DNA from: an uncultured Candidatus Poseidoniales archaeon | Lineage (GTDB): Archaea > Thermoplasmatota > Poseidoniia > Poseidoniales > Thalassarchaeaceae | Length of the DNA: 58,664 bases | Assembly (NCBI GenBank): GCA_902573085.1 | Contig: CACGHY010000004.1 | Coordinates: 1-58,664, forward strand | Direction: 5' to 3' | Shown here: one piece after another, positions 1 through 58,664 of the stretch | How the letters are laid out: the number at the start of each line of letters is the position of its first letter | How positions within the stretch are numbered: position 1 is the stretch's first letter | Position numbers and translations under genes: made by a program | Notes under the pieces: model-generated | Database searches by the model: none | Told to the model about the DNA's origin: nothing | The model's input: the letters and a program-made list of their open reading frames with translations, nothing else

Positions 1-302
1 ACCTTCCCAATAGAGGCAGATTGTCTAGAGAGATAGAAGACCGTCCCTCCCTCATGAGCCTTCATTGCCATGGCATCCAGTGCGGTGTCTAGGACTCTAT
101 TTTCCCTTAGGATAGATAGAAGACCATCAATAGACTGAATTTCTGCAGAAATGATCTCAGAACTTCTTTTTACGGGAAATGAGGATCTCCCTGGGTAATT
201 ACTAGGTTCCCAGTCAGGAAAAATCGACCTTACAGAGTCTCTGACCTTATCTGGATCGTCATGACTTCGGATTAATGTAGAAACACGCACCTTGGGATCC
301 AT
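1..302 (-). CDS. UPF0201/DUF54-like putative RNA-binding protein (runs off the window edge)
   Basis: Hand translation from ATG at 302: MDPKVRVSTLIRSHDDPDKVRDSVRSIFP...LRENRVLDTALDAM...FYLSRQSASIGK, open to the window edge; resembles the DUF54 pattern (EDxEKV...IFP, ILDTAR, LxKQAA). Not in the ORF track. Confidence 0.65.
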   Translation of the reverse strand, partial: MDPKVRVSTLIRSHDDPDKVRDSVRSIFPDWEPSNYPGRSSFPVKRSSEIISAEIQSIDGLLSILRENRVLDTALDAMAMKAHEGGTVFYLSRQSASIGK

Positions 303-391
303 ACACTTCCGAATTGCTGAGCATTAATAGTGATAACCAGACCTGTCCATTTATCACGAAAATTCAAACCATTTCTAACTCACGTTTGTAC

Positions 392-1150
392 ATGGTCCAA
401 CGTTCTGGCCTAGTCTCACTAGCACTAATTATGATTCCAAATATCATTGTAATTGCATTTAGAACCCTTTCTCCTGAACTAGATGAAGCGCTTGCAAATG
501 ACAATTTAGGGCAAATCCTGACTCATTTATTCGCTACGGTAATTGGGATAATTCTAGCCTTTAGGTACTCCCGAGTGCATGATCACGAATTCCGTCGCTC
601 CAAGGCCATAGATGCCCTGTCTAGAACCTACAAATTGGAAGATAAGGGGCTCTGGGAAAAGGGGGAAGTAGCTATCCAGAGGCTGGAGGCGAGGGCGCAT
701 TCCGACTTCAAAGGTAGAAAGGCATCACGCTCGAGGATGAGAATGCAAGGAAATATAGGGCAACTCAACAGAGAATTGGAAGAATTAGAGCACAATGAGG
801 ATGACTCCGAATATTCTGTTTCTGTGGACGGAATTGAAATCACCCAGGAAAAAAAGGGGGAGCAAAAAATGCCCGAGAAATCTCTTTTCCAATTAATAGC
901 AAATTTCTTATCTTCTTTGGTCGATAAATCAGCAAACAAAAGAGCGGAAAAGCATAATCAAGAAGTAAAGAAAAAACAATCCATTACGAAAGAGAGAATC
1001 GATGATTTTCAATCGTTTAGCTCTGCTGGAGGCTCTCAGTGGGTAATTCCAGATGGTACACAAAGGAAAACAAGGTTCTGTAACTCATGCTCTACATATA
1101 ATGACGCAGTTTCAGATTATTGCACATCATGTGGTTCTTTCATGGGTTGA
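392..1150 (+). CDS. Hypothetical membrane protein with C-terminal zinc ribbon
   Basis: Two N-terminal hydrophobic helices; C-terminal CxxC-x10-CxxC (CNSC...CTSC); start moved to MVQRSG. Confidence 0.65.
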   Translation: MVQRSGLVSLALIMIPNIIVIAFRTLSPELDEALANDNLGQILTHLFATVIGIILAFRYSRVHDHEFRRSKAIDALSRTYKLEDKGLWEKGEVAIQRLEARAHSDFKGRKASRSRMRMQGNIGQLNRELEELEHNEDDSEYSVSVDGIEITQEKKGEQKMPEKSLFQLIANFLSSLVDKSANKRAEKHNQEVKKKQSITKERIDDFQSFSSAGGSQWVIPDGTQRKTRFCNSCSTYNDAVSDYCTSCGSFMG

Positions 1151-1195
1151 TGGGGAACGGTTGATATGACTCCTTTCGAGGCCAAAGTCAGACCT

Positions 1196-2338
1196 ATGTC
1201 TGGTAAGCGAGACTATTACGATGTTCTTGGCATTTCCAAGGATGCTTCTGAGGATCAAATAAAACAGTCATTCCGTTCATTGGCTAGAAAATACCACCCT
1301 GACAAGAACCCGGATAACCCTGAGGCAGAATCTATGTTTAAGGAGATCCAAGAGGCATATGCAATACTTTCCAATCCAGAAGAAAGGAGGAAGTACGATG
1401 TCTTTGGGCACGAAAGACCGGGAGGATCACCATTCGGATCTCGTGGCTTCCAGGGCGTAGATATCAATTTCGATGACCTTTTCGGAGGAGGGTTTGAATC
1501 TATTTTCAGTCAATTCTTCGGTGGTCAGCAGCAAGACAGATCGCGTGGATCCGACCTATTGGTCAGACATTCAGTCCCATTTCAGGCTGCGATGGATGGT
1601 ATGGATGATGATTTAGAAATTGAGGTATTGAAGAATTGCCCTTCATGTAATGGCTCCGGATCTAATATCGAAGGCGGATCTAGAACTTGCCCCTCTTGCG
1701 AGGGAAGGGGTAGGATAGATGAGATTTCGATGATAGGTCCATTCAGACAGCGAGTAAGGAAGGATTGCGCACCATGCAGGGGTTCCGGGAGGCTTGTCAC
1801 AGACCCCTGCTCCGAATGCAACGGAGATGGTAGGTCACTGCAGTCATTTCAGGTAAAATTCTCTGTCAGCCCGGGAATCACATCTGGCAATCGTCTTAGA
1901 ATGCGCGGACAGGGAGAAGCTCCAAACTCTCAAAACGGACATCCAGGAGATTTATACATCGAGATAGAGGTACAAAAACACCAATGGTTCGAAAGAGATG
2001 GGGCGGATCTTCTAATGGCACTTCCGCTGAGTTTCGCCGATCTAACACTGGGCACTACAGTAGAGATTCCCCACATCGATTCTGAAAATCTGTCAATAAA
2101 GGTCCCCCCTAGCTCTAATCCTGGTGAAACAATCACCATTCATGGGAGGGGCTTGCCATTCAATGGAGACTCTCTCAGAAGAGGATCAGTTACTGTAGTT
2201 CTAAGACTACAATCGCCAAAAAAGACTACTCGTTCTCTCAAGAATAAAATCAAAGAAATCAGAGCTGAACTTGAAGATTCAATTCCTCCGATAGAAGAGA
2301 GAATTAGGGATGAAGCCAACTCTAGAAGGAGCCGTTAG
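1196..2338 (+). CDS. dnaJ: Chaperone DnaJ
   Basis: J domain with KRDYY and HPD, G/F-rich region, four CxxCxGxG repeats, C-terminal substrate-binding domain. Confidence 0.96.
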   Translation: MSGKRDYYDVLGISKDASEDQIKQSFRSLARKYHPDKNPDNPEAESMFKEIQEAYAILSNPEERRKYDVFGHERPGGSPFGSRGFQGVDINFDDLFGGGFESIFSQFFGGQQQDRSRGSDLLVRHSVPFQAAMDGMDDDLEIEVLKNCPSCNGSGSNIEGGSRTCPSCEGRGRIDEISMIGPFRQRVRKDCAPCRGSGRLVTDPCSECNGDGRSLQSFQVKFSVSPGITSGNRLRMRGQGEAPNSQNGHPGDLYIEIEVQKHQWFERDGADLLMALPLSFADLTLGTTVEIPHIDSENLSIKVPPSSNPGETITIHGRGLPFNGDSLRRGSVTVVLRLQSPKKTTRSLKNKIKEIRAELEDSIPPIEERIRDEANSRRSR

Positions 2339-2340
2339 AG

Positions 2341-3441
2341 TCATTCTTCCTCCATTGCTATGGTCTTTGCCGGAACCGCTGCAATCGGGGCCCCCTCAAG
2401 AATTCCTGAGATGTGTATTGCTGCCTCCGGAGCTTTACCAAACACTTCTAACCGAACAAAGGTAGTAGTTCCCTCTTCCAGGTTTCCAAGGTATATTTCA
2501 TCATCCTGAAACATCATTTCAGGAACGACGCTGTCAATTTTTATGGGCTCACCAAGTGGAGTATTGATCCTAATCGCCGCCATTTCCCATTTCGACCGGT
2601 CTGTTTTTATTCCTATTAGAAATGATCCAGAACCCCTCTTCACTCGCCACAATGAAATATCTACATTGTCCGTGAAATGTCTTATTTCTGGTTTTCCGAA
2701 CTCTTCAGAAATTGCATTCCAAGAATCTCCACCCAAGGTTGAAAGTGCTTCATTAATTTCTTCAATATCCAAGCTACTCCTATCGGCAGAGAATCTTTGC
2801 CTCAGTAAACTCAAAACCTGTAACTCACTTTCATCCAATTCACTACTTCCAAAGGACGATGTTAGGATATTTTCCCTATTCCACCATATAACTACCAGCA
2901 TTGGAAGGATCAGGAACAAACCAGCGAATACATAGAAAGGAGCGAACATCCAAGCCAGATTAACATACTCTCCCGATTCATCGAAGTTTCCCATGTTCCT
3001 AATGATAAATCGATAATCCACTTCCTCCTCGTAACTTCCTAGCCTCTCAAGTCTTATTGCATGGAATCCTTGATCAAGTGTAATCTCGCCCATGTTTTCA
3101 TTTGCATACTCTTCTATCGACCAAGTACTTTGATTGAGCCTCTGTATGCTAATGCTCACCGAGTCGTTACCAGACACAGAGAATCTAATTGTTGTCCAGT
3201 TTGAAGATGAAATCTCAATAGCATACAGATCTACGGAGTCATTCAATTCGAAGGTTCCTAGGATGGTAGAATTATTTTCTGGCACTATAATCCAATTGTC
3301 CCCTACTCCTTCTGAACCCCATATTGTATCAGGCGAGTCTAAGTCCTCTTCAATCAGAAACTCCGATTCAGCAAAAACACCCTTTGTCAAGGAAATCATC
3401 GCAAATATTGCTAAAGAAATCGCGAGATTCCGGCCCTCCAT
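2341..3441 (-). CDS. Hypothetical secreted/membrane protein (signal peptide, PPC-like acidic domain, one TM helix)
   Basis: N-terminal signal peptide, D-x-V-D-L-Y-x-I beta-domain pattern, central hydrophobic helix. Confidence 0.6.
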   Translation of the reverse strand: MEGRNLAISLAIFAMISLTKGVFAESEFLIEEDLDSPDTIWGSEGVGDNWIIVPENNSTILGTFELNDSVDLYAIEISSSNWTTIRFSVSGNDSVSISIQRLNQSTWSIEEYANENMGEITLDQGFHAIRLERLGSYEEEVDYRFIIRNMGNFDESGEYVNLAWMFAPFYVFAGLFLILPMLVVIWWNRENILTSSFGSSELDESELQVLSLLRQRFSADRSSLDIEEINEALSTLGGDSWNAISEEFGKPEIRHFTDNVDISLWRVKRGSGSFLIGIKTDRSKWEMAAIRINTPLGEPIKIDSVVPEMMFQDDEIYLGNLEEGTTTFVRLEVFGKAPEAAIHISGILEGAPIAAVPAKTIAMEEE

Positions 3442-3503
3442 TGTTATCGCGAGAACGACTAGGCCTTAGAATCCTTCAAGCGAAATGCTTCCATCGACAG
3501 CCG

Positions 3504-5282
3504 ATGGAAGAGCGGCCCCTAGCTAGGAGCACTATCTCCAGAGATAGGTTCTCCAGACTATTCTCTATTGGAGACAGGAATTCTCCCGAATCATATTCTC
3601 CATGCCTTATCATCGGCGAAAATGACCCTGAATTGCCAATTTCCATCGCTCCGTTGAATCTGAAATTAGATAGCTCTGTGATTCCGTCTTCAATGGAAAT
3701 ATCTACACGTGCAAAATTATGCTACCCATTCGATAGAAAAGACACATGGACAGCTTCTCAGGGCTTATCCCTTCCACCCAGCCTAATTGACTCAAACTCT
3801 GGCGAATTCCCTTCTGGAACCGAGTTTTTGCCTGTAACTTGGAGCTCATTGCACCATGACCCATCCTTGCTAAAAACGATCTTCCAGCCATCCATAATTG
3901 CGTTAATGGACGCCCCACAGCTTTCGAATAATACTGGATTGATTGAAAAAGCACTCTTTACCATCAGAACCCACTTCCCATCCTCATTGATTTGGGCCCC
4001 AGGGATATCAGGACCTGACAATTGCGCCCTACTTTCTTGGATGGGGGTAGACATTTTTGATCTGGCAAGATCCAGACAAGCCTCATCGCTTGGCGTACTA
4101 CTTACTGAATCCGGACCAAGACTTCCCGAGGCTTCAACCAAGGAGGACTGTTCAATGGTCTCCCAATGTCAAATGTGGACACAATCAATTTCATCCACTA
4201 GGTCTGCAATTAGGGCAGGTTCATTGAGGGAGTTAGCAGAACTACAGAGTAAATCTAGTCCTAGGTCCGTGGAGCATCTTAGGCGACACGATCAACTTAC
4301 ACTCGAGAAGTCCGAGAAACTTGGTATGACACAAAGCTCTGTACAGTTTGGAACACAATTACGATGTCACTCATTCGAAAGTAGGAACGATGTAACAATC
4401 CGTCTTTGGAGGGAGCAGATTTCAGAGAAATATGAGCCCCCTACGAGAATGAGAGACGTTTTGGTATTACTTCCTTGTTCTGCCAAGAAACCATACAGGC
4501 TATCAAAAAGTCACTCCAGATTTAGGAAATCAATAGGTAATCGTAGAGTGCATGAGATCATGGTCACATCCCCTCTGGGATTAGTTCCTAGAGAATTGGA
4601 GGATATTTGGCCTGCTGCACACTACGACATCCCTGTAACGGGAGATTGGGATGAAGATGAACTATCGATAATCAGACAGATGCTAAGTAGACTTGTTGAA
4701 AGGGTAGGCTACTCTTCTATTGTAAATCACTCTGGGATAGAAACTGGCTTAGATGGAATAAATGAAATCGATACTAGGAAGGGAGAATCGGCGGGGTCAA
4801 AGGACTCCCTAGGTAGACTGAAGGAGGCCGTATCTTCCTCGTTCGGAAATGAGTCTGGGGAATTAGATTTCAGCCCTAGGGAGGAGAAGATGAAATCTAT
4901 TTCTAGGTTCAAATTAGGCTCCGATGAATGGCTAGAAGGTTGTCAGATACGTGGGAGGCCACCAATATTCACAATCTTGAGAAATGGAGAACAGATGGCA
5001 AAATGGGACCCTCGAAGGGGTAGGTTCCTATTCTCAAAGGCCAGCCTCAAGAATCTGTGGAGCCTTGGTATACTTAGGAAAGTAGAACTTATTCCTGGAA
5101 TTGAGTGGACGGGGGATATCTTCCCGAACATGATTGAGGATTATGACGCCTCTATCCTTATTGGTGACGAATTGGCTGTAATTCAGGATGGTGAACTAAT
5201 GGGCTCTGCCAGGGCAGTTGCACCAGGGTGGGAATGGCCATTTGGTCCAGGAAAACTAGCAAAGTCGAGACACAGGCTTTGA
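3504..5282 (+). CDS. arcS: Archaeosine synthase subunit alpha (TGT-like + DUF5591 + PUA)
   Basis: LLSWMGVDIFD TGT-like segment, LLPCSAKKPY, TSPLGLVPRELE..WPAAHYDIPVTGDW, C-terminal PUA-like domain. Confidence 0.88.
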   Translation: MEERPLARSTISRDRFSRLFSIGDRNSPESYSPCLIIGENDPELPISIAPLNLKLDSSVIPSSMEISTRAKLCYPFDRKDTWTASQGLSLPPSLIDSNSGEFPSGTEFLPVTWSSLHHDPSLLKTIFQPSIIALMDAPQLSNNTGLIEKALFTIRTHFPSSLIWAPGISGPDNCALLSWMGVDIFDLARSRQASSLGVLLTESGPRLPEASTKEDCSMVSQCQMWTQSISSTRSAIRAGSLRELAELQSKSSPRSVEHLRRHDQLTLEKSEKLGMTQSSVQFGTQLRCHSFESRNDVTIRLWREQISEKYEPPTRMRDVLVLLPCSAKKPYRLSKSHSRFRKSIGNRRVHEIMVTSPLGLVPRELEDIWPAAHYDIPVTGDWDEDELSIIRQMLSRLVERVGYSSIVNHSGIETGLDGINEIDTRKGESAGSKDSLGRLKEAVSSSFGNESGELDFSPREEKMKSISRFKLGSDEWLEGCQIRGRPPIFTILRNGEQMAKWDPRRGRFLFSKASLKNLWSLGILRKVELIPGIEWTGDIFPNMIEDYDASILIGDELAVIQDGELMGSARAVAPGWEWPFGPGKLAKSRHRL

Positions 5283-5355
5283 TCCAATATCAATGCCATC
5301 CACGGCGTAGCGGTTAAAGAGGGACAGCAGGTCGCCGGGCTCCTGAGGAATACAA

Positions 5356-5811
5356 TTGTCTAGGATGCACAGTAAGGGAAAGGGAGCCAGCGGTTCCAGA
5401 AAACCCCATTCTCAAACTCCTCCAGAGTGGTCAAATTATGATAAGAAGGAAGTCGAGGAACTAATTCTTCAACTCTCCGAAGAAGGAAACTCAAACGCAT
5501 CAATTGGCACAATCCTCAGGGATAAACATGGAGTTCCTAACGTAAGACTGGTGACCGGAGAAAGAATATCTCAAACTCTGGAGAGAATGGGCAAGTCCGG
5601 AAAGCTCCCGGAAGATCTCATGAGCCTGATGAGAAGAGCCCTGAGATTGATTGACCACCTCTCTCAGAATTCCAAGGATATCCATAATAGAAGGCAGCTA
5701 GAACTGTGTGAATCCAAGATTAGACGTCTTTCTAGATATTACAGGGAGAACAACCAGATTGACTCAGAATGGACCTACAAGAGGGACCAGCTAAGGCTAA
5801 TGGTCGAGTAA
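5356..5811 (+). CDS. rps15: 30S ribosomal protein S15 (uS15)
   Basis: MSRMHSKGKGASGS, IGTILRD, LPEDL, ESKIRRLSRYY; TTG start with GAGG upstream. Confidence 0.97.
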   Translation: MSRMHSKGKGASGSRKPHSQTPPEWSNYDKKEVEELILQLSEEGNSNASIGTILRDKHGVPNVRLVTGERISQTLERMGKSGKLPEDLMSLMRRALRLIDHLSQNSKDIHNRRQLELCESKIRRLSRYYRENNQIDSEWTYKRDQLRLMVE

Positions 5812-5848
5812 TCACTAGAGATTTGTACTCCCTCTCTACCGAGGTATT

Positions 5849-6694
5849 GTGAGAGATATATCGGAGCTCGACGTTTTCTCTTCTGTTAGGGAACCATTTC
5901 GTAACTTCGCTGGAGAAGTTTGTAACAGAAAGAAGAAGATAGTCCTAATTTCTGAAGCAAATATCAGAGGGGCATTAACTCTAGCTCCCATCGAGGCTGC
6001 ACTTCTTGATTCGGGACTTCCTTACCGTAGGAGATTCACAGATCAAAGTCCAGATTCAGAGACATTTGTCCGCGTCGCCGAAGACTCAGGTAAAGGAAGA
6101 CCCTCGAATAATGGGATTGTAATCTCCGAGTTCGTTGTTGAGGGACTTAGGGGTAGTTCCGGAGATTCCAGAAAGGGCCCACTATGCACTGTAGCACAAG
6201 CGCATTTTCTAGCTACTGAGATCAATCCAAGCAGTGAAAGGCTCAGAAGGTTAAGGCCTTGGATCCTGTCAGGGAATTTGATTGGCGACTCACTTGATAG
6301 GGGATACGATCCAGTTTATTCCTTCCTCCGAGACTATCTTTCTGAACAAGGAGTAATCAAGGTAGTTCCTGTGACTGAGGTAAAATCTCCGGAATCTGGT
6401 AATTACCCTTGGATTGAAGAGGCTGAACTATGGAGAGTAACTGATCTTTGGCAAGATTCCAATTTAGAAAAAAAAGAACTAATAATGGGAGAACTGGCTA
6501 TGCCAATTTTCAATTCAAAAGTCCCATCAACGTCTAGAGTCGAGGAACTTCTCTGGCATTGCGTAGTTGCTCCAAATTGGGAATCTGATCTATCATCTCA
6601 GATTTTCAGGGCTAAGTCATTTTGGGATACAAAAAAGCCCATAGAAGCAGCCAACGAGATTGCAGATTTGCTTGTCTCAATAGGACAGATATGA
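5849..6694 (+). CDS. Degenerate RecJ/DHH-family-like protein (probably inactive)
   Basis: IVLISEANIRGALTLAPIEAALLDSGLPYRRRF matches the spacing of DHH motif I; sits directly after rps15, where archaeal RecJ-like genes often lie. Confidence 0.55.
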   Translation: MRDISELDVFSSVREPFRNFAGEVCNRKKKIVLISEANIRGALTLAPIEAALLDSGLPYRRRFTDQSPDSETFVRVAEDSGKGRPSNNGIVISEFVVEGLRGSSGDSRKGPLCTVAQAHFLATEINPSSERLRRLRPWILSGNLIGDSLDRGYDPVYSFLRDYLSEQGVIKVVPVTEVKSPESGNYPWIEEAELWRVTDLWQDSNLEKKELIMGELAMPIFNSKVPSTSRVEELLWHCVVAPNWESDLSSQIFRAKSFWDTKKPIEAANEIADLLVSIGQI

Positions 6695-8720
6695 CTATTC
6701 GATCCTCAGGGTACTTTCACATGCAGGGCAATCAATCCTCAGTGGCCGAATATCTGACTCGACAGGAACTTTCTTTCCACACGAAGGACATCTAACCATT
6801 CCGCCCTTATTCGAATTTCTCTGAACCCCAGAATCTTCAACAACCGGAGAAATTACTGAAGCAGGGAAAACAAGGAGTATGCTGGAACTAACTACCCCTA
6901 GAACTATTGGCATAGGTAAACCGAACCAGTAAATGGATAGCGATAGAACGCCCAAAACTCCAATCATAATCATACTTGGTGCTCTTGTCCTCCTCCTAGT
7001 CAGAGCCATACCAATTCCCAGTGCCAAGCAAAGAGCAAACACTGAAATCATTGCTGATATCAGTGGACTGAAGAGAAGGGCGTTTTCGGCCCCAAACTCC
7101 ATTCTGAAGTCTGTATCGGATTCGATATCGGAACTCTCCATAGTGATTATTTCCATCAATATCCACCTCCTATGGCTATAGTCTATCTCTTCATTGTCTA
7201 GGTATATCCCTCCAAAGCCAGAAAGCATTCCTGTTCTTATCTCAAATGAGAGTCCCACCTTATCCCAGAAATCATATCCCCCCGGCCTCACAAAATCCTC
7301 AATCAGTGCTTGTCTGGAGCCACTATCGGAGACATAGTATGTCGACGAAACTCTTAATGAAATAGAGTCTGAATTAAATGCTCTAGAAGCCCCTAGATCT
7401 ATGCTAATCTCAAGAGGGCCAAAGTCGACTGGATCCACTCCAAAAACAGCTTCTGGGTCAATCATCAAGCCACTGGAAAGGAATGATTTCAGATCGGACT
7501 TCGAACCTCTTAGATGGGTTTCTAGAGAAGACAGCTCTGAGTTATCCACTCTCCCGTTCTGCTTCTCCGAAGAGCTAACCTGATCTGAAAATGTGTTCAG
7601 ATTTCTCCACCAACTGTTTGATCCCAGGCTCTTATTCCCTATATTGTCTAGTCCCCACCTCATCCATTGAGACATAGCACCGTCGAACGATATGATCGTC
7701 TTTCTCTCGATCGAGTTGCCGTCATATTTGCAGTTGATTTCAACATCAAGTATCGAGCCTCCAGTCCGCGGAGGCTCTTCCTCTGGATACCAACTATTGT
7801 CTCCTGTGTCCTGGCCTAGCGTAATATCGTGAATTTTACTAGCTTCAATCACTAGTGACCCTTGAAGAGATATATGAAAATCCGTCCTAACCGAGCCCCC
7901 CCCCGCTCTCGCTGGGATCCCACACAAATGTGACATCCACCCAGTCTTCATTGGAGTTAACAATCGGACTTTCTGTGATCTCAACATTCTGAACCATTAG
8001 ACCACCAGATGAAGAGGTCCATATCCTGTCGCCGAAGCCAGAACTCAGTCTAACTGGAAAGAAAACAAGGCTTCCCTTAACACTAGCATCACGAATTTCG
8101 ACATTTATTAGCGGGAATGACATGGACATCGCAGCCGGATATTCTTCTGAGCCCCAGTAGAAGCTTATTCCAGACTCACTTCCCGGATTTGAAAAAATCA
8201 AACTTCTGACTGAAAATGTAATTTCGATTTTGTCATCTTTGGAGAATTGACCGTCTTGCACCTCTATCGGGATAGAAAGCTCACCCGAATCGCTGACATA
8301 AACTGCCGGGAGCTGTCCCGAGCTTTCGTAGGTATTTCCCCCGACCTTTACTACAACTGTTGCGTTCGCAGAAACCCCGGAAGAGTCCTTCACCTCATAT
8401 GGTATGGTGAAAGTCCATGTCCCCGAAGAATAACTGCCAGATTCCCCCCATATAATCGTCCAAGTACCGATTTCAACTTCCCCAAAAACTGATGAAGTCA
8501 CCTCCATGGACTTTTCCTCCTCTAATTCATTAGAGAATGGGGTCAGTTGCCCACTGTCTGCATCTCCAATCAAGAATAGATCAAATTCATCCGGAGATTC
8601 ACAGCAATCATTGTTCTCTTGGGCATTAGCCATCATGGGAGAAAAAACTACCATTATCATCATCAAGGAAAAAATGACTGCGAATCTTGAACTGGCGGCT
8701 TCCACGTTACTCTGATTCAC
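6695..8720 (-). CDS. Large exported membrane protein with C-terminal zinc ribbon, split by a frameshift at a G9 tract
   Basis: ORFs 7887-8861 and 6695-7987 join in frame (..PSESGGG/SVRTDF..) if one base of the run at 7896-7904 is removed; signal peptide, acidic beta-rich domain, three TM helices, CPSC...CPAC. Confidence 0.7.
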
Positions 8721-8787
8721 ACTGGCCCCTTCAATGCCACGTAAACTTTCAGTGAAAATATGCCGGTTTAAACGCAATTCAACTTTG

Positions 8788-10497
8788 CTAATTATGTAGC
8801 CATAGGAGCCTAGCAAACCCATCTTGAAAACCCTCGAATCTAGCAAAACCGACTCGCTCAAGTTGGTATATTTCTCCCTCTATTAGTTCAAAATTCTCTA
8901 CAACCCCCTTTACCTCATGAATCTCCTCACCTTTGGGTACTGCCAGTATCGCTTCTAGGGACAACCTCTCTGGAATCCAATGTACTATTTTTCGATCATC
9001 GCTCCTCTCAACCGACTCTATGGTCGCAGACGAACCTGAAATTATGATATCGGCGAAGTCTTTCAGTCTCAGCTTTCCTTCAACAAAATCACTATCCTGA
9101 ATTGATACAGTCGTCCCTACTTCCCACGCCCTGGAACCTTCAATTTCTCCATCCGGATGTCTTGCCATCATCACTCTTGAGGGGATATTTTCGGTACTAA
9201 GATCCAGATTTTTCGGATTTGACACGAACACCCTTCTTTCACAATTCCCGTCTATTATTCTAGAATTAAATGACTCCAATGTCTTCAGCGAGATTGAGAT
9301 ATCCTTCTGAGTAAGACCAACTTCTTCCCAAAGCTCTGCTAGAGAGCGAGGATCAAATCCGCGACGCCGCATTGCTCTGAGTGTAGGAAGCCTCGGATCG
9401 TCCCATCCCGAGAATTTACCCGAATCAATGGATGAAGACATCCCAGAGGTAGAGAAACCCCCAAACTCATGGATCTTCACCCTGCCCCAATACAATGGCT
9501 CAGGATATTCCCAACCGAAGTGTTCGTAAAGAATAGTCTGCTTCCTCGTGCTGTCCATCAAATCCTTTCCTCTGATGATGTGGCTTACTCCTTGCAGATG
9601 ATCCTCAATGGCGCTTTGGAAATCTAAGAGAGGCCAGACCTTGTACGTGTCGCCAACTATAGGATGCGGGGCATGCTGAATCCTTAGTGCGGGCCAGTCT
9701 CTCAAAGCGGGATTCGGCAGATCCATTTCGGTCTTTACCCTAACAACAGCTCTCCCCTCATCAATCTCTCCAGAGTTCATTTTGCTCCAATCGTCCATGT
9801 TCTGCTGGACCAACTTATCTCTACATGGACATTCAGTCTTTGAAACTCTGTACTCACGAAAATCCTCAGCAGTACATTCGCAAACATAGCCAAAACCCCC
9901 AATCAACATCTTCTCAGCGTGTTGGAGATATATTGGCATCCGTTCGCTAGCTCTAATCACAACATCTGCAGCCTTTCCTGTCATCCATTCGAACTCTTCT
10001 TCTATCCAAGCATAGGCATCAATAATTGGAGGTTTTACCTTAGTATCGGTATCGTCAAACCTGAGTACTATTTTGCCTTGGTATTTGTCTGCGTACAGGG
10101 AATTAATAGTCACTCCTCTTGAATGTCCTATGGTTAAAGGGCCATTGGGATTGGGAGCGAATCTCAGGATTACTTCTGATGTATTTCCTGGAAGATCCCT
10201 CAAACCCTCATTTTTCTTATGCCTCTCCCTATCTAGGGCCTCTGGAGCCAAACTCTCCAACTCTTTACGAACCCCTTCGATTCCATCTTCACGAGCTATA
10301 GAATTAGCCCTTGTGACCTCTTTCTCTACAAACGGTAGCAGGCTCTTGACACGGGTTCTCAGTTGTTCTCTCTCTGCAAGAACTCTACCTAGAACGCTTC
10401 CAGACTGCCCTTTGCCGCTGTACTCTATAGCGTTCTGTAATGCATACTTGCGAACTGCTTCCCGATCTTCCAGACCGAAAACTTCCTCGTCAGTCAT
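8788..10497 (-). CDS. gltX: Glutamate--tRNA ligase (archaeal type)
   Basis: RFAPNPNGPLTIGH (HIGH), LRFDDTD, HIIRGKD, FSTS (KMSKS-like), GWDDPRLPT, QLERVGF. Confidence 0.97.
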   Translation of the reverse strand: MTDEEVFGLEDREAVRKYALQNAIEYSGKGQSGSVLGRVLAEREQLRTRVKSLLPFVEKEVTRANSIAREDGIEGVRKELESLAPEALDRERHKKNEGLRDLPGNTSEVILRFAPNPNGPLTIGHSRGVTINSLYADKYQGKIVLRFDDTDTKVKPPIIDAYAWIEEEFEWMTGKAADVVIRASERMPIYLQHAEKMLIGGFGYVCECTAEDFREYRVSKTECPCRDKLVQQNMDDWSKMNSGEIDEGRAVVRVKTEMDLPNPALRDWPALRIQHAPHPIVGDTYKVWPLLDFQSAIEDHLQGVSHIIRGKDLMDSTRKQTILYEHFGWEYPEPLYWGRVKIHEFGGFSTSGMSSSIDSGKFSGWDDPRLPTLRAMRRRGFDPRSLAELWEEVGLTQKDISISLKTLESFNSRIIDGNCERRVFVSNPKNLDLSTENIPSRVMMARHPDGEIEGSRAWEVGTTVSIQDSDFVEGKLRLKDFADIIISGSSATIESVERSDDRKIVHWIPERLSLEAILAVPKGEEIHEVKGVVENFELIEGEIYQLERVGFARFEGFQDGFARLLWLHN

Positions 10498-10541
10498 ATT
10501 TTACATCAGAACCAGACATTGGTTACATTTCACCATTCTTA

Positions 10542-11279
10542 TTATTCCCATTCATCTAGAGCCGATTGAAACACTCCGTTTCGTTCATTCGCCCTTGTTT
10601 GAATGGGACGATTGTGGCTCCTGCTCCAGGTTCTCTTAACATTCGCCCATTTTCTTCTGATACAATCCGCAAGAACTTCTTCCTGACACAATATCTCTAG
10701 GGCCTCCTTGGTCTTGGGGTCCGAGGGATATCCAGAACCTAGATCAATATTCAATTCCTGTGACAGCTCTTCCATTGCTGAGTCCCTACTTACTTTGGCG
10801 ATAATGCTTGCCGCTGCGACGACTTCATCTCTGGAATCCATCTTGTGCTCTGAATAAATCTTACAATCATGCCAACCATCTCCAAGAGTCTTGGACACCA
10901 TCCTACCGAACCTCTCCTCATCAACGTCACATGCATCGAGATAAATCTCTAGATTTCCCCCGGGTTCAGCGACATCTCCTATTGCTTCGGAAAAGAGGAG
11001 CACCTCTAACGAATTCAGGTTCTCGTCATCCATCCACTCGTCTATTCTTCTTGCATCACAAATTACCAAACCAATGGTCCAATCTAATGATTCAGTATAT
11101 GACAAAATCTCCTTATAGAGGCGATTCCTATTCTTTTTACTGAGATTCTTCGAATCATCGACTCCCAAATCTCTGAGAATCGACCTGTCTCTCTCAGGAA
11201 TATTAAGCGCTGAAACAACTAGTGGCCCAATGGCGGGACCCCTTCCGGCCTCGTCCACCCCTATATGCCGTGCAAGCAT
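10542..11279 (-). CDS. rnhB: Ribonuclease HII
   Basis: GVDEAGRGP, DSK, DACD, VAAASIIAKVSRD, GSGYPSDP. Confidence 0.95.
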   Translation of the reverse strand: MLARHIGVDEAGRGPAIGPLVVSALNIPERDRSILRDLGVDDSKNLSKKNRNRLYKEILSYTESLDWTIGLVICDARRIDEWMDDENLNSLEVLLFSEAIGDVAEPGGNLEIYLDACDVDEERFGRMVSKTLGDGWHDCKIYSEHKMDSRDEVVAAASIIAKVSRDSAMEELSQELNIDLGSGYPSDPKTKEALEILCQEEVLADCIRRKWANVKRTWSRSHNRPIQTRANERNGVFQSALDEWE

Positions 11280-11370
11280 GCCCACTCCAACAGAACTAAT
11301 TCCATCAAAACTACTGTTTAACGACTCAAAATAGGGAAAATATGATGCCATAATTCTCCGCTAACGGCAC

Positions 11371-11568
11371 ATGGGACCCGTATGGCCCTTCAAGAAGAAG
11401 AAACCCTCGAAATCGAAAGTATCTCGTACGAATTACATGAGGAATTTGGTTGAGTATGAGAAAAAATCAGGAAAGAAAGAGGAAAAAAAGGATGACAAAA
11501 GCCATCTGAAGAATAAGCAGTTCTTGAACGCGATGAAACTTCTCTCTGAAGAGGAAGATGAGAACTAG
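11371..11568 (+). CDS. Small basic hypothetical protein
   Basis: 65-aa ORF filling the rnhB-pheT gap; WPF followed by a Lys-rich body. Confidence 0.5.
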   Translation: MGPVWPFKKKKPSKSKVSRTNYMRNLVEYEKKSGKKEEKKDDKSHLKNKQFLNAMKLLSEEEDEN

Positions 11569-13319
11569 GATATCGGATCAGGGACTAACCTGTATATTGC
11601 CTCTAAGTCGATCTCTCCTGCTTGAATTGGAGATTTAATTCCGAAAAAGCCGCTAACTTTCGGATCAATCTCTCCGAACTCCCCAATCTTCTCTTCTTGA
11701 ATAAAAACATGGCTCCCCCTTCCACTTATCCAAGGTCCATCCTCAGCATCTGTAGGCCTGAATTCAACATCATCTTTAATCGCCCCCATATCTCGAAGAA
11801 GGGCTTGGACAATGCCCTTTGAAGAAGTAAATCCACTGCCTACTTCTGCACACGCCCACGCCGCTCGTTGGAAGTTCTTTGAATCTCGGATGACATCTCC
11901 TAGTTCGTAAATCCTCTGTGGGAGCTCATGATGGCGATTGGCTGCAAGCAGTCTTAGTAGCGAAGGCAGGATGTATTGTCTTAGAAGAGTGTGATCTGAT
12001 GTTATTGGATTTGCTATCTCTGTAACATATCCTTCATTTGGCCATCTAACATTTTCGAACTGATCTCTTTCGTTTGAAAGGGTCAGGCTCTGCACTTCTT
12101 GGAGGCCGCACGCCCTCATGCTTTCACCAACCCTCCTCTTCAGGTTAGAGCTCTTCAATGGGAGTGCATCAAGATGTGTTGTAGAAAGCTTCAGCGGAAG
12201 ATTCTGGAAACCGAAACCGATTGCGATATCTTCCACAATATCAACTGGGTGCATGATGTCGCTCCTCCATCGAGGCATTTTGATTAGATGCTCGACCTCT
12301 CCAACCACACAGTCGGACCACCTCCCACTCTGGTTAGGGCCATCTGTAACTGTACGGCTCTCTTCCAATGAACCGCCCATTTTTTTGATTGAAGATGACA
12401 ATTCTTCTGAGCTCAATTTTATTCCCAGAATTTTCTCAATTAGGCCGTCTGGAACCCGATGAGTTATGGCTTCTCCTTTTGGAGTAAAATGCTGCTCTCC
12501 GTCAGTGTCATTTAGTTGGATACTCTCAATTTCTCCTCCTCTCTCGGACATAGATAGACAGACGAGTAGTAGCGATGCTTCACACGCTCTTCTGTCCCAA
12601 CCCGTTACATCGATGAAAAAGTCAGTAGTTTCTTCGCTTACTGTGGTGTGACTTCCATTGATTATTGGGGGGAATGATAGCACCTTGTCATCAGAGTCCA
12701 GAATTACTGGAAACTCCTTCAGATCTTGCATGAGATGGGCATATTCTATTCCCTTGGGATGATCTGTAAGTATTTTCTCAATGCTCATCTCCTCCATACT
12801 AGCTAGAGGGGTGAAGGAAAATTCTGAGGATACAGTCGTTACTCGAAACGGAGGTCTGAGTGTATTGAGATCATGGACTCCGATCGAGGCGAATCTTCGC
12901 TTTCTCCCAAGCGTCATATGCAACTTTTCTTGATGATCCATCAGGCTCTGGATGAAATCTCCCCTTTCGTCAGAATCAGCACCCGTATCTACGGCTCTAA
13001 CAACTGCACCCATTACAATAGGCCTCACACTTGTTAGTTGAGGCTCTACTGTTAGAGAAATTTCACCCGTTGTTACAGCCATGTCCGCAGCTTCCTCGCT
13101 CAGATTAAGGAATGATCTACACGCCCTACTCATAGTCTCATGACTTAGTAAGTCTGGACGATCTGGAAACACCTCCACTTCTACCGACTGTTCTTCATTT
13201 TTATCAACAGGGCAACCAATATCGGGGAGCCAATAAGACCATTCTTCCCATCTGTGATCAATTCCATTGATCTTCTGAACAAATTCAAGAATAGAGTGTT
13301 TGAAGTCCAAGGTAGGCAT
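11565..13319 (-). CDS. pheT: Phenylalanine--tRNA ligase beta subunit
   Basis: PDRPDLLS, QEKLH..GRKR, SFPPIING, RSDIMHPVDIVEDIAIG, NPIT, IYELG. Confidence 0.96.
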   Translation of the reverse strand: MPTLDFKHSILEFVQKINGIDHRWEEWSYWLPDIGCPVDKNEEQSVEVEVFPDRPDLLSHETMSRACRSFLNLSEEAADMAVTTGEISLTVEPQLTSVRPIVMGAVVRAVDTGADSDERGDFIQSLMDHQEKLHMTLGRKRRFASIGVHDLNTLRPPFRVTTVSSEFSFTPLASMEEMSIEKILTDHPKGIEYAHLMQDLKEFPVILDSDDKVLSFPPIINGSHTTVSEETTDFFIDVTGWDRRACEASLLLVCLSMSERGGEIESIQLNDTDGEQHFTPKGEAITHRVPDGLIEKILGIKLSSEELSSSIKKMGGSLEESRTVTDGPNQSGRWSDCVVGEVEHLIKMPRWRSDIMHPVDIVEDIAIGFGFQNLPLKLSTTHLDALPLKSSNLKRRVGESMRACGLQEVQSLTLSNERDQFENVRWPNEGYVTEIANPITSDHTLLRQYILPSLLRLLAANRHHELPQRIYELGDVIRDSKNFQRAAWACAEVGSGFTSSKGIVQALLRDMGAIKDDVEFRPTDAEDGPWISGRGSHVFIQEEKIGEFGEIDPKVSGFFGIKSPIQAGEIDLEAIYRLVPDPIS

Positions 13320-13323
13320 TAAT

Positions 13324-14865
13324 TCACCCTAGTTCTAACCACATTTTCAGCGGACGTTCATATCCAATAAGCCTCAGTCCGGATATTGCAGCGGTATCGT
13401 AGTCGTTGGCTCTGAGATTCCTCCTTCCAATCCTATCTATTCGATCAACTCCTATGTCTCTCATCAAGCCTCGTATTTCTTTTCCAAGATTCTCAATCTT
13501 TGAATGTACGCTCCCACCCATATTAGGAGAAACTATCGCAGTAAAACCAGATGCTGCAGCGATTAGCATATCCTTGGCTTTCGGCTCAAAGTCGACCTCC
13601 AGCATCACGAACTTACCCGTCTCACCGATTCCCATTGCCTTTGATGCAAGGCCTATCCTCGGGAGGGTAGATGCAAGTCTTGAACCACTGGGCGTTGAAC
13701 AGATTACTACTGCACCGTCCAGCTCCAGGTCCATCACTAATCTGAACACCCTCTCAATTCTGTCAATTCTTCCCCTGAGCAGAATTATTGCGTTATTTTC
13801 CATCCTACTTCTCAAAGAAATCACCATAGCCTCTATTTCTGAATCATTAAGACCAGGAAAATCAGTAATGTCCAAAATTAGTCCAGAGCAATTCCTAACA
13901 AAGTCAATTGACTCTGCGAACTCTTTCTTACCAACTAGAAGCAAATCATTAGTCCTGGTATCGGAGCGAACAATTGCTGGCGCTGCTACCCCGTCCCATT
14001 CTTCTGAACCAAATGTGGTCTGGCAGCTAATTAGCCAGGGAATTTCAAGTAACGCACCTTCTGAATCCGAGTCATCCTTTACAAGAAGTGTATAGTGATC
14101 CAGTATGGCATTATCTGACAGAGAGTCTTCATTGGGGTGCAAGGAAATTTTTCCAAATGCTTCTAGGATTGAACTCTTTGGGAGTTTATCCTCCAAATTT
14201 TTTTTCTCTCCCGGTTCTAGAACCAATGCGTCTTCATTTAGTTCAAGTCCCATCGGTTCTAGGATTTTTTCGAATTCTTTGATTTCTGATTTCTTTATCG
14301 ATCTCATCTCCACACCATCGGGAGGGGGAGGACAGCTCCCTGAGACAATAATCCTCCCTCCAGTCATTCCTGTTCCAGGATCCGACCCTACTGAACCCAT
14401 AACAATAACAGATCCTCCAGACATTCTAGAACCCAGGTAGTCTCCTGCGTGTCCTCTGACTAACAAGACTCCCCCGCTCATGCCTGAACCTGTCTCATTA
14501 CCAGAAGACCCTTGGATGCTTATTTCTCCGCCCTGCATCCAAAACCCAGCTTTATCTCCTACATCCTTCTCAATTACTGTCTTTCCTTTGACATGGAATG
14601 ACGCAACCATTGAACCAGTACTTCCCCTAACAGTCAGGGTTCCCCCTCTATTTGCTGCTCCTACTAATGGCCCTAGATTGCCTAGACATAGTACCTTGGC
14701 CCCTTCCGGCAAGTGCGTTAGTACGCCAAACTCTCCATCCTTCGGCCTCTCATCTCCCGCTCTTCCCCATCCTATTTTCACTGGCCTACCCTGCTCAAGA
14801 GCCTGTTCGACGTATCTATCCAGATCTTTGTTGAGTTTCATACTCTTGATTGCCAACTCCTTCAC
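13324..14865 (-). CDS. GXGXG (GltB C-terminal/FwdC-like) beta-helix fused to a degenerate glutamate-synthase FMN-domain-like region
   Basis: Repeated G..M.GG.I.V.G units in the N-terminal 180 aa; C-terminal GLMRDIGVDRIDRIGRRNL resembles the end of GltB FMN barrels. Confidence 0.6.
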   Translation of the reverse strand: MKELAIKSMKLNKDLDRYVEQALEQGRPVKIGWGRAGDERPKDGEFGVLTHLPEGAKVLCLGNLGPLVGAANRGGTLTVRGSTGSMVASFHVKGKTVIEKDVGDKAGFWMQGGEISIQGSSGNETGSGMSGGVLLVRGHAGDYLGSRMSGGSVIVMGSVGSDPGTGMTGGRIIVSGSCPPPPDGVEMRSIKKSEIKEFEKILEPMGLELNEDALVLEPGEKKNLEDKLPKSSILEAFGKISLHPNEDSLSDNAILDHYTLLVKDDSDSEGALLEIPWLISCQTTFGSEEWDGVAAPAIVRSDTRTNDLLLVGKKEFAESIDFVRNCSGLILDITDFPGLNDSEIEAMVISLRSRMENNAIILLRGRIDRIERVFRLVMDLELDGAVVICSTPSGSRLASTLPRIGLASKAMGIGETGKFVMLEVDFEPKAKDMLIAAASGFTAIVSPNMGGSVHSKIENLGKEIRGLMRDIGVDRIDRIGRRNLRANDYDTAAISGLRLIGYERPLKMWLELG

Positions 14866-14995
14866 TTTGGTCCCCCCTTTGTAATATTCTGTAATCAGAA
14901 AGAGGCGACCCGTTATTGACTCTTCCCGAATTCGCTATGTTCATAGGCATCCTTCAGACTAGGTTATTCGTAGGCAACAACATGGGGATTCGATA

Positions 14996-16036
14996 ATGGG
15001 AACCATAAAAGTGGCAATCAATGGATTCGGTACGATAGGAAAACGAGTAGCCGATGCGGTAGACGCACAAGATGACATGGAAATTGTTGGTGTTACCAAG
15101 ACTGGCCCGAGCTTCGGTTGTGAACTGGCAATAAAGAAAGCCTTCCCTCTATATTGCACGTTCGACGACAAAGAAAGAATATCCCTCTTTGAAAAAAAGG
15201 GGTACGGTTGCTCAGGAGGACTTTCCGATTTGCTTTCGATCGCGGATGTGGTTGTAGATTGCGCTCCTGGTAAATTGGGTGCTGAGAACCTTGAGAAATA
15301 TCGCTCTGCCGGAGTTAAACATATATTCCAAGGTGGAGAAAAACACAATCTCACCGGACTATCCTACACATCTTCCGCTAATCATAAGGAGAATTTGAAT
15401 GCCGAAGGAACAAGGGTGGTTTCATGCAATACTACAGGCCTATCTAGAACACTTGTGCCACTATTCGAGCACTGTGGCTCGCTGAAAGTTGAGTGTACAA
15501 TGGTTAGGCGTGCGGCAGATCCAGGAGACTCCGGCAAGGGCCCGATTAATGCGATCAAACCTGTTCTAAAGGTCCCTAGCCATCATGGACCAGATGTCAT
15601 GACGGTCAAACCCCAGATTCAGATAAATAGCCTAGCAGTAGCAGTCCCTACCACAATAATGCATGTTCACTGTATTATTGCAGATTTACCAAAGGGCCAC
15701 GGCTTATCCACAGAGTCGATAATCGAAATGTGGTCAAACACTCCTAGGGTTATTATCATGAATGGCGCCGATGACAGAATCCCTACTACTGCAGAGGTGA
15801 TGGAGATGGCTAGAGATATAGGTAGAAAGTGGGGAGACTTGCACGAAATATTCGTCTGGGAAGACGGAGTGAAACTCGTGGGAGACCGGCTATATTACTT
15901 TCAGGCCATACACCAAGAGAGTGACGTAATCCCGGAGAACGTAGATTGCATCAGGGCACTCATGGGTACCGAAGAAGACTGGAAGAAATCCGTCGAAAAG
16001 ACCGATTCAGCAATCAGTACCTATTATTCTACATGA
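14996..16036 (+). CDS. gap: Glyceraldehyde-3-phosphate dehydrogenase, archaeal type II
   Basis: INGFGTIGKRVADA, FQGGE, VVSCNTTGL, PSHHGPDV, HQESDVIPENVD. Confidence 0.96.
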   Translation: MGTIKVAINGFGTIGKRVADAVDAQDDMEIVGVTKTGPSFGCELAIKKAFPLYCTFDDKERISLFEKKGYGCSGGLSDLLSIADVVVDCAPGKLGAENLEKYRSAGVKHIFQGGEKHNLTGLSYTSSANHKENLNAEGTRVVSCNTTGLSRTLVPLFEHCGSLKVECTMVRRAADPGDSGKGPINAIKPVLKVPSHHGPDVMTVKPQIQINSLAVAVPTTIMHVHCIIADLPKGHGLSTESIIEMWSNTPRVIIMNGADDRIPTTAEVMEMARDIGRKWGDLHEIFVWEDGVKLVGDRLYYFQAIHQESDVIPENVDCIRALMGTEEDWKKSVEKTDSAISTYYST

Positions 16037-16090
16037 CTTGATTGCCAGCCCGGTAAGAGTCAATAGTCAAAAGAGGTCATAGCCTCCCAA

Positions 16091-19000
16091 ATGTTGATGA
16101 CTCCTAGAAGAGCAATTTACTTTGCTATTTCGTTAATTTTGCTATCACCTATTTCTTCTACAGTTTTGATGGAAAATAATGACGAGAAAAGGGCACAATC
16201 TAATTCCTCGCCGACAACAGAAAATAACTGGGTAGTTCTTCGTAATCCATCAATTGGCTATCATCCAATTAGCGAGACTTCTGGATTAATACATTCACCA
16301 TTCGGAATATTCGATCCTTTGAATGAATCCCCTCCTGTAGGACCATGGGAAAAGGCAGGTCTCTCCAGTTCCAGTGATGGAAGGCTATTCATCGTACAGT
16401 CACATAGTTCTGACCTACAGGAATTGGAGGACTCCTTAAACTTCCTAGGAATACAAATTATTGATCATTTTCCAGATGATTCCGTCGTCATTAGCATTGC
16501 ACCGTGGAGAACAAGTGAGCAAATCGACACCATCAAAGAATTGAATCAAGTTAGGTGGGTCGGTCAGTTTCCCGCAATGTGGAAGATTTCCGAGACACTG
16601 TACCCGTTAATTGATCTGGATGGGAGCTTAGTCGACCTCGATGTCACCCTTTCTCCCTCTAACACTCCTGACGACCTATCAAATCTTGAAAGGGAACTTT
16701 TCGAGAAAACCGGAGAATTACATTCCCAGTCTCACTGCGACATATATCTATGTAAGATAAAATCCGCTAAAACGTCCCTTATCGACTCTCTTGTTTCCGA
16801 TTTCCGCGTTCTTAGGGTGGAGATGGGGGCTGTCTTGACAATACACAATTCAAATGCTAGCATAATCTCGGGAGTAGACTATGCAAGATCACTGTCTGAA
16901 TTAGATTTACGCGGAGACGGTGAAGTCATAGGAATTTCAGACACAGGCCTTGACGTAGATCATGGAGACTTCGGAAATCGTCTCCGAAACCCGATCTACA
17001 ACTTATTTGGCCCAGACAGCTCTGGTGCTGACTCCAATACTGGCCACGGCACTCACGTTACCGCCACCCTTCTGGGGGACGGATCGGGAGACTCAAATTC
17101 TACGGGCATTGTACCCGAGTCTACATTTCATTTCTACCAGTTAGAAGTGGATAGTTCTGGAATACTAGCACGCTGGGGTTCTCTATACGATATGTTCGAA
17201 CACTCTTTCCTGAATGACGCAACTATCCACACAAACAGCTGGGGTAGCGAGAACCTGGTCGGCGAGTACACTTCCGATGCCAGATCAATTGATTTATTCG
17301 CGGATGACTATCCAGGGATGTTAGTTATTTTTTCATCGGGAGATATGTCAGACATGGGTGTCGCATCTCCTAGCACTGCAAAGAATTCCCTCACTGTTGG
17401 CGCTTCCACAACAGGTGCATTCGATTCTGAATCTCTTGGCCAAGTCTCTAACGAATCATCATCGGGCCCTACTTCCGACGGCCGAATCAAGCCCGAATTG
17501 GTTGCACCCGGTGTTATGATATGCTCTGCTAGAGCCCAAGAGGCCGTTCTATCCACAGGAGGGAGTTGCTCAGATTCGATGCATACGGATGGAACAACTC
17601 CACTCTACATGACCCTAAGCGGGTCTTCTATGGCTACTCCGGTGGTCGCAGGCGCTTCAGCAATGGCTCGGCAATTCCTGAGAGAGGAAGTCGGCCTTAT
17701 GTCCCCCAACTCTGATTTGCTTAGGGCAATACTCGTTAACGGTGCCGAAGATATTGGCGAATTAGATGTCCCAAACCCGCGAGAGGGCTGGGGGCAACTA
17801 AACATCTCAAACAGTATATTCCCCCAAAGCAACGGAATAAACCAAACCCTATTTTTAGATCAGGATAGAAATCTCCTACCCGGTCATAGTTTCATCTATA
17901 CCTTCGAAGTCTCCGGGAATAACGAACTCGATGCTACTCTATCTTGGAATGACAGGGAAGGGTCGGCATCAGCAGACCAGAATACGAGTAGGCTGGTAAA
18001 CGACCTAGACTTAGTCGTAACCTCACCTTCGGGAGAGCAATTCAACGGCAATGACTTCGCTGGCGGTTATAGTCAATCAACTGGCAATATAGACATATTG
18101 AATAACCTAGAGAGGGTCAAAATCGGTTCTACTGAATCAGGAATTTGGACAGTCAAGATAGGACATTCCGGAGGCTTCTCCCAAGACTTCTCACTGGTCG
18201 TTTCTTCCAATGCAATCGAGTTGCAAGAGGCCGATTTAACAGTAGTTCCCAATTCCATATTCAGTTCAGAAACAAGTCCTCTAAAGGGGGACACAATTTC
18301 TTTACAACTTTCCTGGATAAATCAGGCTGCAGCACCAACCGGGCAGTATTCAATATCACTTGAAGATGTGACAGATGGAAACGAGATTGGGACATACTCA
18401 ATGCCCTCATTACCGGGGGGTCAGATAGAGACGTTCTCCATTTACCATTCATTCCAGTCGACCGGGACACACTTGGTCAGACTGAGACTAGATTACCTTT
18501 CTCAAGTTGATGAATTGAATGACGAAACCATAGGGACAGATAATAACATCTTCGATCTGGAATTCAATGTTACAGAGATTGGTGTAAGAATCATACCGCT
18601 AATGGAAGACGGTTCTTATCCTACTGATTTCGTCGAGTCTCAGTCTGCCAGGAATAGGGACATCAACCCCAGCACCGAGAGCTGGGCAAACTTCCAGTTA
18701 GAGTTAGTTAACGAAGGAACTTCGGAAACCACCCTAGAACTTTCGATTTCTGCAGTCCAGGAAATAAGCGAGACCGGAATCATGTCGTCCCCCCAGGATG
18801 AGTGGTCCGGGACCCTCAGCGATCCAGGACCGTGGGTTCTGTCTCCATCGGGAGAGTCTGGAGATAGAGTCCTAATCTCTCTGAATTTAACAGACGAAGA
18901 TGCAGACGTAGAGAGTCGATTCGCACTCCCCGGACATTTTGTGACCGACCTCATTCTATACGACAAGATGGCACCAACAATTTCTCATTCTGTTCGACTT

Positions 19001-20857
19001 TCTGTCGATATTGACCGGGTCGAGGGACTCTACACAGTGTCTGCCGGGACAGAAGATCTAGGGGCCGAACCAAACGAATTCGCGCTTTTCACACTCTCAG
19101 TTAGGAACATAGGTAATGGCCCCACAGAATACGCAATTTCGTGTGAAACAGAAGATAGGTGGATTGTTCACGTAGGAAGCAGCCAAGTTCCGGAAGTAAC
19201 AATTGGTCCGCTCAGCAGACTCCAATTCGTCCCTGTTCCGATTCGTGTAAAGGTCCCACCAGCCTCGTCTGGTATCCTCGCAGGGTATACAAATCTAGTA
19301 ACCTGTGTCACAACTTCGGTAAACGACCCAAATCTGCAAACTACGGAGACAGCCACAGTCGAAGTTCTAGAGAGCAAGGCTTTCTCAACTCAGATTTCAG
19401 ATATAGAAGGAAACGAATTTGGGCCCGTAGCCATATCTGAATCTCGTGCAGTACAAAACGGCGACACAATTTCTACAATACTGACAATTTCTAACAGGGG
19501 GAATATTCCACTAAATTTCGACGTAAGGGCACTATCATCTAGCAATACCTGGCCAATTCAGGTTTACCTGTTCGACGAAGACCCTCCATTGGGAGAGTCC
19601 ACAACAATACAAACAGATATCGATCCCGGTTCAGAATCCAGAATAATCATCAGGACTATTGTTCCCCTAGCCTCGGTAAAAGGCGATAGAAACACCGTTA
19701 CTATCAAGACTACTTTAGACGACAATATTGTCACGAACGCGACGGTCCTAGAAGTGAAAGAAATCACAACTCTGGATGTACAGGCAGAAGAAGGGTTCTC
19801 AATCTCTCTGGGTAGAGATGGGAATGCCAATATTTTCTTGCACAATTCTGGAAACGTACCTCTGTTAATTGAGCTCACACTAGGCACTCTTCCTGAGGGA
19901 TGGTCTGGAGGCTTCCTGACAGGAAGCACATTCTCCATGGACATGAATCGAGACTCTGTAGTCAAAATCGCACTGCAGTTGCCTAGCGGCACCCCTCCAG
20001 GAACTCTAGTAAATAAGGTTCCAGTGATAATACAGTCTACATCGCCCAGCCTTTCCACTGAAACAATCACGATAGATATGGATGTAATCGTCCTACCCTC
20101 AGTTTGGCTGGAAGTTCAATCTGAAACCCCCAGCATTCAGGGGATTGGCGTGGGCGAGGAAACAACTCTGGTATTGGAAGTGCGAAACAAGGGCAACACT
20201 GAATCCCCGATTTTAATCGGCCATCAAGAACTTGATGGTTGGACTGTAAAATACCAATGGCCAGCAGAGGAATTAGCGCCAGGGGATCATTACGAAATTA
20301 CAGTTTCATTAACCCCTAGAAAATCGGCAGAGGACGGACTCACTCAGTTGCGATTCTATGCCAATTCAACAGCCCAGGACAGCATAGCAACCTTGACTAA
20401 CTCGTCCTTTGTTTTTGAAGTCAGCAAATCTAAATCTTCCAACCAGGGAGGATTGTCCGGGTTTTTCGATACTTTAGGACTCCCAGCTTGGACTCTAGCA
20501 GTACTGTTCGTGGTTGCATTGGGCGCACTAATTTCACTAGGGGTTAGGGCCAGACAGGAATTCTCCCCTGTCGATTCAGATGAAGAACTGATTCCTCGAG
20601 GATCAGCTCTACAGGCAGGGACAAAGGAAGAAAGAAGAGCGGCTGCTCTAGATACCTACACAACTGGGGACGTTGTTACCGGGGGAGTTTCGGAGTCCGA
20701 GATCAATGAAACGCTTCAGGCAACTATCCCCACTCTCCCTACTCATCAAGTACCCGAAGGAGCGATGCCGCTACCAATCACCGGACTTCCAGATGGGTGG
20801 TCAATGGAACAATGGGCGGCATATGGGCACCTTTGGTGGGAACAAAACGGCCCCTGA
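16091..20857 (+). CDS. Giant membrane-anchored S8 subtilisin-like serine peptidase with CARDB/Ig-like repeats
   Basis: Signal peptide, catalytic D (ISDTGLD), H (GHGTHV), S (GSSMATP), DGRIKPE, LVNDLDL, repeated N-x-G-N Ig-like modules, C-terminal TM helix. Confidence 0.93.
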   Translation: MLMTPRRAIYFAISLILLSPISSTVLMENNDEKRAQSNSSPTTENNWVVLRNPSIGYHPISETSGLIHSPFGIFDPLNESPPVGPWEKAGLSSSSDGRLFIVQSHSSDLQELEDSLNFLGIQIIDHFPDDSVVISIAPWRTSEQIDTIKELNQVRWVGQFPAMWKISETLYPLIDLDGSLVDLDVTLSPSNTPDDLSNLERELFEKTGELHSQSHCDIYLCKIKSAKTSLIDSLVSDFRVLRVEMGAVLTIHNSNASIISGVDYARSLSELDLRGDGEVIGISDTGLDVDHGDFGNRLRNPIYNLFGPDSSGADSNTGHGTHVTATLLGDGSGDSNSTGIVPESTFHFYQLEVDSSGILARWGSLYDMFEHSFLNDATIHTNSWGSENLVGEYTSDARSIDLFADDYPGMLVIFSSGDMSDMGVASPSTAKNSLTVGASTTGAFDSESLGQVSNESSSGPTSDGRIKPELVAPGVMICSARAQEAVLSTGGSCSDSMHTDGTTPLYMTLSGSSMATPVVAGASAMARQFLREEVGLMSPNSDLLRAILVNGAEDIGELDVPNPREGWGQLNISNSIFPQSNGINQTLFLDQDRNLLPGHSFIYTFEVSGNNELDATLSWNDREGSASADQNTSRLVNDLDLVVTSPSGEQFNGNDFAGGYSQSTGNIDILNNLERVKIGSTESGIWTVKIGHSGGFSQDFSLVVSSNAIELQEADLTVVPNSIFSSETSPLKGDTISLQLSWINQAAAPTGQYSISLEDVTDGNEIGTYSMPSLPGGQIETFSIYHSFQSTGTHLVRLRLDYLSQVDELNDETIGTDNNIFDLEFNVTEIGVRIIPLMEDGSYPTDFVESQSARNRDINPSTESWANFQLELVNEGTSETTLELSISAVQEISETGIMSSPQDEWSGTLSDPGPWVLSPSGESGDRVLISLNLTDEDADVESRFALPGHFVTDLILYDKMAPTISHSVRLSVDIDRVEGLYTVSAGTEDLGAEPNEFALFTLSVRNIGNGPTEYAISCETEDRWIVHVGSSQVPEVTIGPLSRLQFVPVPIRVKVPPASSGILAGYTNLVTCVTTSVNDPNLQTTETATVEVLESKAFSTQISDIEGNEFGPVAISESRAVQNGDTISTILTISNRGNIPLNFDVRALSSSNTWPIQVYLFDEDPPLGESTTIQTDIDPGSESRIIIRTIVPLASVKGDRNTVTIKTTLDDNIVTNATVLEVKEITTLDVQAEEGFSISLGRDGNANIFLHNSGNVPLLIELTLGTLPEGWSGGFLTGSTFSMDMNRDSVVKIALQLPSGTPPGTLVNKVPVIIQSTSPSLSTETITIDMDVIVLPSVWLEVQSETPSIQGIGVGEETTLVLEVRNKGNTESPILIGHQELDGWTVKYQWPAEELAPGDHYEITVSLTPRKSAEDGLTQLRFYANSTAQDSIATLTNSSFVFEVSKSKSSNQGGLSGFFDTLGLPAWTLAVLFVVALGALISLGVRARQEFSPVDSDEELIPRGSALQAGTKEERRAAALDTYTTGDVVTGGVSESEINETLQATIPTLPTHQVPEGAMPLPITGLPDGWSMEQWAAYGHLWWEQNGP

Positions 20858-20896
20858 GCCGGTTCATTTTTCTGTGGCTCCTCGCGCCGTAGATCC

Positions 20897-21520
20897 ATGA
20901 CAGGCTCGATAGTATTGTTCGGACCTCCCGGAGCGGGCAAGGGAACTCAGGCCGATAAGATTGTACAGTTGACTAGTAAGCCCCAGGTTTCAACCGGGGA
21001 TATGCTTAGATCGGCCCTATCGGAGGAGACGGAGCTGGGTTTAGAGGCCAAGAGATATATGGAGTCAGGACAACTAGTACCAGATATTGTGATTATTGGA
21101 CTAATAAAGGACAGAATGCATGAATCTGACGCCAGCAATGGGGTCTTATTCGATGGTTTTCCAAGGACAATTCCTCAAGCAGAGGCCCTCGAATCAATTA
21201 CTGAGGTATCGGCCGTCATCTCCATAGAGGTTCCAGATGAAGACATAGTAAACAGGATTGTAGGAAGAAGGATGGACCCCGAAACCGGTGAAATCTACCA
21301 TGTCAGTTTCAAACCCCCTCCAACTGAAATCGCACATCGTCTCGTACAGAGGGAGGACGACAACGAAGAAACAGTAAGGATGCGGCTATTATCCTATCAC
21401 GAACAAACAAAGCCACTCGGCGATTGGTACATGAAAAAAGGTATACTACATTCTGTAGAAGGAACTGGTTCCATTGACGAAGTGGCACGTTCCATTTCCA
21501 AGATATTTACTTATCTTTAA
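20897..21520 (+). CDS. adk: Adenylate kinase (bacterial-type)
   Basis: GPPGAGKGTQ, STGDMLR, DGFPRT, LID RRMDPETGEIYH, QREDD. Confidence 0.96.
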   Translation: MTGSIVLFGPPGAGKGTQADKIVQLTSKPQVSTGDMLRSALSEETELGLEAKRYMESGQLVPDIVIIGLIKDRMHESDASNGVLFDGFPRTIPQAEALESITEVSAVISIEVPDEDIVNRIVGRRMDPETGEIYHVSFKPPPTEIAHRLVQREDDNEETVRMRLLSYHEQTKPLGDWYMKKGILHSVEGTGSIDEVARSISKIFTYL

Positions 21521-21530
21521 GGTGGAAAAA

Positions 21531-21860
21531 ATGGCCAAAAGAAGTCGACGAATAAGGCCAAACAAAAACGAACAAGCAAAAGAATCAATCGATTTCCTGG
21601 AGAAAATATTTGACATATCTCCACCTCACAATTTGAAAATCCTCGATACGGCCGCTAAGCAAATTCTGGCTATCGGAAAGAAACACGGAAAAAGGCCAAC
21701 CCGCGAAATAAAAAAAATGATTTGTCGGTCTTGTAAAAAATCTCTATTGCCGGGACAAACATCCAGAATCAGAGCCACATCAAAAGTTATTTTCAGAACA
21801 TGCCTTAGGTGTGGGCGAGTGAACCGAGAGATTCTGAGCATTAATGGTGATAAAAAATGA
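21531..21860 (+). CDS. rnp4: Ribonuclease P protein component 4 (Rpp21)
   Basis: CRSC..LLPG...RIR...CLRCG zinc ribbon; basic; adjacent to yhbY as is common in archaea. Confidence 0.85.
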   Translation: MAKRSRRIRPNKNEQAKESIDFLEKIFDISPPHNLKILDTAAKQILAIGKKHGKRPTREIKKMICRSCKKSLLPGQTSRIRATSKVIFRTCLRCGRVNREILSINGDKK

Positions 21861-22138
21861 AGAAACGACCATCGTCACATCTGATTAGATTGGCAAAAAG
21901 TGAGTCGTTGCGAGTCTCCATTAGAATCGGCAAAGATGGGGTCAATACCAGTTTGATTTCTGAGTTAGAGAACCAACTGGAAAAAAGGAACGTTGTCAAG
22001 CTCAAAATAAACAAAGGAATGGCACAAAAAAAGGAGGATAGAAACCAGATTTTCAAGAGGATTGCGGCTGAATCTAAATCTTCTCTGATATTTCAAAGAG
22101 GTAATGTTGCAGTCTTTTGTAAGGACCGAGGCCAGTAG
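21857..22138 (+). CDS. yhbY: YhbY/CRM-domain RNA-binding protein
   Basis: IRIGKDGV...ELENQLEKRNVVKLKI...QRGNVAVF. Confidence 0.88.
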   Translation: MKKRPSSHLIRLAKSESLRVSIRIGKDGVNTSLISELENQLEKRNVVKLKINKGMAQKKEDRNQIFKRIAAESKSSLIFQRGNVAVFCKDRGQ

Positions 22139-22170
22139 CTTTCATATTCATCACATAAGAGGAGACCATA

Positions 22171-23779
22171 ATGAACATCTTCAGTATGCCTAGAAGCCGC
22201 ATTTCTTTGGTGACCTACTCTCTAATATTGCTAACAATATTGTTACCATCCGTAATGGCGGCATCCTCTAGCTCTGGAATTTGGGAGCCGCCAGAGATGC
22301 CCAGCTGGGCAGTGCCTGCATCTTTCGCTATTCTAATCGCGGTCTACACGCTGATTATTTTCGAGGTCGTCCACAGAGCACTTGCTGCTGCACTAGGGGG
22401 GATAGCGGCCGTCGTAACCCTACACGTTGTAGGCGATGGGCCCGACCTTGGAACTATCGTTACCTGGATCGATGAGGAAACAATCGGATTATTGATCGGC
22501 ATGATGGTGATAGTCGACATACTTGGGAAAACAGGAGTATTCGAGTGGGCCGCCGTGCAAGCCTATGCACTTAGTGGGGGTTCCATATGGCGTCTTTCGG
22601 TCATACTCTGTACCATAACAGCTGTGTTTTCCGCCTTCTTAGACAACGTAACGACAATTTTGCTTATCGTTCCAGTTACCATCCAGATTGCCAAGGTCCT
22701 GGACCTAGAACCCGTGCCACTCATTATCGCAGAAGTAATGTTTTCCAACATTGGGGGGGGCAGCAACACAAATCGGGGATCCTCCGAACATCATAATCGG
22801 CGCCCAACTATCTTCACAGGCCCTATCTGGAACCGGTTTAGCAGATCAGGGCATTACGTTCCTTGATTTCATCATCCATGTTGGACCAGCTGTGGTAATC
22901 GCGATGGCTCCTTCCTTCTGGTTGCTATCTAAGTTGGAGTCCGACGGACTCTCCGGCGAGAAACATCGGAACGTGGACCTACTGAGGCTCAGATATGGCA
23001 TAAAGGATGTGAATTTGCTGAAGAAATCAGGTTTGATTTTGTCACTAGTCATCATTGCCTTCTTTGCACACTCCGCATTCCACCACCCATTACTTACGGT
23101 CGCAACAATAGCATTGGGAGGTGCGGTTCTGATGCTTTTGGTAACTTCGCCTCACCATGTTGAGGAACAATTAGATGGAGTCGAATGGACAACAATAATT
23201 TTCTTCGCTGGATTATTTATCATGATACACGGTCTTGAAAACATGGGAATGATTGACACTATAGCAGATGGAATTTCTGATACCATAAAGGGAGCCTCAG
23301 AGGAAAACAGACTAATGATATCTGTGCTTCTGCTACTATGGGTGTCAGCGATTGCCTCGGCTTTTATTGATAATATACCATACACGGCTACTATGGTTCC
23401 TGTGGTAATCAAGCTAGCAGAAGATCCAGAATTAGGCTTGCAACTGGGGCCTCTTGCATGGGCATTGGCACTGGGAGCCTGCTTGGGTGGAAACGGCACC
23501 ATAATCGGGGCTTCTGCAAACGTTGTTGCTGCTGGACTCGCGGAGGAATCTGGTCATGACATATCTTTCAATAGATTCTTCAAAACAGGTTATCCAATAA
23601 TGCTCCTGAGTGTAGCTCTGGCGACAGTTTACTGCGTTGTCCGATATGCAATTCAATGGGACAATGGACTAATTCCAGCAACTATCATTGGGGCGATGAT
23701 GTTGGCATCCTTATCCCTAACGCCAATGATATATGGGCCACCGCCAAGAGAGTCTAAGATTGATTATGAGTTGGAGTGA
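22171..23779 (+). CDS. ArsB/NhaD (ion transporter superfamily, P-protein-like) permease, split by a frameshift at a G8 tract
   Basis: SAFLDNVTT, SNIGG/AATQIGDPPN, SAFIDNIP, GACLGGNGTIIGASAN; the two ORFs join if one G of 22753-22760 is removed. Confidence 0.88.
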
Positions 23780-23996
23780 ACAGACGGTGGACACATCAAT
23801 CACTAAATGTGCTGTCTGTGGGATGGAACTCCTTCAAATCGGAATATGCCCTGCTTGTGGTCATAACCAAAAAAAGGTTGAAAATCAAGAAGATGAAGAC
23901 AGAGAAGAAGAATTTGTTTTACCATACGGCATTGATTTTGCTCCTCGTGCAGTCGAAAAGATACGCATACCTTTCGGAATAAATCACGCCCCATAA
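23766..23996 (+). CDS. Small zinc-finger hypothetical protein
   Basis: CAVCG-x8-CPACG followed by two (L/I)P(Y/F)GI.xAP repeats; overlaps the transporter stop. Confidence 0.55.
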   Translation: MSWSEQTVDTSITKCAVCGMELLQIGICPACGHNQKKVENQEDEDREEEFVLPYGIDFAPRAVEKIRIPFGINHAP

Positions 23997-24017
23997 CACC
24001 AATAATTCGTTAATTTG

Positions 24018-24036
24018 CACTTTATTTATGCTATAT
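24018..24036 (+). promoter_or_regulatory. Candidate TATA box for the pre-23S transcript
   Basis: AT-rich TTTATTTATGCTATAT upstream of the structured leader; the position is plausible but unverified. Confidence 0.35.
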
Positions 24037-24177
24037 CCAATGTGGCTAGTCTCCCGTTTTGTTCAAATACCATAGGTTGGTCGCAAGCTTGCTTTGTGCG
24101 CTCTGATAGGTTGACTATCAGGGTAAGTGGTTGAGGCTGCTGCGCCCTGCGGGGAGACGTAGTGGCCTGAGAAACCA

Positions 24178-24220
24178 GAATTGATATGCCTGGACACCAG
24201 AGGCCTCACATTAGTGAGTA
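24178..24220 (+). other. 5' arm of the 23S processing stem (bulge-helix-bulge)
   Basis: GAATTGATATGC-C-TGGA-CAC-CAGAG...CTCACAT is complementary to 27126-27169. Confidence 0.85.
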
Positions 24221-24234
24221 CAAAAAGAAATAAT

Positions 24235-27113
<2,879 letters not shown>

Positions 27114-27125
27114 TAAATTTCGAGA

Positions 27126-27169
27126 TACACACTACATGTGAGTCTCTGTCCAAAAGAGCATATCAATTC
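27126..27169 (+). other. 3' arm of the 23S processing stem (bulge-helix-bulge)
   Basis: ATGTGAG-TCTCTG-TCCA-AAA-G-A-GCATATCAATTC pairs with 24178-24220. Confidence 0.85.
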
Positions 27170-27186
27170 ACATTCGAAGGAAGAGT

Positions 27187-27309
27187 TGTGCACGGCCACA
27201 GCGGAGGGGCCCTACCCGGTCCCATATCGAACCCGGAAGTCAAGCCCTCCTGCGTCGGTTCCGGTACTGTGGTGCGAAAGCCCACGGGAAAGACCGTCGC
27301 TGTGCCACT
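27187..27309 (+). rRNA. rrf: 5S ribosomal RNA
   Basis: GCACGGCCACAGCGG...CCCGGTCCCATATCGAACCCGGAAGTCAAGCC...GCGAAAGCCCACGGGAA...GCTGTGC; terminal helix GCACGGC/GCTGTGC; about 120 nt. Confidence 0.95.
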
Positions 27310-27367
27310 CTCCTTCATCTCCCCGCAACAAATTTTAATGATGGACGTAGTCAATTTAGGTGCCAAG

Positions 27368-28030
27368 ATGCCAATTTCCACCGGTGATATACTCGGGCAC
27401 TCTCAAGTCGGAGTATATCTTAGTGTCGTCGGAGATGTAATTTTCATACCCAGTACATTGGAAGAGGAGATAGCAAACGAGATCGAGCAATCATTCGACA
27501 TGGAATCTCATAGGATTACACTCGGCGGGTCTGCACTTCTGGGGAGTCTGATTAGTGGAAACAAGAAGGGATTGGCGGTGGCAGATATCGCAACACAAGA
27601 TGACTTAGACGAATTATCAAGCTTTGGAGATGTGGTAATTCTGGAGAGCGGGGTCAATGCCGCTGGCAATCTAATCGAATGTAATGACAAAGGGGCCATA
27701 GTAAGTCCAACAATTCCGGTAGCAGGAGCAGAGATGGTATCAGACGTGTTGGATGTGACGGCAATTCGCTCTGAGGTTGCAGGCCATGGAACGGTTGGAA
27801 GTATGATGGTGGCAAACAATAACGGAGTGCTGATACATCCTGATGTTAAGAGCGCGGAAGCCAAGGCGATTGAGCAAGCAATGCAGGCTCCTGTTGTGGT
27901 TGGAACTGTGACCTTCGGATCTCCGTTCGTTGGCGCTGGATGCTGTGCAAGCGATACACACGCGTTAGTTGGTTCAGGTTCAACTGGTCCAGAATTAAAT
28001 AGGATAGAGGATGCACTAGGACTCATTTAG
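27368..28030 (+). CDS. eif6: Translation initiation factor 6 (aIF6)
   Basis: GS.LLGSLISGNKKG, AGNLIECNDKGAIVSP, VGS..VANNNGVLIHP, TTGPEL-like STGPELNRIEDALG; start corrected to MPISTG. Confidence 0.93.
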   Translation: MPISTGDILGHSQVGVYLSVVGDVIFIPSTLEEEIANEIEQSFDMESHRITLGGSALLGSLISGNKKGLAVADIATQDDLDELSSFGDVVILESGVNAAGNLIECNDKGAIVSPTIPVAGAEMVSDVLDVTAIRSEVAGHGTVGSMMVANNNGVLIHPDVKSAEAKAIEQAMQAPVVVGTVTFGSPFVGAGCCASDTHALVGSGSTGPELNRIEDALGLI

Positions 28031-29246
28031 AAAATATTGAGTAATCGACATTATTCTTATCAATAGACGAGACAACCTCTGGCATTGGATATTTCAGTCC
28101 TGTCGCAGTGTTGAAAAGAACTACAGAATCATTCGTAGAGACGGAACCAGTCTTGATACATTCTCGGTAAGCTGCCACCACAGCAGCACCCTCTGGACAC
28201 AGAAGCAAACCCTCGGTTTTTCCAACTTGTTCCTGTATTTCCAAAGTCTCCTCGTCAGACACTGCCATAGCTAATCCTCCCGATGATCTCACAGCATCTA
28301 AAATCAGGAAATCACCGAGAGCCGATGGTACTCTAATGCCAGAGGAAACCGTCTCCGCATTTTCCCAGAATTCTGCGAATTCAGCGCCCTCTTCCCATGC
28401 CTTGACTATTGGCGCACATCCTGTTGATTGTACTGATACCATCTTGGGTAAATTACAGTCAATCCACCCAAGCTCTCTTAATTCGTGGAAGCATTTCCAC
28501 ATCCCAATAATTCCAGTCCCCCCTCCCGTTGGATAGAATATTACATCAGGAAGAGTCCAATTCATCTGCTCAGCAAGCTCAAGTCCCATGGTTTTCTTAC
28601 CTTCGATTCTGTATGGCTCTTTCAATGTCGAAACTGCGAACCAGTCTATCTCTTCCATGCCCTCCGAAATTATGTTTCCGCATTCGCCGATTAAACCATT
28701 TACAATATGAGTCGCAGCGCCTTGGATTTGGGTTTCTCTTATGTTGATCTCTGGAGTATTGTCCGGGCAAAGAACCGTGCAACGTATCCCCGCTCTGGAT
28801 GCATATGCCGCCAAGGCTGATCCCGCATTACCATTGGTTGGAATTGATAGATGCTTAATTCCTAGCTCTTTTGCCATCGAGACTGCCATACCAAGTCCTC
28901 TTGCCTTGAATGACCCAGTGGGGAGCCTCGACTCATCCTTGATGAAAACCGATTCAGCCTCGAATCCTAAAATATCAGGGAGATTTTCAAGTCTGATCAA
29001 AGGAGTAATTACCTCTCCGAGAGAGACCATGTTCTCCTCCGAGGTAACTGGTAGAAGTGGCATATACCTCCAGAAACCGGGATATTTGGAATCTTCAATA
29101 GAACCTCTGGAGACCTCTTTAGACAGTCTCTTTAAATCATATTTTACGACTATTGGCTTCCCTATTGTGGATATGGTGTGTACTATCCCCTGATCAAACC
29201 GCTCTCCCGAATACGCGCATTCTAGATGACTAACGTAACTTCTCAT
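28023..29246 (-). CDS. thrC: Threonine synthase-like PLP enzyme
   Basis: SLGE..TPL, KDESRLPTGSFKARG (PLP Lys), PYRIEGKKT, PTGGGTG, LFNTATGLKY. Confidence 0.85.
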   Translation of the reverse strand: MRSYVSHLECAYSGERFDQGIVHTISTIGKPIVVKYDLKRLSKEVSRGSIEDSKYPGFWRYMPLLPVTSEENMVSLGEVITPLIRLENLPDILGFEAESVFIKDESRLPTGSFKARGLGMAVSMAKELGIKHLSIPTNGNAGSALAAYASRAGIRCTVLCPDNTPEINIRETQIQGAATHIVNGLIGECGNIISEGMEEIDWFAVSTLKEPYRIEGKKTMGLELAEQMNWTLPDVIFYPTGGGTGIIGMWKCFHELRELGWIDCNLPKMVSVQSTGCAPIVKAWEEGAEFAEFWENAETVSSGIRVPSALGDFLILDAVRSSGGLAMAVSDEETLEIQEQVGKTEGLLLCPEGAAVVAAYRECIKTGSVSTNDSVVLFNTATGLKYPMPEVVSSIDKNNVDYSIFSK

Positions 29247-29284
29247 GAAACCCAATTAGAAAGATGTTCAATGAACATGCCGCT

Positions 29285-29518
29285 CTAAACCGCAGTTGGG
29301 GCAATGTGATCATCATTTTTTGAGCCTGAACTCCTCACTCTGTTCCATGCTTCTTTCATGAGGTTATCATGACAGTCCTTGCAATAGTTGAATCGTTTGT
29401 ATGCCTCTCTGAAAGAATATGCCTTCTTTCCGCTTGAGACAAGATAACCATTAGGAGACAGCCTGCTGACAAGTGTTGCTTTGGAATAGCAATCATTGAA
29501 ATCGCAAGCAGCCATCAT
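29285..29518 (-). CDS. Small Cys-containing hypothetical protein (putative zinc finger)
   Basis: CDFNDC...YCKDCH; start overlaps the stop of the biotin carrier gene (ATGA coupling). Confidence 0.55.
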   Translation of the reverse strand: MMAACDFNDCYSKATLVSRLSPNGYLVSSGKKAYSFREAYKRFNYCKDCHDNLMKEAWNRVRSSGSKNDDHIAPTAV

Positions 29519-29934
29519 TCTACCTCCTTTTTGTTACCCAAAATTTCCATCATTGGTACATTTGCCTCGATTCTCTCCCCGGGCTGGCACATGATTTTCT
29601 CAATTCTGCCGTCAATACCTGCCTTAATTTCGTTTTGCATCTTCATTGCTTCAAGTACGATTACAACACTGTCGCTGCTTACTTTGTCACCCTCAGAAAC
29701 TAGTACTGACACTATTTTACCGGGAATCGCTGAGGATATGATCCCCGAACTAGGCGTAATCCCTTTGTTTGGATCACGCTTCTTCCTCTGATGTCGGCTC
29801 GGTTGTTGATCTATCTCGACTTCGAATACATTCCCTTCTAAGGAAACCTCCCACTTCCCATTATCGTAATGAATATCAACTTCGTACTCTACACCATTAA
29901 CGGTTACTTTCCTCTTCTCAGACAAACTACTCAC
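29515..29934 (-). CDS. Biotin carboxyl carrier protein
   Basis: EAMKM biotinylation motif, IPGKIV, N-terminal KVTVNGVEYEV. Confidence 0.93.
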   Translation of the reverse strand: MSSLSEKRKVTVNGVEYEVDIHYDNGKWEVSLEGNVFEVEIDQQPSRHQRKKRDPNKGITPSSGIISSAIPGKIVSVLVSEGDKVSSDSVVIVLEAMKMQNEIKAGIDGRIEKIMCQPGERIEANVPMMEILGNKKEVE

Positions 29935-30128
29935 CTCTTTGAGCTCCTTTTCGCTTTTGAGTTTAGCAATGAGGAGTTTCCTGTTGCCATCATTCTGTGA
30001 GAAATCGACCAGTTACTACCTGGTTCTCTCCCCTTAGAAGGAGCAATTACATCCCCCGACTCGACGCTCAATAGTACTGCTGAAATAACTGCGATTATTT
30101 CTTCAGGCTGTATTTTCTGAACACTCAT
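29931..30128 (-). CDS. Small acyl-CoA carboxylase accessory subunit (epsilon/PccX- or MmdD-like)
   Basis: EEIIAVISAV...SNW pattern; located between the carboxyltransferase and the biotin carrier. Confidence 0.55.
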   Translation of the reverse strand: MSVQKIQPEEIIAVISAVLLSVESGDVIAPSKGREPGSNWSISHRMMATGNSSLLNSKAKRSSKR

Positions 30129-30132
30129 AATC

Positions 30133-31686
30133 TCACAACGGGATATTTCCATGCTTCTTCTCGGGCCTGGGCTCTTCTTTCTCCAGAATAGCACCTAATG
30201 CCCTGACTAGGGCAGACCTAGTTTCAGAAGGTACGATTACATCGTCTAAATATCCCAATGCAGCAGCTTTGTATGGGTTAGCGAATGAATCCTCATAATC
30301 GTCAACTAGCCTCTGCCTCTCCTGATCGGGATTTTTGGCACTTTCTATTCTTCTTCTATGGATAATTTGAACCGCGCCCTTTGCACCCATTACTGCGAGT
30401 TCAGCAGTCGGCCAAGCAATATTGTAATCCCCTCTTATGTGCTTTGATGACATTACATCATAGGCGCCACCATACGCCTTTCTTGTAATAACCGTCATCT
30501 TTGGGACTGTTGCCTCGGCGAAGGCATAGAGTAGCTTGGCACCATGCCTGATTATACCCCCCCACTCCTGGCTGGCACCGGGTAGAAATCCAGGTACATC
30601 GACAAAAGTCAACAGTGGTATGTTGAATGCGTCGCAAAACCGTACAAATCTCGCTGCTTTGACCGACGCATCGATATCTAAACAACCTGCAAGATGCATT
30701 GGTTGGTTTGCAACTACTCCAATGGACTGCCCTCCAAGCCTACCTAGTCCAATTATTATATTAGGTGCAAAACCATCCTGAATTTCTAGAAAACTATCCA
30801 AGTCTAGAATCTCCTGAATTACATCACCCATATCGTAGGGTCGGCTGGGATCTTCGGGAACAAGGGAGTCGAGAGAATCACAACTTCTGTCTAGGGGATC
30901 GCTAGTTTCAATTGAAGGGGCAATATCAAGATTGTTGGATGGAATTAGTGATACCAGATCCCTAACTATGTCCAATGCTGCATGATCATCCTTTGCCGTG
31001 AAGTGAGTAACTCCCGATTTTGTTGCATGTGTGGTCGCCCCTCCTAAATCTTCGAAACCTACTTCTTCATTAGTAACGGTTTTGATAACTTCCGGACCAG
31101 TAATGAACATGTGTGAGGTCTCTTCAACCATTACAACAAAATCAGTAATTGCCGGAGAATATACTGCTCCTCCAGCACATGGTCCCATGATGACAGAAAT
31201 CTGAGGGATGACTCCACTAGATCTGACATTTCTAAAGAAAATCTCAGCATAGGAACCCAAGCTTGCGACCCCTTCCTGTATCCTTGCACCGCCACTATCA
31301 TTCAGGCCAATTACTGGGGCTCCTGTTTTCAGTGCCATGTCTAGAATTTTGCATATCTTAAGCCCATGCATCTCACCTAGGGAGCCTCCGTACACAGTGA
31401 AATCCTGAGCGAAGCAGTAAACCAATTTACCATCGATATTGCCGTAACCACATACTACTCCATCTCCTGGGATTACATTCCTATCCATATCGAAATCTCT
31501 GCACCTGTGCTCCACCAAAGCATCAATTTCTGTGAATGAGTCATCATCCAGCAATTCGTGGATTCTCTCTCTCGCAGTCATCTTTCCTTTAGCGTGTTGG
31601 GCAGAAATCCTCTTCTGGCCACCTCCTGATAGGGACTTCGCCTTCCGACGTCTAAGCTCGTCAATCTTGTCAGAGTTTCCACTCAC
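30133..31686 (-). CDS. pccB: Propionyl-CoA carboxylase/methylmalonyl-CoA decarboxylase carboxyltransferase subunit
   Basis: [66 protein letters not shown]; GTG start. Confidence 0.93.
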
Positions 31687-31786
31687 GATTGGTAGTGGGA
31701 ATAGGCCGCACATGAGCATTCCTGAAAAAATACAATTTGACATGCGGTTGCTTGAAGTCATATTACCACTTGCAACTTACATAAAC

Positions 31787-32227
31787 ATGCGAATTGTGAT
31801 TGCTAAACCTGGACTAGATGGGCACGATCGAGGGGCCAAAGTAGTATCTAGGGCATTGAGAGATGGGGGTCATGATGTCATATATACTGGTCTCAGAAAG
31901 ACTCCAGAGGAGATTGTGCGCATTGTAAACGATGAAGATGCAGAAGTACTCGGTCTATCCACGCTCTCTGGAGCCCATAATTCTCTAATACCAAAGATTT
32001 GCGAAGAGTTAATCGAGAATAGACTAGGAGGAGTGATTGTCTTCGCGGGAGGAATTATTCCGGAAAGAGACATGGAAAACCTATTTCGTTCGGGCGTCAG
32101 GGCGGTTTTTGGGCCCGGAACGCCCACTTCTCAGGTTATTGATTTCTTGAACGAGGCCCTAATACGAAAACAAAATGGGAATCCAATTGGAGTCGGAGAC
32201 GATTCGGGATGGAATTGGAATGACTGA
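31787..32227 (+). CDS. Methylmalonyl-CoA mutase, cobalamin-binding subunit
   Basis: AKPGLDGHDRGAKV (DxHxxG), GLSTLSGAH, GGIIP, FGPGT. Confidence 0.94.
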   Translation: MRIVIAKPGLDGHDRGAKVVSRALRDGGHDVIYTGLRKTPEEIVRIVNDEDAEVLGLSTLSGAHNSLIPKICEELIENRLGGVIVFAGGIIPERDMENLFRSGVRAVFGPGTPTSQVIDFLNEALIRKQNGNPIGVGDDSGWNWND

Positions 32228-33104
32228 CATCAGTGAGCTATTAGAATCAGCAAAATTAGGCGATCGAAGAAGCCTATCAAAACTAATTTCCGCAATTTCA
32301 GAATCCGATGACCCTCCAAGAATTAACTCCAATGCAGGGTGGATTCTTGGAGTAACCGGGCCTCCTGGATCGGGTAAATCAACTCTTATCGGACAGATGG
32401 TCAGAGCATGGGCATCGACTGGTGAGTACGTTGCAGTGCTAGCCCTAGACCCCACCTCTCCATTGTCTGGTGGTTCTTTGCTCGCTGATAGAATAAGAAT
32501 GGAGGGCGATGACTTGAGGGAGAACGTGTTTGTCAGGTCTATACCGTCTGGTAAAACTCCGGGTGCCATCTCCCCAATTCTCTGGCCGATATGTGGCGCC
32601 CTCTCTGAGTGCGGGTGGACTCGAATAATTGTAGAGACCGTTGGAACTGGACAGTCTGAGTACAGAATAGCCGCTTTAGTAGACCGATTACTTCTCGTTG
32701 ACGGACCGGACAGGGGAGATATCATCCAAGCAGAGAAAGCGGGGATTCTTGAGTTGGCTGATGTGATTGCTGTAAACAAATCAGATTTGCCAGGTGCATC
32801 TTCAGCAGCACAACATATACGCTCTTCATTGAGTCTCGCAAGCGACGATAATCGCGAGGTTGTCTTAGTCTCCGCAAAAGAGAGACGTGGTATCCAAGAA
32901 CTTATTGAGATAATTGAGAACTCCAAACCTCAGAAAACGCGAGATAAGATGATGGCGATGGAGAGATTAATCTCTGAATGGGATTCGTTCCTAGTTTCCC
33001 ATCCTGAAATAGACAATATCTTATTGGAATTATGTAACGGTTCTATAACTACTAAAGAAGCCATCGAAGTATTGGTTTCGTCCATTAAGGATGGTGTTTT
33101 GTAA
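32220..33104 (+). CDS. meaB: MeaB/ArgK-family GTPase (mutase chaperone)
   Basis: TGPPGSGKST, DPTSPLSGGSLLADRIRM, ETVGTGQSE, KAGILE, NKSD. Confidence 0.92.
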   Translation: MTDISELLESAKLGDRRSLSKLISAISESDDPPRINSNAGWILGVTGPPGSGKSTLIGQMVRAWASTGEYVAVLALDPTSPLSGGSLLADRIRMEGDDLRENVFVRSIPSGKTPGAISPILWPICGALSECGWTRIIVETVGTGQSEYRIAALVDRLLLVDGPDRGDIIQAEKAGILELADVIAVNKSDLPGASSAAQHIRSSLSLASDDNREVVLVSAKERRGIQELIEIIENSKPQKTRDKMMAMERLISEWDSFLVSHPEIDNILLELCNGSITTKEAIEVLVSSIKDGVL

Positions 33105-33749
33105 ATGTCATCAGATGGAAATAATATTTTCGTAGATCATGTAAATCACTCAATTGGTGGTTTTGGAGGTCATGCCTTCAGAAGACTTACACACATCTCC
33201 ATGGCTTGTATACCCTATCTATACTATGTCCATGGAGAAGATATAGCATCATTTTTTGGTCTAGAGATGAGGGCACTAGTTAGCGTAGTTTGCATCATGA
33301 TCCTGGTTATTGAGGCTATAAGACTTAGAACAGGAATTGTAATTGTGGGACAGAGGGAGTACGAGTCCAGACAGATTTCCGCGCTAGCATGGGGGGCTCT
33401 AGCAGTAGCATTGGCCTTGCTAATTTCTCCCAGGGGAGAGGGAGACGGAATGGAGGCAGGGCTGTATGGAGCACCAATTGTCCTAGGGATGACTCTAGTC
33501 GATCCAACAATGGGCGAGGTGAAGAGGAAGATGATGGACCTTAGATTGGCAATAATCGCAGGGCTAGTTGTTTCTTACTGCGTGTGGCTTGGATGTTATT
33601 TCTGGATTGGTACTGATTTAATTGTAGCAATCTTGCTAGCACCTCTGACCGTCCTTGGTGAGTTGCCCTCAACGAGGGTAATTGATGACAATGCCACAAT
33701 GGTTCTTTTCCCTCTCTGTGGTCTTGTGATTCTATTGCCATTGTTGTGA
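33105..33749 (+). CDS. Polyprenol/dolichol kinase-like membrane protein
   Basis: FRRLTH, REYE...SA, D...GE, terminal IDDNATM motif; multiple TM helices. Confidence 0.65.
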   Translation: MSSDGNNIFVDHVNHSIGGFGGHAFRRLTHISMACIPYLYYVHGEDIASFFGLEMRALVSVVCIMILVIEAIRLRTGIVIVGQREYESRQISALAWGALAVALALLISPRGEGDGMEAGLYGAPIVLGMTLVDPTMGEVKRKMMDLRLAIIAGLVVSYCVWLGCYFWIGTDLIVAILLAPLTVLGELPSTRVIDDNATMVLFPLCGLVILLPLL

Positions 33750-33799
33750 TTCTGCTCCCGTCATGTTTACATTCTAATTTCAAATCCAAGAGGCATAAT

Positions 33800-33913
33800 A
33801 TGAGTGAACAGGATTCAGATTTGTGGGAATCCCCTCTGAAACAGAGCACGTACATGTTCATCTGGGCGATAGCTTCAGTAGCATCATTCGCTGTTTTCAT
33901 CAAGTATTTTTAG
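33800..33913 (+). CDS. 37-aa single-TM small protein (not in ORF track)
   Basis: MSEQDSDLWESPLKQSTYMFIWAIASVASFAVFIKYF; GAGG upstream; fills an otherwise empty gap. Confidence 0.5.
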   Translation: MSEQDSDLWESPLKQSTYMFIWAIASVASFAVFIKYF

Positions 33914-34181
33914 ATCCAATTTCCCTTTCCGAGGAAATTAGTGCACTTTTCCGAGAGGTTCCTCCCGGACCACTGTATCCTCCATAGCTACCATCGGAAC
34001 GAATTACTCTATGGCATGGTACTATGATTGGATTTGGGTTGGCAGCGCAAGCATTGGCAACAGCTCTTGATGATCCAGGATTTCCGATAGAAATTGCTAT
34101 TTCTTTGTATGTCCGGGTTTGACCTGCGGGGATTTTTTTGATTTCCTTCCATACTCTGTTCTGGAATGGTGTCCCTGCCAT
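33900..34181 (-). CDS. ogt: Methylated-DNA--protein-cysteine methyltransferase (single domain)
   Basis: TPFQNRVW, IPAGQTRTY, RAVANAC..NP, active-site PCHRV. Confidence 0.9.
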   Translation of the reverse strand: MAGTPFQNRVWKEIKKIPAGQTRTYKEIAISIGNPGSSRAVANACAANPNPIIVPCHRVIRSDGSYGGYSGPGGTSRKSALISSEREIGSKNT

Positions 34182-34481
34182 TTATTCTTCTTCCCCCGAC
34201 CACGTCCCTTCATCTATTTCCTCCATCCCAACTATCTCGTAGTTTGATGGGAAGAGTGCAATGGCCACTCCAATTACTATGCAAGAGATTCCGAACCAGA
34301 ATGACCCTCTTATCATCAACTCCATTCCAATTGCGAATAGAAAGAGGCCGCCGAGATTAGAAACCCAAACAAGGGTCTTGAAAGTAGACAATGAAACCCC
34401 ACTCGCCCTCTTTGTTCTATGTGGGCCGAATTCTGCCCCGAATCTCAATGGATCATCCTTGCCCATTATATCACCGGTCAA
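34182..34481 (-). CDS. Small two-TM membrane protein
   Basis: Two hydrophobic helices; tightly packed between the ferredoxin and ogt genes. Confidence 0.6.
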   Translation of the reverse strand: MTGDIMGKDDPLRFGAEFGPHRTKRASGVSLSTFKTLVWVSNLGGLFLFAIGMELMIRGSFWFGISCIVIGVAIALFPSNYEIVGMEEIDEGTWSGEEE

Positions 34482-34803
34482 TCATAATTATCGCATCGGT
34501 GGGGCAAGCTAATACACAAATCTTGCAACCTGTGCACGGGTCCCTCAGAATTTTCGCTTTTTTATTTACATCCACATCCATAACAGGACTGAGCAGTGGT
34601 GTATCGTACAACTCTATGGCATCGTCCTCACATACTATCGTGCACTGATCGCATCCAATACACAATTCTTCTTTTACCCAAGCAACTGTATCTTCTCCGC
34701 CTTTCAGAAGGGCTTCTTCTTCTGCCCTAACCGAGTTTAATTGCTTCCTGATTCTTGACTGTTCAACAGCCCTTCTCTTGAGCACCTCCTCGGTTTTGGT
34801 CAT
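34471..34803 (-). CDS. 2x[4Fe-4S] ferredoxin-like protein with N-terminal coiled helix
   Basis: CIGCDQCTIVC and CTGCKICVLACP. Confidence 0.9.
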   Translation of the reverse strand: MTKTEEVLKRRAVEQSRIRKQLNSVRAEEEALLKGGEDTVAWVKEELCIGCDQCTIVCEDDAIELYDTPLLSPVMDVDVNKKAKILRDPCTGCKICVLACPTDAIIMIDR

Positions 34804-34875
34804 GTTACTCGGCCTTTGCATCCAGTCCACCCTTATCATAGTGAGTTTGATTCGCGCGCCTTAAGTCACGGTTAC

Positions 34876-35151
34876 ATGAAACCTAGCTACCCACAGACGT
34901 GGTGGCGCGACCCAATGGTTTGGCTAGGCCTTCTTCACGGCGCTGCAATATGGGCCTTTATGGCATCCTTACTCAGCATTTCATCCGCTTGGATTTCCCT
35001 TGCTTGTGGCTTCTTCATAGGGTTCTTCCTGTACTTGGTAGCCTTGGGATATCAGGACTATCGCTTTGCGAGGGCTATACTTGTAGGCCTCGCGATCAAT
35101 CTCTTCCTTTCTTCGCTCTCTGCTATCATCGCTCTTATGGACCAGTCCTAG
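34876..35151 (+). CDS. Small three-TM membrane protein
   Basis: Hydrophobic 91-aa ORF from MKPSYPQ; converges on the b6f-like operon. Confidence 0.55.
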   Translation: MKPSYPQTWWRDPMVWLGLLHGAAIWAFMASLLSISSAWISLACGFFIGFFLYLVALGYQDYRFARAILVGLAINLFLSSLSAIIALMDQS

Positions 35152-37961
35152 TTTTTGGATTCCTCTATCTGCCTGGCCAGGAAGCTCACAACATCAAGAA
35201 TCTCAAAGTCGTGTCTTGGGTCACCCTCGAATTTCAGACACTCGAAGTGTGCAACGCACTTTGGGCATGAGGTGAGCATTATGTCCGCTCCAGTTTCCCT
35301 GACTTCATCGAATCTCTGAACCCTCAGTGCCCTGCTATTCTCGTTGCAGGACATCATGCTTGAGACTCCACAGCATAAGGCATCTTCACCGGTATGCTCC
35401 ATCTCTACCAGATTTACCCCTTCTACAGAGCCTACCAGATCTCGTGGCTCATCGTAGATGTTCATCTGTCTACCCAACCTGCACGGGTCATGGTATGTCA
35501 CAGTGACTTCGTCGTTTGACTTCAGATTCATGTCGAATCCATTCTCAACTAGGAACTCTGTGGTGTGCATCACTTTCATGTCATCCAACTCATAGTCCAG
35601 AGCGAACGTCCTGAAACACTCAGCGCAAGAAGTGACCAATGTTTCAATCCCACTCTCTCCGAGCTTCTTTTGGTTGTATGCCTTTAATTTCTCGAATACC
35701 TCACTCATCCCTTGCCACTTCTGGTCGTGCCCACAGCACTTCAAGAAATCTCGACCCAGGTAGGTGACATCCTCTCCCATTTCCTCGAAAATCGTGAAAG
35801 CTGAAGTCGTAGCATCTCCAAGATCCATCGTTCCTTTGTTCACATGGCTGAAAACCATCTCCTGGTCGATATAATCAACACATCCAGGATAGTATCCTAT
35901 GCTTGAGTCCAACGGGTAATCTTCCACAGGGATGAAAGAATCGTCTGCATCTTCTTCCGCCTCAGCGGCTAATACTGCTTGCAACACCGTGTGCGGTATC
36001 TCCGTGGCAGGAGGCCCACCTACCACAAGGTTCCTTCTTATATCGATGTAAGAGTCGTAATCAACTAATTGTGGACATGCGTTTGTACATGCCGTGCAGG
36101 TCAGGCAGGAGTAAAGTGGAACCCCGTCATCTTCGTTGTTCCACGTATTGTAGATTATGTTGAGTTTATCCCCCGCATTGAACAATCTCACAGGGCAGGC
36201 GTCATCGCACAAATCGCATCCATAGCACTTGTTCATCTCCCACTCGTAGCCACGAGCCATGCTTCTGAGGAACATGAATACCATCGCGCCTACACCGAGG
36301 CACGGTATGAACATCGAGTAAATCAGTTTGGCATCAAGGCTCAGCGGGTTCTTTTGGAAAGTCGGATTTGTCAATGTTAACGAAGCAAGCTCCTCATCGC
36401 TGAGGCTGACTTCAGATCTAACTAGTGCCGTTCCATCTTCTTTGAGAAGTAGAGGCTGGTAGGAAATTGCTGAGAAGTCTGAGATCATTGTGACCGTGTC
36501 ATTGACTTGCTCTGAGATAGTGGTGAAGGAAATCGTGTAAGATCTCCCAGATTCAAGGTAGATTGTGTCAGACTCGCAAGTAGAACCGGAATTCGACCAA
36601 ATTTCTCGGCCCAAATCATCGGTAAGAGTTAGACTCTGAGTGTGGTAACCTGCATTTCGGACGGTTGTCCTGAAGTTGCAACCTATGTCTGTCTGAACTT
36701 CCGAAATTCCGAGGTCTTCAACCTCGAACTGGATGGATTCCGAAATCGAGATAGGGCTGCCGTCTTCCTCTCCTTGGTAGATGATTTCATTGGCCCCTAT
36801 ATTTCTGGATGTTTGCGTATCGGCGTGCCCATTAACCCCGCTGAAGTCTATTATCTGACTACGAGTAGGTTGGAAGATCCCCCAGTTGACAAAATGCTTC
36901 GCGGGTAATACACACCATTCAGAATGCGTCGTACCCTCTTCCATAGTTTCCCAGACAGACAAGGAATCTGTCTCCTCGTATGATAGGCATTCTTCCTCCC
37001 AGTCGTCCCACACAGGTCCCTTTTCAACGTGTATTAAAGAGTCTGCAGGCTGACCTCTTATCCTATCCAACTCGTCGAGCTTGGCATCGTATTGGTACTC
37101 CCAGAATCCCATTGTCCCCAGTCCCCTTTGATTCCAGAAACCATTCTCGTAGACCGGCCAAGTGACCGTGCAGAGTAGAACAGTTGCGATCAAAGATCCG
37201 ACGGCCACCTGTCTACCGAGAATTGGAGTCAACCGAGAACCCATCGGACCGATCAAGAATTTCCTAACCGAGAAATAAAGCACAACGAAGACGAAGACGC
37301 CAGTAAGGATCCATGGAACCGCATTGAAAACTTCGGCAGTCCATGGTGGCTGAGTACCGCAGTTGAATGTTCCATGAGGGCCAATCCAGCAGTAGTCCGT
37401 TCGATTCTGACCATACATTTCCAGGAAGATGTTTATCGAGAATACAGAAATAAACCACACATGCGCTAAGTATACGGCTCCCGCTGTAGCGAACCACGGA
37501 TCCTCGACACCCCTCTTCTCCCTTTTTCCGATAATGAATGGTGGAAGTGCGAGAATGGCCACAGGAACCCCAGTGATCATCGCACCCCACACCCCCGCAT
37601 TCCAAGAAACGATAGGCTGTCCGAAGAACTCACCTATCGGACCAGCAGGGATGTCGAACTGCGGCAAATACTCGCCCCACCTAAGGTATCCGTAAGAGAA
37701 CAGAACGTACCAATCAGGGAAGACGAAACCAGCCTGAGCGTAGGGATCTGCAGCGTTGTGTAAGGGCGGGGGGATGATCCAAGAATAGAATGCTATGACC
37801 ATTACTATCGAGGCGAAAATAATCGTATCTCTGAGAACTTCAGTAGGCCAGAAACCATGACCTGTGTGCACTCTTCTCCTTTCTTCCTCAGCACCAAGCA
37901 ATTGCTCTTTCTCGCTGACATAAGTGTCGGCAATCCTTCCAAATCTTTCAATCAGACCCAT
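35148..37961 (-). CDS. Cytochrome b6f subunit IV-like protein fused to an extracellular domain and a 2x[4Fe-4S]/2xCCG (HdrD/GlpC-like) module
   Basis: FWP..VLRD, PPLHNAADP, PDWY (PEWY motif); CYGCDLCDDACP, CLTCTACTNACP; YYPGC...CCG...TSCAEC and YHDPCRLGR...CCG...TSCPKC. Confidence 0.9.
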   Translation of the reverse strand: MGLIERFGRIADTYVSEKEQLLGAEEERRRVHTGHGFWPTEVLRDTIIFASIVMVIAFYSWIIPPPLHNAADPYAQAGFVFPDWYVLFSYGYLRWGEYLPQFDIPAGPIGEFFGQPIVSWNAGVWGAMITGVPVAILALPPFIIGKREKRGVEDPWFATAGAVYLAHVWFISVFSINIFLEMYGQNRTDYCWIGPHGTFNCGTQPPWTAEVFNAVPWILTGVFVFVVLYFSVRKFLIGPMGSRLTPILGRQVAVGSLIATVLLCTVTWPVYENGFWNQRGLGTMGFWEYQYDAKLDELDRIRGQPADSLIHVEKGPVWDDWEEECLSYEETDSLSVWETMEEGTTHSEWCVLPAKHFVNWGIFQPTRSQIIDFSGVNGHADTQTSRNIGANEIIYQGEEDGSPISISESIQFEVEDLGISEVQTDIGCNFRTTVRNAGYHTQSLTLTDDLGREIWSNSGSTCESDTIYLESGRSYTISFTTISEQVNDTVTMISDFSAISYQPLLLKEDGTALVRSEVSLSDEELASLTLTNPTFQKNPLSLDAKLIYSMFIPCLGVGAMVFMFLRSMARGYEWEMNKCYGCDLCDDACPVRLFNAGDKLNIIYNTWNNEDDGVPLYSCLTCTACTNACPQLVDYDSYIDIRRNLVVGGPPATEIPHTVLQAVLAAEAEEDADDSFIPVEDYPLDSSIGYYPGCVDYIDQEMVFSHVNKGTMDLGDATTSAFTIFEEMGEDVTYLGRDFLKCCGHDQKWQGMSEVFEKLKAYNQKKLGESGIETLVTSCAECFRTFALDYELDDMKVMHTTEFLVENGFDMNLKSNDEVTVTYHDPCRLGRQMNIYDEPRDLVGSVEGVNLVEMEHTGEDALCCGVSSMMSCNENSRALRVQRFDEVRETGADIMLTSCPKCVAHFECLKFEGDPRHDFEILDVVSFLARQIEESKN

Positions 37962-37970
37962 TCAATCACC

Positions 37971-38843
37971 TCAGTGCGGCTCCGCAATCCCTTGAACCCA
38001 GACGATGAATAGGTGGGTCAGAATAAGAACTGTAACAATTAGCGGTAGTACGAAAACGTGTAGGAAGTACATCCTGACAACTGTCTGGCCCGTCAGTGTC
38101 GTCCCACCAAACATAGCATTAGCCACCCATTCCCCAATCAGCGGAGTAGCCATTGCCATGTTGATTCCTATGGTGGCAGCTCCGAAGGCCAGGCTGTCCC
38201 AAGGCAACAAATAACCTGAGTAACCGAAGAATATCGAGAAAAACATTAGAGCTACTCCGATCAACCAATTGAGCTCTCTAGGGTTTCTATATGCCCCAGT
38301 GAAATAGACTCTGCACATGTGCAGAAATACCGCGGCCACGAAAAAGTGCGTGGTCCAATGGTGGACAGATCTGATGATGTATCCGAAGGGAAGCTCTAGC
38401 ATGATAAACTCCATTGATGCGTAGGCTGGGGTTGGATCTGAGTCCAAATCCCCTCCTGGTACGTAGTAAAATCCTAGAATGGTGCCGCTAATGACCAAGA
38501 TTATGAATGCCAAGAATGAAATTCCGCCCAAGCAATACAGGGGGTACCAATACCAGATTATTCTCAGTTTATACTTCTCAGCGTGGGTCAATGGCATCTG
38601 GCGATGCATGCTGTAATAGGAGTCTTTGGACATGCCCCAGTAGTCCTGAATCCTGAATCTAGTATCTAGCCAAGAGAAAGCCCACAGGAACAACTTCTCG
38701 GCAAGACCCATGCTACCAGCATTTGTTTCCACGGCCCTTAGAATGTCCTTTCTCGGCATGTCATCCCTCTCTCTTCTGAGCGTGAAGGCTACAATTACGA
38801 CCACGAAGGCTATGAAGATCCACAGGAACCAGAATTGAATCAT
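37971..38843 (-). CDS. petB: Cytochrome b6-like subunit (N-terminal half of cytochrome b)
   Basis: YCLGG, AYAS, RSVHHW...FLHMCRVYFTGAYRNPRELNW, GYLLPWD, FLHVFVLP...THLF, QGIAEPH. Confidence 0.93.
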   Translation of the reverse strand: MIQFWFLWIFIAFVVVIVAFTLRRERDDMPRKDILRAVETNAGSMGLAEKLFLWAFSWLDTRFRIQDYWGMSKDSYYSMHRQMPLTHAEKYKLRIIWYWYPLYCLGGISFLAFIILVISGTILGFYYVPGGDLDSDPTPAYASMEFIMLELPFGYIIRSVHHWTTHFFVAAVFLHMCRVYFTGAYRNPRELNWLIGVALMFFSIFFGYSGYLLPWDSLAFGAATIGINMAMATPLIGEWVANAMFGGTTLTGQTVVRMYFLHVFVLPLIVTVLILTHLFIVWVQGIAEPH

Positions 38844-38852
38844 TTTTATCAC

Positions 38853-39701
38853 CTAACCGCAGAACGTGTACCAATCCATAAAATCCGGAAGCGCCTCTAT
38901 CAATCCATCATTCACTTTGAATGGGATCAGCGGCATTCCATACGGAGCCGGACCACCGGTCTTCTTTACACCTATGAAGTCGAATTCTTGTCCATTTGAC
39001 CTGTTTCTTGCTGTATTTTTCTCTATTACGGTGTGGTCATACCTGCTGGAGTGACAGATGCAGAATGATTTGTTTCCGCTAGTGTCGGTCCCACCAGGTA
39101 ACCAGGTATCCGCTGTGTAGTCGTTACTAACGAGTTGCCACCCTGGAATGCAACACAAGTGAGGGCATCTGGCGAAAGCAATAATCAAGTTGTCATGGAT
39201 GTTCAATGATGCGTATTCTTCTTTTTCTTCGATTTCAAAGCCGGATCCTACGTATGCGCCACCAGCGGTGTATCCATCCATCAACTGGAACCTTGGGGTG
39301 CCTGCTTCTAATGGCTTGTTTTTGTTTTCCTCATGCGGGACGTATGTGGCTATGATGGGTAAGCCGGACCAAAGCCCCGCAGCTCCGACCATTCCGGTGG
39401 TCGTGTTCGCGGACTCGTCTACGAAAGATTGCAATGTCATGGGCTGTTTGTCCATGCTGCTGTACCACACATCAGAACCCTTGGGGACATAGAATTTTAC
39501 CGCAGAGTCAGACGCCCCTCCCTCTGCTTGACCCATTAAGAAGGAAGCGAATCCCACAGAGCCTAGTGCAGCTGTAGTAATCAGTCCTGCCGATGTATTG
39601 AAAGATAGCCTCATGAACTCCCTTCTGTCTATTCCGCCGCTCCTCTCGTGAATAGCATCACTCTGGGAGGAGATAGGACGTAGCTTAAATTTCCTTGCCA
39701 T
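38853..39701 (-). CDS. petC: Rieske [2Fe-2S] protein with Tat anchor
   Basis: DRREFM twin-arginine motif plus TM helix; CPHLCC and CICHSSRYD boxes; GGPAP. Confidence 0.9.
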   Translation of the reverse strand: MARKFKLRPISSQSDAIHERSGGIDRREFMRLSFNTSAGLITTAALGSVGFASFLMGQAEGGASDSAVKFYVPKGSDVWYSSMDKQPMTLQSFVDESANTTTGMVGAAGLWSGLPIIATYVPHEENKNKPLEAGTPRFQLMDGYTAGGAYVGSGFEIEEKEEYASLNIHDNLIIAFARCPHLCCIPGWQLVSNDYTADTWLPGGTDTSGNKSFCICHSSRYDHTVIEKNTARNRSNGQEFDFIGVKKTGGPAPYGMPLIPFKVNDGLIEALPDFMDWYTFCG

Positions 39702-39703
39702 TT

Positions 39704-40153
39704 TCAGACCTCGTACTTTTTCCAAGAATTAGTGTCATGATTAGTTATGTATTTGTTTCTCCTATGCTTGACAATCACCACATCAGGCAGGACGTATTTT
39801 AGGTACACAATCCCCAAGATTATCAGTGTAAGTAGCGTCATTGCCAAATTAAATGCAAGCAATTGTTGATCCCACTCCTGATACAATCCATATGCTAATG
39901 CGCCAGCCCAATAGAGGGTCCATAGAATGCCCCAAAGACCCACTATTATGATCAGCCAAGAATCCCCAGAAGGCGCCAGACTTGCTCTTACAATAGTCCC
40001 GGGCTTGACTTCATTGAATACTCCGTGATTCACGGCAGCTTCGAAGGACTCCTCTGTTAATGAAGCATCTTCGAGTGCCACTCTTGCGTCTTCGACACTG
40101 ACCTTTCCGGCCTTTACCTCTCGTAGCAGCCTCATAACTACATCGTCTTTCAT
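39704..40153 (-). CDS. Two-TM membrane protein within the Rieske/cytochrome b operon
   Basis: LLREVKAGKVSVEDA N-terminal helical hairpin, two TM helices; ATGA overlap with the upstream gene and 2-bp gap to the Rieske gene. Confidence 0.7.
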   Translation of the reverse strand: MKDDVVMRLLREVKAGKVSVEDARVALEDASLTEESFEAAVNHGVFNEVKPGTIVRASLAPSGDSWLIIIVGLWGILWTLYWAGALAYGLYQEWDQQLLAFNLAMTLLTLIILGIVYLKYVLPDVVIVKHRRNKYITNHDTNSWKKYEV

Positions 40154-40953
40154 AGTTGATCACCTCTTCTCAGATGTTTAATCCTAAGTTTTAGTAAGTT
40201 GCTTCTTCCTTTGTAGTTCCTGGAGAAACCGTATCTAAGGAATAGGCCGCAGAAGAAGATCACCAGTATAACTGCCCCAAAGCCAAGGATTCCCAACCAG
40301 TGGGCTTTGAGCTTAGCTCCCATTTTGTGGATGTCTTTCTTTCCTTCAATCGGTGCTGGTGGATTTATGTCACCGTTTCCTGAAAAAACGGTTTTTGTTC
40401 TTCCGCTATCTTCACCCTCGTCAATGCTGGTCGTTAGACGATTCCAACGGTCTAGACTAGATGGGGCTAAATCTCCGTTTACCGAGTTGCCTGCAACATT
40501 GAAAACCACTGATCCCGAGCCTTCGGACGGACTGGTCCAGACAAACATCCACGACCTATCGGGGGTTCTCGAGCCTGCATCGGTGTGTGTTAAGCTGGAT
40601 GCATCTCCCTCCCAATTCTCAACCATTGACTCGAATCCTTCCGAGGCGCTGAGCGACCCTTGGGTAACAGTCATTGCAAATCCGGCCGTGTGCGAATCGA
40701 GATTCGCGTCCGGACCGCCGATTAATTGCAACTTCATTTCGTAGGAAGTATCTGGGGCATAGTGGAACGGTACCCCATCGATGATGACGGTAACAGAATT
40801 GTCAGGCTCCTCGGCATGACAAGTGCATCCGGCGATTGAAACTTCTCCCTGTCCGTTTGCGTTTCCGCCAACTCCACTGTGCAGAGCTTCACTAGACCCC
40901 GCCACGAATAACGATAGGATTATCAGAGTGAATATCTTACGTTGTGTAGCCAT
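40150..40953 (-). CDS. Exported Reeler-like beta-sandwich protein with CxCH motif and C-terminal membrane anchor
   Basis: Signal peptide ending SSEA, GCTCH, VPFHYAPDTSYEM, GFAM, LTH, W.F.WTSP..GSGSV.F..AGNSVNGD, C-terminal TM helix. Confidence 0.8.
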   Translation of the reverse strand: MATQRKIFTLIILSLFVAGSSEALHSGVGGNANGQGEVSIAGCTCHAEEPDNSVTVIIDGVPFHYAPDTSYEMKLQLIGGPDANLDSHTAGFAMTVTQGSLSASEGFESMVENWEGDASSLTHTDAGSRTPDRSWMFVWTSPSEGSGSVVFNVAGNSVNGDLAPSSLDRWNRLTTSIDEGEDSGRTKTVFSGNGDINPPAPIEGKKDIHKMGAKLKAHWLGILGFGAVILVIFFCGLFLRYGFSRNYKGRSNLLKLRIKHLRRGDQL

Positions 40954-41087
40954 TTTTGCCCCCCCAGCCATTTGTTAATATTCACCAGAAAAAAGGGGGA
41001 TATGAACCTTACACTACAGCCCCTTCGGAGCTGCGTAGTAATATCGTTTTTCAAAAAATTCAAAGGCATCGCTCGACATTAGAGAAT

Positions 41088-41393
41088 ATGGCATCCCCAA
41101 TGTGGAAGAACACATACTCGCTGAACCCAGGACAGATCGATAAACTCGAGGAGGCAGAGAATAAGATGGAATCTATGGAAATAAGCCAAGCAGAGGAAAT
41201 TCTCCTTTCGATGATTAAGTCCGATCCGGATTGTATTCCAGCCTTGAATGTACTCGGTCACCTCAATGGAAGGCACCTCTCAGATTTCGAAATTGCTATT
41301 GAGTACTATGACAAGGTACTACTGCTCGAACCCGATAATGCTTGGGCTAGAGATGAAAGAAGGAGATACCGAAGATACTTGGATTACGATTAG
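41088..41393 (+). CDS. Tetratricopeptide repeat protein
   Basis: DPDCIPALNVLGHL...AIEYYDKVLLLEPDNAWA TPR consensus. Confidence 0.85.
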   Translation: MASPMWKNTYSLNPGQIDKLEEAENKMESMEISQAEEILLSMIKSDPDCIPALNVLGHLNGRHLSDFEIAIEYYDKVLLLEPDNAWARDERRRYRRYLDYD

Positions 41394-41427
41394 AACAGTA
41401 TAAACTGGATACCCAGGTTTGGATTTC

Positions 41428-42333
41428 ATGGAACCCGGATCCATACTAATTGTAGGAGTCGGTGGGATAGGTTGTAGTTGGTCTTCTCGTGCACATGCGA
41501 GATGTCAACAGCTCTCCGAGCTGTTACTTGTTGACGCCGATGAAACCTCTTTCTCTTCCGAATTTGAAGCCCACTGCCTTCATCTGGACGCATCCGGAAG
41601 TGGAAGAGGGACCGCCGCTCTGCCAAATTTGGCTGCACACCGACTCAATGAGGGAGTGGCTAACATCCAAGAGATGCTAAAAAACAGCGAACTTGTGATC
41701 ATCCTAACCGCGTTAGGGGGGGGAACCGGTTCAGGCGCGGCTGCAGAACTCGCTGCTCGATCATCAGAGACAGGAAGCCTTGTCATTAGTATCGTTGGAA
41801 TGCCCTTCGCTGAACAACCTCTGCGATCTGCTATTGCAGACAAGGCTCTGCCTGCAATAGAGAGGAATTCAGATCTGTGCATTCGAGTCAGCCTAGAGAG
41901 ACTTGCATGGCAGGCAAGGCATCGAGAATCTGACTGGAAGATGGGGTCTGAATGGATAGGAGAGTTAATCGAAGGTCTGGTAACAACACTAGCGAGGGTT
42001 GGGAAGATGAATCTAGATTTGATGGACCTTCGGACTATAATTGGTAGACCTGGCAACGCCACTTTGATAGTCGGTAATGGGACTACTTCGAACCCTGACG
42101 AGGTCGTTAGGATTGCTAGAAACTCTCCACTGTCAGAAATATCGATCGATGGGGCCAAAGGTTGTATGATACAAGTGGAGGGGGGGCCAGACATGACGCT
42201 CGGTCACCTGAACATGGTTTCAGAAGCATTCGTGTCAGCCCTGGATGAGGATTGCCAGGTTATTCTTGGTGCGAGAGCAACCGATGACTTAGCCGGAAGA
42301 TTGCGGCTCGTTGCTGTGGTTAGCGGCCTTTAA
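41428..42333 (+). CDS. Divergent FtsZ/tubulin-family GTPase
   Basis: VGVGGIG, ALGGGTGSGAA signature, PF, NLDLMDL (T7-like), GAKGCMIQVEGGPDMTL, VILGA, VVSGL. Confidence 0.88.
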   Translation: MEPGSILIVGVGGIGCSWSSRAHARCQQLSELLLVDADETSFSSEFEAHCLHLDASGSGRGTAALPNLAAHRLNEGVANIQEMLKNSELVIILTALGGGTGSGAAAELAARSSETGSLVISIVGMPFAEQPLRSAIADKALPAIERNSDLCIRVSLERLAWQARHRESDWKMGSEWIGELIEGLVTTLARVGKMNLDLMDLRTIIGRPGNATLIVGNGTTSNPDEVVRIARNSPLSEISIDGAKGCMIQVEGGPDMTLGHLNMVSEAFVSALDEDCQVILGARATDDLAGRLRLVAVVSGL

Positions 42334-43562
42334 CTCACTATTTCAACAATATCGTCGTCATCAGATTCCTGAACTACAGCAGCTTGATCATAAGGTACAG
42401 TCTCAGGATTTAGTGAAGGTTCTGTAATCTCAAGTTGTTCTTCAAATTCCTCTAATATTCCTACTCTAGAAAGCGCAATTGGACACATTGCTAACATCAC
42501 AGTGGCGGTAATAGCATGTCCGATAGCAGTTGTAGTCATTAGGCTGCCCTCTGAAAGCACAGTCAAAGAAGATACACTACCGGAATACGCAAGTCCGAAA
42601 CACACCCCCCAGTAAACTGCCGATTGCCCTTGAAAAATCTTCAAACCCCTTTTATTGCCTTTCTTTGTTAAGGACCAGACTGTTAAAATAACAGTAATTG
42701 CCATCAAAATGCCCTCTTCTAGCAAGAGGCCGAATGAAGACTGATCCAATGTGAACGGAACCCTTCTCCACGAACTTAGAATATGCCAACAGGAAGTTAT
42801 GAAGATAAGAAAAAAAACCCTGTCACGAGCTACTCCATCTACTCCTGGTTCCTCTCTTGACGATTTAGTGTAACGCTCCATCAGTACTCCCAGAAGAACA
42901 ATTGTAAGCAAGAAAACGAACCATACCAAGTTTGTCAAGAAGTCGGCATTTAACGGATTGACAGCGCCATATCCAAACCACCAGACTAGAGGCGTAAACA
43001 ACAGTAAAGAAATTACTATTCTGAACACGGATGAATAGACTCCAGACTTACTGCCCCTAGGGCGACCTCGGTTTTTCTTTCCATACTCAATCCAACCTAG
43101 ATTTAGAGTAAGACCCTGAAACAACGACATTGCAATGAACAAAAATGCTAGAATAATCTTCAAGTCATTCAGATTTTCATTGGTCAGAATGGCATTTAGG
43201 CCGTACCAGATTATGCTCGCTACTGCAATAACCGGTAGCGTTTTGATCGCACCTCTAATTATGTAATTCCTGTTCACAACGCCTTCAATATCGTCTTCGA
43301 CTGATAGTAGCAATCTCCCTAGTCTGGTTGGTCGGATTAATGCCGCTAAAAAATAAGACAATGATAGGGATACAAACATTGCGGAGCCTTGCCTTTCTGA
43401 TCCAAACACATCGATATTCATTGCGACATAAAGCGAACCCGAAAATATCACGAGTAACGCGATGTGCGGAAGGGTTGACGGGTCAGAAATTATTGTGAGC
43501 GCATTATCAGACTGGCGAAGATCGTCAGGGCCATCGTTCTCCACACATCCGCGTGAACCCAC
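42330..43562 (-). CDS. Multi-pass membrane protein of unknown function
   Basis: About 10 hydrophobic helices, acidic C-terminal tail. Confidence 0.7.
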   Translation of the reverse strand: MGSRGCVENDGPDDLRQSDNALTIISDPSTLPHIALLVIFSGSLYVAMNIDVFGSERQGSAMFVSLSLSYFLAALIRPTRLGRLLLSVEDDIEGVVNRNYIIRGAIKTLPVIAVASIIWYGLNAILTNENLNDLKIILAFLFIAMSLFQGLTLNLGWIEYGKKNRGRPRGSKSGVYSSVFRIVISLLLFTPLVWWFGYGAVNPLNADFLTNLVWFVFLLTIVLLGVLMERYTKSSREEPGVDGVARDRVFFLIFITSCWHILSSWRRVPFTLDQSSFGLLLEEGILMAITVILTVWSLTKKGNKRGLKIFQGQSAVYWGVCFGLAYSGSVSSLTVLSEGSLMTTTAIGHAITATVMLAMCPIALSRVGILEEFEEQLEITEPSLNPETVPYDQAAVVQESDDDDIVEIVS

Positions 43563-43593
43563 TATTGGTTAAGGTAAACCCCTTCGGGACACC

Positions 43594-43887
43594 ATGCCGA
43601 GGCAAAAAAAGGCAGCAAGAGGCAAACACCGCTGGGTTGCAATCCGAATTAATGGATCGATAAATAGAGATAGTTTGAAGAAACTACTAGGAGAAAGTCT
43701 GGACGGGTTAGAATGGCGACTATTCGACATGGATAAACAGTCTAAAAGAACATTTGCCATACTCAAAACAACTCTATCGGACTATCGATTGACTCTGACA
43801 ACATTGAACAAAATTTCCGGTTTAGAAACTATCACAAGTTCTGGAAAGATCAGAATAGTAAGGGAACGGATTAACTCTTACCTGTAA
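43594..43887 (+). CDS. rnp2: Ribonuclease P protein component 2 (Pop5/Rpp14)
   Basis: RGKHRWVAIRI at the N-terminus and TITSSGKIR at the C-terminus match the Pop5 pattern (R.RY..F / TSGTI). Confidence 0.7.
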   Translation: MPRQKKAARGKHRWVAIRINGSINRDSLKKLLGESLDGLEWRLFDMDKQSKRTFAILKTTLSDYRLTLTTLNKISGLETITSSGKIRIVRERINSYL

Positions 43888-45221
43888 CCCAGCCACTCAA
43901 TTATGTCGAGATCTCCAATATTCACACTCCCAACAGACCCTCCGGTAACCCTGAGCTCCCCTAGCTCGTTCAATCCTGAGGGCCTGACTACTTCATTGCC
44001 AAGTCTTACGGCAACACCTCTGGATAGAGATCTTGATAGAGAAACCCAGGATTGAACGACGAGGCTACGTTTGCTGGGGAGGGGTAAGAAATCTTTCTTC
44101 TCAAAGATAGAAGAAATCCCCCTGTCTATTTTGTTGAAGACCTGCCTCGCATCCACGTCCCCCAGAGTCTCTTCCCATCCACTAGCTAGGATTTCAGTAC
44201 CTACCGGGAAACCAAATCGATTAATTCCAATCCCAATCCGAATTCCGCTAACTTGGTCATTCGAAGATTCAACAAGGACCCCCCCCATCTTCTCCCCCTT
44301 TCTAGAGAGGATATCGTTCGGCCATTTCATTTCTGCTTCCAGAACACTGGAGACAACAGCCCCGATACTAGTTTGGATTAATCCAGGTGAGAATTCGGCA
44401 ATTAGGTTCGACCCTATTTTCCACGTTGCGAAAACCCCGCCTTGCTCTGAGATCCACTCTGAATTTTTCCTCCCTCTCCCATTTGTCTGGTTCCTAGACA
44501 TGACTCTGACCCAGTCTCCATCCGGCATTTTCAATACTTCTTCCATTGTCGAAGAGCAGGTATCAATGATATTCGGAGTGCGACCTGACCCGGTCTTCCA
44601 AAAGGCCACAACCTCGATCTTTTCTTCCCCTAGTCTCTCCGAACCAAGGGTACGGGAGGTCCACCCTCTTCTCTCCCAGTCAATGACCTTACTTTTCCCC
44701 TCGGGCTCCGTCTTAACTACCATCAATGCCAATAGTTCATTCACGTTATGCTGTGATTCCAAGAAATTTAGAAGCTCTCCACCCCAACCCTTACTCGGGA
44801 TGTCTGACCACGCCATTTCTTCTATTTTCTCAAACTCACTGTCCTCATCCCCCCTTCCAAGATAGGGGAGATTCCATATGACTAATTTAGTTCCAGTTGG
44901 TAATACTAAATTTTCTCCCACGCCAGACTCTGAAATACGCTGACTACCGGGAATTCCGTTTTTCTCCATATTCCCTCTTGTTGCAGAAACTGCAAATGGA
45001 TTCAAGTCGCAAGCTGAAACTTCCCACCCAAGAGTCGCTAAGACCATCGTAACTATTCCCGATCCACACCCAATTTCAAATGCCTTAAATCCAAGGCCGG
45101 GAACAAATTCTCCAAGGACTCTACACAATAACAACGAATCTTCTCTTGGAGGATAAACTGTATGGGGGGAGAACACATCCCACTCGCCAATTCCTTCCAA
45201 TGAAACTTTGGTCTTCACCAT
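43878..45221 (-). CDS. Fusion of HemK2/PrmC-like SAM methyltransferase and biotin--protein ligase (BirA-like)
   Basis: N-half: VYPPREDSLLL, EIGCGSG, DLNPFAV, WNLPY. C-half: STM, QTNGRGR...W.S, KWPND, KMGGVLVE, IGIGIN. Confidence 0.88.
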   Translation of the reverse strand: MVKTKVSLEGIGEWDVFSPHTVYPPREDSLLLCRVLGEFVPGLGFKAFEIGCGSGIVTMVLATLGWEVSACDLNPFAVSATRGNMEKNGIPGSQRISESGVGENLVLPTGTKLVIWNLPYLGRGDEDSEFEKIEEMAWSDIPSKGWGGELLNFLESQHNVNELLALMVVKTEPEGKSKVIDWERRGWTSRTLGSERLGEEKIEVVAFWKTGSGRTPNIIDTCSSTMEEVLKMPDGDWVRVMSRNQTNGRGRKNSEWISEQGGVFATWKIGSNLIAEFSPGLIQTSIGAVVSSVLEAEMKWPNDILSRKGEKMGGVLVESSNDQVSGIRIGIGINRFGFPVGTEILASGWEETLGDVDARQVFNKIDRGISSIFEKKDFLPLPSKRSLVVQSWVSLSRSLSRGVAVRLGNEVVRPSGLNELGELRVTGGSVGSVNIGDLDIIEWLGYR

Positions 45222-45316
45222 GATTATTTTCAATGCGGTTAGAGACAAAATAGTTGTGTTCGTTGACTAGCTGTGGCTTCAATAACCTTTATGTTGTCAA
45301 TCAAATAACTCAACTC

Positions 45317-45408
45317 GGGCCGCTCCTCCACCTGCGGACCGCGGACCCACTTGCGAGAGCTTTGGCATAGCAAGTCTTTTGAACACCCCTCAGGTCGCAG
45401 GAAGGCCC
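45317..45408 (+). ncRNA. Candidate structured RNA or leader upstream of tRNA-Lys
   Basis: Nested complementarities GGGCC/GGCCC, CCTGCG(G)ACC/GGTCGCAGG and ACTTGC/GCAAGT in a GC-rich intergenic stretch; TATA-like CTTTATGT about 25 nt upstream. Confidence 0.4.
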
Positions 45409-45420
45409 AGCATCAGCCAT

Positions 45421-45497
45421 GGGCCTGTAGCTTAGTCAGGTAGAGCGCCGGGCTTTTAACCCGGTGGCCGGGGGTTCGAATCCCCTCAGGCCCGCCA
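45421..45497 (+). tRNA. tRNA-Lys (anticodon UUU), CCA encoded
   Basis: Acceptor GGGCCTG/CAGGCCC, anticodon arm CCGGG-CTTTTAA-CCCGG, T-loop GGTTCGAATCC, 3' GCCA. Confidence 0.97.
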
Positions 45498-45543
45498 GAC
45501 AGCTTCTCAGGCCCTCGGTTTTTTCTGGGAAGGGGAATAAATC

Positions 45544-46131
45544 ATGGCAGTAAAGAGCTCAACAAAAAAGAGACTGATAGAGCTAGGGATCCCAGAGGAT
45601 CACGCACACAGGTTGGCGGACGACGCTAATCTGGACACAATCAAGAGGATGTCTAGAGAACAGGTTGCAAAAAAAGTCGGCCTTGAGGATGGGGTTTCGG
45701 AACTAGAACACATCATGGGTGTGATCAGTGAACATGTAGGCTCTCGGAAGAGGAGTAAGAGTAACAGAATCACGATTTCACGGAAAGCACTCTTGGACGA
45801 GGATATCCCTACTGGGGACTACAGGTTCAATGTGCTTAACCATGTACTTGTGCCACACCATGAATTAGTCCCTATCGAAGATGAGGCAGAGGTTCTTAAG
45901 CCCTGGGGGCTCATAACTGATGATGCTTTTGGGAAGGACAGGCTAGCCAAGGAACTGCTTCCGAAAATACTGATTACCGATCCTGCTATCCAAGTTATCA
46001 AGGAAATCGAAGAATCCGAGAATGATGAGCTTCCAGCAGGGTGGCTAGCAAACAGAGTTGTCAAAATTGTTCGATACAGCAGGTCTGCAGGACAATCAGT
46101 GGCATTCAGGCTAATAGTGGAGAGCGCATAA
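45544..46131 (+). CDS. rpoH: RNA polymerase subunit Rpo5 (H) with long N-terminal extension
   Basis: FNVLNHVLVPHHEL, LPKILITDPAI, VVKIVRYSRSAG..VAFRLIV; first gene of the RNAP operon. Confidence 0.93.
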   Translation: MAVKSSTKKRLIELGIPEDHAHRLADDANLDTIKRMSREQVAKKVGLEDGVSELEHIMGVISEHVGSRKRSKSNRITISRKALLDEDIPTGDYRFNVLNHVLVPHHELVPIEDEAEVLKPWGLITDDAFGKDRLAKELLPKILITDPAIQVIKEIEESENDELPAGWLANRVVKIVRYSRSAGQSVAFRLIVESA

Positions 46132-46143
46132 GGAGGAATTAAA

Positions 46144-49100
46144 ATGAGAGAGATTGTAGAGAGTTATTTCAAGCATAGAAGCCTAGTGAATCACCAACTT
46201 GCTTCGTACAACGACTGCATCCCCATCGGAGACGGTAGGGAAAGTAGGATGGAGAATATCGTGAGGAACATTAGGATTGGTAGTGACGAACCAGTAGAAG
46301 ATGATGAGGGTGGAATGGTCAAACTCGATCTTCTTGACAAAGAAATCATCGTTCGACTTAAGAATCTCAGGCTAGGTAGGCCCACAATAAAGGAAGCCAA
46401 TGGAGCAGAACATCACGCAACTCCAATGGAATGCAGACTAAGGAAGCTTACTTATTTCTCACCAGTCTATCTAGACTTCAAGATTTTTCGTGACGATTTG
46501 CCCCCAACCCCCGGTTCTGAGATGGGATTCCAGGAGGAAACTAGCGTCCATATCGGAAATTTGCCGATAATGGTTAGATCTGCCAGGTGTAATCTTAATC
46601 CTAACCATGCAGATGAAAATCGGCGACTCTCCCCGGAAACCTCCACTGAGGATTCGGCTAGATATACCCACCTTCTTAGGAAGTACGGCGAAGATCCTAT
46701 TGATCCCGGGGGGTACTTCATTATCAACGGGACCGAGAGAGTTCTAATTTCTATGGAAGACCTCGCGCCAAACAGGGTAACAGTAGAGAAAAACAAGAAG
46801 TATGCCCATGAGACCCAGGTCGCGAAAATATTCTCCCAAAAAGACGGCGTAAGGAAGCCACTGAACGTCGAAAAGAGAAGAGATGGGATGCTCATGGTCA
46901 AAATTCCCAGTGCGGGAACTAGTCCTATTCCTTTGGTGCTTCTGATGAGGGCACTCGGAGTATCCAAGGATATGGACATCTTCGCCTCAATTGCAGGCCC
47001 CCCGGAGGCGATGAAGTACACTGTGGCCAACCTCAACGATCTCAGGGATAATGAGGAGTATGGTGTAGAAACATCTGAGGAGGCCCTAGCTTGGCTGGAG
47101 AAGAAGTTCGCGGCGGGACAGCAGAAGGAGTACAGAGAATCGAGAATACAAAACTTACTTGATAACGAACTACTACCTCACTTAGGATCTAAATACGACA
47201 ACAGGGAGAAGAAAGCGATTTTCCTAGGCCGTATTGCTAGACAAGTTCTAGAGATGGCTATCATGGACAAGGATCCTAATGACAAGGATCACTATGCAAA
47301 CAAGCGTGTACGTCTGGCTGGCGATCTGGTGGAGGATCTTTTTAGGGTAAGCTTACAACAACTAGCTCGAGACTTGAAGTACCAATTGGAGAGACATCAC
47401 AACAGAAAAAGGGAACTGAGAATTTCCTCTTGCCTTCGTCCTGACGTCCTTACAACCAAGATTATGCATGCTCTTGCGACAGGCAACTGGGTCGGAGGTA
47501 GGTCGGGAGTAAGCCAGCTCCTTGATAGGACAACATATTTGTCCGCACTGTCTCACATGAGGAGGGTCACGAGCCCACTTGTTCGAAGTCAGCCCCACTT
47601 CGAGGCAAGAGATTTGCACCCTACACAGTGGGGTAGGTTGTGTCCAAACGAGACTCCTGAGGGACAAAATTGCGGCCTTGTAAAGAATGCAGCACAAATG
47701 ATTGACGTCTCAGAGGAAGTTCCCGAAGAGGATGTCAAGGCACTGTTGAAAGAAGCAGGGGTTGACGATAATCCTGAGGGCTGGGCAGACGGCTCGAGGA
47801 TACATGTTAACGGGGATATCTTCGGCCTTCACAAGAGACCACACAAGCTGGTCAGTCAATTCAAGAGGAGACGCAGATCAGGTAGGATTAGGCCAGAAGT
47901 TAGCATAAGGCATGACAATGAAAATCGTGACGTTTACATAAACACCGACAGGGGGAGGATGTTACGCCCACTACTAATAATCGATCATGGTAGCCTCCAA
48001 ATTACCAAGATGCACTTGGAGGCATTAAACTCGGGGGAGATCACATTCGCAGATCTTGTGTCTGGAGGTGTTGTAGAATGGGTAGATGCCGAAGAAGAGG
48101 AAGATCTCTTGATAGCCCCGAGACCTTTCGATTTGCCCGCAGTCTCCCCGAAGAACAAACGCCCCATTAATCCAGCAAAGGTGGAGTGGACCAACCTTGG
48201 GGAGCATGGAATATCCCATGCCGAGCTATCTGCAGAAGTAACTATGCCCAACGGCGAGTCAAAAACAGAGAAATTCAAGGTCCCTCTAAATTACTACCAA
48301 GATAACATGGACGCTCTCAAGAGGAAAGAGAAAAAGGACCACACAGTTTTGGTATACACTCACGTAGAGATCGACCCTCAACTCATTATGGGGGTTTGTG
48401 CCTCCCTAGTCCCATATCCTGAACACAACTCAACTCCGAGGGTTACAGGTGGGACAGCCATGGTAAAACAGAGCCTGGGAGTGGCCAGTGCAAATTTCAG
48501 ACTTAGGCCCGACACCCGTGCGCACGTAATGCACTACCCCCAAAGATCAATTGTAGGGACGCGGGCTATGGAGTCCACTAAATTCGATGAAAGACCCGGG
48601 GGTCAGAACTTTGTCGTCGCAATAGTAAGCCATCATGGTTACAACATGCAAGACGCCGTGATTATGAACAAAGCTTCTGTTGAGAGGGCTCTTGGTAGAT
48701 CTGCGTTCATAAGGACATACAACGCAGAGAACAAGAGATTCCCCGGCGGACAAGAGGAGAGAATCGAGGTTCCAGGGACGGGTCTCGATGAAATCAAGGG
48801 ACTAAAGTCATGGGATTCCTATTCTCATCTTGAAAGAGACGGATTACCTGTTCCAGAAATTGAGCTAACTAGCCAAGAAGGCGGCAGGTCTATCCTAGTA
48901 GGTAAAACCAGCCCACCCAGGTTCCTGGAAGAATCACATGGGGCATTCTTACAGGCTCAGGAACGGAGGGAGTCCTCCATGCTAGTTCGTCACGGTGAGA
49001 AAGGTTGGGTAGACAATATCTTCGTCACTGAGTCACTCGATTCAGGCAGGCTAGTCCGAATAACTCTGAGGACAAACAAGGTTCCAGAACTTGGAGACAA

Positions 49101-49836
49101 GTTCGCCAGTAGACACGGGCAAAAGGGAATAATTGGTAGACTGGTAAATGAGGAGGACATGCCATTCACAGAAGACGGCGTGATACCTGATTTACTCATC
49201 AACCCTCATGCTATCCCGTCCAGAATGACCGTAGCCCACGTTTTGGAGATGATCGGAGGAAAGGTGGGGTCCATGGAGGGAAGAAGAATAGATGGAACCG
49301 CGTTCACTGGAGAAAAGGAAGAGTCCCTAAGGTCGGGACTGCTCAGAAACGGTCTGAGGCACACCGGCAGGGAGCCGATGATCAATGGAGAAACAGGAGA
49401 GAGTTTCCCAGTCGATACATTCGTCGGTGTCATCTATTACCAGCGACTTCACCATCTGGTTAGCAGCAAACTCCACGCCAGAAGCAGAGGAAGAGTGCAA
49501 ATCCTCACTAGGCAACCAACGGAAGGTAGAGCAAGGCAGGGCGGCCTCAGATTCGGAGAGATGGAGCGAGACTGCCTAATTTCCCACGGAGCTTCCATGG
49601 TAATCAAAGACCGTCTTCTTGATGAGTCAGATGGCTGGAACCTAATGGTCTGCAACACTCCTAGATGCGGCCATATCGCATATTATGACTGGAAGAGAAG
49701 GACTACGATTTGTCCTGTTTGCGGGGATAGGTCAGACGTACATAGTGTCCAGACCTCCTATGCATTCAAACTTCTCCTCGACGAAATGAAGAGTCTTGGA
49801 GTAGCAATGAGACTAGAACTGGAGGATAGAAGATGA
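46144..49836 (+). CDS. rpoB: RNA polymerase subunit Rpo2 (B, unsplit)
   Basis: DPGGYFIINGTERV, CPNETPEGQNCGLVKN, GYNMQDA, GDKFASRHGQKG, RQPTEGRARQGGLRFGEMERD. Confidence 0.98.
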   Translation: MREIVESYFKHRSLVNHQLASYNDCIPIGDGRESRMENIVRNIRIGSDEPVEDDEGGMVKLDLLDKEIIVRLKNLRLGRPTIKEANGAEHHATPMECRLRKLTYFSPVYLDFKIFRDDLPPTPGSEMGFQEETSVHIGNLPIMVRSARCNLNPNHADENRRLSPETSTEDSARYTHLLRKYGEDPIDPGGYFIINGTERVLISMEDLAPNRVTVEKNKKYAHETQVAKIFSQKDGVRKPLNVEKRRDGMLMVKIPSAGTSPIPLVLLMRALGVSKDMDIFASIAGPPEAMKYTVANLNDLRDNEEYGVETSEEALAWLEKKFAAGQQKEYRESRIQNLLDNELLPHLGSKYDNREKKAIFLGRIARQVLEMAIMDKDPNDKDHYANKRVRLAGDLVEDLFRVSLQQLARDLKYQLERHHNRKRELRISSCLRPDVLTTKIMHALATGNWVGGRSGVSQLLDRTTYLSALSHMRRVTSPLVRSQPHFEARDLHPTQWGRLCPNETPEGQNCGLVKNAAQMIDVSEEVPEEDVKALLKEAGVDDNPEGWADGSRIHVNGDIFGLHKRPHKLVSQFKRRRRSGRIRPEVSIRHDNENRDVYINTDRGRMLRPLLIIDHGSLQITKMHLEALNSGEITFADLVSGGVVEWVDAEEEEDLLIAPRPFDLPAVSPKNKRPINPAKVEWTNLGEHGISHAELSAEVTMPNGESKTEKFKVPLNYYQDNMDALKRKEKKDHTVLVYTHVEIDPQLIMGVCASLVPYPEHNSTPRVTGGTAMVKQSLGVASANFRLRPDTRAHVMHYPQRSIVGTRAMESTKFDERPGGQNFVVAIVSHHGYNMQDAVIMNKASVERALGRSAFIRTYNAENKRFPGGQEERIEVPGTGLDEIKGLKSWDSYSHLERDGLPVPEIELTSQEGGRSILVGKTSPPRFLEESHGAFLQAQERRESSMLVRHGEKGWVDNIFVTESLDSGRLVRITLRTNKVPELGDKFASRHGQKGIIGRLVNEEDMPFTEDGVIPDLLINPHAIPSRMTVAHVLEMIGGKVGSMEGRRIDGTAFTGEKEESLRSGLLRNGLRHTGREPMINGETGESFPVDTFVGVIYYQRLHHLVSSKLHARSRGRVQILTRQPTEGRARQGGLRFGEMERDCLISHGASMVIKDRLLDESDGWNLMVCNTPRCGHIAYYDWKRRTTICPVCGDRSDVHSVQTSYAFKLLLDEMKSLGVAMRLELEDRR

Positions 49837-52800
49837 GCGCTCGAGATGCAGCAAAGATACCAAAGAGGATAGACTCGATTAGATTCACACTGATGGATCC
49901 AAATGAGATTAGGAAAATGTCATCTGTTGAAGTGAAAACAGCTGACACCTACAAGGACGATGGTCATGCCTTCAAACAAGGGCTTATGGACCCGAAGATG
50001 GGAGTAATTGATCCCGGCATTAGGTGTGAAACCTGCGGGAACAAACACGAAGAGTGCCCAAGCCACTTCGGTCACATAGCTCTTGAATTGCCTGTAATGC
50101 ACATAGGATTCACTGGGTTGATCAAGACGTGCCTTAAGACAACCTGCAACTCATGCAGCAAGGCTTTGCTGCACGATGCTCCCCAAACGCACCCTATTGA
50201 TCCAGAGAAGTCCGAGCAGGATTACTACAGAGACAGGGTGAACGACATCATTCTAAAGCATGGAGTTGGTGGAAGGGAATTTAAGAAAATAATCAAGGAT
50301 ATTGAGAATATTTGCGCTGGCCCGAAGCGTGCAATATGCATGCATTGTGGTGCAGAGCAGGGCAAGATAATTCTGGATAAGCCCACGACTTTCAAAGAAA
50401 AGAAGGCAGATAAGGGTGAGCACAAACTAAACGCTCGGGACATCCGCGAATGGCTCGAAAAGATACCCGATGAGCACCTAATTTTCCTCGGGATGGAGAG
50501 AGACGTTAGTAGGCCAGAATGGACAATCATGAAGGTACTTCCAGTCCCCCCGATTACAGTAAGGCCATCTATTACACTGGAAAGTGGAGATAGATCAGAG
50601 GATGACCTCACGCACAAGTTAGTCGACGTTCTAAGGATTAACCAGAGGCTGCGGGAAAACCGCGATTCGGGAGCTCCGCAACTAATCGTTGAAGATCTCT
50701 GGGAACTGTTACAATATCATTGCACGACATATTTCGATAATCAGACCAGTGGCATTCCGCCAGCTCGACACAGATCTGGAAGGCCACTGAAGACCCTATC
50801 TCAGAGACTAAAGGGGAAGGAGGGTCGCTTCAGGAGCAATTTGTCCGGTAAGAGAGTTAACTTCTGTGCTAGAACAGTTATCAGCCCGGACCCAAATCTT
50901 GGAATCAATGAAGTGGGAGTCCCTGTGAAGACGGCCAAAGAACTTACAGTACCTATCAGAGCTACAAGTAGAAACAGGGAGCAACTCAGACAGATGATCC
51001 TAAGGGGCCCGGATGTTCATCCCGGGGTTAACTACATTATCAGAGGAGATAGGTTTAGGGTTAGGATTACAGATAGAACGAAGTATATCTGGGCAGGATT
51101 TAGGTGCCTGAATCCAGATTGTCATTGTGGTAGTGAAGAGGAGCCCTACATGGGTTATAGGCCTGATTTGAATGAGGTCCTTCCAGCTCCAAACTTCCTT
51201 CCAGGACTTGTTTTGAAGGAGCAAATGAGAAGGGACCCAATGACCGACGAGCTTCTCCCAGAGTGGAGCGTAGATTTGGATAAGACCCTATCAAACTTAA
51301 GGGGAGAGGGAGGAGATGGAAAACCCCTGGCCGAAAACAATCCAGATGCGGCAATACATCACCGCTGGAAGTGGGAAGTAGAAAATCCGGACGAGTACCT
51401 CCCCGATTATCTCGAGGTCAAGTGCCCACACTGCGGAAGCCCAGATATCGAGGACGAACACGGAAACCTCTACCCTACAGAAGTAGAGGACCGACTGAGC
51501 ACATACGATAGAGACGGCAACCCAAAGCCAGGGGTTGTTGTAGAGAGGCACCTTATTGACGGTGATGTAACTATTTTCAATCGACAACCATCACTCCACA
51601 GGATGTCGATGCTAGTTCACGAAATAAGAGTCATGGATGGCAAGACATTCAGGTTCAACCTTGCTGACTGCACTCCCTACAATGCAGACTTTGACGGAGA
51701 CGAAATGAACCTACACGTTATTCAGAGTGAGGAAGCCAGAGCCGAGGCCAGAATACTCATGAGGGTCCAGGAGCACATCATATCTCCCAGATATGGGGGC
51801 AGCGTCATTGGTGGGATACATGATCACATCACAGGTGCTTACCTTCTGACGCACGGCGAGGCCTTCCTTCCAATGCCAGTCGCAATGGATGTCCTCAGCT
51901 CTATTGGATGGGAAGGCGAAATACCTCCATCAGTAGAGAGAGATGGACAGGTCGGATTGTTGGGCAACGATGTGTTCAGCCTTCTTGTGAAGGGGGGCTT
52001 CACTCTGAACTTCAAAAATCGAGCGGGAGAAGAAGTTCAGGTATCCCAAGGAGATGTCTCTGGTTCTATCGACAAAAGAGGAATTGGAGCGGAAGATGGT
52101 CGACTTCTAGATGCCGTAGTACAGACCCATGGAACTGATAGGGGGGCTGACTTCATCAATAAGATGACAAAGATGACAATAGCCATCTGTACAGCAATGG
52201 GATTCACCACCGGAATTGATGATGAAGACCTACCTCCCGAGGCTAAGGAAGAGATCGTTAGAATCAACTCTGAGGCTAGTGCTAGTGTTGACTCCGAACT
52301 GGAAAAGTTCGGGAAGGACGGAAGGAAGTATGAGGCTAGACCAGGCAGAACACCGCATGAAACTCTCGAGGAGAACATATTGACAATCTTAGACGCTGCG
52401 AAGGCGGAAACTGGAAACGTCGCTAAGGCACAACTCGGGGATGACAATTCAGCCGTCCTCATGGCGACCTCTGGAGCAAGGGGTTCAATGGACAATCTAG
52501 CAATGATGGCCGGATCCATCGGCCAGCCTAAAGTCAGAGGTAAGCGCCTTGAGAGGGGCTATCAAGACAGAGTCCTTTCTCACTTCCCTAGGAAGGTTAA
52601 GGGATCAAAAGAGAAGGGTTTCGTGTCTTCTTCTTTCAAGCGAGGCCTCGAACCAACAGAATTCTTCATGCTTTCTGTTTCTGGTAGAGAATCACTGGTC
52701 GATACCGCAGTCAGAACGAGTAAGTCAGGTTACATGCAGAGAAGGCTGATTAATGCCATGGACGATCTCAAGGTCTCCAATGATGCAAAGGCCTCCGTGA

Positions 52801-52928
52801 GAAACACCGCGAACCGCATTATCCAGTTCGAGTATGGAGAGGATGGGACCGATCCCGCTAGAAGCAGAAAGGGAAGTCCATTCGATGTCGATCAGGTCCT
52901 CAACGATGCCCTAGGGGGTGCTAACTGA
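49833..52928 (+). CDS. rpoA1: RNA polymerase subunit Rpo1N (A')
   Basis: CETC...[59 protein letters not shown]. Confidence 0.98.
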
Positions 52929-54508
52929 TGGTAGTTAAGAGTGCAACAAAAAAGAAGTTAATGGATCTTGGAATAGAAGAAGAGTATGCTCACAAGTTAG
53001 CGGATGATCGAAAATGGGATGATGTCAAGGGACTCTCTCCTGGCCAAATCGCCCAGATATGCGGAATCGACTCTGGAACCTCTCAGAGGATCCATGATGT
53101 TATGGCCAGCTCAGTAAAGTCAAGCAGAGCCTCTGCAGCGAGTACCGAGAAGACCATTGTTCGCAGAAGAACAGTCTCAAGAGCTAGAAGGACAAAGCGG
53201 TCACTACCCCTGCAGGACTACGACTATGGGACCAAAATGAAGCAACTCTTCCGTGATGTTGATAGCGATGACGAGTTGTTTATCCAACTGGACAAGGCTG
53301 CTAAGGAAAACGACTCAAACCTGACTCCAAGGATGTTAGACCAACTCGTCCAGGGTTTGCATAGCAGGGGCGAGAAGAAGGTCACACCAGCCAAGGCCAA
53401 GAAAATAATTGAATCTGCAACCAACTTCTACAATGACGCAAAAGCGGTTCCTCATGAGGCAGTAGGAATTACAACCGCCCAGTCCATTGGCGAACCCGGT
53501 ACACAGATGACGATGCGGACATTCCACTATGCAGGTGTGGCTACAGTCAACGTTACCCAAGGTCTACCAAGGATAATCGAGATTGTCGATGCCAGGAAGG
53601 TGCCTCAAACGCCAACCATGATAATTTACATGGACGAGAAAAACTCCAAGGGAAAACCACTGAGGACAAACGAAAAACTAGTACGAGACTTAGCCGCTTC
53701 CATAGAGACAACCACCGCTATAGACATAGCAACTATAGACGTCGATGTAGCTCAGAGGAACATATTACTCCAGCTCAACAACAAAAACATGAAGCTGAAG
53801 AAAATGACGGGGGCTGAGGTAAGGGACAAGCTTTCACGTGCTCTGAGGCTCTACGTTCAAGCTGATGATGATGATCGTCCAAAGTCTCTTAGGATTATTC
53901 CTGGCATATCTAAAGAAGAAGATCTTGCGTCTCTTGCAGCCGACCCCCCTACTTACACCGCTCTTCTGCAACTCGAAGACAAAATCAAGAAATTACGATT
54001 GAAAGGCCTTCCAGGAATCAGCAGAGCAACGGTCCAAGGCCCGATGTCTGAAACAGGTGAATATTACATATCGACAATCGGCTCAAACCTCTCAAAGGTC
54101 AGTGAGTTCGACGGGGTTGACCGATCGAGGACGTACACGAACAATATCAATGAGATACATGACTACCTAGGTATAGAAGCAGCTAGACAAGCTATAATTA
54201 ACGAAATGTGGGATACTCTTGAGGGCGCGGGTCTTGATGTTGACGTCAGACATCTGATTATGGTCTCAGATGTGATGACTACTGGTGGAGAGGTTAGGGC
54301 GATCGGACGTCACGGTGTAAGCGGAACAAAGCACTCCATCCTTGCTCGTTCCGCTTTCGAGGTTACAGTTACCCATCTACTGAAGGCCGGAGTAATTGGC
54401 GAAAGAGACAATCTATCTGGAGTCACTGAGAACATCATCGTAGGTCAACCAGTTTCACTAGGAACGGGCAGTGTCGAACTATTCTACATACCCGAGGAAA
54501 ACAACTGA
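52928..54508 (+). CDS. rpoA2: RNA polymerase subunit Rpo1C (A'') with N-terminal extension
   Basis: [56 protein letters not shown]. Confidence 0.97.
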
Positions 54509-54517
54509 GGTGTTAAG

Positions 54518-54814
54518 GTGGACATTGCAAGGCAACTGAAGCAAGGAATTAGCTCCGGAGAATTGGTATTCGGACAAAGACAGACAGTTTCACGTTGCAT
54601 CAAAGGAGGTGCGAAATTGGTATTGGTCGCATCTAATTGCCCCGAGTCGTTTATAGATAATTTGAGGAATTCACATCCCTCAGTACCAATTCACCAAGTT
54701 ACCCTGGTAAACAGCCAGCTTGGAGCTGCATGTGGTAAGCCATTTCCCGTCAGTTCTCTTTGCATAATCGATCCAGGACAAAGCGATCTAATGCAACTAG
54801 CTCCGAACGTCTGA
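54518..54814 (+). CDS. rpl30e: 50S ribosomal protein L30e
   Basis: G.LVFG, AKLVLVASNCP, LGAACGKPFPVS..IIDPG.S; canonical position after rpoA2. Confidence 0.94.
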   Translation: MDIARQLKQGISSGELVFGQRQTVSRCIKGGAKLVLVASNCPESFIDNLRNSHPSVPIHQVTLVNSQLGAACGKPFPVSSLCIIDPGQSDLMQLAPNV

Positions 54815-54871
54815 GTCATAAATCAAGGTCTTGGCCTAATATATTGGCGTTCCATTGAAAGACGTAGCCAT

Positions 54872-55822
54872 GTGCCTAGACCCATGGAGGTCTTATTTCG
54901 AGAGCTACTTAGTATAAGGTCAATTGACTTCGACTCATCAAATATAGAGATCCCTCAGTCTCCATTCAAACCAATCGGTCAAGCAAAAGCTGTCCCCGAC
55001 TTCGGTATTGTTTCTGGAAAGACCTTCATCTGGCATGCTCCTCCTGAAATTCTACCAATTACCAGAAGCGAACTAGACAGATTCGAGATGGATGCCCCCG
55101 ATGGTTTTCACCTAATCCTTAGTGAGCGACCAACTCATTCTGATTGTGATCCGATTGATAGAACAAAATTTCAGATTGTCACCCCAAAACAGATTTCACA
55201 GTGGATAGGAAGCGCAATACTTTCCGGGGAGCTTCGTGCCTCGGCTGTTCCGAAAGACTCGGATGATGCAGAATCTAGTGTTTACCCGACTTATTCCAAT
55301 GAAGGAGAGATTAATGTTCTAAGTTCGAAGATTGACATAAACACTTGGAGCGCTAGCAGGGGCATTGAGGGTTTCTCATCATCACCAATGTTACTAGAGG
55401 CTCGATTATGGAGGGTATCAGGCGATCTGCACGGACCTAGTGGCAGTAGTGAAAAGGGTGAATGGACAATACTTGAGGACCCCTGGTCCCAGAGGCTCAG
55501 TGTCATTTTGGAGTCAGAAACTATGCTTAAATCCCCGCAAATCAGGTCAATAGCTCCTCCAAATGAGAATTGGCTCAGCGAAGACAGCCTTAAAATCAAA
55601 ATCTCCAAGATAGTTGAGGAGAGGAGAAGGGGAGACTCTGGTGAGATGAGCCTCTCTGGCACTGTTAGGAGCATGCTACTAGAAAAGTGGGTTTTGGATG
55701 TACAAATGGCATTGATCGAGCATTACAGAATATTCATCCCCGGCTGGTTGATAAATCTCGAATCAGACAAAATCCTGCATGGAAGAAACGGCCGTTTGTA
55801 TGATTCAGTTTCTCTGAAGTAA
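54872..55822 (+). CDS. Hypothetical protein
   Basis: 316-aa open frame filling the gap; no motif recognised. Confidence 0.6.
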   Translation: MPRPMEVLFRELLSIRSIDFDSSNIEIPQSPFKPIGQAKAVPDFGIVSGKTFIWHAPPEILPITRSELDRFEMDAPDGFHLILSERPTHSDCDPIDRTKFQIVTPKQISQWIGSAILSGELRASAVPKDSDDAESSVYPTYSNEGEINVLSSKIDINTWSASRGIEGFSSSPMLLEARLWRVSGDLHGPSGSSEKGEWTILEDPWSQRLSVILESETMLKSPQIRSIAPPNENWLSEDSLKIKISKIVEERRRGDSGEMSLSGTVRSMLLEKWVLDVQMALIEHYRIFIPGWLINLESDKILHGRNGRLYDSVSLK

Positions 55823-56701
55823 CATCATGTCCTCATCAGAGAGCGTGTCGCCACTCATTAGTCTGGACATTAAGTCGGAAACCTCCACTCTCTCCTCTTC
55901 GTGGTCTTTCTTGGAACCAGATAGCTTCAAAATGTCCTGCATAGAATGTATGCACCTTAGGGAAATGATATATTTGTTATGTAACTCATCAGCATCAGAC
56001 TTGGTTGAAGTTAGGCCCAAGTGTTCAGAATTTGCCATTCCTCTCAGCCTGTCAACCTCATTTGATAATTCCATCATTAGTGAATGGGCTTCTTCGGATT
56101 TCTCTGATGCATCAGTGACTGCATCATGAGCTTTTTGCTGCCTCTTTTCCGCCTGTCTAACTTCTTTCAAAACACTTGAGCTACTAGTTTCTTCTTCTTT
56201 TCTGAGCCTTTTGAAATCTGCCTGAAGCCTCTTCATCTTTGCAAAAAAGTCCTTCTCTTTACTCGGGCTAATTTGGCCAGTTGTATGTCGCCACTCAAGC
56301 TTGTTCATCTGTTCTCTAATACTCCGAGAACTCGGCCCACTCCTCTTCTTTCCCGACTCTCTACCGTTCTGCTCTACAGAACTCCTTAGTTTCGACCTAA
56401 TATCCTTCAACTCTTTAGTTCTCTCGAGTCTTATTTTCCTCAATTCAGCAACCTTGCTGTTAGCCTCATTTCTTAGGCTCTTCTGCTTTTGAACTTCGGT
56501 GATTAATTGCTTTACCTGGAGGTTAATTTCGTTCCTTTTGTCCAACTGACTTCTTACTTTGACGTTCAACTCATCACGACGATCTTTGTATTCAGCAAGC
56601 TTCTTACTGACCAGTTTCGAATTCTGTTCAAAAACAGATGAGATATTCGACTGATTCAGTTCCAAAGTTAACCCTCTGGCACATCGAATTTGGAGTTCCA
56701 T
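55805..56701 (-). CDS. Archaeal coiled-coil protein (COG1340-like)
   Basis: RDELN...KRNEIN...RNEAN heptad repeats, LEWRHTT, ADELH, C-terminal GDTLSDEDMMLLQ. Confidence 0.75.
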   Translation of the reverse strand: MELQIRCARGLTLELNQSNISSVFEQNSKLVSKKLAEYKDRRDELNVKVRSQLDKRNEINLQVKQLITEVQKQKSLRNEANSKVAELRKIRLERTKELKDIRSKLRSSVEQNGRESGKKRSGPSSRSIREQMNKLEWRHTTGQISPSKEKDFFAKMKRLQADFKRLRKEEETSSSSVLKEVRQAEKRQQKAHDAVTDASEKSEEAHSLMMELSNEVDRLRGMANSEHLGLTSTKSDADELHNKYIISLRCIHSMQDILKLSGSKKDHEEERVEVSDLMSRLMSGDTLSDEDMMLLQRN

Positions 56702-56726
56702 TTAAGCCATACCGAGTATTTACCTT

Positions 56727-57686
56727 CTAGTCCCTACGACTCGCAAGCTTTCCTTTCCTTCCTCCTCTCCTAGAAATACCAAGTTTTCTAGCCTTCTTTT
56801 TTGGTATCTGGTTCTGTTTTGTTGCCTTTTTTAGTGGAGCTTTGGAGTCGTTGATCGACGAAAAGCCGCCAGTCTCTAGTATCAGCCCTAACTCTGCAGA
56901 GCTGAGAGAACCACCCGTTGCGGCAATTCCGCGAATATCATCTATGCTGTAGGAACCCCTTAAGTCAGATACTCTCGAGTATTTCTGGAGTTTTTTTAGA
57001 AGATTTCTTTCGCTATTTGATTCTATTTTGAGGGCCTCAATTCTCTTATCAATGGACGAAATACTATTACTCAGCTTACGTATGTCTTTCCTGCTGATCT
57101 TGTCCCCTTCAATTTCACTACTTTCCATTAGCTCAGTTTTCACCTTACCAATTTCTTCTTTGTTTTGATCTAGTTTGTTTGAGATGATCCTCATCTCACT
57201 TAATTTGGCAATATATCTTGAATGAGCCTTCTCCGCCTCCTTCTTCTTCTTGATCGAAGCCTGGATCTCGAAGAATCTGCTAAATGCCGATAGTTCCGGA
57301 TTTAGCATTGGTACTGTGGTCAGGTCATTGTCTATTCGCGTTAATGTGAGGTAGGTCTCACCAAGCCACTCCTCCAGAATTTTAGAAGGAGGAGGTACTC
57401 TTTTGTTAATTTCATCCCTTTTATCTCTTTGAATCTTGGCTTGTTTCCTTAGAGAATGAAACTCCCCCAGCAGCTTCTTTCGGCCAGTCCCTGAGCGTTC
57501 TATTCCAAAAACTGCAGATCTTAGCGCCTTTACAATCTGTACTTGCTCTTTCCTTTCCGCTTGTAGATCTTTTTTCTCTGAATCCAATGACCTCAATATT
57601 CTCTTCTTTTCAGAGACCATCGCCTTCATTTCATCTTTAGATAAGTCCTTGAAATTGGGTTGGAAATCCTTTGGGGGATCATTCAT
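56727..57686 (-). CDS. Coiled-coil protein (COG1340-like paralog)
   Basis: KRDEIN, AEKAH, GGSLSSAEL motif, basic C-terminal tail. Confidence 0.65.
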   Translation of the reverse strand: MNDPPKDFQPNFKDLSKDEMKAMVSEKKRILRSLDSEKKDLQAERKEQVQIVKALRSAVFGIERSGTGRKKLLGEFHSLRKQAKIQRDKRDEINKRVPPPSKILEEWLGETYLTLTRIDNDLTTVPMLNPELSAFSRFFEIQASIKKKKEAEKAHSRYIAKLSEMRIISNKLDQNKEEIGKVKTELMESSEIEGDKISRKDIRKLSNSISSIDKRIEALKIESNSERNLLKKLQKYSRVSDLRGSYSIDDIRGIAATGGSLSSAELGLILETGGFSSINDSKAPLKKATKQNQIPKKKARKLGISRRGGRKGKLASRRD

Positions 57687-58510
57687 TCCTCTTCACCTCT
57701 AGCATTCTTATCTTTCAATTTTCTAGAACTTTTGGCAAAAGATGAATTGCCCCCCTCATCAACGTTTTTTTGCCCGCTGAGGAGATCTCTAAAACCAACT
57801 CCCAAATCTCCAAATCCATTTTCTATCCTCTTCTCCCAATAGCTAATCGCTTTATCGCTCTGTGCAAGCAACTCCCTCGCTCGATCCAATTGGCTCCTAA
57901 TTTCTTTAATCTCTTCTGAGGCAATGGTCAACTTCTCATAGATCGGTTGTGCCTTTGAAACTGCTTCTATCATCGAAGAATGTAACTTATCCGCTTTCTT
58001 GAAAAGTTTAGACATCTCCTTACTCTTTTGCAGATAATCTGTCATTTCCGGGTTAGAAGCCTTCCTATCCCTAATCCATTTGTCATTCTCGGAAATTAAA
58101 GCTCTTCTCTTTTCTATTAGTTTCCTTTCGGACACGTGGTCCAACGCTGATGTCTGGATGTTTATCTCAATCTCTTCTAATTGCTCCAGTAATTTCATTT
58201 TCTTCCATTTAGGGTCAAGATTGATCATTCCTCCGGATTCATCTAGCTTTGTCCTAATACGTTTCACTTCCGGGATTAAGGATCGGGCTCTGGTCTGAAA
58301 TTGGTCTCTCTCGGCTTTTAATTTGGCAACCTTGTCATTGGCTTCATCGAAGGATTTCTTCAACCTATCTAACTTTGGAGATATACTATCTTCTTCCGCC
58401 TCAAGATTCCTAATTACTCCCGGTAGGCTATCCTTGAGCAGTATTCTCCTTTTTAGTAGAGCAGATGAAAGCTCATCCGGAGTCACATTCATCAGTTCAT
58501 TGGTGTCCAT
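57683..58510 (-). CDS. Coiled-coil protein (COG1340-like paralog)
   Basis: ANDKVAKLKAERD, IQTSALD...ERKLIE, ADKLH. Confidence 0.7.
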   Translation of the reverse strand: MDTNELMNVTPDELSSALLKRRILLKDSLPGVIRNLEAEEDSISPKLDRLKKSFDEANDKVAKLKAERDQFQTRARSLIPEVKRIRTKLDESGGMINLDPKWKKMKLLEQLEEIEINIQTSALDHVSERKLIEKRRALISENDKWIRDRKASNPEMTDYLQKSKEMSKLFKKADKLHSSMIEAVSKAQPIYEKLTIASEEIKEIRSQLDRARELLAQSDKAISYWEKRIENGFGDLGVGFRDLLSGQKNVDEGGNSSFAKSSRKLKDKNARGEEE

Positions 58511-58615
58511 TTCTGATTGAATCGAGTAAATGCCCCCATTATAGCACTATGCAGAGTGTTTTTTTGCGTTTGATTCATACGATGCCTATTCGAGCCGTCA
58601 TACATGAAGGTGACA

Positions 58616-58664
58616 ATGAGGCACTCAATCCTCATTTCTGTTATGGCAATTATTCTTCAAATTC
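58616..58664 (+). CDS. Probable start of an exported protein (runs off the window edge)
   Basis: AGGTGA SD-like motif, then MRHSILISVMAIILQI, which resembles a signal peptide. Confidence 0.4.
   Translation, partial: MRHSILISVMAIILQI

What the first reader, a model, noticed from the sequence alone, without database searches (positions are those of the whole stretch)
35148..40953. Candidate new system: b6f-like Rieske/cytochrome b complex in an archaeon, with a built-in cytoplasmic redox module and no cytochrome c1
Seen: five tightly coupled genes (gaps of 9 bp or less, or overlaps): Reeler-like CxCH protein, 2-TM protein, Tat-Rieske, cytochrome b6-like subunit, and subunit IV fused to Fe-S/CCG domains. 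There is no CxxCH cytochrome c. Known: split cytochrome b with heme ci typifies b6f and Firmicute-type complexes; CCG domains bind non-cubane clusters in HdrB/HdrD/GlpC. Inference: a complex that couples quinol oxidation to a cytoplasmic thiol/disulfide or ferredoxin reaction, for example cyclic or bifurcating electron flow, and uses an atypical outer acceptor. Parts of this operon may already be annotated in MGII genomes; I cannot check whether the full architecture has been described.
Basis: partly seen in the sequence, partly recalled or inferred. Interest (0 to 1): 0.9.

Follow-up and report, generated by a model that had tools for sequence, protein, structure and literature searches.

The report
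Archaeal b6-type complex with Hdr module
Abundant ocean archaea encode a cytochrome b6f-like respiratory complex that has no cytochrome c1, carries a heterodisulfide-reductase-like iron-sulfur domain fused to its cytoplasmic face, and sits beside an unusual outer domain that is also fused to their oxygen reductase.

Summary
Window 35148-40971 (- strand) carries five tightly packed genes: a Reeler-fold ectodomain protein with an invariant GCxCH motif, a 2-TM protein, a Tat-Rieske protein, a b6-type cytochrome b with the heme-ci cysteine, and a 937-aa protein. That protein is subunit IV (PDWY Qo motif) fused, through extra helices and an outer beta-sandwich, to a cytoplasmic HdrD-like module (two 4Fe-4S motifs, two complete CCG motifs).

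The order is kept in 14 of 14 and 72 of 80 Poseidoniales loci; the other 8 are cut by contig ends. It is also kept in the sister family. Shorter subunit IV-HdrD fusions occur in three other Thermoplasmatota families, where HdrA/MvhD-like flavoprotein genes follow and cytochrome b carries an outer cupredoxin or Ig-like domain. No c1 or class I cytochrome c family was found in five genomes.

The GCxCH domain is also fused to COX1. These genomes hold CcmC/E/F, yet no plausible CxxCH cytochrome.

Best reading: a Rieske/cytochrome b6 quinol oxidase whose n-side hemes are wired to a cytoplasmic ferredoxin, flavoprotein or thiol pool. Direction and cofactors are inferred, not shown. I found no paper describing it. 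It is a new variant of a known kind, of high interest.

The parts
40150..40971 (-). Gene A: Sec-type signal, Reeler-fold (choice-of-anchor V) ectodomain with invariant G-C49-x-C51-H52, C-terminal TM anchor (226-244) and a conserved basic cytoplasmic tail. Candidate outer partner or acceptor with a c1/f-like topology.
   Evidence: NF041895 1.1e-23; C49, C51, H52 and H215 invariant in 25 sequences; Reeler fold; paralogs, one fused to COX1.
39704..40153 (-). Gene B: small protein with a roughly 60-aa cytoplasmic N-domain and 2 TM helices. It is DUF7318-like and overlaps gene A by 4 nt.
   Evidence: (PF24002 1.1e-5, just below cut-off). The relative in family f23 matches DUF7318 at 6.4e-13. Present in 23 of 24 fetched loci by blastp of ORFs.
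38853..39725 (-). Gene C: divergent Tat-Rieske [2Fe-2S] protein. It has RRxF, one TM helix, box I C187-P-H189-L-C-C192 and box II C222-I-C224-H225, followed by S-S-R-Y.
   Evidence: (the boxes are invariant in 11 sequences).
37971..38852 (-). Gene D: cytochrome b6-type subunit (helices A-D) with an extra N-terminal TM helix. Heme histidines are H164/H178 and H265/H280. C107 in YCLGG is the heme-ci cysteine position.
37152..37961 (-). Gene E residues 1-270: subunit IV-like membrane part (helices E, F, G; P82-D-W-Y85 Qo motif) plus two extra TM helices and an outer loop with invariant C191/H196/C201.
   Evidence: The positive-inside pattern is read from the sequence.
36327..37151 (-). Gene E residues 271-545: Poseidoniales-specific extracytoplasmic insert with a beta-sandwich core (about residues 392-502) and invariant C428/C462. 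It is absent from the short forms.
   Evidence: pLDDT 59.5 overall, 70-90 in the sandwich; generic GOLD/CBM-like hits only.
36270..36326 (-). Gene E residues 546-564: the last TM helix, which returns the chain to the cytoplasm. It is followed by R566, R570 and K578.
36069..36239 (-). Gene E residues 575-631: HdrC-like ferredoxin domain with two CxxCxxCxxxCP motifs (C579-C589, C619-C629). It starts 15 residues after the TM helix.
   Evidence: HdrC 2.8e-9 to 4e-9.
35244..35894 (-). Gene E residues 690-906: two HdrB-like CCG domains, each with a full C...CC...CxxC set (C694, C742/743, C779/782; C827, C863/864, C899/902).
   Evidence: PF02754 9.4e-23, 2 stretches; HdrB 3.2e-9; 9ojn_A 9.4e-38.
34471..34839 (-). 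Gene F: 2x[4Fe-4S] ferredoxin with a helical N-extension (best NCBIfam match is rnfB-like). It is a conserved neighbour and candidate cytoplasmic partner. It lies 308 nt from E, with an opposite-strand ORF between them.
   Evidence: in 77 of 80 loci; 74 downstream on the same strand.
34182..34481 (-). Gene G: 99-aa small membrane protein that travels with F. Its role is unknown.
   Evidence: with F in 12 of 14 loci; no family.

Best explanation
The locus encodes a Rieske/cytochrome b complex of the split, b6-like type in a Marine Group IIb archaeon (Thalassarchaeaceae, Poseidoniales).

Shown by sequence:
- a Tat-Rieske protein;
- a four-helix cytochrome b6 with both b-heme histidine pairs and the cysteine that binds heme ci in b6f;
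- a subunit IV with a PDWY Qo motif.

The subunit IV chain does not stop after its membrane part. It crosses back into the cytoplasm and continues as an HdrC-like di-[4Fe-4S] domain, which starts 15 residues after the last helix. Two HdrB-like CCG domains follow. The whole C-terminal piece is an HdrD-like module.

Inferred mechanism. Quinol is oxidised at Qo. One electron goes to the Rieske cluster and on to an outer acceptor that is not cytochrome c1. The low-potential b-heme/heme-ci end on the n side is wired through the two cubane clusters to the CCG clusters. That gives the complex a fixed cytoplasmic electron port.

In Poseidoniales I think the port most likely takes electrons from a reduced cytoplasmic carrier, the neighbouring 2x[4Fe-4S] ferredoxin, and feeds them to the Qi/heme-ci site. 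This would be a hard-wired form of the ferredoxin-to-heme-cn route long debated for b6f. In sediment relatives the same port is served by HdrA/MvhD-like flavoproteins, giving a Qmo/Hdr-like hybrid.

The outer acceptor is most likely the membrane-anchored Reeler-fold GCxCH protein encoded first in the operon. The same domain is fused to, or encoded beside, heme-copper oxidase subunit I. Blue copper proteins are possible carriers between the two.
For: Core identity: b6 6.4e-41; Cys35 and four His aligned; YCLGG Cys and the His invariant in 12 of 12 aligned sequences; family profile against the cytochrome b C-half 1e-13, b6f subunit IV 1.1e-9, HdrC about 3e-9, HdrB 3.2e-9; P82, D83, W84 and Y85 invariant in 8 of 8.

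Topology: six TM segments. Basic residues cluster in the N-terminus, loops 2-3 and 4-5, and after TM6 (read). No twin-arginine precedes TM6.

Conservation:
- Same five genes, order and strand in 14 of 14 loci from three Poseidoniales families.
- 72 of 80 named Poseidoniales loci; the other 8 are cut upstream by the contig end.
- 3 of 3 sister-family (f4) loci, where the protein is split after the Fer4 domain into SUIV+HdrC-like and HdrB-like genes.

Wider family: short SUIV-HdrD fusions of 543-626 aa lack the insert. They occur in f23 (5 of 5), f25 (4 of 4) and f31 (1 of 1) of 401 Thermoplasmatota genomes searched.

Cytoplasmic partners:
- Ferredoxin F is in 77 of 80 loci.
- Two ferredoxin-like genes lie downstream in f4.
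- HdrA-like FAD/FeS genes lie directly downstream in 6 of 6 f23/f25 loci. One carries FlpD/MvhD at 3.3e-16.

Outer side:
- 0 of 5 genomes match PF02167, PF00034 or PF13442, while the controls ring.
- In f23 a cupredoxin (PF00127 4.1e-18) plus Ig domain is fused to the outer N-terminus of cytochrome b.
- chV is fused to COX1 in G000, and by coordinates in G211 and G203. It lies adjacent to COX1 in G068.
- Blue copper proteins are in 5 of 5 genomes.

Concept: heme cn as an n-side entry point for ferredoxin electrons is discussed in PMC7908018 (passages).

RNA-library contigs from two marine studies cover the operon and bridge all four gene junctions.
Against: No cofactor, contact or electron transfer has been observed. 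Everything beyond domain identity is inference.

- Heme ci rests on one conserved cysteine.
- The window's own subunit IV part and Rieske protein are too divergent for Pfam. Their assignment needs profiles and motifs.
- F is not strictly operonic. In the window it lies 308 nt away, with an opposite-strand ORF between. In MGIIa its orientation and distance vary, and it was not seen within about 6 kb in 2 of 14 loci.
- CCG proteins serve several chemistries (recalled: disulfide reduction in HdrD/DsrK, quinone-linked transfer in GlpC/SdhE, thiol oxidation in sHdr). The domain does not fix a direction or a substrate.
- In characterised membrane HdrD-type systems (recalled: HdrDE, DsrMK) electrons flow out to the CCG site, opposite to my preferred direction.
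- chV paralogs also head large surface proteins with TSP3 or PKD repeats. This fits a structural or adhesive domain as well as a redox one.
- Gene A also has a weak adhesive-domain hit.
- G000 is only 62.6% complete.
- RNA-library contigs do not prove a single transcript.
Confidence: 0.45

Rival explanations
1. Q-cycle bypass or quinol:disulfide reductase. Electrons from Qo pass bL, bH and ci, then the two [4Fe-4S] clusters, and end at the CCG clusters. There a cytoplasmic disulfide or persulfide (small thiol or carrier protein) is reduced, as in HdrDE and DsrMK. A Rieske/b6 core replaces the NarI-type cytochrome b.
For: Both CCG motifs have complete cysteine sets, as in catalytic HdrB. The CCG domains lie distal to the membrane, after the Fer4 wire, which is the usual position of a terminal site. 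The best family hits are TfrB, DsrK, HdrC and HdrB. The direction of flow in HdrDE and DsrMK is recalled, not taken from a call.
Against: No candidate disulfide carrier gene is conserved in the cluster; the neighbours are ferredoxins or HdrA-like flavoproteins. Poseidoniales are described as aerobic heterotrophs (PMC6336850, passages), and I can name no heterodisulfide metabolism for them. Diverting low-potential-chain electrons would lose Q-cycle proton yield.
Confidence: 0.25
2. Quinol-based electron bifurcation that makes a low-potential reductant. Oxidation of quinol by the high-potential Rieske/O2 branch drives the second electron uphill through the Fe-S module to ferredoxin, or via HdrA-like FAD to another acceptor. 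This was proposed for anammox Rieske/cytochrome b complexes that make NAD(P)H.
For: There is a precedent in concept: the PMC12954380 abstract (listings) says anammox complexes were proposed to generate NAD(P)H. HdrA-like flavoproteins, the bifurcating unit of Hdr (recalled), lie beside the fusion in f23 and f25. The window's Rieske box II is followed by S..Y. By the legend quoted from PMC3509893 this marks high-potential clusters.
Against: Poseidoniales genomes lack the HdrA-like partner. Only roughly 40-residue Rossmann-motif matches at E>=4e-5 were found in G000, G211 and G203, and none in G026. An aerobic heterotroph with 2-oxoacid oxidation should have surplus reduced ferredoxin rather than need it (inference). 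The step is uphill against the membrane potential.
Confidence: 0.1
3. On the outer side only: the Reeler-fold GCxCH protein is not a redox carrier. It is a structural, assembly or surface-attachment subunit. The Rieske cluster gives its electron directly to a blue copper protein, as proposed for haloarchaea with halocyanin.
For: Blue copper proteins are in 5 of 5 genomes. A cupredoxin is fused to cytochrome b in f23. In G211, 2 of 5 chV paralogs head large TSP3 or PKD surface proteins. Gene A has a weak adhesive-domain hit. The Reeler domains matched by fold are F-spondin domains; that such domains bind no redox cofactor is recalled. The halocyanin model for haloarchaea comes from PMC8305020 and PMC3509893 (passages).
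Against: The cysteines and histidine of GCxCH are invariant in 25 of 25 orthologs and are kept in all three G000 and all five G211 paralogs. The domain is fused to COX1 or encoded next to it. It heads the operon with a c1/f-like topology. CcmC/E/F and CcdA-thioredoxin genes are present with no plausible CxxCH substrate.
Confidence: 0.4

Closest known systems
Cytochrome b6f, and the recalled Firmicute/heliobacterial split bc complexes (the 'green clade' of Rieske/cytb complexes)
   Same: Split cytochrome b. The best PDB hits of gene D are b6 chains (6.4e-41). The heme-ci cysteine is aligned, and the helix-D histidines are 15 positions apart. Subunit IV carries a P(D/E)WY motif. The Rieske protein is Tat-exported.
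   Different: No cytochrome f, c1 or fused c domain. The subunit IV part has a fourth helix, and in MGII two more plus an outer domain. It continues as an HdrD-like cytoplasmic module. Cytochrome b has an extra N-terminal helix. The host is a non-photosynthetic archaeon.
Membrane-bound HdrD-type modules: HdrDE, DsrMK, and QmoABC with HdrA-like subunits (all recalled). The closest solved chain is 9ojn_A, 'Iron-sulfur-binding reductase'.
   Same: Two CxxCxxCxxxCP motifs followed by two CCG domains sit on the cytoplasmic face of a di-heme b membrane protein. In f23 and f25 relatives HdrA-like and MvhD-like genes follow, as in Qmo/Hdr.
   Different: The membrane partner is a Rieske/cytochrome b6 complex with a Qo site, not a NarI/HdrE-type cytochrome b. 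The module is covalently fused to subunit IV. The substrate is unknown.
Anammox Rieske/cytochrome b complexes with added cytoplasmic oxidoreductase subunits
   Same: A Rieske/cytb core is proposed to be coupled to a cytoplasmic low-potential redox reaction (PMC12954380, abstract only).
   Different: Their added subunits are, as I recall, separate NAD(P)-linked flavoproteins and multiheme proteins, not an HdrD-like fusion. They are bacterial and anaerobic.
Haloarchaeal petABD (b6-like) complexes with halocyanin
   Same: Archaeal, with a split cytochrome b and no c1; a copper protein is the proposed acceptor (PMC3509893 and PMC8305020, passages). The DUF7318-like small subunit hints at a shared accessory protein; that DUF7318 is a haloarchaeal family is recalled.
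   Different: Haloarchaeal cytochrome b lacks the heme-ci cysteine (PMC3509893), whereas here it is invariant. No HdrD fusion is reported there.
Fused c-type domains in respiratory complexes (recalled: Bacillus QcrC = subunit IV + cytochrome c; caa3 oxidases)
   Same: An outer electron-transfer domain is attached both to the quinol oxidase side and to the oxygen reductase. Here the chV domain is in the operon and fused to COX1.
   Different: The domain has a Reeler fold with CxCH, not a class I cytochrome c with CxxCH. It is fused to subunit I, not subunit II. Its cofactor is unknown.

Membership tests
Rieske/cytochrome b complex (bc1/b6f superfamily) | Cytochrome b with two His pairs for hemes bL and bH | tested here: met
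   H164/H178 and H265/H280 align to the b6 heme ligands. They are invariant in 15 sequences.
Rieske/cytochrome b complex (bc1/b6f superfamily) | Rieske [2Fe-2S] subunit with CxH...CxCH boxes and Tat export | tested here: met
   RRxF, CPHLCC and CICH are invariant. Similarity is weak: TIGR01416 at 2.9e-8 below cut-off, PDB profile 7.6e-5, no Pfam hit.
Rieske/cytochrome b complex (bc1/b6f superfamily) | Qo-site PEWY-type motif in helix-ef loop | tested here: met
   P82-D-W-Y85 is invariant in 8 of 8 family members. It aligns to PEWY of b6f subunit IV.
Rieske/cytochrome b complex (bc1/b6f superfamily) | c-type cytochrome subunit (c1, f, or di-heme c) | tested here: not met
   No CxxCH in the five products. 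PF02167, PF00034 and PF13442 match 0 of 5 genomes. Multiheme families were not searched.
b6f / green-clade type | Split cytochrome b plus cysteine for covalent heme ci | tested here: met
   D and E are separate genes. C107 aligns to Cys35 of b6 and is invariant in 12 of 12 aligned sequences. Presence of the heme itself is not testable here.
b6f / green-clade type | Seven helices in b6 + subunit IV; small Pet subunits | tested here: not met
   The short forms have a fourth helix after G. The MGII form has six TM segments in E and five in D. Small Pet subunits were not searched.
HdrD / HdrCB-type heterodisulfide reductase module | Two [4Fe-4S] ferredoxin motifs followed by two CCG domains with full Cys sets | tested here: met
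HdrD / HdrCB-type heterodisulfide reductase module | Partner HdrE/NarI-type cytochrome b and CoM-S-S-CoB as substrate | tested here: not met
   The partner is subunit IV/b6. The substrate cannot be tested with these tools.
Qmo/HdrABC-like flavoprotein complex | HdrA-like FAD/FeS subunit(s) and MvhD-like domain encoded with the module | tested here: not met
   Not found in the window or in four Poseidoniales genomes with this query. Met in 6 of 6 f23/f25 relatives.
c-type cytochrome (for gene A) | CxxCH heme-attachment motif | tested here: not met
   The motif is CxCH. Ccm genes are present. Heme binding cannot be tested here.
Reeler domain (for gene A) | Reeler beta-sandwich fold / PF02014 match | tested here: inconclusive
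   Fold match to F-spondin Reeler at 9.4e-7, TMt 0.63. Gene A itself has no PF02014 hit at E<=0.01. The paralogs reach 0.0015 (19.5 bits, below cut-off) and 0.00019 (22.4 bits against a cut-off of 21).

The most novel reading that the evidence does not exclude
Poseidoniia and related Thermoplasmatota run a cytochrome-c-free aerobic chain built on two inventions.

(1) The Reeler-fold GCxCH domain is a new extracytoplasmic electron-transfer domain. Its cofactor is covalent heme attached at a CxCH site by the archaeal CcmC/E/F system, or else copper. It replaces cytochrome c1 on the Rieske/b6 complex and cytochrome c on the oxidase, perhaps within a supercomplex.

(2) The HdrD-like fusion makes the b6-type complex a ferredoxin (or flavoprotein, or thiol):quinone:acceptor oxidoreductase. 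It would then be the first natural case in which an n-side donor is hard-wired to heme ci. That would make the disputed ferredoxin-to-b6f route of cyclic electron flow directly testable.
Probability: 0.2. Interest if true: 0.92.

Novelty: new variant of a known kind. Interest (0 to 1): 0.8.

Why it matters
Marine Group II archaea are among the most abundant planktonic archaea and remain uncultured. Published genome surveys describe their complex III only as a cytochrome b plus a Rieske protein without canonical bc1 genes (PMC6336850).

This locus shows that the complex is a b6-type enzyme with a built-in Hdr-like Fe-S module. That joins two families of bioenergetic machinery, Rieske/cytb and Hdr/Qmo/Dsr, that are normally separate.

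If the module feeds or drains heme ci, it gives a natural model for a long-standing question: what heme ci is for, and whether stromal ferredoxin can inject electrons into b6f (PMC7908018).

The side finding is a separate puzzle that biochemistry can test. A conserved CxCH Reeler-fold domain sits on both the quinol oxidase and the oxygen reductase, in genomes that keep a Ccm system but show no CxxCH cytochromes. It bears on how electrons reach oxygen in a large share of ocean archaea.

Tried and rejected
- Complex prediction. Cytochrome b + E residues 1-300 + gene B + gene A residues 30-273 scored 0.10 and 0.04 against a mark of 0.32. The verdict was 'no answer', and it counts neither for nor against binding.
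- Middle domain of E. The AF2 model has low confidence (pLDDT 59.5), and Foldseek gave only generic beta-sandwich hits such as GOLD, CBM and MAM. No function is assigned.
- Genome-collection scan. The single scan of genome contigs returned only the 80 best loci, all Poseidoniales. It named the lineage but said nothing about distant carriers.
- Cluster look-up. The listing of cluster members gave no taxonomy for the short forms. P0129, P0134 and P0124 could be tied to f23, f25 and f31 by likeness to loci. The origin of P0127, P0133 and P0135 stays unknown, so the range outside Thermoplasmatota is undetermined.
- Atlas searches gave only Reeler leads.
- Wrong-frame ORFs. Some ORFs I first picked in the high-GC relatives (L139:2313-3281, L139:1021-2109, L136:11921-13795) look like wrong-frame artefacts. 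I dropped them. The 879-aa start of the L136 cytochrome b ORF overlaps the Rieske ORF, so its true start is further downstream. The cupredoxin domain still lies within it.
- Exported Fe-S module. I considered a Tat-exported module, as in the dual Sec/Tat polyferredoxins of PMC5449189, and rejected it. No twin-arginine precedes TM6, and the basic residues follow it.
- Co-occurrence. All chV-positive families are 100% PF01578-positive, but kin are not independent and both traits may track aerobic life. I treat this as weak.
- Literature. None returned a paper describing a subunit IV-HdrD fusion or the chV domain. Subscription-only reviews of bc-complex evolution are outside the library. Supplements are closed, so Supplementary Text S1 of PMC8305020 and the tables of PMC6336850 may bear on this.
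- Not done: a cytochrome b phylogeny, searches for CCB or small Pet subunits, and searches for multiheme cytochrome families.

Full report
**What is there**

The window comes from a Marine Group IIb archaeon. The best named relatives of the large gene are Candidatus Poseidoniales, Thalassarchaeaceae and Thalassarchaeum MAGs at up to 96% identity.

On the - strand, one search lists five ORFs packed with overlaps or gaps of at most 9 nt:
- A, 40150-40971
- B, 39704-40153
- C, 38853-39725
- D, 37971-38852
- E, 35148-37961

None of the five contains CxxCH.

**The core is a b6-type Rieske/cytochrome b complex**

Gene D matches Pfam Cytochrome_B at 4.8e-41. Its best solved relatives are cytochrome b6 chains of b6f at 6.4e-41, ahead of actinobacterial QcrB at about 1e-30.

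In that alignment H164/H178 and H265/H280 fall on the four heme ligands. C107, in YCLGG, falls on Cys35, the residue that binds heme cn/ci. The helix-D histidines are 15 positions apart; that this is the b6-type spacing is recalled. The cysteine and the histidines are invariant in 12 of 12 aligned sequences, the window plus 11 Thermoplasmatota relatives, and in 15 of 15.

Haloarchaeal split cytochromes b lack this cysteine (PMC3509893, passages). This is therefore a different archaeal lineage of the 'green' type.

Gene C has a twin-arginine signal, one TM helix and the Rieske boxes CPHLCC and CICH. It is divergent: no Pfam hit, TIGR01416 at 2.9e-8 but below cut-off, and a profile against PDB Rieske chains at 7.6e-5.

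**Gene E is subunit IV fused to an HdrD-like module**

Pfam sees two CCG domains (9.4e-23) and a di-cluster ferredoxin domain in residues 575-906. NCBIfam's best matches are TfrB, LdhH, GlpC and DsrK types, all below their cut-offs.

Both CCG motifs have the full C...CC...CxxC cysteine set.

Alone, the N-terminal 290 residues match b6f subunit IV only weakly (E=0.13), although the PEWY region aligns correctly.

The all-against-all representative search found shorter proteins of 543-626 aa with the same two ends. In the alignment, P-D-W-Y and every Fe-S cysteine are invariant. A profile of these short forms matches:
- the C-terminal half of bacterial cytochrome b at 1e-13
- b6f subunit IV at 1.1e-9
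- HdrC at about 3e-9
- HdrB at 3.2e-9
- most strongly, PDB 9ojn_A 'Iron-sulfur-binding reductase' at 9.4e-38

The short forms have helices E, F and G, then one more helix, then the HdrD-like part. The Poseidoniales form inserts two more helices and an outer domain of about 270 residues between G and the last helix.

Basic residues cluster in the N-terminus, in loops 2-3 and 4-5, and after the last helix (read). This puts the PDWY loop and the insert outside and the Fe-S module in the cytoplasm. The first cluster cysteine lies only 15 residues after the membrane.

The insert models as a beta-sandwich of modest confidence with no specific relatives.

**Conservation**

The five genes keep their order and strand in:
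- 14 of 14 loci taken from three Poseidoniales families
- 72 of 80 named Poseidoniales loci; in the other 8 the contig ends too close upstream of gene E to hold them

Every one of 41 relatives searched has a match to E. The genomes that show only the distant paralog are 53-84% complete.

In the sister family of the same class (f4) the operon is the same, but E is split after the ferredoxin domain into an SUIV+HdrC-like gene and an HdrB-like gene.

Among 401 Thermoplasmatota genomes, full-length short fusions occur in f23 (5 of 5), f25 (4 of 4) and f31 (1 of 1). They always lie next to a b6-type cytochrome b. In f23 and f25 a canonical Rieske gene is also adjacent (6 of 6 loci by motif).

**What varies is informative**

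On the cytoplasmic side:
- Poseidoniales have a 2x[4Fe-4S] ferredoxin gene close by. It is present in 77 of 80 loci and lies downstream on the same strand in 74. In MGIIa its placement is more variable.
- f4 has two ferredoxin-like genes.
- f23 and f25 have HdrA-like FAD/Fe-S proteins directly downstream in 6 of 6 loci. One is fused to an FlpD/MvhD domain at 3.3e-16.

No HdrA-like gene was found in four Poseidoniales genomes with this query.

On the outer side, f23 fuses a cupredoxin (PF00127, 4.1e-18) and an Ig domain to the N-terminus of cytochrome b. f25 fuses Big_5 Ig-like domains there. The extra N-terminal helix of the window's cytochrome b is the matching anchor.

The core is therefore constant, while an outer acceptor module and an inner donor or acceptor module are swapped.

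**The outer partner**

Gene A has a signal peptide, an ectodomain and a C-terminal anchor. This is the topology of cytochromes c1 and f.

It matches NCBIfam choice-of-anchor V at 1.1e-23. It folds with pLDDT 82.7 and resembles F-spondin Reeler domains (9.4e-7). C49, C51, H52 and H215 are invariant in 25 orthologs.

Searching the phylum with this profile showed several paralogs per genome.

In G000 one paralog is the N-terminal domain of a 780-aa protein whose remainder is COX1 (PF00115, 2.5e-137). It sits in a COX2 / chV::COX1 / COX3 / COX4 operon. The coordinates show the same fusion in G211 and G203. In the f4 genome G068 a separate chV gene lies beside COX1.

All three G000 paralogs and all five G211 paralogs keep GCxCH near the start of the domain.

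Against a purely redox reading, two G211 paralogs head proteins of about 885 aa with TSP3 or PKD repeats.

**The cytochrome c puzzle**

Five genomes (G000 plus four that are 91-97% complete, two of them single contigs) show:
- no match to the c1, class I or cbb3-type cytochrome c families, while the control genomes ring
- blue copper proteins, and COX1, in 5 of 5
- CcmC/CcmF-type proteins in 5 of 5 and CcmE in 5 of 5

In G000 CcmE ends in a CxxxY motif, and a thioredoxin-CcdA-like fusion is present (read; no family call was made).

A motif scan found 8 CxxCH ORFs of at least 100 aa in G000. It found 12, of at least 70 aa, in the complete contig of G211. By my reading they are thioredoxin-like proteins, zinc ribbons, Fe-S motifs or repeat-rich surface proteins. 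None looks like a cytochrome.

In G211 only 10 of 1,914 ORFs contain CxCH, and five of those are the chV proteins.

Every chV-positive family in the phylum sample is fully PF01578-positive. Kinship makes this weak evidence.

The simplest bold reading is that the CxCH domain is the Ccm substrate. Copper binding or a structural role remain open.

**Expression**

Contigs from marine RNA libraries of two studies match the operon at 90-99% identity and bridge the A/B, B/C, C/D and D/E junctions. The tool warns that such contigs show presence in an RNA library. They do not prove transcription or a single transcript.

**Mechanism**

Shown: the domain identities, the motif completeness, a topology consistent with sequence rules, and the co-conservation.

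Inferred:
- Quinol is oxidised at a PDWY Qo site.
- The Rieske cluster is of the high-potential S..Y type, by the legend quoted. It passes one electron outward to a non-c1 acceptor.
- The bH/ci end is wired through two cubane clusters to two CCG clusters in the cytoplasm.

I favour electron input from ferredoxin in Poseidoniales, and from an HdrA/MvhD-like flavoprotein in f23 and f25, toward heme ci and Qi. This is the 'original Mitchell Q cycle' with an n-side donor that is discussed for b6f (PMC7908018, passages). My reasons are the conserved ferredoxin neighbour and the aerobic heterotrophic lifestyle described for MGII (PMC6336850).

The opposite flow has precedent and cannot be excluded. 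It could end in disulfide reduction as in HdrDE and DsrMK (recalled), or in bifurcation to a low-potential acceptor as proposed for anammox complexes (PMC12954380, abstract).

**Novelty**

MGII surveys mention a cytochrome b, a Rieske protein, an 'MGII specific complex III' and an orphan RnfB (PMC6336850). The RnfB is probably gene F, whose best NCBIfam hit is rnfB.

Source names for E are only 'Fe-S oxidoreductase', 'heterodisulfide reductase subunit D' or '(Fe-S)-binding protein'.

None of my ten full-text searches returned a description of the fusion, of its wider family, or of the chV domain. Subscription reviews and supplements were out of reach.

I rate it a new variant of a known kind, with a side observation that could be categorically new if the CxCH domain proves to be a cofactor domain.

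Noticed in passing
G000:C10:6762-9128 (-), held as L151:1763-4102; also G211:C1:13726-16035 and G203:C5:530405-532438: Heme-copper oxidase subunit I carries an N-terminal signal, a Reeler-fold GCxCH (choice-of-anchor V) domain and an extra TM helix. It sits in a COX2 / chV::COX1 / COX3 / COX4 operon. In the sister-family genome G068 a separate chV gene lies beside COX1.
   Followed up: partly
G000:C16:4563-6929 (CcmF-like), C18:17851-18573 (CcmC-like), C1:81190-81489 (CcmE ending in CxxxY), C8:21619-23244 (thioredoxin-CcdA-like, by reading): A system I cytochrome c maturation set is present in 5 of 5 Poseidoniia genomes searched. No c1, class I or cbb3-type cytochrome c family matches, and no plausible CxxCH cytochrome appears among 8 (G000) or 12 (G211) motif-bearing ORFs. 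The substrate of the Ccm system is unexplained.
   Followed up: partly
L136:7786-10425 (-) and L139:3303-5918 (+): In other Thermoplasmatota families the b6-type cytochrome b has a long outer N-terminal extension. It is a cupredoxin plus Ig domain in f23 and four Big_5 Ig-like domains in f25. The true start of the L136 ORF is uncertain because it overlaps the Rieske ORF.
   Followed up: partly
L136:3367-5985 (-), L139:7506-9296 (+), L138:5885-7405: HdrA-like FAD/Fe-S genes, one with an FlpD/MvhD domain, lie directly downstream of the short subunit IV-HdrD fusion in 6 of 6 f23/f25 loci. This is a Qmo/Hdr-like set attached to a Rieske/b6 core.
   Followed up: partly
window 34816-35151 (+): A 111-aa hydrophobic ORF lies on the opposite strand between gene E and the ferredoxin gene. 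It is conserved at 51-73% identity in five same-genus loci and has only a weak FecCD hit. Whether it is a real gene is not settled.
   Followed up: no
window 40956-41393 (+) and 41419-42333 (+): A TPR-like protein (weak Pfam hits) and a 304-aa protein lie divergently upstream of the operon. The 304-aa protein looks tubulin/FtsZ-like to me from its GGGTGSG signature; this is recalled and rests on no family call. Both are conserved in 14 of 14 Poseidoniales loci.
   Followed up: no
window 24230-27118 and 27188-27308 (+); 45421-45494 (+): A 23S rRNA gene and a 5S rRNA gene lie in the window with no 16S gene, which explains the GC rise at 24-28 kb. A tRNA gene lies further on.
   Followed up: no
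G211:C1:1362986-1365028 (-); second matches, for example G002:C13:9854-10795: A second membrane-associated HdrD-like paralog (ORFs of about 665-700 aa, about 30% identical to residues 616-933 of gene E) is present in most Poseidoniales genomes searched. Its partner and role were not examined.
   Followed up: no
G027:C9:10518-14510 (L015:6019-10017): In one f2 genome the ortholog of gene E is a 1339-aa ORF with a large extra insertion in the outer middle domain.
   Followed up: no
G000:C1:65191-66210 (+), held as L152:192-1211: A third chV paralog of 340 aa, with GCSCH and a C-terminal multi-TM region, lies between PntB-like and TatC genes. TatC rests on Pfam at 3.6e-10; the PntB call is by my reading only.
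   Followed up: no

Follow-up and report, generated by a model that had tools for sequence, protein, structure and literature searches.

Why should the subunit IV of a cytochrome b6f-type complex end in an iron-sulfur module that resembles heterodisulfide reductase, and which way would electrons pass between the two? The question is raised by P0001, a gene in a 58,664-nucleotide stretch of DNA (the window) from an uncultured Candidatus Poseidoniales archaeon. Going by the names on the homologues, the order of this organism is Marine Group II (MGII). These archaea are very abundant in the ocean.

Domain architecture and topology of P0001

The first-pass annotation had described P0001 as a triple fusion in a single 937-aa ORF: a subunit IV with a PDWY Qo motif, six TM helices with basic inner loops, an acidic outer domain with paired cysteines, and a cytoplasmic part with two CxxCxxCxxxCP motifs and two complete CCG domains. 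This anatomy is solid and agrees with the description in every element, including the exact coordinates of the ORF, which lies on the minus strand (Table 1). A gap of 9 nt separates the ATG of P0001 from the stop codon of cytochrome b6.

Table 1. Features of P0001 and of the neighboring genes, with positions in the window
Feature	Positions	Strand	Basis
P0001, whole fusion (937 aa): subunit IV-like part, extracellular β-sandwich (predicted), TM6, HdrD/EtfD-like Fe-S module	35148..37961	-	
Subunit IV/cytochrome b C-half homologue, residues 1-183; helices E, F, G; PDWY at 82-85	37413..37961	-	Homologue profile, PDWY conservation
Predicted outer loop with Cys191/Cys201 β-hairpin, TM4 and TM5 with K/R-rich inner loop, residues 184-270	37152..37412	-	
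Acidic domain, predicted extracellular, residues 291-545; small variable subdomain and β-sandwich (~388-500)	36327..37091	-	Hydropathy, AF2
TM6, residues 546-564, predicted to return the chain to the cytoplasm	36270..36326	-	
Two CxxCxxCxxxCP motifs (2 putative cubane [4Fe-4S], HdrC-like), residues 575-631	36069..36239	-	Pfam Fer4_9/8/10
First CCG domain, putative distal cluster site, residues 694-782; C694, C742-C743, C779, C782	35616..35882	-	
Second CCG domain, putative proximal non-cubane cluster site, residues 821-906; C827, C863-C864, C899, C902	35244..35501	-	
Cytochrome b6-type cytochrome b, 293 aa	37971..38852	-	Pfam PF00033, E = 4.8e-41
Rieske-type iron-sulfur protein, 290 aa as listed	38853..39725	-	Sequence, conserved operon position
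DUF7318-like small membrane protein	39704..40153	-	Conserved in operon across phylum
273-aa secreted, C-terminally anchored protein ('Reelin domain' cluster), first operon gene	40150..40971	-	
99-aa small membrane protein	34182..34481	-	Conserved gene position
110-aa ferredoxin-like protein, 2x[4Fe-4S], N-terminal helix	34471..34803	-	Co-occurrence, predicted docking

A profile of the N-terminal part from 10 homologues matches the cytochrome b C-half of bc1 (E = 3.3e-14) and PetD, the subunit IV of b6f (2e74_B; E = 1.8e-8). The single sequence of P0001 gives E = 0.15 against Pfam PF00032 (12.7 bits, cut-off 20.7), and a homologue in locus L026 passes this model (E = 1.5e-9). Judged from these profiles, the homology of the N-terminal part to the C-half of cytochrome b holds. 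The PDWY motif, which aligns to PEWY of bc1, is kept in all 29 aligned homologues that cover its positions. As in a subunit IV, P0001 has the three helices E-F-G and an N-terminus predicted to lie on the n-side, and its gene adjoins those of b6 and the Rieske protein.

The six TM segments found by Kyte-Doolittle hydropathy (residues 46-64, 126-144, 162-180, 214-232, 252-270, and 546-564) coincide with the helices of the AF2 model, which, as a model of the whole protein, is of low quality in the membrane (pLDDT 65, pTM 0.44). The N-terminus carries 7 K/R residues and the loops that follow carry 1, 4, 1, and 4; the two inner loops contain GKREKRG (145-151) and RKF..R..R (233-251), while residues 271-545 have 47 D/E against 15 K/R. 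Since the N-terminus is on the n-side, PDWY is on the p-side by homology, and the chain has six TM segments, the Fe-S/CCG module is predicted to lie inside. The reverse arrangement, which had been named as the test of the annotation, is at odds with both the helix count and the homology anchors. Prediction and homology together thus show the topology and support a cytoplasmic position for the Fe-S/CCG module.

Other lineages have short fused forms with 4 TM, which lack residues 184-270 with TM4 and TM5; their fourth TM, which is helix H-like, is the counterpart of TM6 of P0001 in the alignment. The acidic domain that precedes TM6 is modeled with a pLDDT of 85.2, and its structural matches are weak and of a generic β-sandwich only. 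Four cysteines are found in it (325, 350, 428, and 462), mostly kept as pairs: Cys428/Cys462 in 26/26 and 27/28 alignment rows, and Cys325/Cys350 in 20/20 and 20/25, the segment that holds the latter two being missing in L038, L039, and L043, from another family of the order. Cys191 and Cys201 form a further conserved pair in the outer TM3-TM4 loop. The acidic domain (27-85% identity) evolves much faster than the rest of the protein, the C-terminal module having 75-98%.

In the C-terminal module, the CxxCxxCxxxCP motifs lie at residues 579-590 and 619-630, and their 8 cysteines are invariant in all rows that cover them (28-31 rows). Pfam PF02754 (CCG) matches two stretches with 80.6 bits (cut-off 20.6). 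Both domains show the pattern C...CCG...CxxC, and for every one of the 10 CCG cysteines conservation is 26 of 28 rows or higher. The cluster types that we infer are two cubane clusters and two CCG-bound, probably non-cubane clusters.

Distribution of the fusion and its operon

P0001 is matched over its whole length in 200 of the 201 genomes of the order, covering 24/24 genera, and the fusion recurs in other Thermoplasmatota. It is therefore no chimera of assembly, the risk that the first-pass annotation had raised, and it extends beyond the source organism; conservation from end to end in so many genomes places the ORF far beyond chance. Among 49 further Thermoplasmatota loci, the link between subunit IV and HdrD is fused in 9 and split into adjacent genes in 8, and one more locus is cut by the contig end. 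The fused forms outside the order are without the outer domain. In at least five families, whether fused or split, the link involves subunit IV and no membrane protein besides it.

All 18 loci with the link (9 fused, 8 split, 1 cut) have a b6 of the x-L-G-G type, in which the first position is Cys in 15 and Ser in 3, and a T/S-x-G-S b6 occurs in none of these 18 loci versus 17 of the 27 readable loci that lack the module. In three MGIII loci the module is retained together with a b6 in which Ser replaces the heme-cn Cys, and 10 loci have CLGG in b6 but no module; the tie of the module to heme cn is thus loose, and it is confounded by kinship.

The genes form a compact operon in the order p273-DUF7318-Rieske-b6-P0001-(Fd)-p99. 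In b6, the four heme-ligand His residues are conserved, and YCLGG aligns with the YCLGG heme-cn Cys site of the b6 of 7r0w/6rqf. The motif suggests that the neighboring b6 carries heme cn, putatively with covalent attachment; the role of the CxGG-motif Cys, which precedes helix A, and the residue numbering in b6 are background, taken in part from PMC5600118. Relatives of the Rieske protein start at its residue 9; the protein has an RREF twin-arginine-like motif and CPHLCC and CICH boxes, and matches TIGR01416 with E = 2.9e-8, under the cut-off of that model. The 273-aa protein is a possible p-side partner. Its 'Reelin domain' name is automatic and a lead only. The 99-aa gene follows the ferredoxin gene wherever the latter sits downstream.

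The ferredoxin-like partner and the proposed electron path

The gene of the ferredoxin-like protein (Fd) lies downstream of P0001 in 9/9 loci of the same genus and in 5/7 other loci. In this strain the two genes are ~345 nt apart, with an opposite-strand ORF in the gap, and in one genus of the order the Fd gene is ~14 kb away in three of the four genomes checked. Full-length Fd orthologues (E ≤ 2e-38) occur in 73 of 301 genomes (64 Poseidoniales, 8 MGIII, and G251), all 73 of which also have the subunit IV-HdrD link; in the remaining genomes the Fd matches (E ≥ 1e-15) cover the Fer4 core only. The modeled complex of the P0001 module with Fd has an ipSAE of 0.84, versus 0.07 for the best of three controls, and is a prediction from our own alignments that may partly mirror likeness to solved HdrBC/LutAB-type assemblies. 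The same ipSAE mark was attained by 58 of the 80 solved complexes and by 2 of the 110 mismatched pairs. Docking runs agree on at least 86% of contacts, with a partner pLDDT of at least 81, and place the predicted interface at residues 652-738 and 872-912, i.e., on the distal CCG domain. Fd thus co-occurs with the link and is predicted to dock on that domain. For comparison, the EMO preprint describes the ETF flavin as positioned for transfer to the non-cubane clusters.

The nearest solved relative of the C-terminal module is EtfD of Mycobacterium smegmatis (PDB 9OJN), both by phmmer (E = 1.1e-21 to 9ojn_A) and by Foldseek (rank 1, E = 3.4e-13). The four clusters of EtfD are reported to form a wire that starts at ETF and leads to heme b in the membrane and to menaquinone (PMC13083937), and in all solved or modeled relatives with a membrane cytochrome (EtfD, EMO, and HdrDE) the last cubane cluster is described as feeding a heme. 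The first-pass annotation had proposed a direct wire from a cytoplasmic substrate to the quinone-reduction site. The idea of a wire fits the nearest solved relative, which is one; the substrate is probably the ferredoxin-like subunit, which that annotation had overlooked, and not a small molecule or a disulfide.

We put at about one in two the probability that P0001 is an n-side Fe-S wire that brings low-potential electrons of cytoplasmic ferredoxin to heme bn/cn and the Qi site. The helix E-F-G core with PDWY, b6, and the Rieske protein would jointly form the site of quinol oxidation, and two extra helices and the fast-evolving acidic β-sandwich would decorate the outer face. The sixth helix would lead the chain to the cytoplasm and the HdrD/EtfD-type module, where Fd, with its two [4Fe-4S] clusters, would dock on the distal CCG domain and complete with the two cubane and two CCG clusters a six-cluster wire on the n-side. 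Ferredoxin would be reduced by 2-oxoacid:ferredoxin oxidoreductases, and the electrons would pass to heme bn/cn, from which the proximal cubane cluster would have to lie within ~14 Å, and on to quinone at Qi. Such a complex would be a ferredoxin:quinone reductase and a quinol oxidase in one, in which quinol formed at Qi is re-oxidised at Qo with release of protons outside. We assign the donor, the contact of clusters and hemes, and the direction in which electrons flow by argument, the last of these from thermodynamics and lifestyle. The more specific proposal of a hard-wired MGII ferredoxin:quinone reductase, in which each Qo turnover would be matched by one low-potential electron passed from bound Fd through the four clusters to heme cn/bn, is tentative.

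POR-type 2-oxoacid:Fd oxidoreductase is present in 5/5 genomes, and NuoF was found in 0/5. CoM and CoB are not known from these organisms, a premise carried over from the first-pass annotation. The members of MGII have been described as lipid and peptide degraders (PMC6336850, PMC9723583).

A different role for the module would be catalysis of the HdrD type, in which the CCG clusters reduce disulfides or oxidise thiols, whether of low molecular weight or of the DsrC/TusA/lipoate type, and exchange electrons with quinone via the b6 hemes, as in HdrDE, DsrMK, and TfrB. Public annotations do name the protein heterodisulfide reductase subunit D, its best NCBIfam match is TfrB (thiol:fumarate reductase subunit B), and CX..CCG..CxxC is complete in both CCG domains; EtfD replaces one of these cysteines, and its authors associate clusters that are fully coordinated and shielded with a non-catalytic role (PMC13083937). 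However, none of the NCBIfam equivalogs reaches its cut-off with P0001 (TfrB, 108.8 bits over residues 616-930 against 385; DsrK, 33.4 against 400), and the predicted position of Fd covers residues beside the ligands of both CCG domains, which better suits a relay than an open active site. In the sister lineages, the gene downstream codes for a polyferredoxin, for an MvhD+Fer4 protein with a weak FAD-domain match, which may be HdrA-like, or for a Fer4 protein with a weak Thi4 match below the Pfam cut-off. Because the partners in all lineages are Fe-S proteins and not thiol carriers, they fit the interface of a redox carrier rather than a thiol substrate, and we regard catalysis as unlikely. 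A donor other than ferredoxin is suggested by the kinship to EtfD, by EtfAB genes in 5/5 genomes, and by the lipid- and peptide-degrading lifestyle: P0001 would then be an EtfD/EMO-type ETF:quinone oxidoreductase within complex III, fed by ETF from β-oxidation and amino-acid breakdown. Against this stands a two-CCG protein of 663-681 aa that two Poseidoniales genomes and one MGIII genome, all from this class, also encode. The Poseidoniales copy matches EtfD (9ojn) with E = 1e-105 and is only 29% identical to the P0001 module; its first CCG domain reads C-S, an EtfD-like replacement of CC. The gene of the MGIII orthologue is directly upstream of etfB-etfA. P0001 is never beside etf genes in the loci examined, and its docking face is predicted to be taken by the dedicated Fd subunit. 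As a separate true EtfD orthologue makes ETF an unlikely donor to P0001, this assignment is very improbable.

The sequence fixes no direction for a wire, which is symmetric, and low-potential electrons could instead leave heme bn/cn through it and Fd toward ferredoxin, NAD(P)+, or a flavoprotein. Precedents for such an output are the anammox Rieske/cytochrome b complexes, proposed as a hypothesis to make NAD(P)H (PMC12954380), and the bacterial cytochrome b fusions to 4Fe-4S+MvhD or to ferredoxin/flavin reductase (Kao and Hunte 2014); the MvhD+Fer4 and Fer4/Thi4 proteins of the sister lineages point the same way. On thermodynamic grounds, however, moving electrons from the p-side to the n-side opposes the membrane potential, and with a donor at the level of menaquinol, reduction of a ferredoxin-level acceptor would consume the greater part of the energy that the high-potential branch yields. 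For an aerobic organism that lives on peptides and lipids and already obtains reduced ferredoxin through POR, there is no evident need of this output, which we hold to be rather improbable. Still less probable is that subunit IV serves as a mere membrane anchor, the Fe-S module meeting quinone directly, or something else, without the b6 hemes. CCG proteins can act without a heme-bearing membrane domain, as in archaeal SDH according to the EMO preprint, and the anchoring would be of the kind presumed for CCG proteins in heme-less type E succinate dehydrogenase or GlpC; the MGIII loci that retain the module without the heme-cn Cys would also agree with it. The exclusive attachment to subunit IV across families and the passage from the last cubane cluster to a heme in EtfD, EMO, and HdrDE both speak for contact with the hemes.

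If the hard-wired ferredoxin:quinone reductase exists, quinone reduction at the Qi site would be driven from both sides. It would be the route that has long been proposed for ferredoxin-dependent cyclic electron flow through cytochrome b6f and is not known to have been isolated, and it would be ancestral to a whole branch of the Thermoplasmatota Rieske/b6 complexes.

Comparison with known systems

P0001 shares with PetD and the cytochrome b C-half of bc1 the helices E-G, P[DE]WY in the ef loop, and an n-side N-terminus, and with b6f subunit IV a gene position directly after a four-helix b6 with CxGG and after Rieske. It exceeds b6f subunit IV by three TM helices, an outer domain of 255 aa, and a cytoplasmic Fe-S module of 370 aa. 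Cytochrome f/c1 is absent here, and the operon has instead the 'Reelin domain' protein and small membrane proteins.

With the membrane-bound ETF:(methyl)menaquinone oxidoreductases EtfD and Syntrophus EMO, the module has in common the two cubane motifs and two CCG domains at the cytoplasmic face of a membrane cytochrome; the membrane partner, however, is subunit IV and b6 of a Rieske complex rather than a NarI-like five-helix cytochrome, and a bound ferredoxin-like subunit takes the place of ETF as predicted donor. The first CCG domain of P0001 retains CC where EtfD has CT, and Glu781 occupies the place of His583 in EtfD; P0001 has neither the NarI-like heme b domain nor the altered distal cluster ligands, and no link to etfAB. 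Methanosarcina HdrDE, like DsrMK and TfrB, shows the HdrC-like and HdrB-like domains in one chain with the ten-Cys CCG pattern, and HdrDE also shares the attachment of the module to a b-type cytochrome. P0001 differs in its aerobic heterotrophic host and in the protein partner predicted over the CCG cleft. It has neither equivalog-level similarity to HdrD proper nor an HdrE/NarI-type partner, its membrane partner being subunit IV/b6.

Part of this system is already known. For Angelarchaeales, Diamond et al. (2022; PMC9038741) proposed in one sentence, on the basis of hdrD-like and rnfB-like genes close by, that ferredoxin enters at complex III. These genes and the orphan RnfB of MGII (Tully 2019) are probably the same system at the annotation level; the available text of the two accounts does not mention the subunit IV fusion, the outer domain, the phylum-wide spread, the tie to CxGG b6, or Fd docking. 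Cytochrome b is joined to cytoplasmic Fe-S/flavin modules also in the anammox Rieske/cytochrome b complexes with NAD(P)-linked subunits, and the bacterial 'PDWF-FeS' fusions likewise combine a Qo-motif cytochrome b with 4Fe-4S/MvhD or ferredoxin/flavin reductase parts. As described by Kao and Hunte (2014), those fusions involve a full-length cytochrome b, lack CCG domains, and come from gene clusters without Rieske, whereas in P0001 the fused part is a split subunit IV, from a Rieske/b6 operon that is complete.

Architecture of the fusion protein and its operon

P0001 is encoded as a single 937-aa ORF, as the first-pass annotation had proposed, and its features were also recovered. The PDWY Qo motif occupies residues 82 to 85, and hydropathy gives six transmembrane (TM) helices (residues 46 to 64, 126 to 144, 162 to 180, 214 to 232, 252 to 270, and 546 to 564), with K/R counts that alternate along the successive loops (7, 1, 4, 1, and 4). 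The acidic domain at residues 271 to 545 contains 47 D/E against 15 K/R and four Cys, and the Fe-S module combines a pair of CxxCxxCxxxCP motifs with two CCG domains recognised by Pfam (80.6 bits; cut-off, 20.6). Across 40 aligned homologues and fragments, the 8 Cys of the cubane motifs are invariant in all rows covering them, each of the 10 CCG Cys is kept in at least 26 of 28 rows, and the outer Cys pairs 191/201 and 428/462 are nearly invariant.

As a single sequence, the N-terminus is under the Pfam Cytochrom_B_C threshold (E = 0.15). A profile of ten homologues of this part matches the C-terminal half of bc1 cytochrome b (E = 3.3e-14), with PDWY aligned to PEWY, as well as subunit IV of b6f (E = 1.8e-8); by profile, motif, topology, and gene context, P0001 is a subunit IV homologue. 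Because the N-terminus of subunit IV is on the n-side and PDWY is on the p-side, the six helices would place the acidic domain outside the cell and the Fe-S module in the cytoplasm. The orientation suggested earlier is thus supported as a prediction from homology and helix count. The AF2 model of the whole protein has a pLDDT of 65, and its membrane part is too poor to place the Fe-S module relative to the helices.

The surrounding genes are listed in the table. Their source, the 1.16-Mb assembly G000, has a completeness of 62.6%, and the names carried by close homologues (Candidatus Thalassarchaeaceae, Thalassarchaeum, "Euryarchaeota archaeon," and "Thermoplasmatota archaeon") assign the organism to Marine Group II (MGII). 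Over its whole core, the cytochrome b encoded next to P0001 matches cytochrome b6 (E = 6e-41); YCLGG falls on the motif of the heme-cn Cys, and the four His ligands are all aligned. The gene of the 273-aa protein, which has a signal/anchor, a C-terminal TM helix, and a GCTCH motif, is kept at the head of the operon in all 7 of the additional loci from the order and in 7 of the 15 from elsewhere, and its product may be a p-side partner in place of cytochrome f/c1. In the Atlas, its cluster bears the automatic name "putative Reelin domain-containing protein" (score, 0.98). The DUF7318-like gene holds its operon place in most loci across the phylum, and the gene of the 99-aa protein directly follows the ferredoxin-like gene in all 14 loci of the order that have the latter downstream; both membrane proteins are likely extra subunits. 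An Rfam scan of positions 34000 to 41200 gave no match at E ≤ 1. The small hydrophobic ORF on the opposite strand occupies the gap of approximately 345 nt between P0001 and the ferredoxin-like gene. This gap is 354 to 383 nt in some genus-mates (loci L004, L005, and L007), 4 to 6 nt in others (L002 and L003), and approximately 60 nt in a third set (L008 to L010), so the ORF is regarded as a variable insert within the operon.

Coordinates of the operon genes and of related features in other genomes (L-numbers are loci fetched from those genomes)
Feature	Position	Strand	Remark
99-aa membrane protein	34182-34481	-	downstream of ferredoxin-like gene
Ferredoxin-like gene	34471-34803	-	downstream of P0001
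Small hydrophobic ORF	34816-35151	+	111 aa listed; ~91 aa probable from internal Met; ~3 TM
P0001, 937 aa	35148-37961	-	ORF
Cytochrome b (b6-type), 293 aa	37971-38852	-	stop 9 nt ahead of P0001 start
Rieske-type gene	38853-39725	-	cytochrome b gene directly after it
DUF7318-like membrane protein	39704-40153	-	upstream of Rieske gene
273-aa secreted, C-terminally anchored protein	40150-40971	-	first gene of conserved operon
Divergent neighbour, 304 aa	41419-42333	+	tubulin/FtsZ signature GGGTGSG in translation
EtfD orthologue (by sequence) of Poseidoniales, 679 aa	L046:2484-4523	-	two CCG domains
EtfD orthologue of the sister group, 663 aa	L045:1675-3666	+	two CCG domains
Outer decorations of the complex in other Thermoplasmatota	L023:5086-6948, L027:1203-3818, L026:2994-4733
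MvhD (FlpD)+Fer4 protein, 596 aa	L027:5406-7196	+	downstream gene; weak FAD-domain match
Fer4 protein, 419 aa	L024:134-1393	-	downstream gene; weak Thi4 match below Pfam cut-off

The outer/middle part is the least conserved region of P0001, with an identity within the order of 27 to 85%, compared with 61 to 97% for the subunit IV part and 75 to 98% for the Fe-S module. Three loci of another family of the order (L038, L039, and L043) lack its first subdomain in the alignment. When modelled alone (pLDDT, 85.2; pTM, 0.77), the outer domain takes the shape of a small helical and irregular part followed by an eight-stranded β-sandwich. Foldseek returned only weak, generic β-sandwich matches (GOLD, MAM, CBM, and phage tail-fibre tips; TM on query ≤ 0.29), from which no function can therefore be read; a Pfam match to DUF5643 (E = 0.0015) is below the cut-off, and no cofactor motif is visible in the domain. 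Elsewhere in the Thermoplasmatota, one to four N-terminal Big_5 Ig-like domains are found on cytochrome b6 (two loci), and a Laminin_G_3 (ConA-like) domain is found on subunit IV (one locus). Since these outer decorations differ, the outer domain of P0001 is read as a lineage-specific surface decoration.

Distribution of the fusion and of the heme-cn motif

Of the 201 sampled genomes of the order, 200 contain full-length P0001; these include all 24 genera and all 61 high-quality genomes. Among the matches listed, all but two (688 and 724 aa) cover residues 1 to at least 933 in one open frame of 915 to 990 aa. The N/middle, middle/TM6, b6/P0001, and P0001/ferredoxin junctions are bridged by contigs of 90 to 99% identity, drawn from four marine RNA libraries that belong to a single study; these contigs indicate presence in RNA libraries rather than level or a single transcript. 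A chimera or misassembly, which the first-pass annotation would have read from an absence of the fusion in other assemblies, is rejected on the occurrence in the order and on the RNA-library contigs across the domain junctions.

A phylum-wide search with the first 290 residues of P0001 matched 116 of 301 genomes, and the 49 loci outside the order that scored E ≤ 4.4e-11 were all compared. Subunit IV is fused to the same Fer4 and double CCG module in nine of them, as a shorter protein of 552 to 789 aa with four TM helices and without the outer domain; in eight, all from a sister group in the same class that is read as Marine Group III, subunit IV-Fer4 and the two CCG domains are encoded by adjacent genes. 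One locus is cut by a contig end, and the other 31 have no such module within approximately 4 kb. Among the best 150 matches of 1.84 billion cluster representatives, PDWY and the module are combined in only eight clusters, named, where a name is given, "Fe-S oxidoreductase" or "heterodisulfide reductase subunit D". One more cluster, in which subunit IV is joined only to Fer4, is named "4Fe-4S dicluster domain-containing protein."

All 18 module-bearing loci outside the order have the x-L-G-G motif in cytochrome b6, with Cys in 15 and Ser in 3. The loci with Ser (YSLGG; L032, L064, and L066) are all from the sister group and retain the split subunit IV-Fer4 and CCG genes. The motif is readable in 27 of the 31 loci without the module, of which 10 have CLGG and 17 have T/S/A-x-G-S. 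Judged by these motifs, the module is confined to the heme-cn-motif type of b6 among the loci compared, and the motif is also present without the module. As a test of a link between the heme-cn Cys and the HdrD-like module, the association is only partial (15/18 with the module versus 10/27 readable loci without it), and the comparison is not usable in this way because it is confounded by kinship.

The predicted ferredoxin-like partner and the proposed direction of electron flow

The ferredoxin-like protein comprises 110 residues (counted from the second Met of the ORF), with two 4Fe-4S motifs, eight invariant Cys, and a conserved N-terminal helix. Its gene lies downstream of P0001 in 9 of 9 loci of the same genus and in 5 of 7 loci of other genera. 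The two genera without an adjacent copy in the sampled loci (L038 and L039) have a full-length copy elsewhere in 5 of 5 genomes. In three of these, it is on the same contig at a distance of approximately 14 kb; a fourth has it approximately 1.2 kb away, and in the fifth it lies on a different contig. The profile of this protein is bimodal across the phylum. Full-length matches with E ≤ 2e-38 come from 73 of the 301 genomes (each of the 64 from the order and the 8 from the sister group, plus G251), and scores in all others are at least 1e-15 and restricted to the Fer4 core. Subunit IV and the HdrD-like module, fused or split, are present in 73 of 73 genomes with this protein; as these genomes are kin, the agreement represents co-inheritance and not a statistical test.

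A complex predicted from residues 565 to 937 of P0001 and the ferredoxin-like protein gave an ipSAE of 0.84 (median of three runs), compared with 0.07 for the best of three controls; in the calibration of the tool, 58 of 80 solved complexes and 2 of 110 mismatched pairs attained this mark. At least 86% of contacts are common to the runs, and the partner has a pLDDT of 81 or more. In the modelled interface, the partner lies on residues 652 to 738 (the first, distal CCG domain) and 872 to 912 with its N-terminal helix and the loops of both clusters. The docking, a model result from our own alignments to which likeness to solved HdrBC-type assemblies may contribute, supports binding of the ferredoxin-like protein to the module. 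The sister group and G251 have a polyferredoxin gene at the downstream position. This place is taken by an MvhD (FlpD)+Fer4 protein, which is read as HdrA-like, in one lineage with the short fused form and by a 419-aa Fer4 protein in another; the other four genomes of the latter's family have proteins of 425 to 449 aa at the same position, matched via the Fer4 core.

Possible donors were surveyed in five genomes (G000, G019, G027, G003, and G394; four at least 91% complete), which comprise the source genome, two relatives from the order (91 to 92%), one genome at 96%, and one from the sister group. POR-type 2-oxoacid:ferredoxin oxidoreductase and EtfAB were each present in 5 of 5, and NuoF (PF01512) was found in 0 of 5; the NADH dehydrogenase of MGII is called canonical in PMC6336850. 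A separate protein of 663 to 681 aa with two CCG domains occurs in three of the five (two of the order and one of the sister group). The Poseidoniales copy, which matches the solved EtfD of M. smegmatis (9OJN) at E = 1e-105, has C-S in its first CCG domain and shares 29% identity with the P0001 module, is by sequence a true EtfD orthologue, and the sister-group gene is directly upstream of etfB-etfA. It represents an archaeal ETF:quinone route, of which the accessible portions of MGII papers, PMC6336850 among them, contain no mention that we found. With a separate EtfD orthologue, ETF has its own entry, and ETF as the donor of P0001 was ranked low once this dedicated protein was found. The P0001 module most likely serves the ferredoxin-like partner.

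We favour electron input with ferredoxin as the donor, in which electrons would pass from ferredoxin through six clusters to heme bn/cn and then to quinone at Qi. Two reasons favour this direction: reduced ferredoxin is made by this aerobic heterotroph, and it would be costly to drive electrons inward, against the membrane potential, to an acceptor at the ferredoxin level. If the wire instead ran outward as an electron output, the complex would join the anammox complexes as the second candidate for a bifurcating Rieske/cytochrome b enzyme. Entry of ferredoxin electrons at complex III has been suggested, in one sentence, for Ca. Angelarchaeales with hdrD-like and rnfB-like genes nearby (PMC9038741).

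Comparison with known systems

At E ≤ 0.001, the sole solved sequence relative of the module is the EtfD of M. smegmatis (9OJN; E = 1.1e-21), which also ranks first by fold, followed by LutA and HdrB. According to PMC13083937, EtfD carries a row of four clusters, spaced 7 to 9 Å apart, that leads from the distal CCG cluster to the membrane heme b and menaquinone; the distal cluster is a linear [3Fe-4S] owing to Thr in place of the second Cys of the CC pair, and the clusters are held by the authors to be shielded and non-catalytic. P0001, on the other hand, has CC in both CCG domains (742/743 and 863/864), and Glu781 takes the aligned position of His583 in EtfD. These residues make the ligand set HdrB-like, from which the cluster types of the module are inferred. 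In the available part of the Syntrophus EMO preprint, ETF docks for transfer to the non-cubane clusters, and a Rieske/cytochrome b setting is not among the many settings of the module listed there. The homologous domain of EMO is reported in that preprint to assemble its clusters in E. coli.

Among the planktonic archaea of surface ocean waters, MGII are reported to be the most abundant, and none has been cultured (PMC6461757). Published reconstructions credit them only with "a cytochrome b and a Rieske protein but no canonical bc1" as well as an orphan RnfB (PMC6336850). The open-access PMC and bioRxiv literature, supplements excluded, yielded no description of a subunit IV-HdrD fusion. The fusion is real and universal in a globally abundant group, and its sequence features are mechanistically suggestive. 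The present reading would assemble the loose MGII parts into one defined seven-gene machine, give the orphan ferredoxin-like protein a place, and predict that complex III has a further point of electron entry. A Rieske/b6 complex that combines a heme-cn motif with an Fe-S chain joined covalently on the n-side would offer bioenergetics a tractable system in which to study the disputed ferredoxin electron route to the Qi side of b6f-type complexes. It would also be a new setting, in an aerobe, for the HdrB-type non-cubane cluster module.

EtfD, EMO, and HdrDE, in which an HdrCB-type wire is mounted on a membrane cytochrome, are the closest to P0001 in function; however, P0001 lacks the NarI-type domain, the ETF link, and an equivalog-level score of this group. 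No NCBIfam equivalog model reached its cut-off for P0001, the best being TfrB (108.8 versus 385). For anammox Rieske/cytochrome b complexes, NAD(P)-linked modules have been proposed. The bacterial "PDWF-FeS" clade (Kao and Hunte, 2014) likewise contains cytochromes b fused to cytoplasmic Fe-S or flavin modules, whereas its gene cluster is without a Rieske gene.

What the first reader, a model, noticed from the sequence alone, without database searches (positions are those of the whole stretch)
40150..40953. Reeler-like protein with a cytochrome f-like layout heads the operon
Seen: cleavable signal peptide, C-T-C-H about 20 residues into the mature chain (40816-40827), then VPFHYAPDTSYEMKLQL, a beta-rich body and one C-terminal TM anchor. 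Known: cytochrome f has CxxCH at residues 21-25, then VPQAVLPDTVFEAVVKI, a beta fold and a C-terminal anchor; a contracted CxCH heme motif has been reported in an anammox cytochrome. Inference: this is the missing high-potential acceptor, a cytochrome f analog or distant homolog binding heme or copper (His2 of the mature chain is a possible ligand).
Basis: partly seen in the sequence, partly recalled or inferred. Interest (0 to 1): 0.8.

Follow-up and report, generated by a model that had tools for sequence, protein, structure and literature searches.

The report
Probable CxCH cytochrome heading archaeal complex III
A membrane-anchored outer protein of a Marine Group II archaeon, folded like plant cytochrome f and carrying a shortened haem-attachment motif, is probably the missing electron-accepting subunit of this abundant ocean group's respiratory complex III, though haem binding has not been measured.

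Summary
Window 40150-40971(-) encodes a 273-aa protein (267 aa from the second ATG): signal peptide, G-C-T-C-H at 40816-40827, a beta-sandwich and one C-terminal TM helix. It is the first gene of a tight cluster: target, small TM protein, Rieske, cytochrome b, subunit IV/HdrD fusion.

CxCH is present in 120 of 120 close homologues. The C-H pair is kept in 134 of 135 family representatives, with rare CxxCH, Cx4CH and AxCH forms. That pattern is typical of haem c sites.

The order has an archaeal Ccm system. A single-contig relative has no canonical c-type cytochrome. The same domain is fused to oxidase subunit I. Gene order is kept in 6 of 6 other genera and in 4 of 10 loci from other Thermoplasmatota.

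Best reading (about 0.6): a monohaem c-type cytochrome with a contracted motif acts as the cytochrome c1/f equivalent. Haem is not shown. His2 of the mature chain is not conserved.

This scan noted the same module before on other genomes. Kletzin et al. 2015 predicted Reelin-fold CxxCH cytochromes in Ignicoccus.

The parts
40150..40971 (-). Whole ORF, 273 aa plus stop (probable true start is the ATG at 40953, giving 267 aa): choice-of-anchor V / Reeler-like CxCH protein
   Evidence: NF041895 scores 84 bits against a cut-off of 42. Most homologues are 267 aa.
40885..40971 (-). Signal peptide, residues 1-29; cleavage inferred after SEA
   Evidence: Hydrophobic helix 8-23 in the model. Structural alignments to mature cytochrome f begin at residue 30. 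The cleavage site itself is inferred.
40381..40884 (-). Extracytoplasmic beta-sandwich domain, residues 30-197
40816..40827 (-). C49-T-C51-H52, proposed contracted haem c attachment site with His52 as proximal ligand
   Evidence: Invariant in 24 of 24 and 120 of 120 close homologues. C-H kept in 134 of 135 representatives that cover the site.
40585..40587 (-). His129, nearly invariant; candidate distal haem ligand
   Evidence: 110 of 123 in the raw alignment, plus 5 alignment slips that still show His. It lies 77 residues after His52, against 79 in Igni_0759 as reported by Kletzin 2015.
40315..40380 (-). Flexible linker, residues 198-219; includes invariant His215 and Met217 just outside the membrane
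   Evidence: pLDDT below 60. Invariant columns.
40219..40314 (-). C-terminal transmembrane helix, residues 220-251
   Evidence: Helix 220-251. Almost every column is invariant across 24 homologues.
40153..40218 (-). Basic cytoplasmic tail, residues 252-273 (GRSNLL.LR.KH..RGDQ)
   Evidence: Invariant columns.
39704..40153 (-). Small two-TM protein (149 aa, weak DUF7318 match); its start overlaps the target's stop; co-conserved with the target
   Evidence: Collinear in 6 of 6 loci and 4 of 10 loci.
38853..39725 (-). Rieske iron-sulfur protein with a twin-arginine signal; box II reads CICHSSRY
   Evidence: The S-Y signature is read as high potential following PMC4122944.
37971..38852 (-). Cytochrome b6-type cytochrome b
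   Evidence: PF00033, E 4.8e-41.
35148..37961 (-). Subunit IV-like protein (PDWY) fused to a 4Fe-4S dicluster and two CCG domains (HdrD-like)

Best explanation
The protein is exported, its signal peptide is cut off, and it stays tethered to the outer face of the membrane by its C-terminal helix.

The archaeal Ccm system (CcmC, CcmE with Cys-x-x-x-Tyr, CcmF; no CcmH) attaches one haem covalently to Cys49/Cys51. His52 is the proximal iron ligand and the nearly invariant His129 is the likely distal one.

The haem domain has the Reeler/cytochrome f large-domain beta-sandwich. It sits where cytochrome c1 or f sits in other Rieske/cytochrome b complexes. It takes the electron from the high-potential Rieske cluster. 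It then passes it on, either directly or through a blue copper protein, to the paralogous CxCH domain fused to the N-terminus of oxidase subunit I.

Shown here: anatomy, family membership, motif conservation, fold, gene linkage, the CoxI fusion, presence of Ccm, and lack of canonical cytochromes c.

Inferred: haem as the cofactor, the ligands, the direction of electron flow and physical membership of the complex.
For: 1. Motif. G-C-x-C-H is present in 120 of 120 close homologues and in 120 of 120 CoxI-fusion homologues. Of 150 representatives of 50% clusters, 135 cover the site. Among those, 123 have CxCH, 2 CxxCH, 4 Cx4CH, 1 Cx6CH, 3 G-A-x-C-H and 1 C-H only; 1 is garbled. An invariant C-H with a first Cys of variable spacing or dispensable is how haem c sites behave. 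Two-Cys metal sites and disulfides do not behave this way.

3. Maturation system without a classical substrate.
- The window's own genome has CcmF, CcmC and CcmE with C-P-S-K-Y.
- CcmE is found in 115 of 151 genomes of the order. Five of the negatives were re-searched: CcmF/C in 5 of 5, CcmE in 3 of 5.
- PF13442 is over its cut-off in 0 of 61 genomes and PF00034 in 1 of 61.
- The single-contig genome G027 has 11 ORFs with CxxCH. Five of these have an N-terminal hydrophobic segment: two thioredoxin-like proteins, an Fe-S membrane protein, and two patchy surface proteins present in 3 of 31 and 6 of 31 genomes.
- G027 also has five NF041895-type CxCH proteins.

4. Phyletic nesting. In 81 Thermoplasmatota genomes, all 28 with the domain also have PF01578. 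Of the 53 without the domain, 20 have it. This is my cross-reading.

5. Respiratory context. The cluster is collinear in 6 of 6 other genera from three families. It is also collinear in 4 of 10 loci from other families of the phylum, at 28-31% identity. The same domain is fused to CoxI within a coxII-I-III-IV cluster.

6. Need for an acceptor. Rieske box II carries the S-Y signature, read as high potential following PMC4122944. Tully 2019 (PMC6336850, passages read) notes that MGII lack a canonical bc1.

7. Precedents. Kletzin 2015 (PMC4429474, passages read) predicted Reelin-N-fold monohaem cytochromes c with CxxCH and a conserved His 79 residues on. Archaeal CcmABCEF is sufficient for maturation (PMC9084895, passages read).
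Against: No haem, metal or redox measurement exists for any member of the family.

The only reported functional CxCH haem site is in an anammox cytochrome (Ferousi 2019). I saw that paper only as a reference and it is not held. I recall that this organism uses System II, and that the E. coli Ccm system does not mature CxCH. Neither recollection was checked here.

Cytochrome f stands only 1-2 Z units above generic Ig-like sandwiches (8.2-8.6) and ties with Reeler.

No sequence method links the family to cytochrome f.

The spacing from the N-terminus to the motif varies from 12 to 40 residues by a crude estimate. A cytochrome f-type ligation by the N-terminal amine is therefore not supported family-wide.

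Many family members are large surface proteins with fn3, Big_1, PGF-CTERM or other sorting signals. That fits an adhesin-like role as well as a redox role.

Six of 10 TM-anchored homologues outside the order are not next to Rieske/cytochrome b.

A blue copper protein is encoded in the genome and could itself be the Rieske acceptor.
Confidence: 0.6

Rival explanations
1. The CxCH site binds copper or another metal rather than haem. The domain would then be either a cupredoxin-like electron carrier of a new type, or a metallochaperone serving the oxidase.
Against: The first Cys can be lost (G-A-x-C-H, 3 representatives) or moved 2 to 6 residues away (7 representatives) while C-H stays. That is unlike a fixed metal site. 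The family is nested inside Ccm-positive genomes. A chaperone has no obvious role at the head of a copper-free Rieske/cytochrome b operon. A conventional blue copper protein and an intact CuA motif already exist.
Confidence: 0.15
2. The domain carries no redox cofactor. It would be a structural, assembly or surface-interaction module like eukaryotic Reeler domains, with the two Cys forming a structural element.
For: The family is homologous to non-haem Reeler domains: 38 of 126 members hit PF02014, and the family profile matches F-spondin at E 0.003. Many members are long surface proteins with adhesin-type repeats and sorting signals.
Against: The Reeler alignment starts only after the CxCH segment, which is an addition specific to this family. 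Single-Cys variants rule out a disulfide as the conserved feature. Repeated recruitment into complex III and complex IV, and the presence of Ccm without any other substrate, are left unexplained.
Confidence: 0.1
3. The protein binds haem non-covalently as a b-type cytochrome. It would resemble CbsA of the Sulfolobus SoxLN-CbsAB complex, and Ccm would serve other proteins.
For: As I recall it, the gene order anchored outer protein, hydrophobic protein, Rieske, cytochrome b parallels cbsA-cbsB-soxL-soxN. The SoxNL-CbsAB complex is named in PMC4122944. The conserved His52 and His129 could give bis-His ligation.
Against: The conserved Cys directly before the His, and its interchange with CxxCH, point to thioether bonds. 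No other plausible Ccm substrate was found. Homology to CbsA was not tested.
Confidence: 0.08

Closest known systems
Cytochrome f (PetA) of cytochrome b6f
   Same: Closest solved fold for two independent models. Both have a cleaved signal peptide, a haem-type motif about 20 residues into the mature chain, a beta-sandwich body and a single C-terminal TM anchor. Both are encoded with a Rieske protein, a b6-type cytochrome b and a subunit IV-like protein.
   Different: The motif is CxCH, not CxxCH. There is no small domain: only about 146 of about 250 residues align. There is no detectable sequence similarity. The N-terminal spacing is not conserved. The host is an archaeon with System I* maturation.
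NCBIfam NF041895 choice-of-anchor V domain / Pfam PF02014 Reeler domain (F-spondin reelin-N, PDB 3COO, 2ZOT, 2ZOU)
   Different: Eukaryotic Reeler domains lack the N-terminal G-C-x-C-H segment and bind no haem. NF041895 carries no functional annotation. No paper in the library mentions it.
Predicted Reelin-N-fold monohaem cytochromes c of Ignicoccus hospitalis (Igni_0759, Igni_1052; cluster 38 of Kletzin et al. 2015, PMC4429474)
   Same: Modelled on the same template (3COO). The haem motif is near the N-terminus. A conserved His lies 79 residues later (77 here). Some members have a C-terminal TM helix.
   Different: Those proteins have canonical CxxCH and were found by a CxxCH-only search. No link to Rieske/cytochrome b or to the oxidase was reported in the passages I read. 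Haem was not shown biochemically. I did not test homology with the target. The paper's supplementary alignments could not be seen.
CbsA (cytochrome b558/566) of the Sulfolobus SoxLN-CbsAB complex
   Same: An archaeal, outward-facing, anchored haem protein taken to stand in for cytochrome c1. Its gene precedes a hydrophobic protein, a Rieske protein and a cytochrome b (recalled; the complex is named).
   Different: It binds b-type haem, has no CxCH as far as I recall, and belongs to a different lineage. It was not compared here.
Contracted CxCH haem site of the anammox tetrahaem cytochrome (Ferousi et al. 2019, J Biol Chem)
   Same: It shows that a one-residue spacer can carry a functional c-type haem.
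   Different: It is a single odd site within a multihaem protein, not a family signature. I saw the paper only as a reference and it is not held.
caa3-type oxidases with a fused cytochrome c domain
   Same: The electron-entry domain is fused to the oxidase, as in the CoxI paralogue here.
   Different: There a class I cytochrome c is fused to the C-terminus of subunit II (recalled). Here a Reeler-like CxCH domain plus an extra TM helix is fused to the N-terminus of subunit I.

Membership tests
NCBIfam NF041895 choice-of-anchor V domain | HMM score above the curated cut-off (42 bits) | tested here: met
   84 bits, E 1.1e-23, residues 24-180. 85.3 bits in the genome search.
Pfam PF02014 Reeler | HMM match over the gathering score | tested here: inconclusive
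Cytochrome f | Sequence family membership (Pfam apocytochrome f models, or a profile match to solved cytochrome f) | tested here: not met
   No apocytochrome f family at E<=0.1 or among families matched by 126 members. No cytochrome f chain at E<=10 with the family profile.
Cytochrome f | Large-domain beta-sandwich fold, collinear from the mature N-terminus | tested here: met
Cytochrome f | CxxCH haem site near the N-terminus | tested here: not met
   The site is C-T-C-H. CxxCH occurs in only 2 of 135 representatives.
Cytochrome f | Small domain inserted in the large domain | tested here: not met
   The model is a single sandwich of about 160 residues. Only 146 of 249 cytochrome f residues align.
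Cytochrome f | Sixth haem ligand is the alpha-amino group of mature residue 1 | not testable with these tools
   No model coordinates and no haem. The spacing from cleavage site to motif varies from 12 to 40 by a crude estimate, which argues against it family-wide.
Cytochrome f | Single C-terminal TM anchor; encoded or assembled with Rieske, cytochrome b6 and subunit IV | tested here: met
   Helix 220-251. Operon composition.
c-type cytochromes in general | Export signal and a Cys...Cys-His site on the outer side | tested here: met
   N-terminal hydrophobic helix and CxCH in the exported domain. The spacer is one residue, not the canonical two.
c-type cytochromes in general | A cytochrome c maturation system in the same genome | tested here: met
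   CcmF, CcmC and CcmE (C-x-x-x-Y) plus a thioredoxin-CcdA fusion in G000. Order-wide results.
c-type cytochromes in general | Covalently bound haem | not testable with these tools
   Needs haem staining, pyridine haemochrome or mass spectrometry.
Kletzin cluster 38 (Igni_0759-like Reelin-fold cytochromes c) | Sequence homology to Igni_0759 or Igni_1052 | not tested
   No tool-given sequence of these proteins was available. Only the fold, the motif position and the His-to-His spacing (77 against 79) agree.

The most novel reading that the evidence does not exclude
Cytochrome f of oxygenic photosynthesis is not an orphan fold. It would be a derived member of this widespread prokaryotic Reeler-like family of N-terminal Cx(1-4)CH monohaem cytochromes. 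The archaeal subunit described here would then be a surviving relative of the ancestor that was recruited to a b6-type Rieske/cytochrome b complex.
Probability: 0.2. Interest if true: 0.9.

Novelty: new variant of a known kind. Interest (0 to 1): 0.78.

Why it matters
Marine Group II archaea are among the most abundant ocean microbes and have no cultured member. Their respiratory chain is described as lacking a canonical complex III (PMC6336850). This protein gives a concrete, testable candidate for the missing electron exit of that complex. Its CoxI-fused paralogue gives a candidate for the electron entry of the oxidase.

If haem is bound, three things follow:
- CxCH becomes the signature of a whole family of c-type cytochromes that CxxCH-based surveys have missed.
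- The streamlined archaeal Ccm system must accept a one-residue spacer.
- Cytochrome f gains its first plausible relatives.

Tried and rejected
- A complex prediction of cytochrome b, the subunit IV part and the target with three haems gave no answer: score 0.01 against a mark of 0.32. It says nothing either way.
A single-protein scan for the G-A-T-C-H variant P0156 returned only its own 1.8-kb contig and one CoxI-fusion relative, so it gave no context.
- phmmer of the target against PDB sequences gave only chance hits.
- Pfam gave only a sub-threshold pAdhesive_15 match.
- His2 of the mature chain as a ligand is rejected because it is not conserved.
- A cytochrome f-type N-terminal amine ligand is not supported family-wide, because the spacing is variable.
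- Two secreted CxxCH proteins of G027 are rejected as the general Ccm substrates. They occur in 3 of 31 and 6 of 31 genomes.
- The apparent absence of CcmE in some genera was a sensitivity problem.
- RNA-library contigs at 95-99% identity cover the gene, and one spans 39789-40941. Contigs from RNA libraries do not prove transcription.
- Literature searches found nothing on 'choice-of-anchor V', 'Marine Group II' with CcmF, CXCH with cytochrome, or Reeler domain with cytochrome in prokaryotes.

Full report
OBSERVATION

Window 40150-40971 on the minus strand is an open frame of 273 codons. A second ATG at 40953 gives 267 residues, the commonest length among homologues.

The sequence shows:
- a hydrophobic N-terminal segment;
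- a likely cleavage after Ser-Glu-Ala29 (my inference; no predictor was run);
- G-C-T-C-H at residues 48-52 (CTCH at 40816-40827);
- VPFHYAPDTSYEMKLQL at residues 67-83.

The AlphaFold2 model was built on a 126-sequence alignment and has mean pLDDT 86.2. It has ten strands between residues 60 and 197, a poorly ordered linker and one helix at 220-251.

The gene is the first of five tightly packed genes on the same strand:
- the target;
- a 149-aa two-TM protein whose start overlaps the target's stop;
- a Rieske protein with a twin-arginine signal;
- a b6-type cytochrome b;
- a 937-aa protein joining a subunit IV-like part (PDWY) to a 4Fe-4S dicluster and two CCG domains.

FAMILY

The target scores 84 bits against NCBIfam NF041895, the choice-of-anchor V domain, whose cut-off is 42 bits. 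No Pfam family passes its threshold.

Close homologues are numerous: 361 at E<=0.001, and those that carry names come from Marine Group II (Poseidoniales). A search of 1.84 billion cluster representatives found 711 relatives at E<=0.001.

The family is related to Reeler domains. Of 126 members, 38 match PF02014 (best E 3.1e-7). The family profile matches F-spondin reeler at E 0.003. That alignment begins only after the CxCH segment, so the segment is an addition of this family.

THE MOTIF

G48, C49, C51 and H52 are invariant in 24 diverse homologues from the order. So are His129, His215, Met217, His224 and almost the whole TM helix and tail.

All 120 listed homologues have CxCH, and 118 of these read CTCH.

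Of 150 family representatives, 15 are fragments that do not reach the site, judged from their match ranges. The other 135 break down as follows:
- 123 have CxCH;
- 2 have CxxCH;
- 4 have Cx4CH;
- 1 has Cx6CH;
- 3 have G-A-x-C-H;
- 1 keeps only C-H;
- 1 is garbled.

An invariant Cys-His, with a first Cys whose distance varies and which can be lost, is the pattern known for haem c attachment sites. It is not what a two-Cys metal site or a disulfide would show. I regard this as the strongest internal evidence.

His129 is nearly invariant: 110 of 123 in the raw alignment, plus five alignment slips that still show His, with Gln in about three members.

FOLD

Foldseek ranks F-spondin reeler first (E 2e-6) and cytochrome f next (E 8e-5).

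The resemblance to the cytochrome f large domain is therefore reproducible, and it extends over the N-terminal motif-bearing segment. Several limits apply:
- it stands only 1-2 Z units above generic Ig-like sandwiches;
- the small domain of cytochrome f has no counterpart;
- no sequence method connects the two;
- the distance from the predicted cleavage site to the motif varies between 12 and 40 residues in distant members by a crude estimate, so ligation by the N-terminal amine, as in cytochrome f, is not supported as a family feature.

MATURATION SYSTEM AND THE LACK OF OTHER SUBSTRATES

The window's genome is 62.6% complete. It encodes:
- a CcmF-like protein of more than 750 aa and a CcmC-like protein;
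- a CcmE ending in C-P-S-K-Y, the archaeal Cys-x-x-x-Tyr form;
- a thioredoxin-CcdA fusion and a thioredoxin-like lipoprotein.

Passages of PMC9084895 state that archaea lack CcmH, that CcmABCEF suffices in Methanosarcina, and that the Cys of C-x-x-x-Y carries the haem.

In the order, CcmE is found in 115 of 151 genomes. Five of the negatives were re-searched. All five have CcmF and CcmC, and three show CcmE when my own CcmE is the query.

Classical cytochrome c families are essentially not found. PF13442 is over its cut-off in 0 of 61 genomes at least 90% complete. PF00034 is over its cut-off in 1 of 61. That one genome also has an atypically strong, bacterial-looking CcmE hit.

I fetched the whole single-contig genome G027 (1,598,520 bases) and scanned 1,427 non-overlapping ORFs. 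Eleven ORFs hold CxxCH. The five with an N-terminal hydrophobic segment are:
- two thioredoxin-type proteins;
- an HdrD-like Fe-S membrane protein;
- two large surface proteins. These two occur in only 3 of 31 and 6 of 31 genomes of the order, so they cannot explain a universal Ccm system.

The same genome has five clear NF041895-type CxCH proteins. A neighbouring secreted protein carries C-G-G-S-C-H.

Across 81 Thermoplasmatota genomes, the domain occurs in 28 and PF01578 in 48. All 28 domain-positive genomes are PF01578-positive, against 20 of the 53 others (my cross-reading). Relatives are not independent, and both traits may track a respiratory lifestyle.

RESPIRATORY CONTEXT

The homologue is present in 151 of 151 genomes of the order, in 22 of 22 genera.

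The five-gene order is collinear in 6 of 6 loci taken from six further genera of all three families, and also in G027.

Outside the order I fetched ten loci with TM-anchored homologues. Four, from four other families, again show target, small protein, Rieske, cytochrome b, subunit IV. This holds at only 28-31% identity of the target. Six do not show it. One of those six has three tandem paralogues followed by a twin-arginine, molybdoenzyme-like protein.

In the window's genome a paralogue (G-C-N-C-H) plus an extra TM helix is fused to the N-terminus of haem-copper oxidase subunit I. It lies inside a coxII-coxI-coxIII-coxIV cluster.

That fusion is general. Of 225 hits to its first 260 residues, the 120 listed all carry PF00115, most are 750-790 aa long, and all 120 have CxCH.

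Subunit II keeps a CuA-type C-x-x-x-C-x-x-x-H-x-x-M motif (the motif is recalled). A blue copper protein is also encoded.

Rieske box II reads C-I-C-H-S-S-R-Y. A passage of PMC4122944 reads the S-Y signature as high potential, above 260 mV.

Tully 2019 (PMC6336850, passages read) states that MGII have cytochrome b and Rieske but lack a canonical bc1.

MECHANISM

The best-supported account is as follows. The protein is an exported, C-terminally anchored monohaem c-type cytochrome. Its haem is attached by the CcmH-less archaeal Ccm system to Cys49 and Cys51. His52 is the proximal ligand and His129 the likely distal ligand.

It sits where cytochrome c1 or f sits. It receives the electron from the Rieske cluster and hands it, directly or through the blue copper protein, to the paralogous domain on the oxidase.

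The very strong conservation of the TM helix and tail suggests fixed contacts within the membrane complex. This is an inference. Haem, ligands, potentials and subunit contacts are all unmeasured. I put this account at about 0.6.

The rivals are a copper or other metal site (0.15), a cofactor-less Reeler-type module (0.10) and a non-covalent b-type haem as in CbsA (0.08).

WHAT IS KNOWN

NF041895 exists as an unannotated domain. No paper in the library uses the name.

Kletzin et al. 2015 (PMC4429474, passages read) predicted Reelin-N-fold monohaem cytochromes c in Ignicoccus (Igni_0759, Igni_1052; cluster 38). These have C28, C31 and H32, and a conserved His111. The His-to-His spacing is 79 residues, against 77 here. 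The prediction was not confirmed biochemically. It came from a CxxCH-only search, which would miss CxCH proteins.

A functional contracted CxCH site is reported for one haem of an anammox cytochrome. I saw that paper only as a reference, and it is not held.

Earlier notes of this scan described the same CxCH Reeler module on other genomes, at the head of the Rieske/cytochrome b operon and fused to the oxidase. One of them pointed me to the Kletzin paper. I had reached the same observations independently before reading them.

As far as my searches show, the following are not in print:
- the contracted motif as a family signature;
- the link to complexes III and IV of Thermoplasmatota;
- the argument from Ccm without a classical substrate;
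- the reproducible best match to cytochrome f.

VERDICT

It is a new variant of a known kind: a c-type cytochrome subunit of a Rieske/cytochrome b complex. One haem stain would decide it.

Noticed in passing
window 35148-37961 (-): A 937-aa protein joins a subunit IV-like part (PDWY Qo motif) and a large middle region to a 4Fe-4S dicluster and two CCG domains (HdrD/TfrB-like). It would wire the cytoplasmic side of the complex to an Fe-S module. It is conserved in 6 of 6 loci of the order. Outside the order only the subunit IV part follows cytochrome b in 3 of 4 linked loci; L096 also shows the HdrD part. Earlier notes of this scan describe it on other genomes.
   Followed up: partly
G000:C10 (L106) 6759-9113 (-), with 9115-9912, 5641-6834 and 5266-5628: Oxidase subunit I carries an N-terminal choice-of-anchor V domain (G-C-N-C-H) plus an extra TM helix, inside a coxII-I-III-IV cluster. 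The fusion is general in the order.
   Followed up: yes
G000:C1 65161-66240 (+) (L107); G027:C1 931193-932185 (+): A third paralogue (K-Y-G-C-S/T-C-H) has a C-terminal multi-TM region of no known family. It lies about 15-16 kb from ccmE in both genomes.
   Followed up: no
G027:C1 1530092-1533921 (-): An 884-aa surface protein headed by a CxCH domain is directly followed by a 392-aa anchored protein with C-G-G-S-C-H (Cx3CH). The second protein is not recognised by the family HMM. A similar trio was noted earlier in this scan.
   Followed up: partly
L102 (G206:C234) 7883-12787: In another Thermoplasmatota genome, three tandem CxCH paralogues are followed by an 813-aa protein with a twin-arginine signal and an N-terminal Cys cluster, resembling a molybdoenzyme. 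This hints that the domain also serves other periplasmic oxidoreductases. No family scan was run on it.
   Followed up: no
window 39704-40153 (-): The 149-aa two-TM protein gives a weak DUF7318 match (26 bits against a cut-off of 27). It travels with the target and Rieske genes even at phylum distance, so it is probably a further small subunit.
   Followed up: partly
window 38853-39725 and 37700-37961 (-): The Rieske box II signature S-Y is read as high potential, yet the Qo motif is PDWY, which PMC4122944 associates with low-potential systems. The combination is unusual.
   Followed up: no
G143 (same genus as the window): This genome alone has a very strong CcmE hit (E 1e-31, against about 1e-8 elsewhere) and the only PF00034 match of 61 genomes. 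The cause is probably a contaminating bacterial contig.
   Followed up: no

Follow-up and report, generated by a model that had tools for sequence, protein, structure and literature searches.

A homologous N-terminal module on the Rpo5 and Rpo1C subunits of Poseidoniales RNA polymerase, a putative grip on downstream DNA

What does it mean for an RNA polymerase that two of its different subunits begin with the same stretch of protein? The question is raised by the polymerase operon of a Thalassarchaeaceae (Poseidoniales) genome, studied here in a window of 58,664 nt, that is, the whole stretch of DNA analysed, from an uncultured Candidatus Poseidoniales archaeon (GCA_902573085.1 CACGHY010000004.1:1-58664). 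Poseidoniales are abundant archaea of the ocean. The operon runs tRNA-Lys, rpo5, rpo2, rpo1N, rpo1C (Table 1), and the order rpoH-rpoB-rpoA'-rpoA'', with rpoH first, is seen both here and in the relatives' loci L032-L035.

Table 1. Positions of the polymerase genes and their parts in the window
Feature	Position	Strand	Basis or remark
tRNA-Lys (UUU)	45421..45497	+	ARAGORN; ends 46 nt 5' of the Rpo5 start; upstream limit of the rpo5 leader
rpo5, whole ORF	45544-46131	+	195 aa
Rpo5 N-terminal module, aa 1-66	45544..45741	+	five-helix, (HhH)2/SAM-like; BLASTP, AF2, pN/pS
Rpo5 basic linker, aa 67-94, net +4	45742..45825	+	charge count; predicted disordered
Rpo5 core, aa 95-195 (Rpb5_C / RpoH assembly domain) and stop codon	45826..46131	+	Pfam PF01191
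rpo2 (RpoB), 1230 aa, unsplit	46144..49836	+	seven Rpb2 Pfam domains; lies between both module-bearing genes
rpo1N (RpoA'), 1031 aa	49833..52928	+	Pfam Rpb1 domains 1-5
rpo1C, whole ORF	52928-54508	+	526 aa
Rpo1C N-terminal module, aa 1-62, paralogue of the Rpo5 module	52928..53113	+	BLASTP, pN/pS
Rpo1C basic linker, aa 63-96, net +10	53114..53215	+	charge count
Rpo1C variable acidic segment, aa 97-136, net -4	53216..53335	+	charge count; precedes the conserved core
Rpo1C core (RpoA''), aa 137-526, and stop codon	53336..54508	+	TIGR02389, Pfam Rpb1_5

A sequence-only reading of the window had claimed that the same extra N-terminal domain is carried by Rpo5 and Rpo1C, and this is borne out. The 18 identities that it quoted among the first 27 residues are exact when read from the translations, and BLASTP of Rpo5 against Rpo1C gives 31 of 74 residues identical and 50 of 74 positive, with an E-value of 1e-14 for this single comparison and no second significant segment in either protein. 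As judged by sequence comparison, the similarity is far above chance and identifies homologous modules of about 65 residues. The core of Rpo5 matches PF01191 (Rpb5_C) at aa 95-191 (51.2 bits; gathering cut-off 23.5), and that of Rpo1C matches Pfam Rpb1_5 at aa 135-470 (160.3 bits, E 8e-47); the Pfam cores thus begin at aa 95 and aa 135, and therefore the similar regions are additional N-terminal sequence. Rpo1C also reaches the TIGR02389 equivalog over aa 137-519 (423.9 bits against a cut-off of 420.65). Rpo5 stays below the cut-off of the subunit H equivalog NF007129 of NCBIfam (52.2 bits against 83), and its core is divergent and carries an insertion, because 97 residues align to 73 positions of that profile. 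The addition to Rpo5 amounts to 94 aa, in a protein of 195 aa against the usual length of about 80 aa. That usual length, also given in the earlier reading, agrees with the 80 positions of the NCBIfam RpoH model and with the frames of Rpb5_C matches outside Poseidoniales, of which 147 of the 150 listed are shorter than 160 aa. The passages of PMC3906176 and PMC2675907 that treat archaeal Rpo5 (subunit H) describe a bare assembly domain, some 80 aa long and not extended at its N-terminus. The shared module falls outside all Pfam and NCBIfam models, and our literature searches found no description of it in RNA polymerase or of an N-terminal module on Thermoplasmatota Rpo1C.

It might be argued that the extensions are annotation artefacts, the real starts lying downstream and the similarity coming from untranslated or regulatory sequence; indeed, there are in-frame Met codons downstream, such as Met12 of Rpo1C. 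We give this view almost no credence, since the data contradict it on several sides. Over codons 1-45, pN/pS is 0.25 for the Rpo5 module (46 distinct genes, 1035 pairs) and 0.19 for the Rpo1C module (6 genes, 15 pairs), with synonymous sites close to saturation in both. Residues 1-11 of Rpo1C are invariant in 18 Rpo1C sequences. Rpo5 finds 959 proteins at E<=0.001, and the 120 of them that were listed span 86-100% of the query, so that relatives match Rpo5 over its full length. The TGA stop of Rpo1N and the ATG of Rpo1C share one base (...ctgATGg), and an rpo1C without its extension would leave about 400 nt of the operon open yet untranslated. The AF2 model of the extension is folded and confident, and G-rich stretches lie 8-12 nt 5' of both the Rpo5 and the Rpo1C starts. 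Purifying selection, the stop/start overlap and the full-length relatives speak together against downstream starts; on this sequence evidence, the module region of both genes evolves under purifying selection and both starts are genuine.

The module is widely distributed, and its two carriers differ in this respect. With the Rpo5 domain as query, exactly two copies are found in the window's genome, and matches are found in 39 of 41 relatives' genomes, usually two, in frames with the lengths of Rpo5 and Rpo1C, respectively. Profile A1 matches 64 of 66 genomes of family f1 and all 89 of family f3, and none of the 43 and 2 genomes of the other two families of the class; the pair on Rpo5 and Rpo1C is found across all three sampled Poseidoniales families. 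Across the phylum sample, Poseidoniales excepted, the top match (E 5e-4) is the N-terminus of another family's Rpo1C, and a single-sequence search matched 37 genomes from outside Poseidoniales, with frames 468-884 aa long. All 12 of these genes that were read begin with the same motif and a Lys/Glu-rich linker, six of them lie directly 3' of rpo1N, and Rpb1_5 is present in each of the seven checked. Profile A8, which represents the relatives' Rpo1C modules, matches 36 of 37 genomes of family f7, 8 of 8 of MGIII (f4), 9 of 12 of f6 and 5 of 5 of f23, and hhalign joins A1 to A8 over 59 columns (probability 93.9%, E 1.5e-7). In position, length, helix pattern and basic linker these Rpo1C modules are like those of Poseidoniales; they are unlike them in sequence, with about 25% identity over aligned residues, and the Rpo5 of these other Thermoplasmatota is without the module. 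In one family's Rpo1C the module is directly followed by a genuine HHH_5 domain (76.9 bits; cut-off 27), which may be a hint of DNA binding.

The Poseidoniales Rpo1C module is thus a local form of an older N-terminal module on the Rpo1C of many Thermoplasmatota families, and this work brings that module to light across much of the phylum. The Rpo5 copy, confined to Poseidoniales, was most likely gained by duplication or transfer in the Poseidoniales stem, because Rpo5 is plain and some 80 aa long in the sister order MGIII and in the other sampled families; in MGIII, Rpo5 is 81 aa long without the module and Rpo1C is 758 aa long with it. Mapping the distribution across Thermoplasmatota therefore divides the earlier proposal of a lineage-specific polymerase: it holds for the Rpo5 copy and the pairing, which belong to the order Poseidoniales, and fails for the Rpo1C module, which is widespread. 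The older, A8-type sequence persists in Poseidoniales on a distinct protein about 363 aa long, a third module-bearing protein in each Poseidoniales genome sampled. In the module tree, rooted on a long branch with three outgroup rows, the Rpo1C-type clade is nested in an Rpo5-type grade; the tree does not settle the direction of the duplication.

The earlier reading had likened the sequence pattern to helix-hairpin-helix domains, and the extensions do model as an HhH-type domain on a basic tether. AF2 places five helices in the Rpo5 module (residues 6-13, 18-25, 30-35, 38-45 and 52-65; pLDDT about 79.5-87), an arrangement reproduced in the full-length model, and in this predicted model they fit two helix-hairpin-helix motifs with a connector helix, the (HhH)2 layout. 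The module is thus predicted to be an independently folding, five-helix, helix-hairpin-helix-like unit. Its structural neighbours are SAM domains (Scm, Z 7.5; Hyphen/Aveugle, 7.3; SAMD5, 7.1), (HhH)2 domains (FANCM, 7.4; XPF, 6.9; Topo V, 6.8; FAAP24, 6.0; Hef, 5.8) and NusA (6.7), with every match below Z 8, a range in which small helical domains may share a mere common arrangement. Foldseek, one of the checks proposed earlier, does list (HhH)2-type folds (RAD51/RadA N-domains, UvrC, ERCC1/XPF), but the matches are weak, all with E-values of at least 0.6. By sequence, profile A1 found no solved relative. Profile A8 does find (HhH)2 repeats, those of Topoisomerase V (E 3.3e-5) and, at 6e-4, of NAD-dependent DNA ligase, with DisA, XPF and FAAP24 next in order; the sequence link to (HhH)2 thus runs from A1 through A8 to Topo V and the ligase.

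The window's modules themselves fall below every Pfam HhH threshold (the best match, HHH_5 in Rpo1C, reaches 13.3 bits against 27, and Rpo5 has none), and the SAM families in Pfam give no sequence match. Topoisomerase V, NAD-dependent ligase, XPF/ERCC1, FANCM/FAAP24 and RuvA domain II share with the modelled modules the five helices and two HhH motifs; the Poseidoniales modules differ in being sub-threshold, in having one glycine per hairpin (LGI; VGL or CGI) in place of the canonical G-h-G, and in being roughly neutral to slightly acidic (mean net charge -1.7 in Rpo5 and -1.9 in Rpo1C). Arg/Lys-rich linkers follow both extensions, as had been noticed. They are basic in all homologues examined, with mean net charges of +4.6 for Rpo5 (16 rows) and +6.4 for Rpo1C (18 rows). 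The full-length Rpo5 model has pLDDT 34-47 over aa 67-109 and pTM 0.32. The linker is predicted to be flexible, with about 28 aa in Rpo5, and with about 34 basic followed by 40 acidic residues in Rpo1C.

Several known polymerases offer parallels. Like the module on Rpo5, the jaw of eukaryotic Rpb5 is an extra N-terminal domain before the Rpb5_C assembly domain of the same subunit; however, the jaw has about 130 aa, whereas the Poseidoniales module has about 65, is HhH-like, sits on a disordered tether and is duplicated on Rpo1C. Homology to the jaw was rejected, as Pfam RNA_pol_Rpb5_N has no match at E<=1 to the whole of Rpo5 or to aa 1-80. The eukaryotic jaw is regarded as a later addition, and abundant ocean archaea would have built a two-domain Rpo5 independently, by copying a module already on the largest subunit, which would make this a natural case of convergent elaboration of the downstream-DNA jaw. 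Bacterial alpha-CTDs also come in two copies per enzyme, as small HhH-containing domains on flexible linkers, and belong to the SAM-like fold class. They are C-terminal, on two identical alpha subunits, and contact upstream DNA and activators; the Poseidoniales modules are N-terminal, on two different subunits, and would lie on the downstream side. An enzyme with two like arms is a layout otherwise known from alpha-CTDs. Pfam RNA_pol_A_CTD matches neither protein, and in the protein atlas an RNA_pol_A_CTD cluster scores 0.79, a lead only. The resemblance to alpha-CTDs or the Rpb5 jaw suggested at the outset thus survives as a functional analogy and not as membership of either Pfam family. Rpo13 of Sulfolobales and Desulfurococcales, as far as PMC2675907 describes it, is likewise a small helical element of DNA-binding type with a highly basic tail, located beside Rpo5 where DNA enters and lineage-specific among archaea; it is a separate subunit with a helix-turn-helix and a C-terminal tail, whereas the Poseidoniales module is an HhH-like N-terminal fusion on two subunits. 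The module pair would be a novel RNA polymerase accessory domain, a known category of element.

As to function, we infer that the modules are either a pair of flexible arms that bind nucleic acid close to the channel for downstream DNA, or a unit for docking proteins. Our best explanation, which we consider an even call, is that Rpo5 and Rpo1C carry tethered HhH-like modules, older on Rpo1C and copied to Rpo5, that serve as putative grips on downstream DNA. Rpo5 and the jaw of Rpo1C border the channel where downstream DNA enters; both modules, with their basic linkers, may hold double-stranded DNA without sequence specificity, on or ahead of the downstream DNA, and could stabilise open and elongation complexes or aid the loading of the enzyme on DNA. 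By analogy, they would occupy the place of the eukaryotic Rpb5 jaw domain or of Sulfolobales Rpo13 and work like the tethered alpha-CTDs. In the sections of PMC2675907 and PMC1802627 that concern it, the N-terminal jaw of Rpb5 faces downstream DNA; the former also describes how archaeal Rpo5 is without this jaw of about 130 residues, so that a groove of positive charge is left as the docking place of Rpo13, whose basic tail extends to the DNA entry channel.

The non-basic module resembles protein binders, such as the acidic repeats of NusA or SAM, more than a classic DNA binder, and this counts against a DNA grip. So does the wider company that the module keeps: among the 150 representative matches listed, no fewer than 58 attach it to a body that has no relation to Rpo5 or Rpo1C, and its place is almost always the very N-terminus. 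Such orphan proteins comprise dozens of small ones, a family 1200-1500 aa long and an ABC/OLD-like ATPase; 401 Poseidoniales genomes yielded none of them, and there are weak signs that they come from viruses or mobile elements. Of 19 orphan modules in the tree, 15 belong to the Rpo1C-type clade (support 97/97) and the other four stand beside Rpo5-type modules; the starred branches force at least four label changes. A docking tag explains this spread more easily, and the module may, though this is doubtful, serve protein-protein docking or dimerisation. Its partners would be the other copy, the protein of about 363 aa found in each sampled genome or a host factor; the linkers alone would touch nucleic acid, and viral or mobile proteins would dock there too. 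Its nearest folds include SAM domains that homo- or heterodimerise (Scm/Sfmbt) and heterodimerising (HhH)2 pairs (FANCM/FAAP24, XPF/ERCC1), and its slight acidity fits. However, (HhH)2 domains that dimerise usually bind DNA as well, which is compatible with a DNA grip.

A bolder version, which we consider unlikely, takes the module as a docking tag captured repeatedly by viruses or mobile elements from the 5' ends of rpo5 and rpo1C, so that mimicry hijacks or inhibits host transcription. The orphan proteins would then bind the targets of the polymerase modules, be it the partner module, the third module-bearing protein or DNA at the jaw; if they are viral, the module would mark a new route from archaeal viruses to the host polymerase. 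More improbable still is that the arms bind RNA, for instance the nascent transcript or a regulatory RNA, through their Arg/Lys-rich linkers. The strongly basic and predicted disordered linkers suit this idea, as do a distant similarity of A8 to RNA polymerase subunit F (E 0.14) and the structural likeness to NusA, both of the transcription apparatus. But Rpo5 and the jaw of Rpo1C lie on the downstream-DNA side, with the RNA exit channel on the side opposite, and by sequence the module is closest to enzymes of DNA (Topo V, DNA ligase, XPF, DisA).

A downstream-DNA grip, our preferred reading, and its rivals may be approached through family f7, which includes numerous genomes complete on a single contig, perhaps those of cultured strains. 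If so, the function of the module is open to biochemical testing.

Rpo5 and Rpo1C, the RNA polymerase subunits that form the lower jaw region, each bear a folded module on a flexible basic tether, and the two modules are homologous. The genes of both subunits lie in an archaeal RNA polymerase operon, of which the region (45421-54508, forward strand) makes up the 5' half; it is carried by a Marine Group IIb (Poseidoniales) bin of 1.16 Mb that is 62.6% complete. The two N-termini are exactly as the sequence-only reading had quoted them, with 18 of 27 residues identical, and the homology it claimed extends over Rpo5 residues 1-74 and Rpo1C residues 1-72 (31/74 identical, 50/74 positive, E 1e-14; BLASTP with whole proteins). 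The conserved Pfam cores begin only at residue 95 of Rpo5 (Rpb5_C, 95-191) and residue 135 of Rpo1C (Rpb1_5, 135-470); thus, the similar N-terminal parts are additions.

Features of the polymerase region and the genes that follow it
Feature	Position	Strand	Product	Remark
tRNA-Lys(UUU)	45421-45497	+		first feature of region
rpo5/rpoH	45544-46131	+	195 aa	
rpo2	46144-49836	+	1230 aa	unsplit
rpo1N	49833-52928	+	1031 aa	
rpo1C	52928-54508	+	526 aa	
ORF	54872-55822	+	316 aa	after the 98-aa gene that comes behind rpo1C
three tandem genes	55805-58510	-	298, 319, 275 aa	coiled-coil, Lys/Glu-rich proteins

The annotated starts of both proteins are real. Across codons 1-45, pN/pS is 0.25 in rpo5 (pS 0.76, pN 0.19; 46 distinct genes, 1035 pairs) and 0.19 in rpo1C (pS 0.80, pN 0.16; 6 genes, 15 pairs), so the N-terminal protein sequence was kept while the DNA drifted. 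Residues 1-11 of Rpo1C show no variation among 18 sequences, and the rpo1C ATG overlaps the TGA of rpo1N (ctgATGg). Rpo5 is matched by 959 database proteins at E<=0.001, and the 120 listed of these (71-95% identity, 182-222 aa) span 86-100% of the query, which confirms the domain in orthologous Rpo5. Given this substitution pattern, the invariant residues, the ATG/TGA overlap and the full-length relatives, the possibility that the true starts lie downstream of the extensions is not borne out. G-rich stretches lie upstream of both starts.

The AlphaFold2 model of the module, built from the 16 module sequences of our alignment A1 (mean pLDDT 79.5), predicts five helices at residues 6-13, 18-25, 30-35, 38-45 and 52-65. 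Foldseek against the PDB gave no match at E<=0.001; its top rows, all with E >0.001, are SARM1 SAM domains, FANCM/FAAP24, RAD51/RadA N-domains, UvrC and ERCC1/XPF. A second structure search, independent of Foldseek, returned the Scm SAM domain (Z 7.5), FANCM (HhH)2 (Z 7.4), XPF (Z 6.9), Topo V (Z 6.8), NusA (Z 6.7) and Hef HhH (Z 5.8). These neighbours fit the SAM-like/(HhH)2 fold class, but their Z values stay under those at which kinship of small helical domains would be proven. The support from sequence is better, though indirect, passing through A8, the profile of Rpo1C modules from other Thermoplasmatota. Against solved structures, A8 matches the (HhH)2 repeats of Topoisomerase V (E 3.3e-5) and of NAD-dependent ligase (6e-4), followed by DisA, XPF and FAAP24, and it aligns with A1 over 59 columns (probability 93.9%, E 1.5e-7). 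A1 by itself found nothing relevant in the PDB. The helix-hairpin-helix likeness proposed earlier is seen in the five-helix model and, indirectly, in the A8 matches; the window's own modules fall under the Pfam HhH thresholds. The module fits best as a divergent (HhH)2-type domain whose membership is only partly established. In the model of full-length Rpo5 it is again confident (pLDDT blocks 80-84), and it is predicted to behave as a tethered unit, since residues 67-109 have pLDDT 34-47 and the overall pTM is 0.32.

How far does the pair extend? A search with the Rpo5 module matched 39 of 41 genomes of relatives, usually in two frames each, the shorter of 183-252 aa and the longer of about 496-533 aa; the two without a match are 82% and 84% complete. 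Across the class, A1 matched 64/66 genomes of family f1 and 89/89 of f3, both Poseidoniales, and none in the other two families (f4, the sister order MGIII, 0/43; f5, 0/2). Both unmatched f1 genomes belong to genus g10, in which 6 of 11 genomes (G174, G190, G553, G564, G636 and G651) gave no module match although 70-87% complete; there the module may truly have been lost, or the polymerase operon may not have been assembled. A third match in genome G515 is a second Rpo5 on a contig of the same gene order, probably from a second strain in the bin.

The addition had been read as specific to this lineage. This stands for the Rpo5 copy, and hence for the pair, found only in Poseidoniales (f1, f2, f3), but not for the Rpo1C module, which is old and widespread in the phylum. 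The evidence is the presence of the module on Rpo1C in other families, the plain short Rpo5 there, and the A8 matches. Among 301 phylum genomes, the best A1 match outside Poseidoniales (E 5e-4) is the N-terminus of another family's 470-aa Rpo1C, accompanied by a plain Rpo5 of 80 aa; other weak matches (RFC large subunit, a serpin-like and a primase-like protein, and others) were put down to chance upon reading. The module of this 470-aa protein, used as query, found 37 non-Poseidoniales genomes with frames of 468-884 aa. All 12 such genes read start with M(S/A)K..T.NAL(I/V)(K/R)RG..., then a Lys/Glu-rich linker, and six of them sit immediately behind rpo1N; Rpb1_5 is present in 7/7 tested non-Poseidoniales module genes. 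One of these families (genome G370, L070:431-2248) has a 606-aa Rpo1C in which the module is followed by a canonical HHH_5 (76.9 bits, cut-off 27) and then the core; the corresponding frames of related genomes measure 606-678 aa. Over the phylum, A8 matched 177/301 genomes, including f7 (36/37, many of them single-contig and 99% complete), f4 (8/8), f6 (9/12) and f23 (5/5), with 3/38 in f16 and none in f19 (0/15), f10 (0/8) or f22 (0/5). Rpo1C of cultured Thermoplasmatales, too, appears to bear this older module. Rpb5_C was found in 296/301 phylum genomes, and 147 of the 150 matches listed, all outside Poseidoniales, lie in open frames of <160 aa. In the sister order, Rpo5 has 81 aa without the module and Rpo1C 758 aa with it. 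Sister-order Rpo1C (L081:406-2679, L080:8328-9950) also has ~330 residues of no assigned nature between module and Rpb1_5 core. From the rooted module tree we drew no direction of duplication, as it included 3/12 outgroup sequences and placed the root on a branch 2.4 long.

Within Poseidoniales, A8 scores best not on either polymerase gene but on a protein of ~363 aa, matched in each of the 70 Poseidoniales genomes in the phylum sample (f1 23/23, f3 47/47; frames of 360-413 aa). It was read in two genomes, at L079:271-1359 and, as a partial copy, in the genome to which the window belongs (G000:C37:3-677, minus strand), the latter just downstream of a methyltransferase-like gene. It consists of a module of the older, non-Poseidoniales type, a basic stretch and a body that belongs to no family in Pfam or NCBIfam, and it resembles sister-order Rpo1C over the module alone (33% of 81 aa, E 2e-6).

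The module also occurs on orphans, proteins whose bodies are unrelated to either subunit. Searched with a profile of the module, 1.84 billion representative proteins yielded only 206 matches at E<=0.001. Classified by the sequence behind the module, the 150 listed are 10 Rpo5, 21 Rpo1C, 61 too short to tell and 58 with at least 60 further residues unlike either subunit. Most of the 58 carry unrelated sequence from residue 35-50 onward, and a few are probably broken Rpo1C genes with a variable linker missed by BLAST; P0327 and P0349, outside the 150-protein set, are certainly broken Rpo1C. The orphans include P0198, P0204-P0208, P0212, P0217, P0221, P0233, P0251, P0256, P0177, P0197, P0334, P0338, P0312 and P0351. 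P0212 and its kin have ~330 aa (10 clusters, all full length, longest contigs 1.3-26 kb), P0204, P0205 and P0224 have ~210 aa and end in GLGSLFG, P0334 and P0338 have ~340 aa, and P0251 and P0256 ~290 aa. P0177 and P0197 are zinc-ribbon proteins, P0206 is an 851-aa ATPase with AAA_15/AAA_21 and the module at residues 93-144, and a large family of 1200-1500 aa has the module in 4/20 clusters. The module was taken from both rpo5 and rpo1C, more than once, since in the module tree 15/19 orphans fall into the Rpo1C-type clade (support 97/97) and four group with Rpo5-type modules.

The orphans were not found in the 401 Poseidoniales genomes searched, of which 383 matched the module-containing profile, almost always twice and over the module part only; the orphans' own contigs reach at most 63 kb. 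Weak clues point to a viral or mobile origin. A fragment that bears the module stems from a Tara sample whose label gives the <0.22 µm fraction. Three IMG/VR contigs of 43-118 kb carry module-less relatives of the 1200-1500-aa family; on one of these contigs the relative adjoins an SNF2 helicase gene, and a DenV-like glycosylase gene follows ~7 kb downstream. L058, a 17.6-kb metagenome contig that looks like an archaeal virus or plasmid, encodes a module-less relative of the P0212 family (8249-9055), an N6/N4 DNA methylase, a primase-polymerase-like gene, a TFIIB/TFB homologue (11507-12475) and a Holliday-junction-resolvase-like nuclease. Direct searches for the orphans gave little: in IMG/VR, pattern matches to the queries A1, A2 and A3, none confirmed, and none to A4; no tblastn match of P0212, P0198, P0334 or P0205 in GenBank phage records; nothing in representative genomes scanned with the P0334 body or A4; and in a metagenome scan with A4, two relatives only, both without the module. 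PHROGs left 18/20 orphans without a match, P0206 matching via its ATPase part and P0177 once, weakly (E 0.009); 4/4 tested had no match in NCBIfam. Protein atlas comparisons gave leads only (scores <=0.90).

What could the paired modules do? As analogues, the Rpb5 jaw, Rpo13 and the bacterial alpha-CTDs come closest; by sequence, the module is no member of the Rpb5_N or alpha-CTD families in Pfam. In published structures (PMC2675907), archaeal Rpo5 is without the ~130-residue jaw of Rpb5, and the basic tail of Rpo13 extends to the DNA entry channel. The Poseidoniales arms would grip downstream DNA without sequence preference, a role suggested by the (HhH)2 kinship with DNA enzymes, by the positive charge of the linkers and by the 606-aa Rpo1C with its additional canonical HHH_5. 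The linkers carry +4 in Rpo5 (residues 67-94; homologue mean +4.6, 16 rows) and +10 in Rpo1C (residues 63-96; +6.4, 18 rows). The folded modules themselves are slightly acidic, with -2 in Rpo5 (residues 1-66; homologue mean -1.7, 16 rows) and -1 in Rpo1C (residues 1-62; -1.9, 18 rows), which counts against such a grip. We give the DNA grip an about even chance. Tentatively, the module may instead serve docking or dimerising; that it recurs like a tag at the N-termini of unrelated proteins suits this role at least as well. A complex prediction of the two modules (residues 1-70 of each, with alignments) scored 0.00 against a mark of 0.32 and, run without controls, speaks neither for nor against binding. 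Gripping DNA and docking are not exclusive, because (HhH)2 pairs of the XPF/ERCC1 type dimerise and bind DNA. Any other single reading is improbable.

We place the module pair among the accessory domains of RNA polymerase that are specific to one lineage. Full-text searches of the open literature, main texts only, brought up no account of such a domain at the N-terminus of archaeal Rpo5 or Rpo1C, be it for Thermoplasmatota or for Poseidoniales. According to the abstract of PMC3906176, archaeal RpoH lacks an N-terminal extension; a 2026 study of how the small subunits evolved is about Rpo6 and Rpo8 and leaves Thermoplasmatota and Poseidoniales unmentioned (PMC13257274), and the term "RNA polymerase" never occurs in a Poseidoniales virus paper (PMC11706807).

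The large subunits of the same operon also depart from their profiles. In Rpo1N, Rpb1_2 is matched in two stretches, the best at residues 565-645, and a weak zinc-ribbon match lies just N-terminal of the latter (528-543); this pattern suggests a lineage-specific insertion with CxxC motifs at roughly residues 420-560. Large insertions are likely in Rpo2, because its Pfam matches far exceed the profile lengths (Rpb2_1, 203 positions, over residues 14-434; Rpb2_5, 66 positions, over residues 635-745). Behind the operon, the first protein of the tandem trio matches Pfam DUF7121 above the cut-off and the third about at it, the middle one being without a family. A relative has a 323-aa ORF (L034:10031-10999) in the same place as the window's 316-aa ORF.
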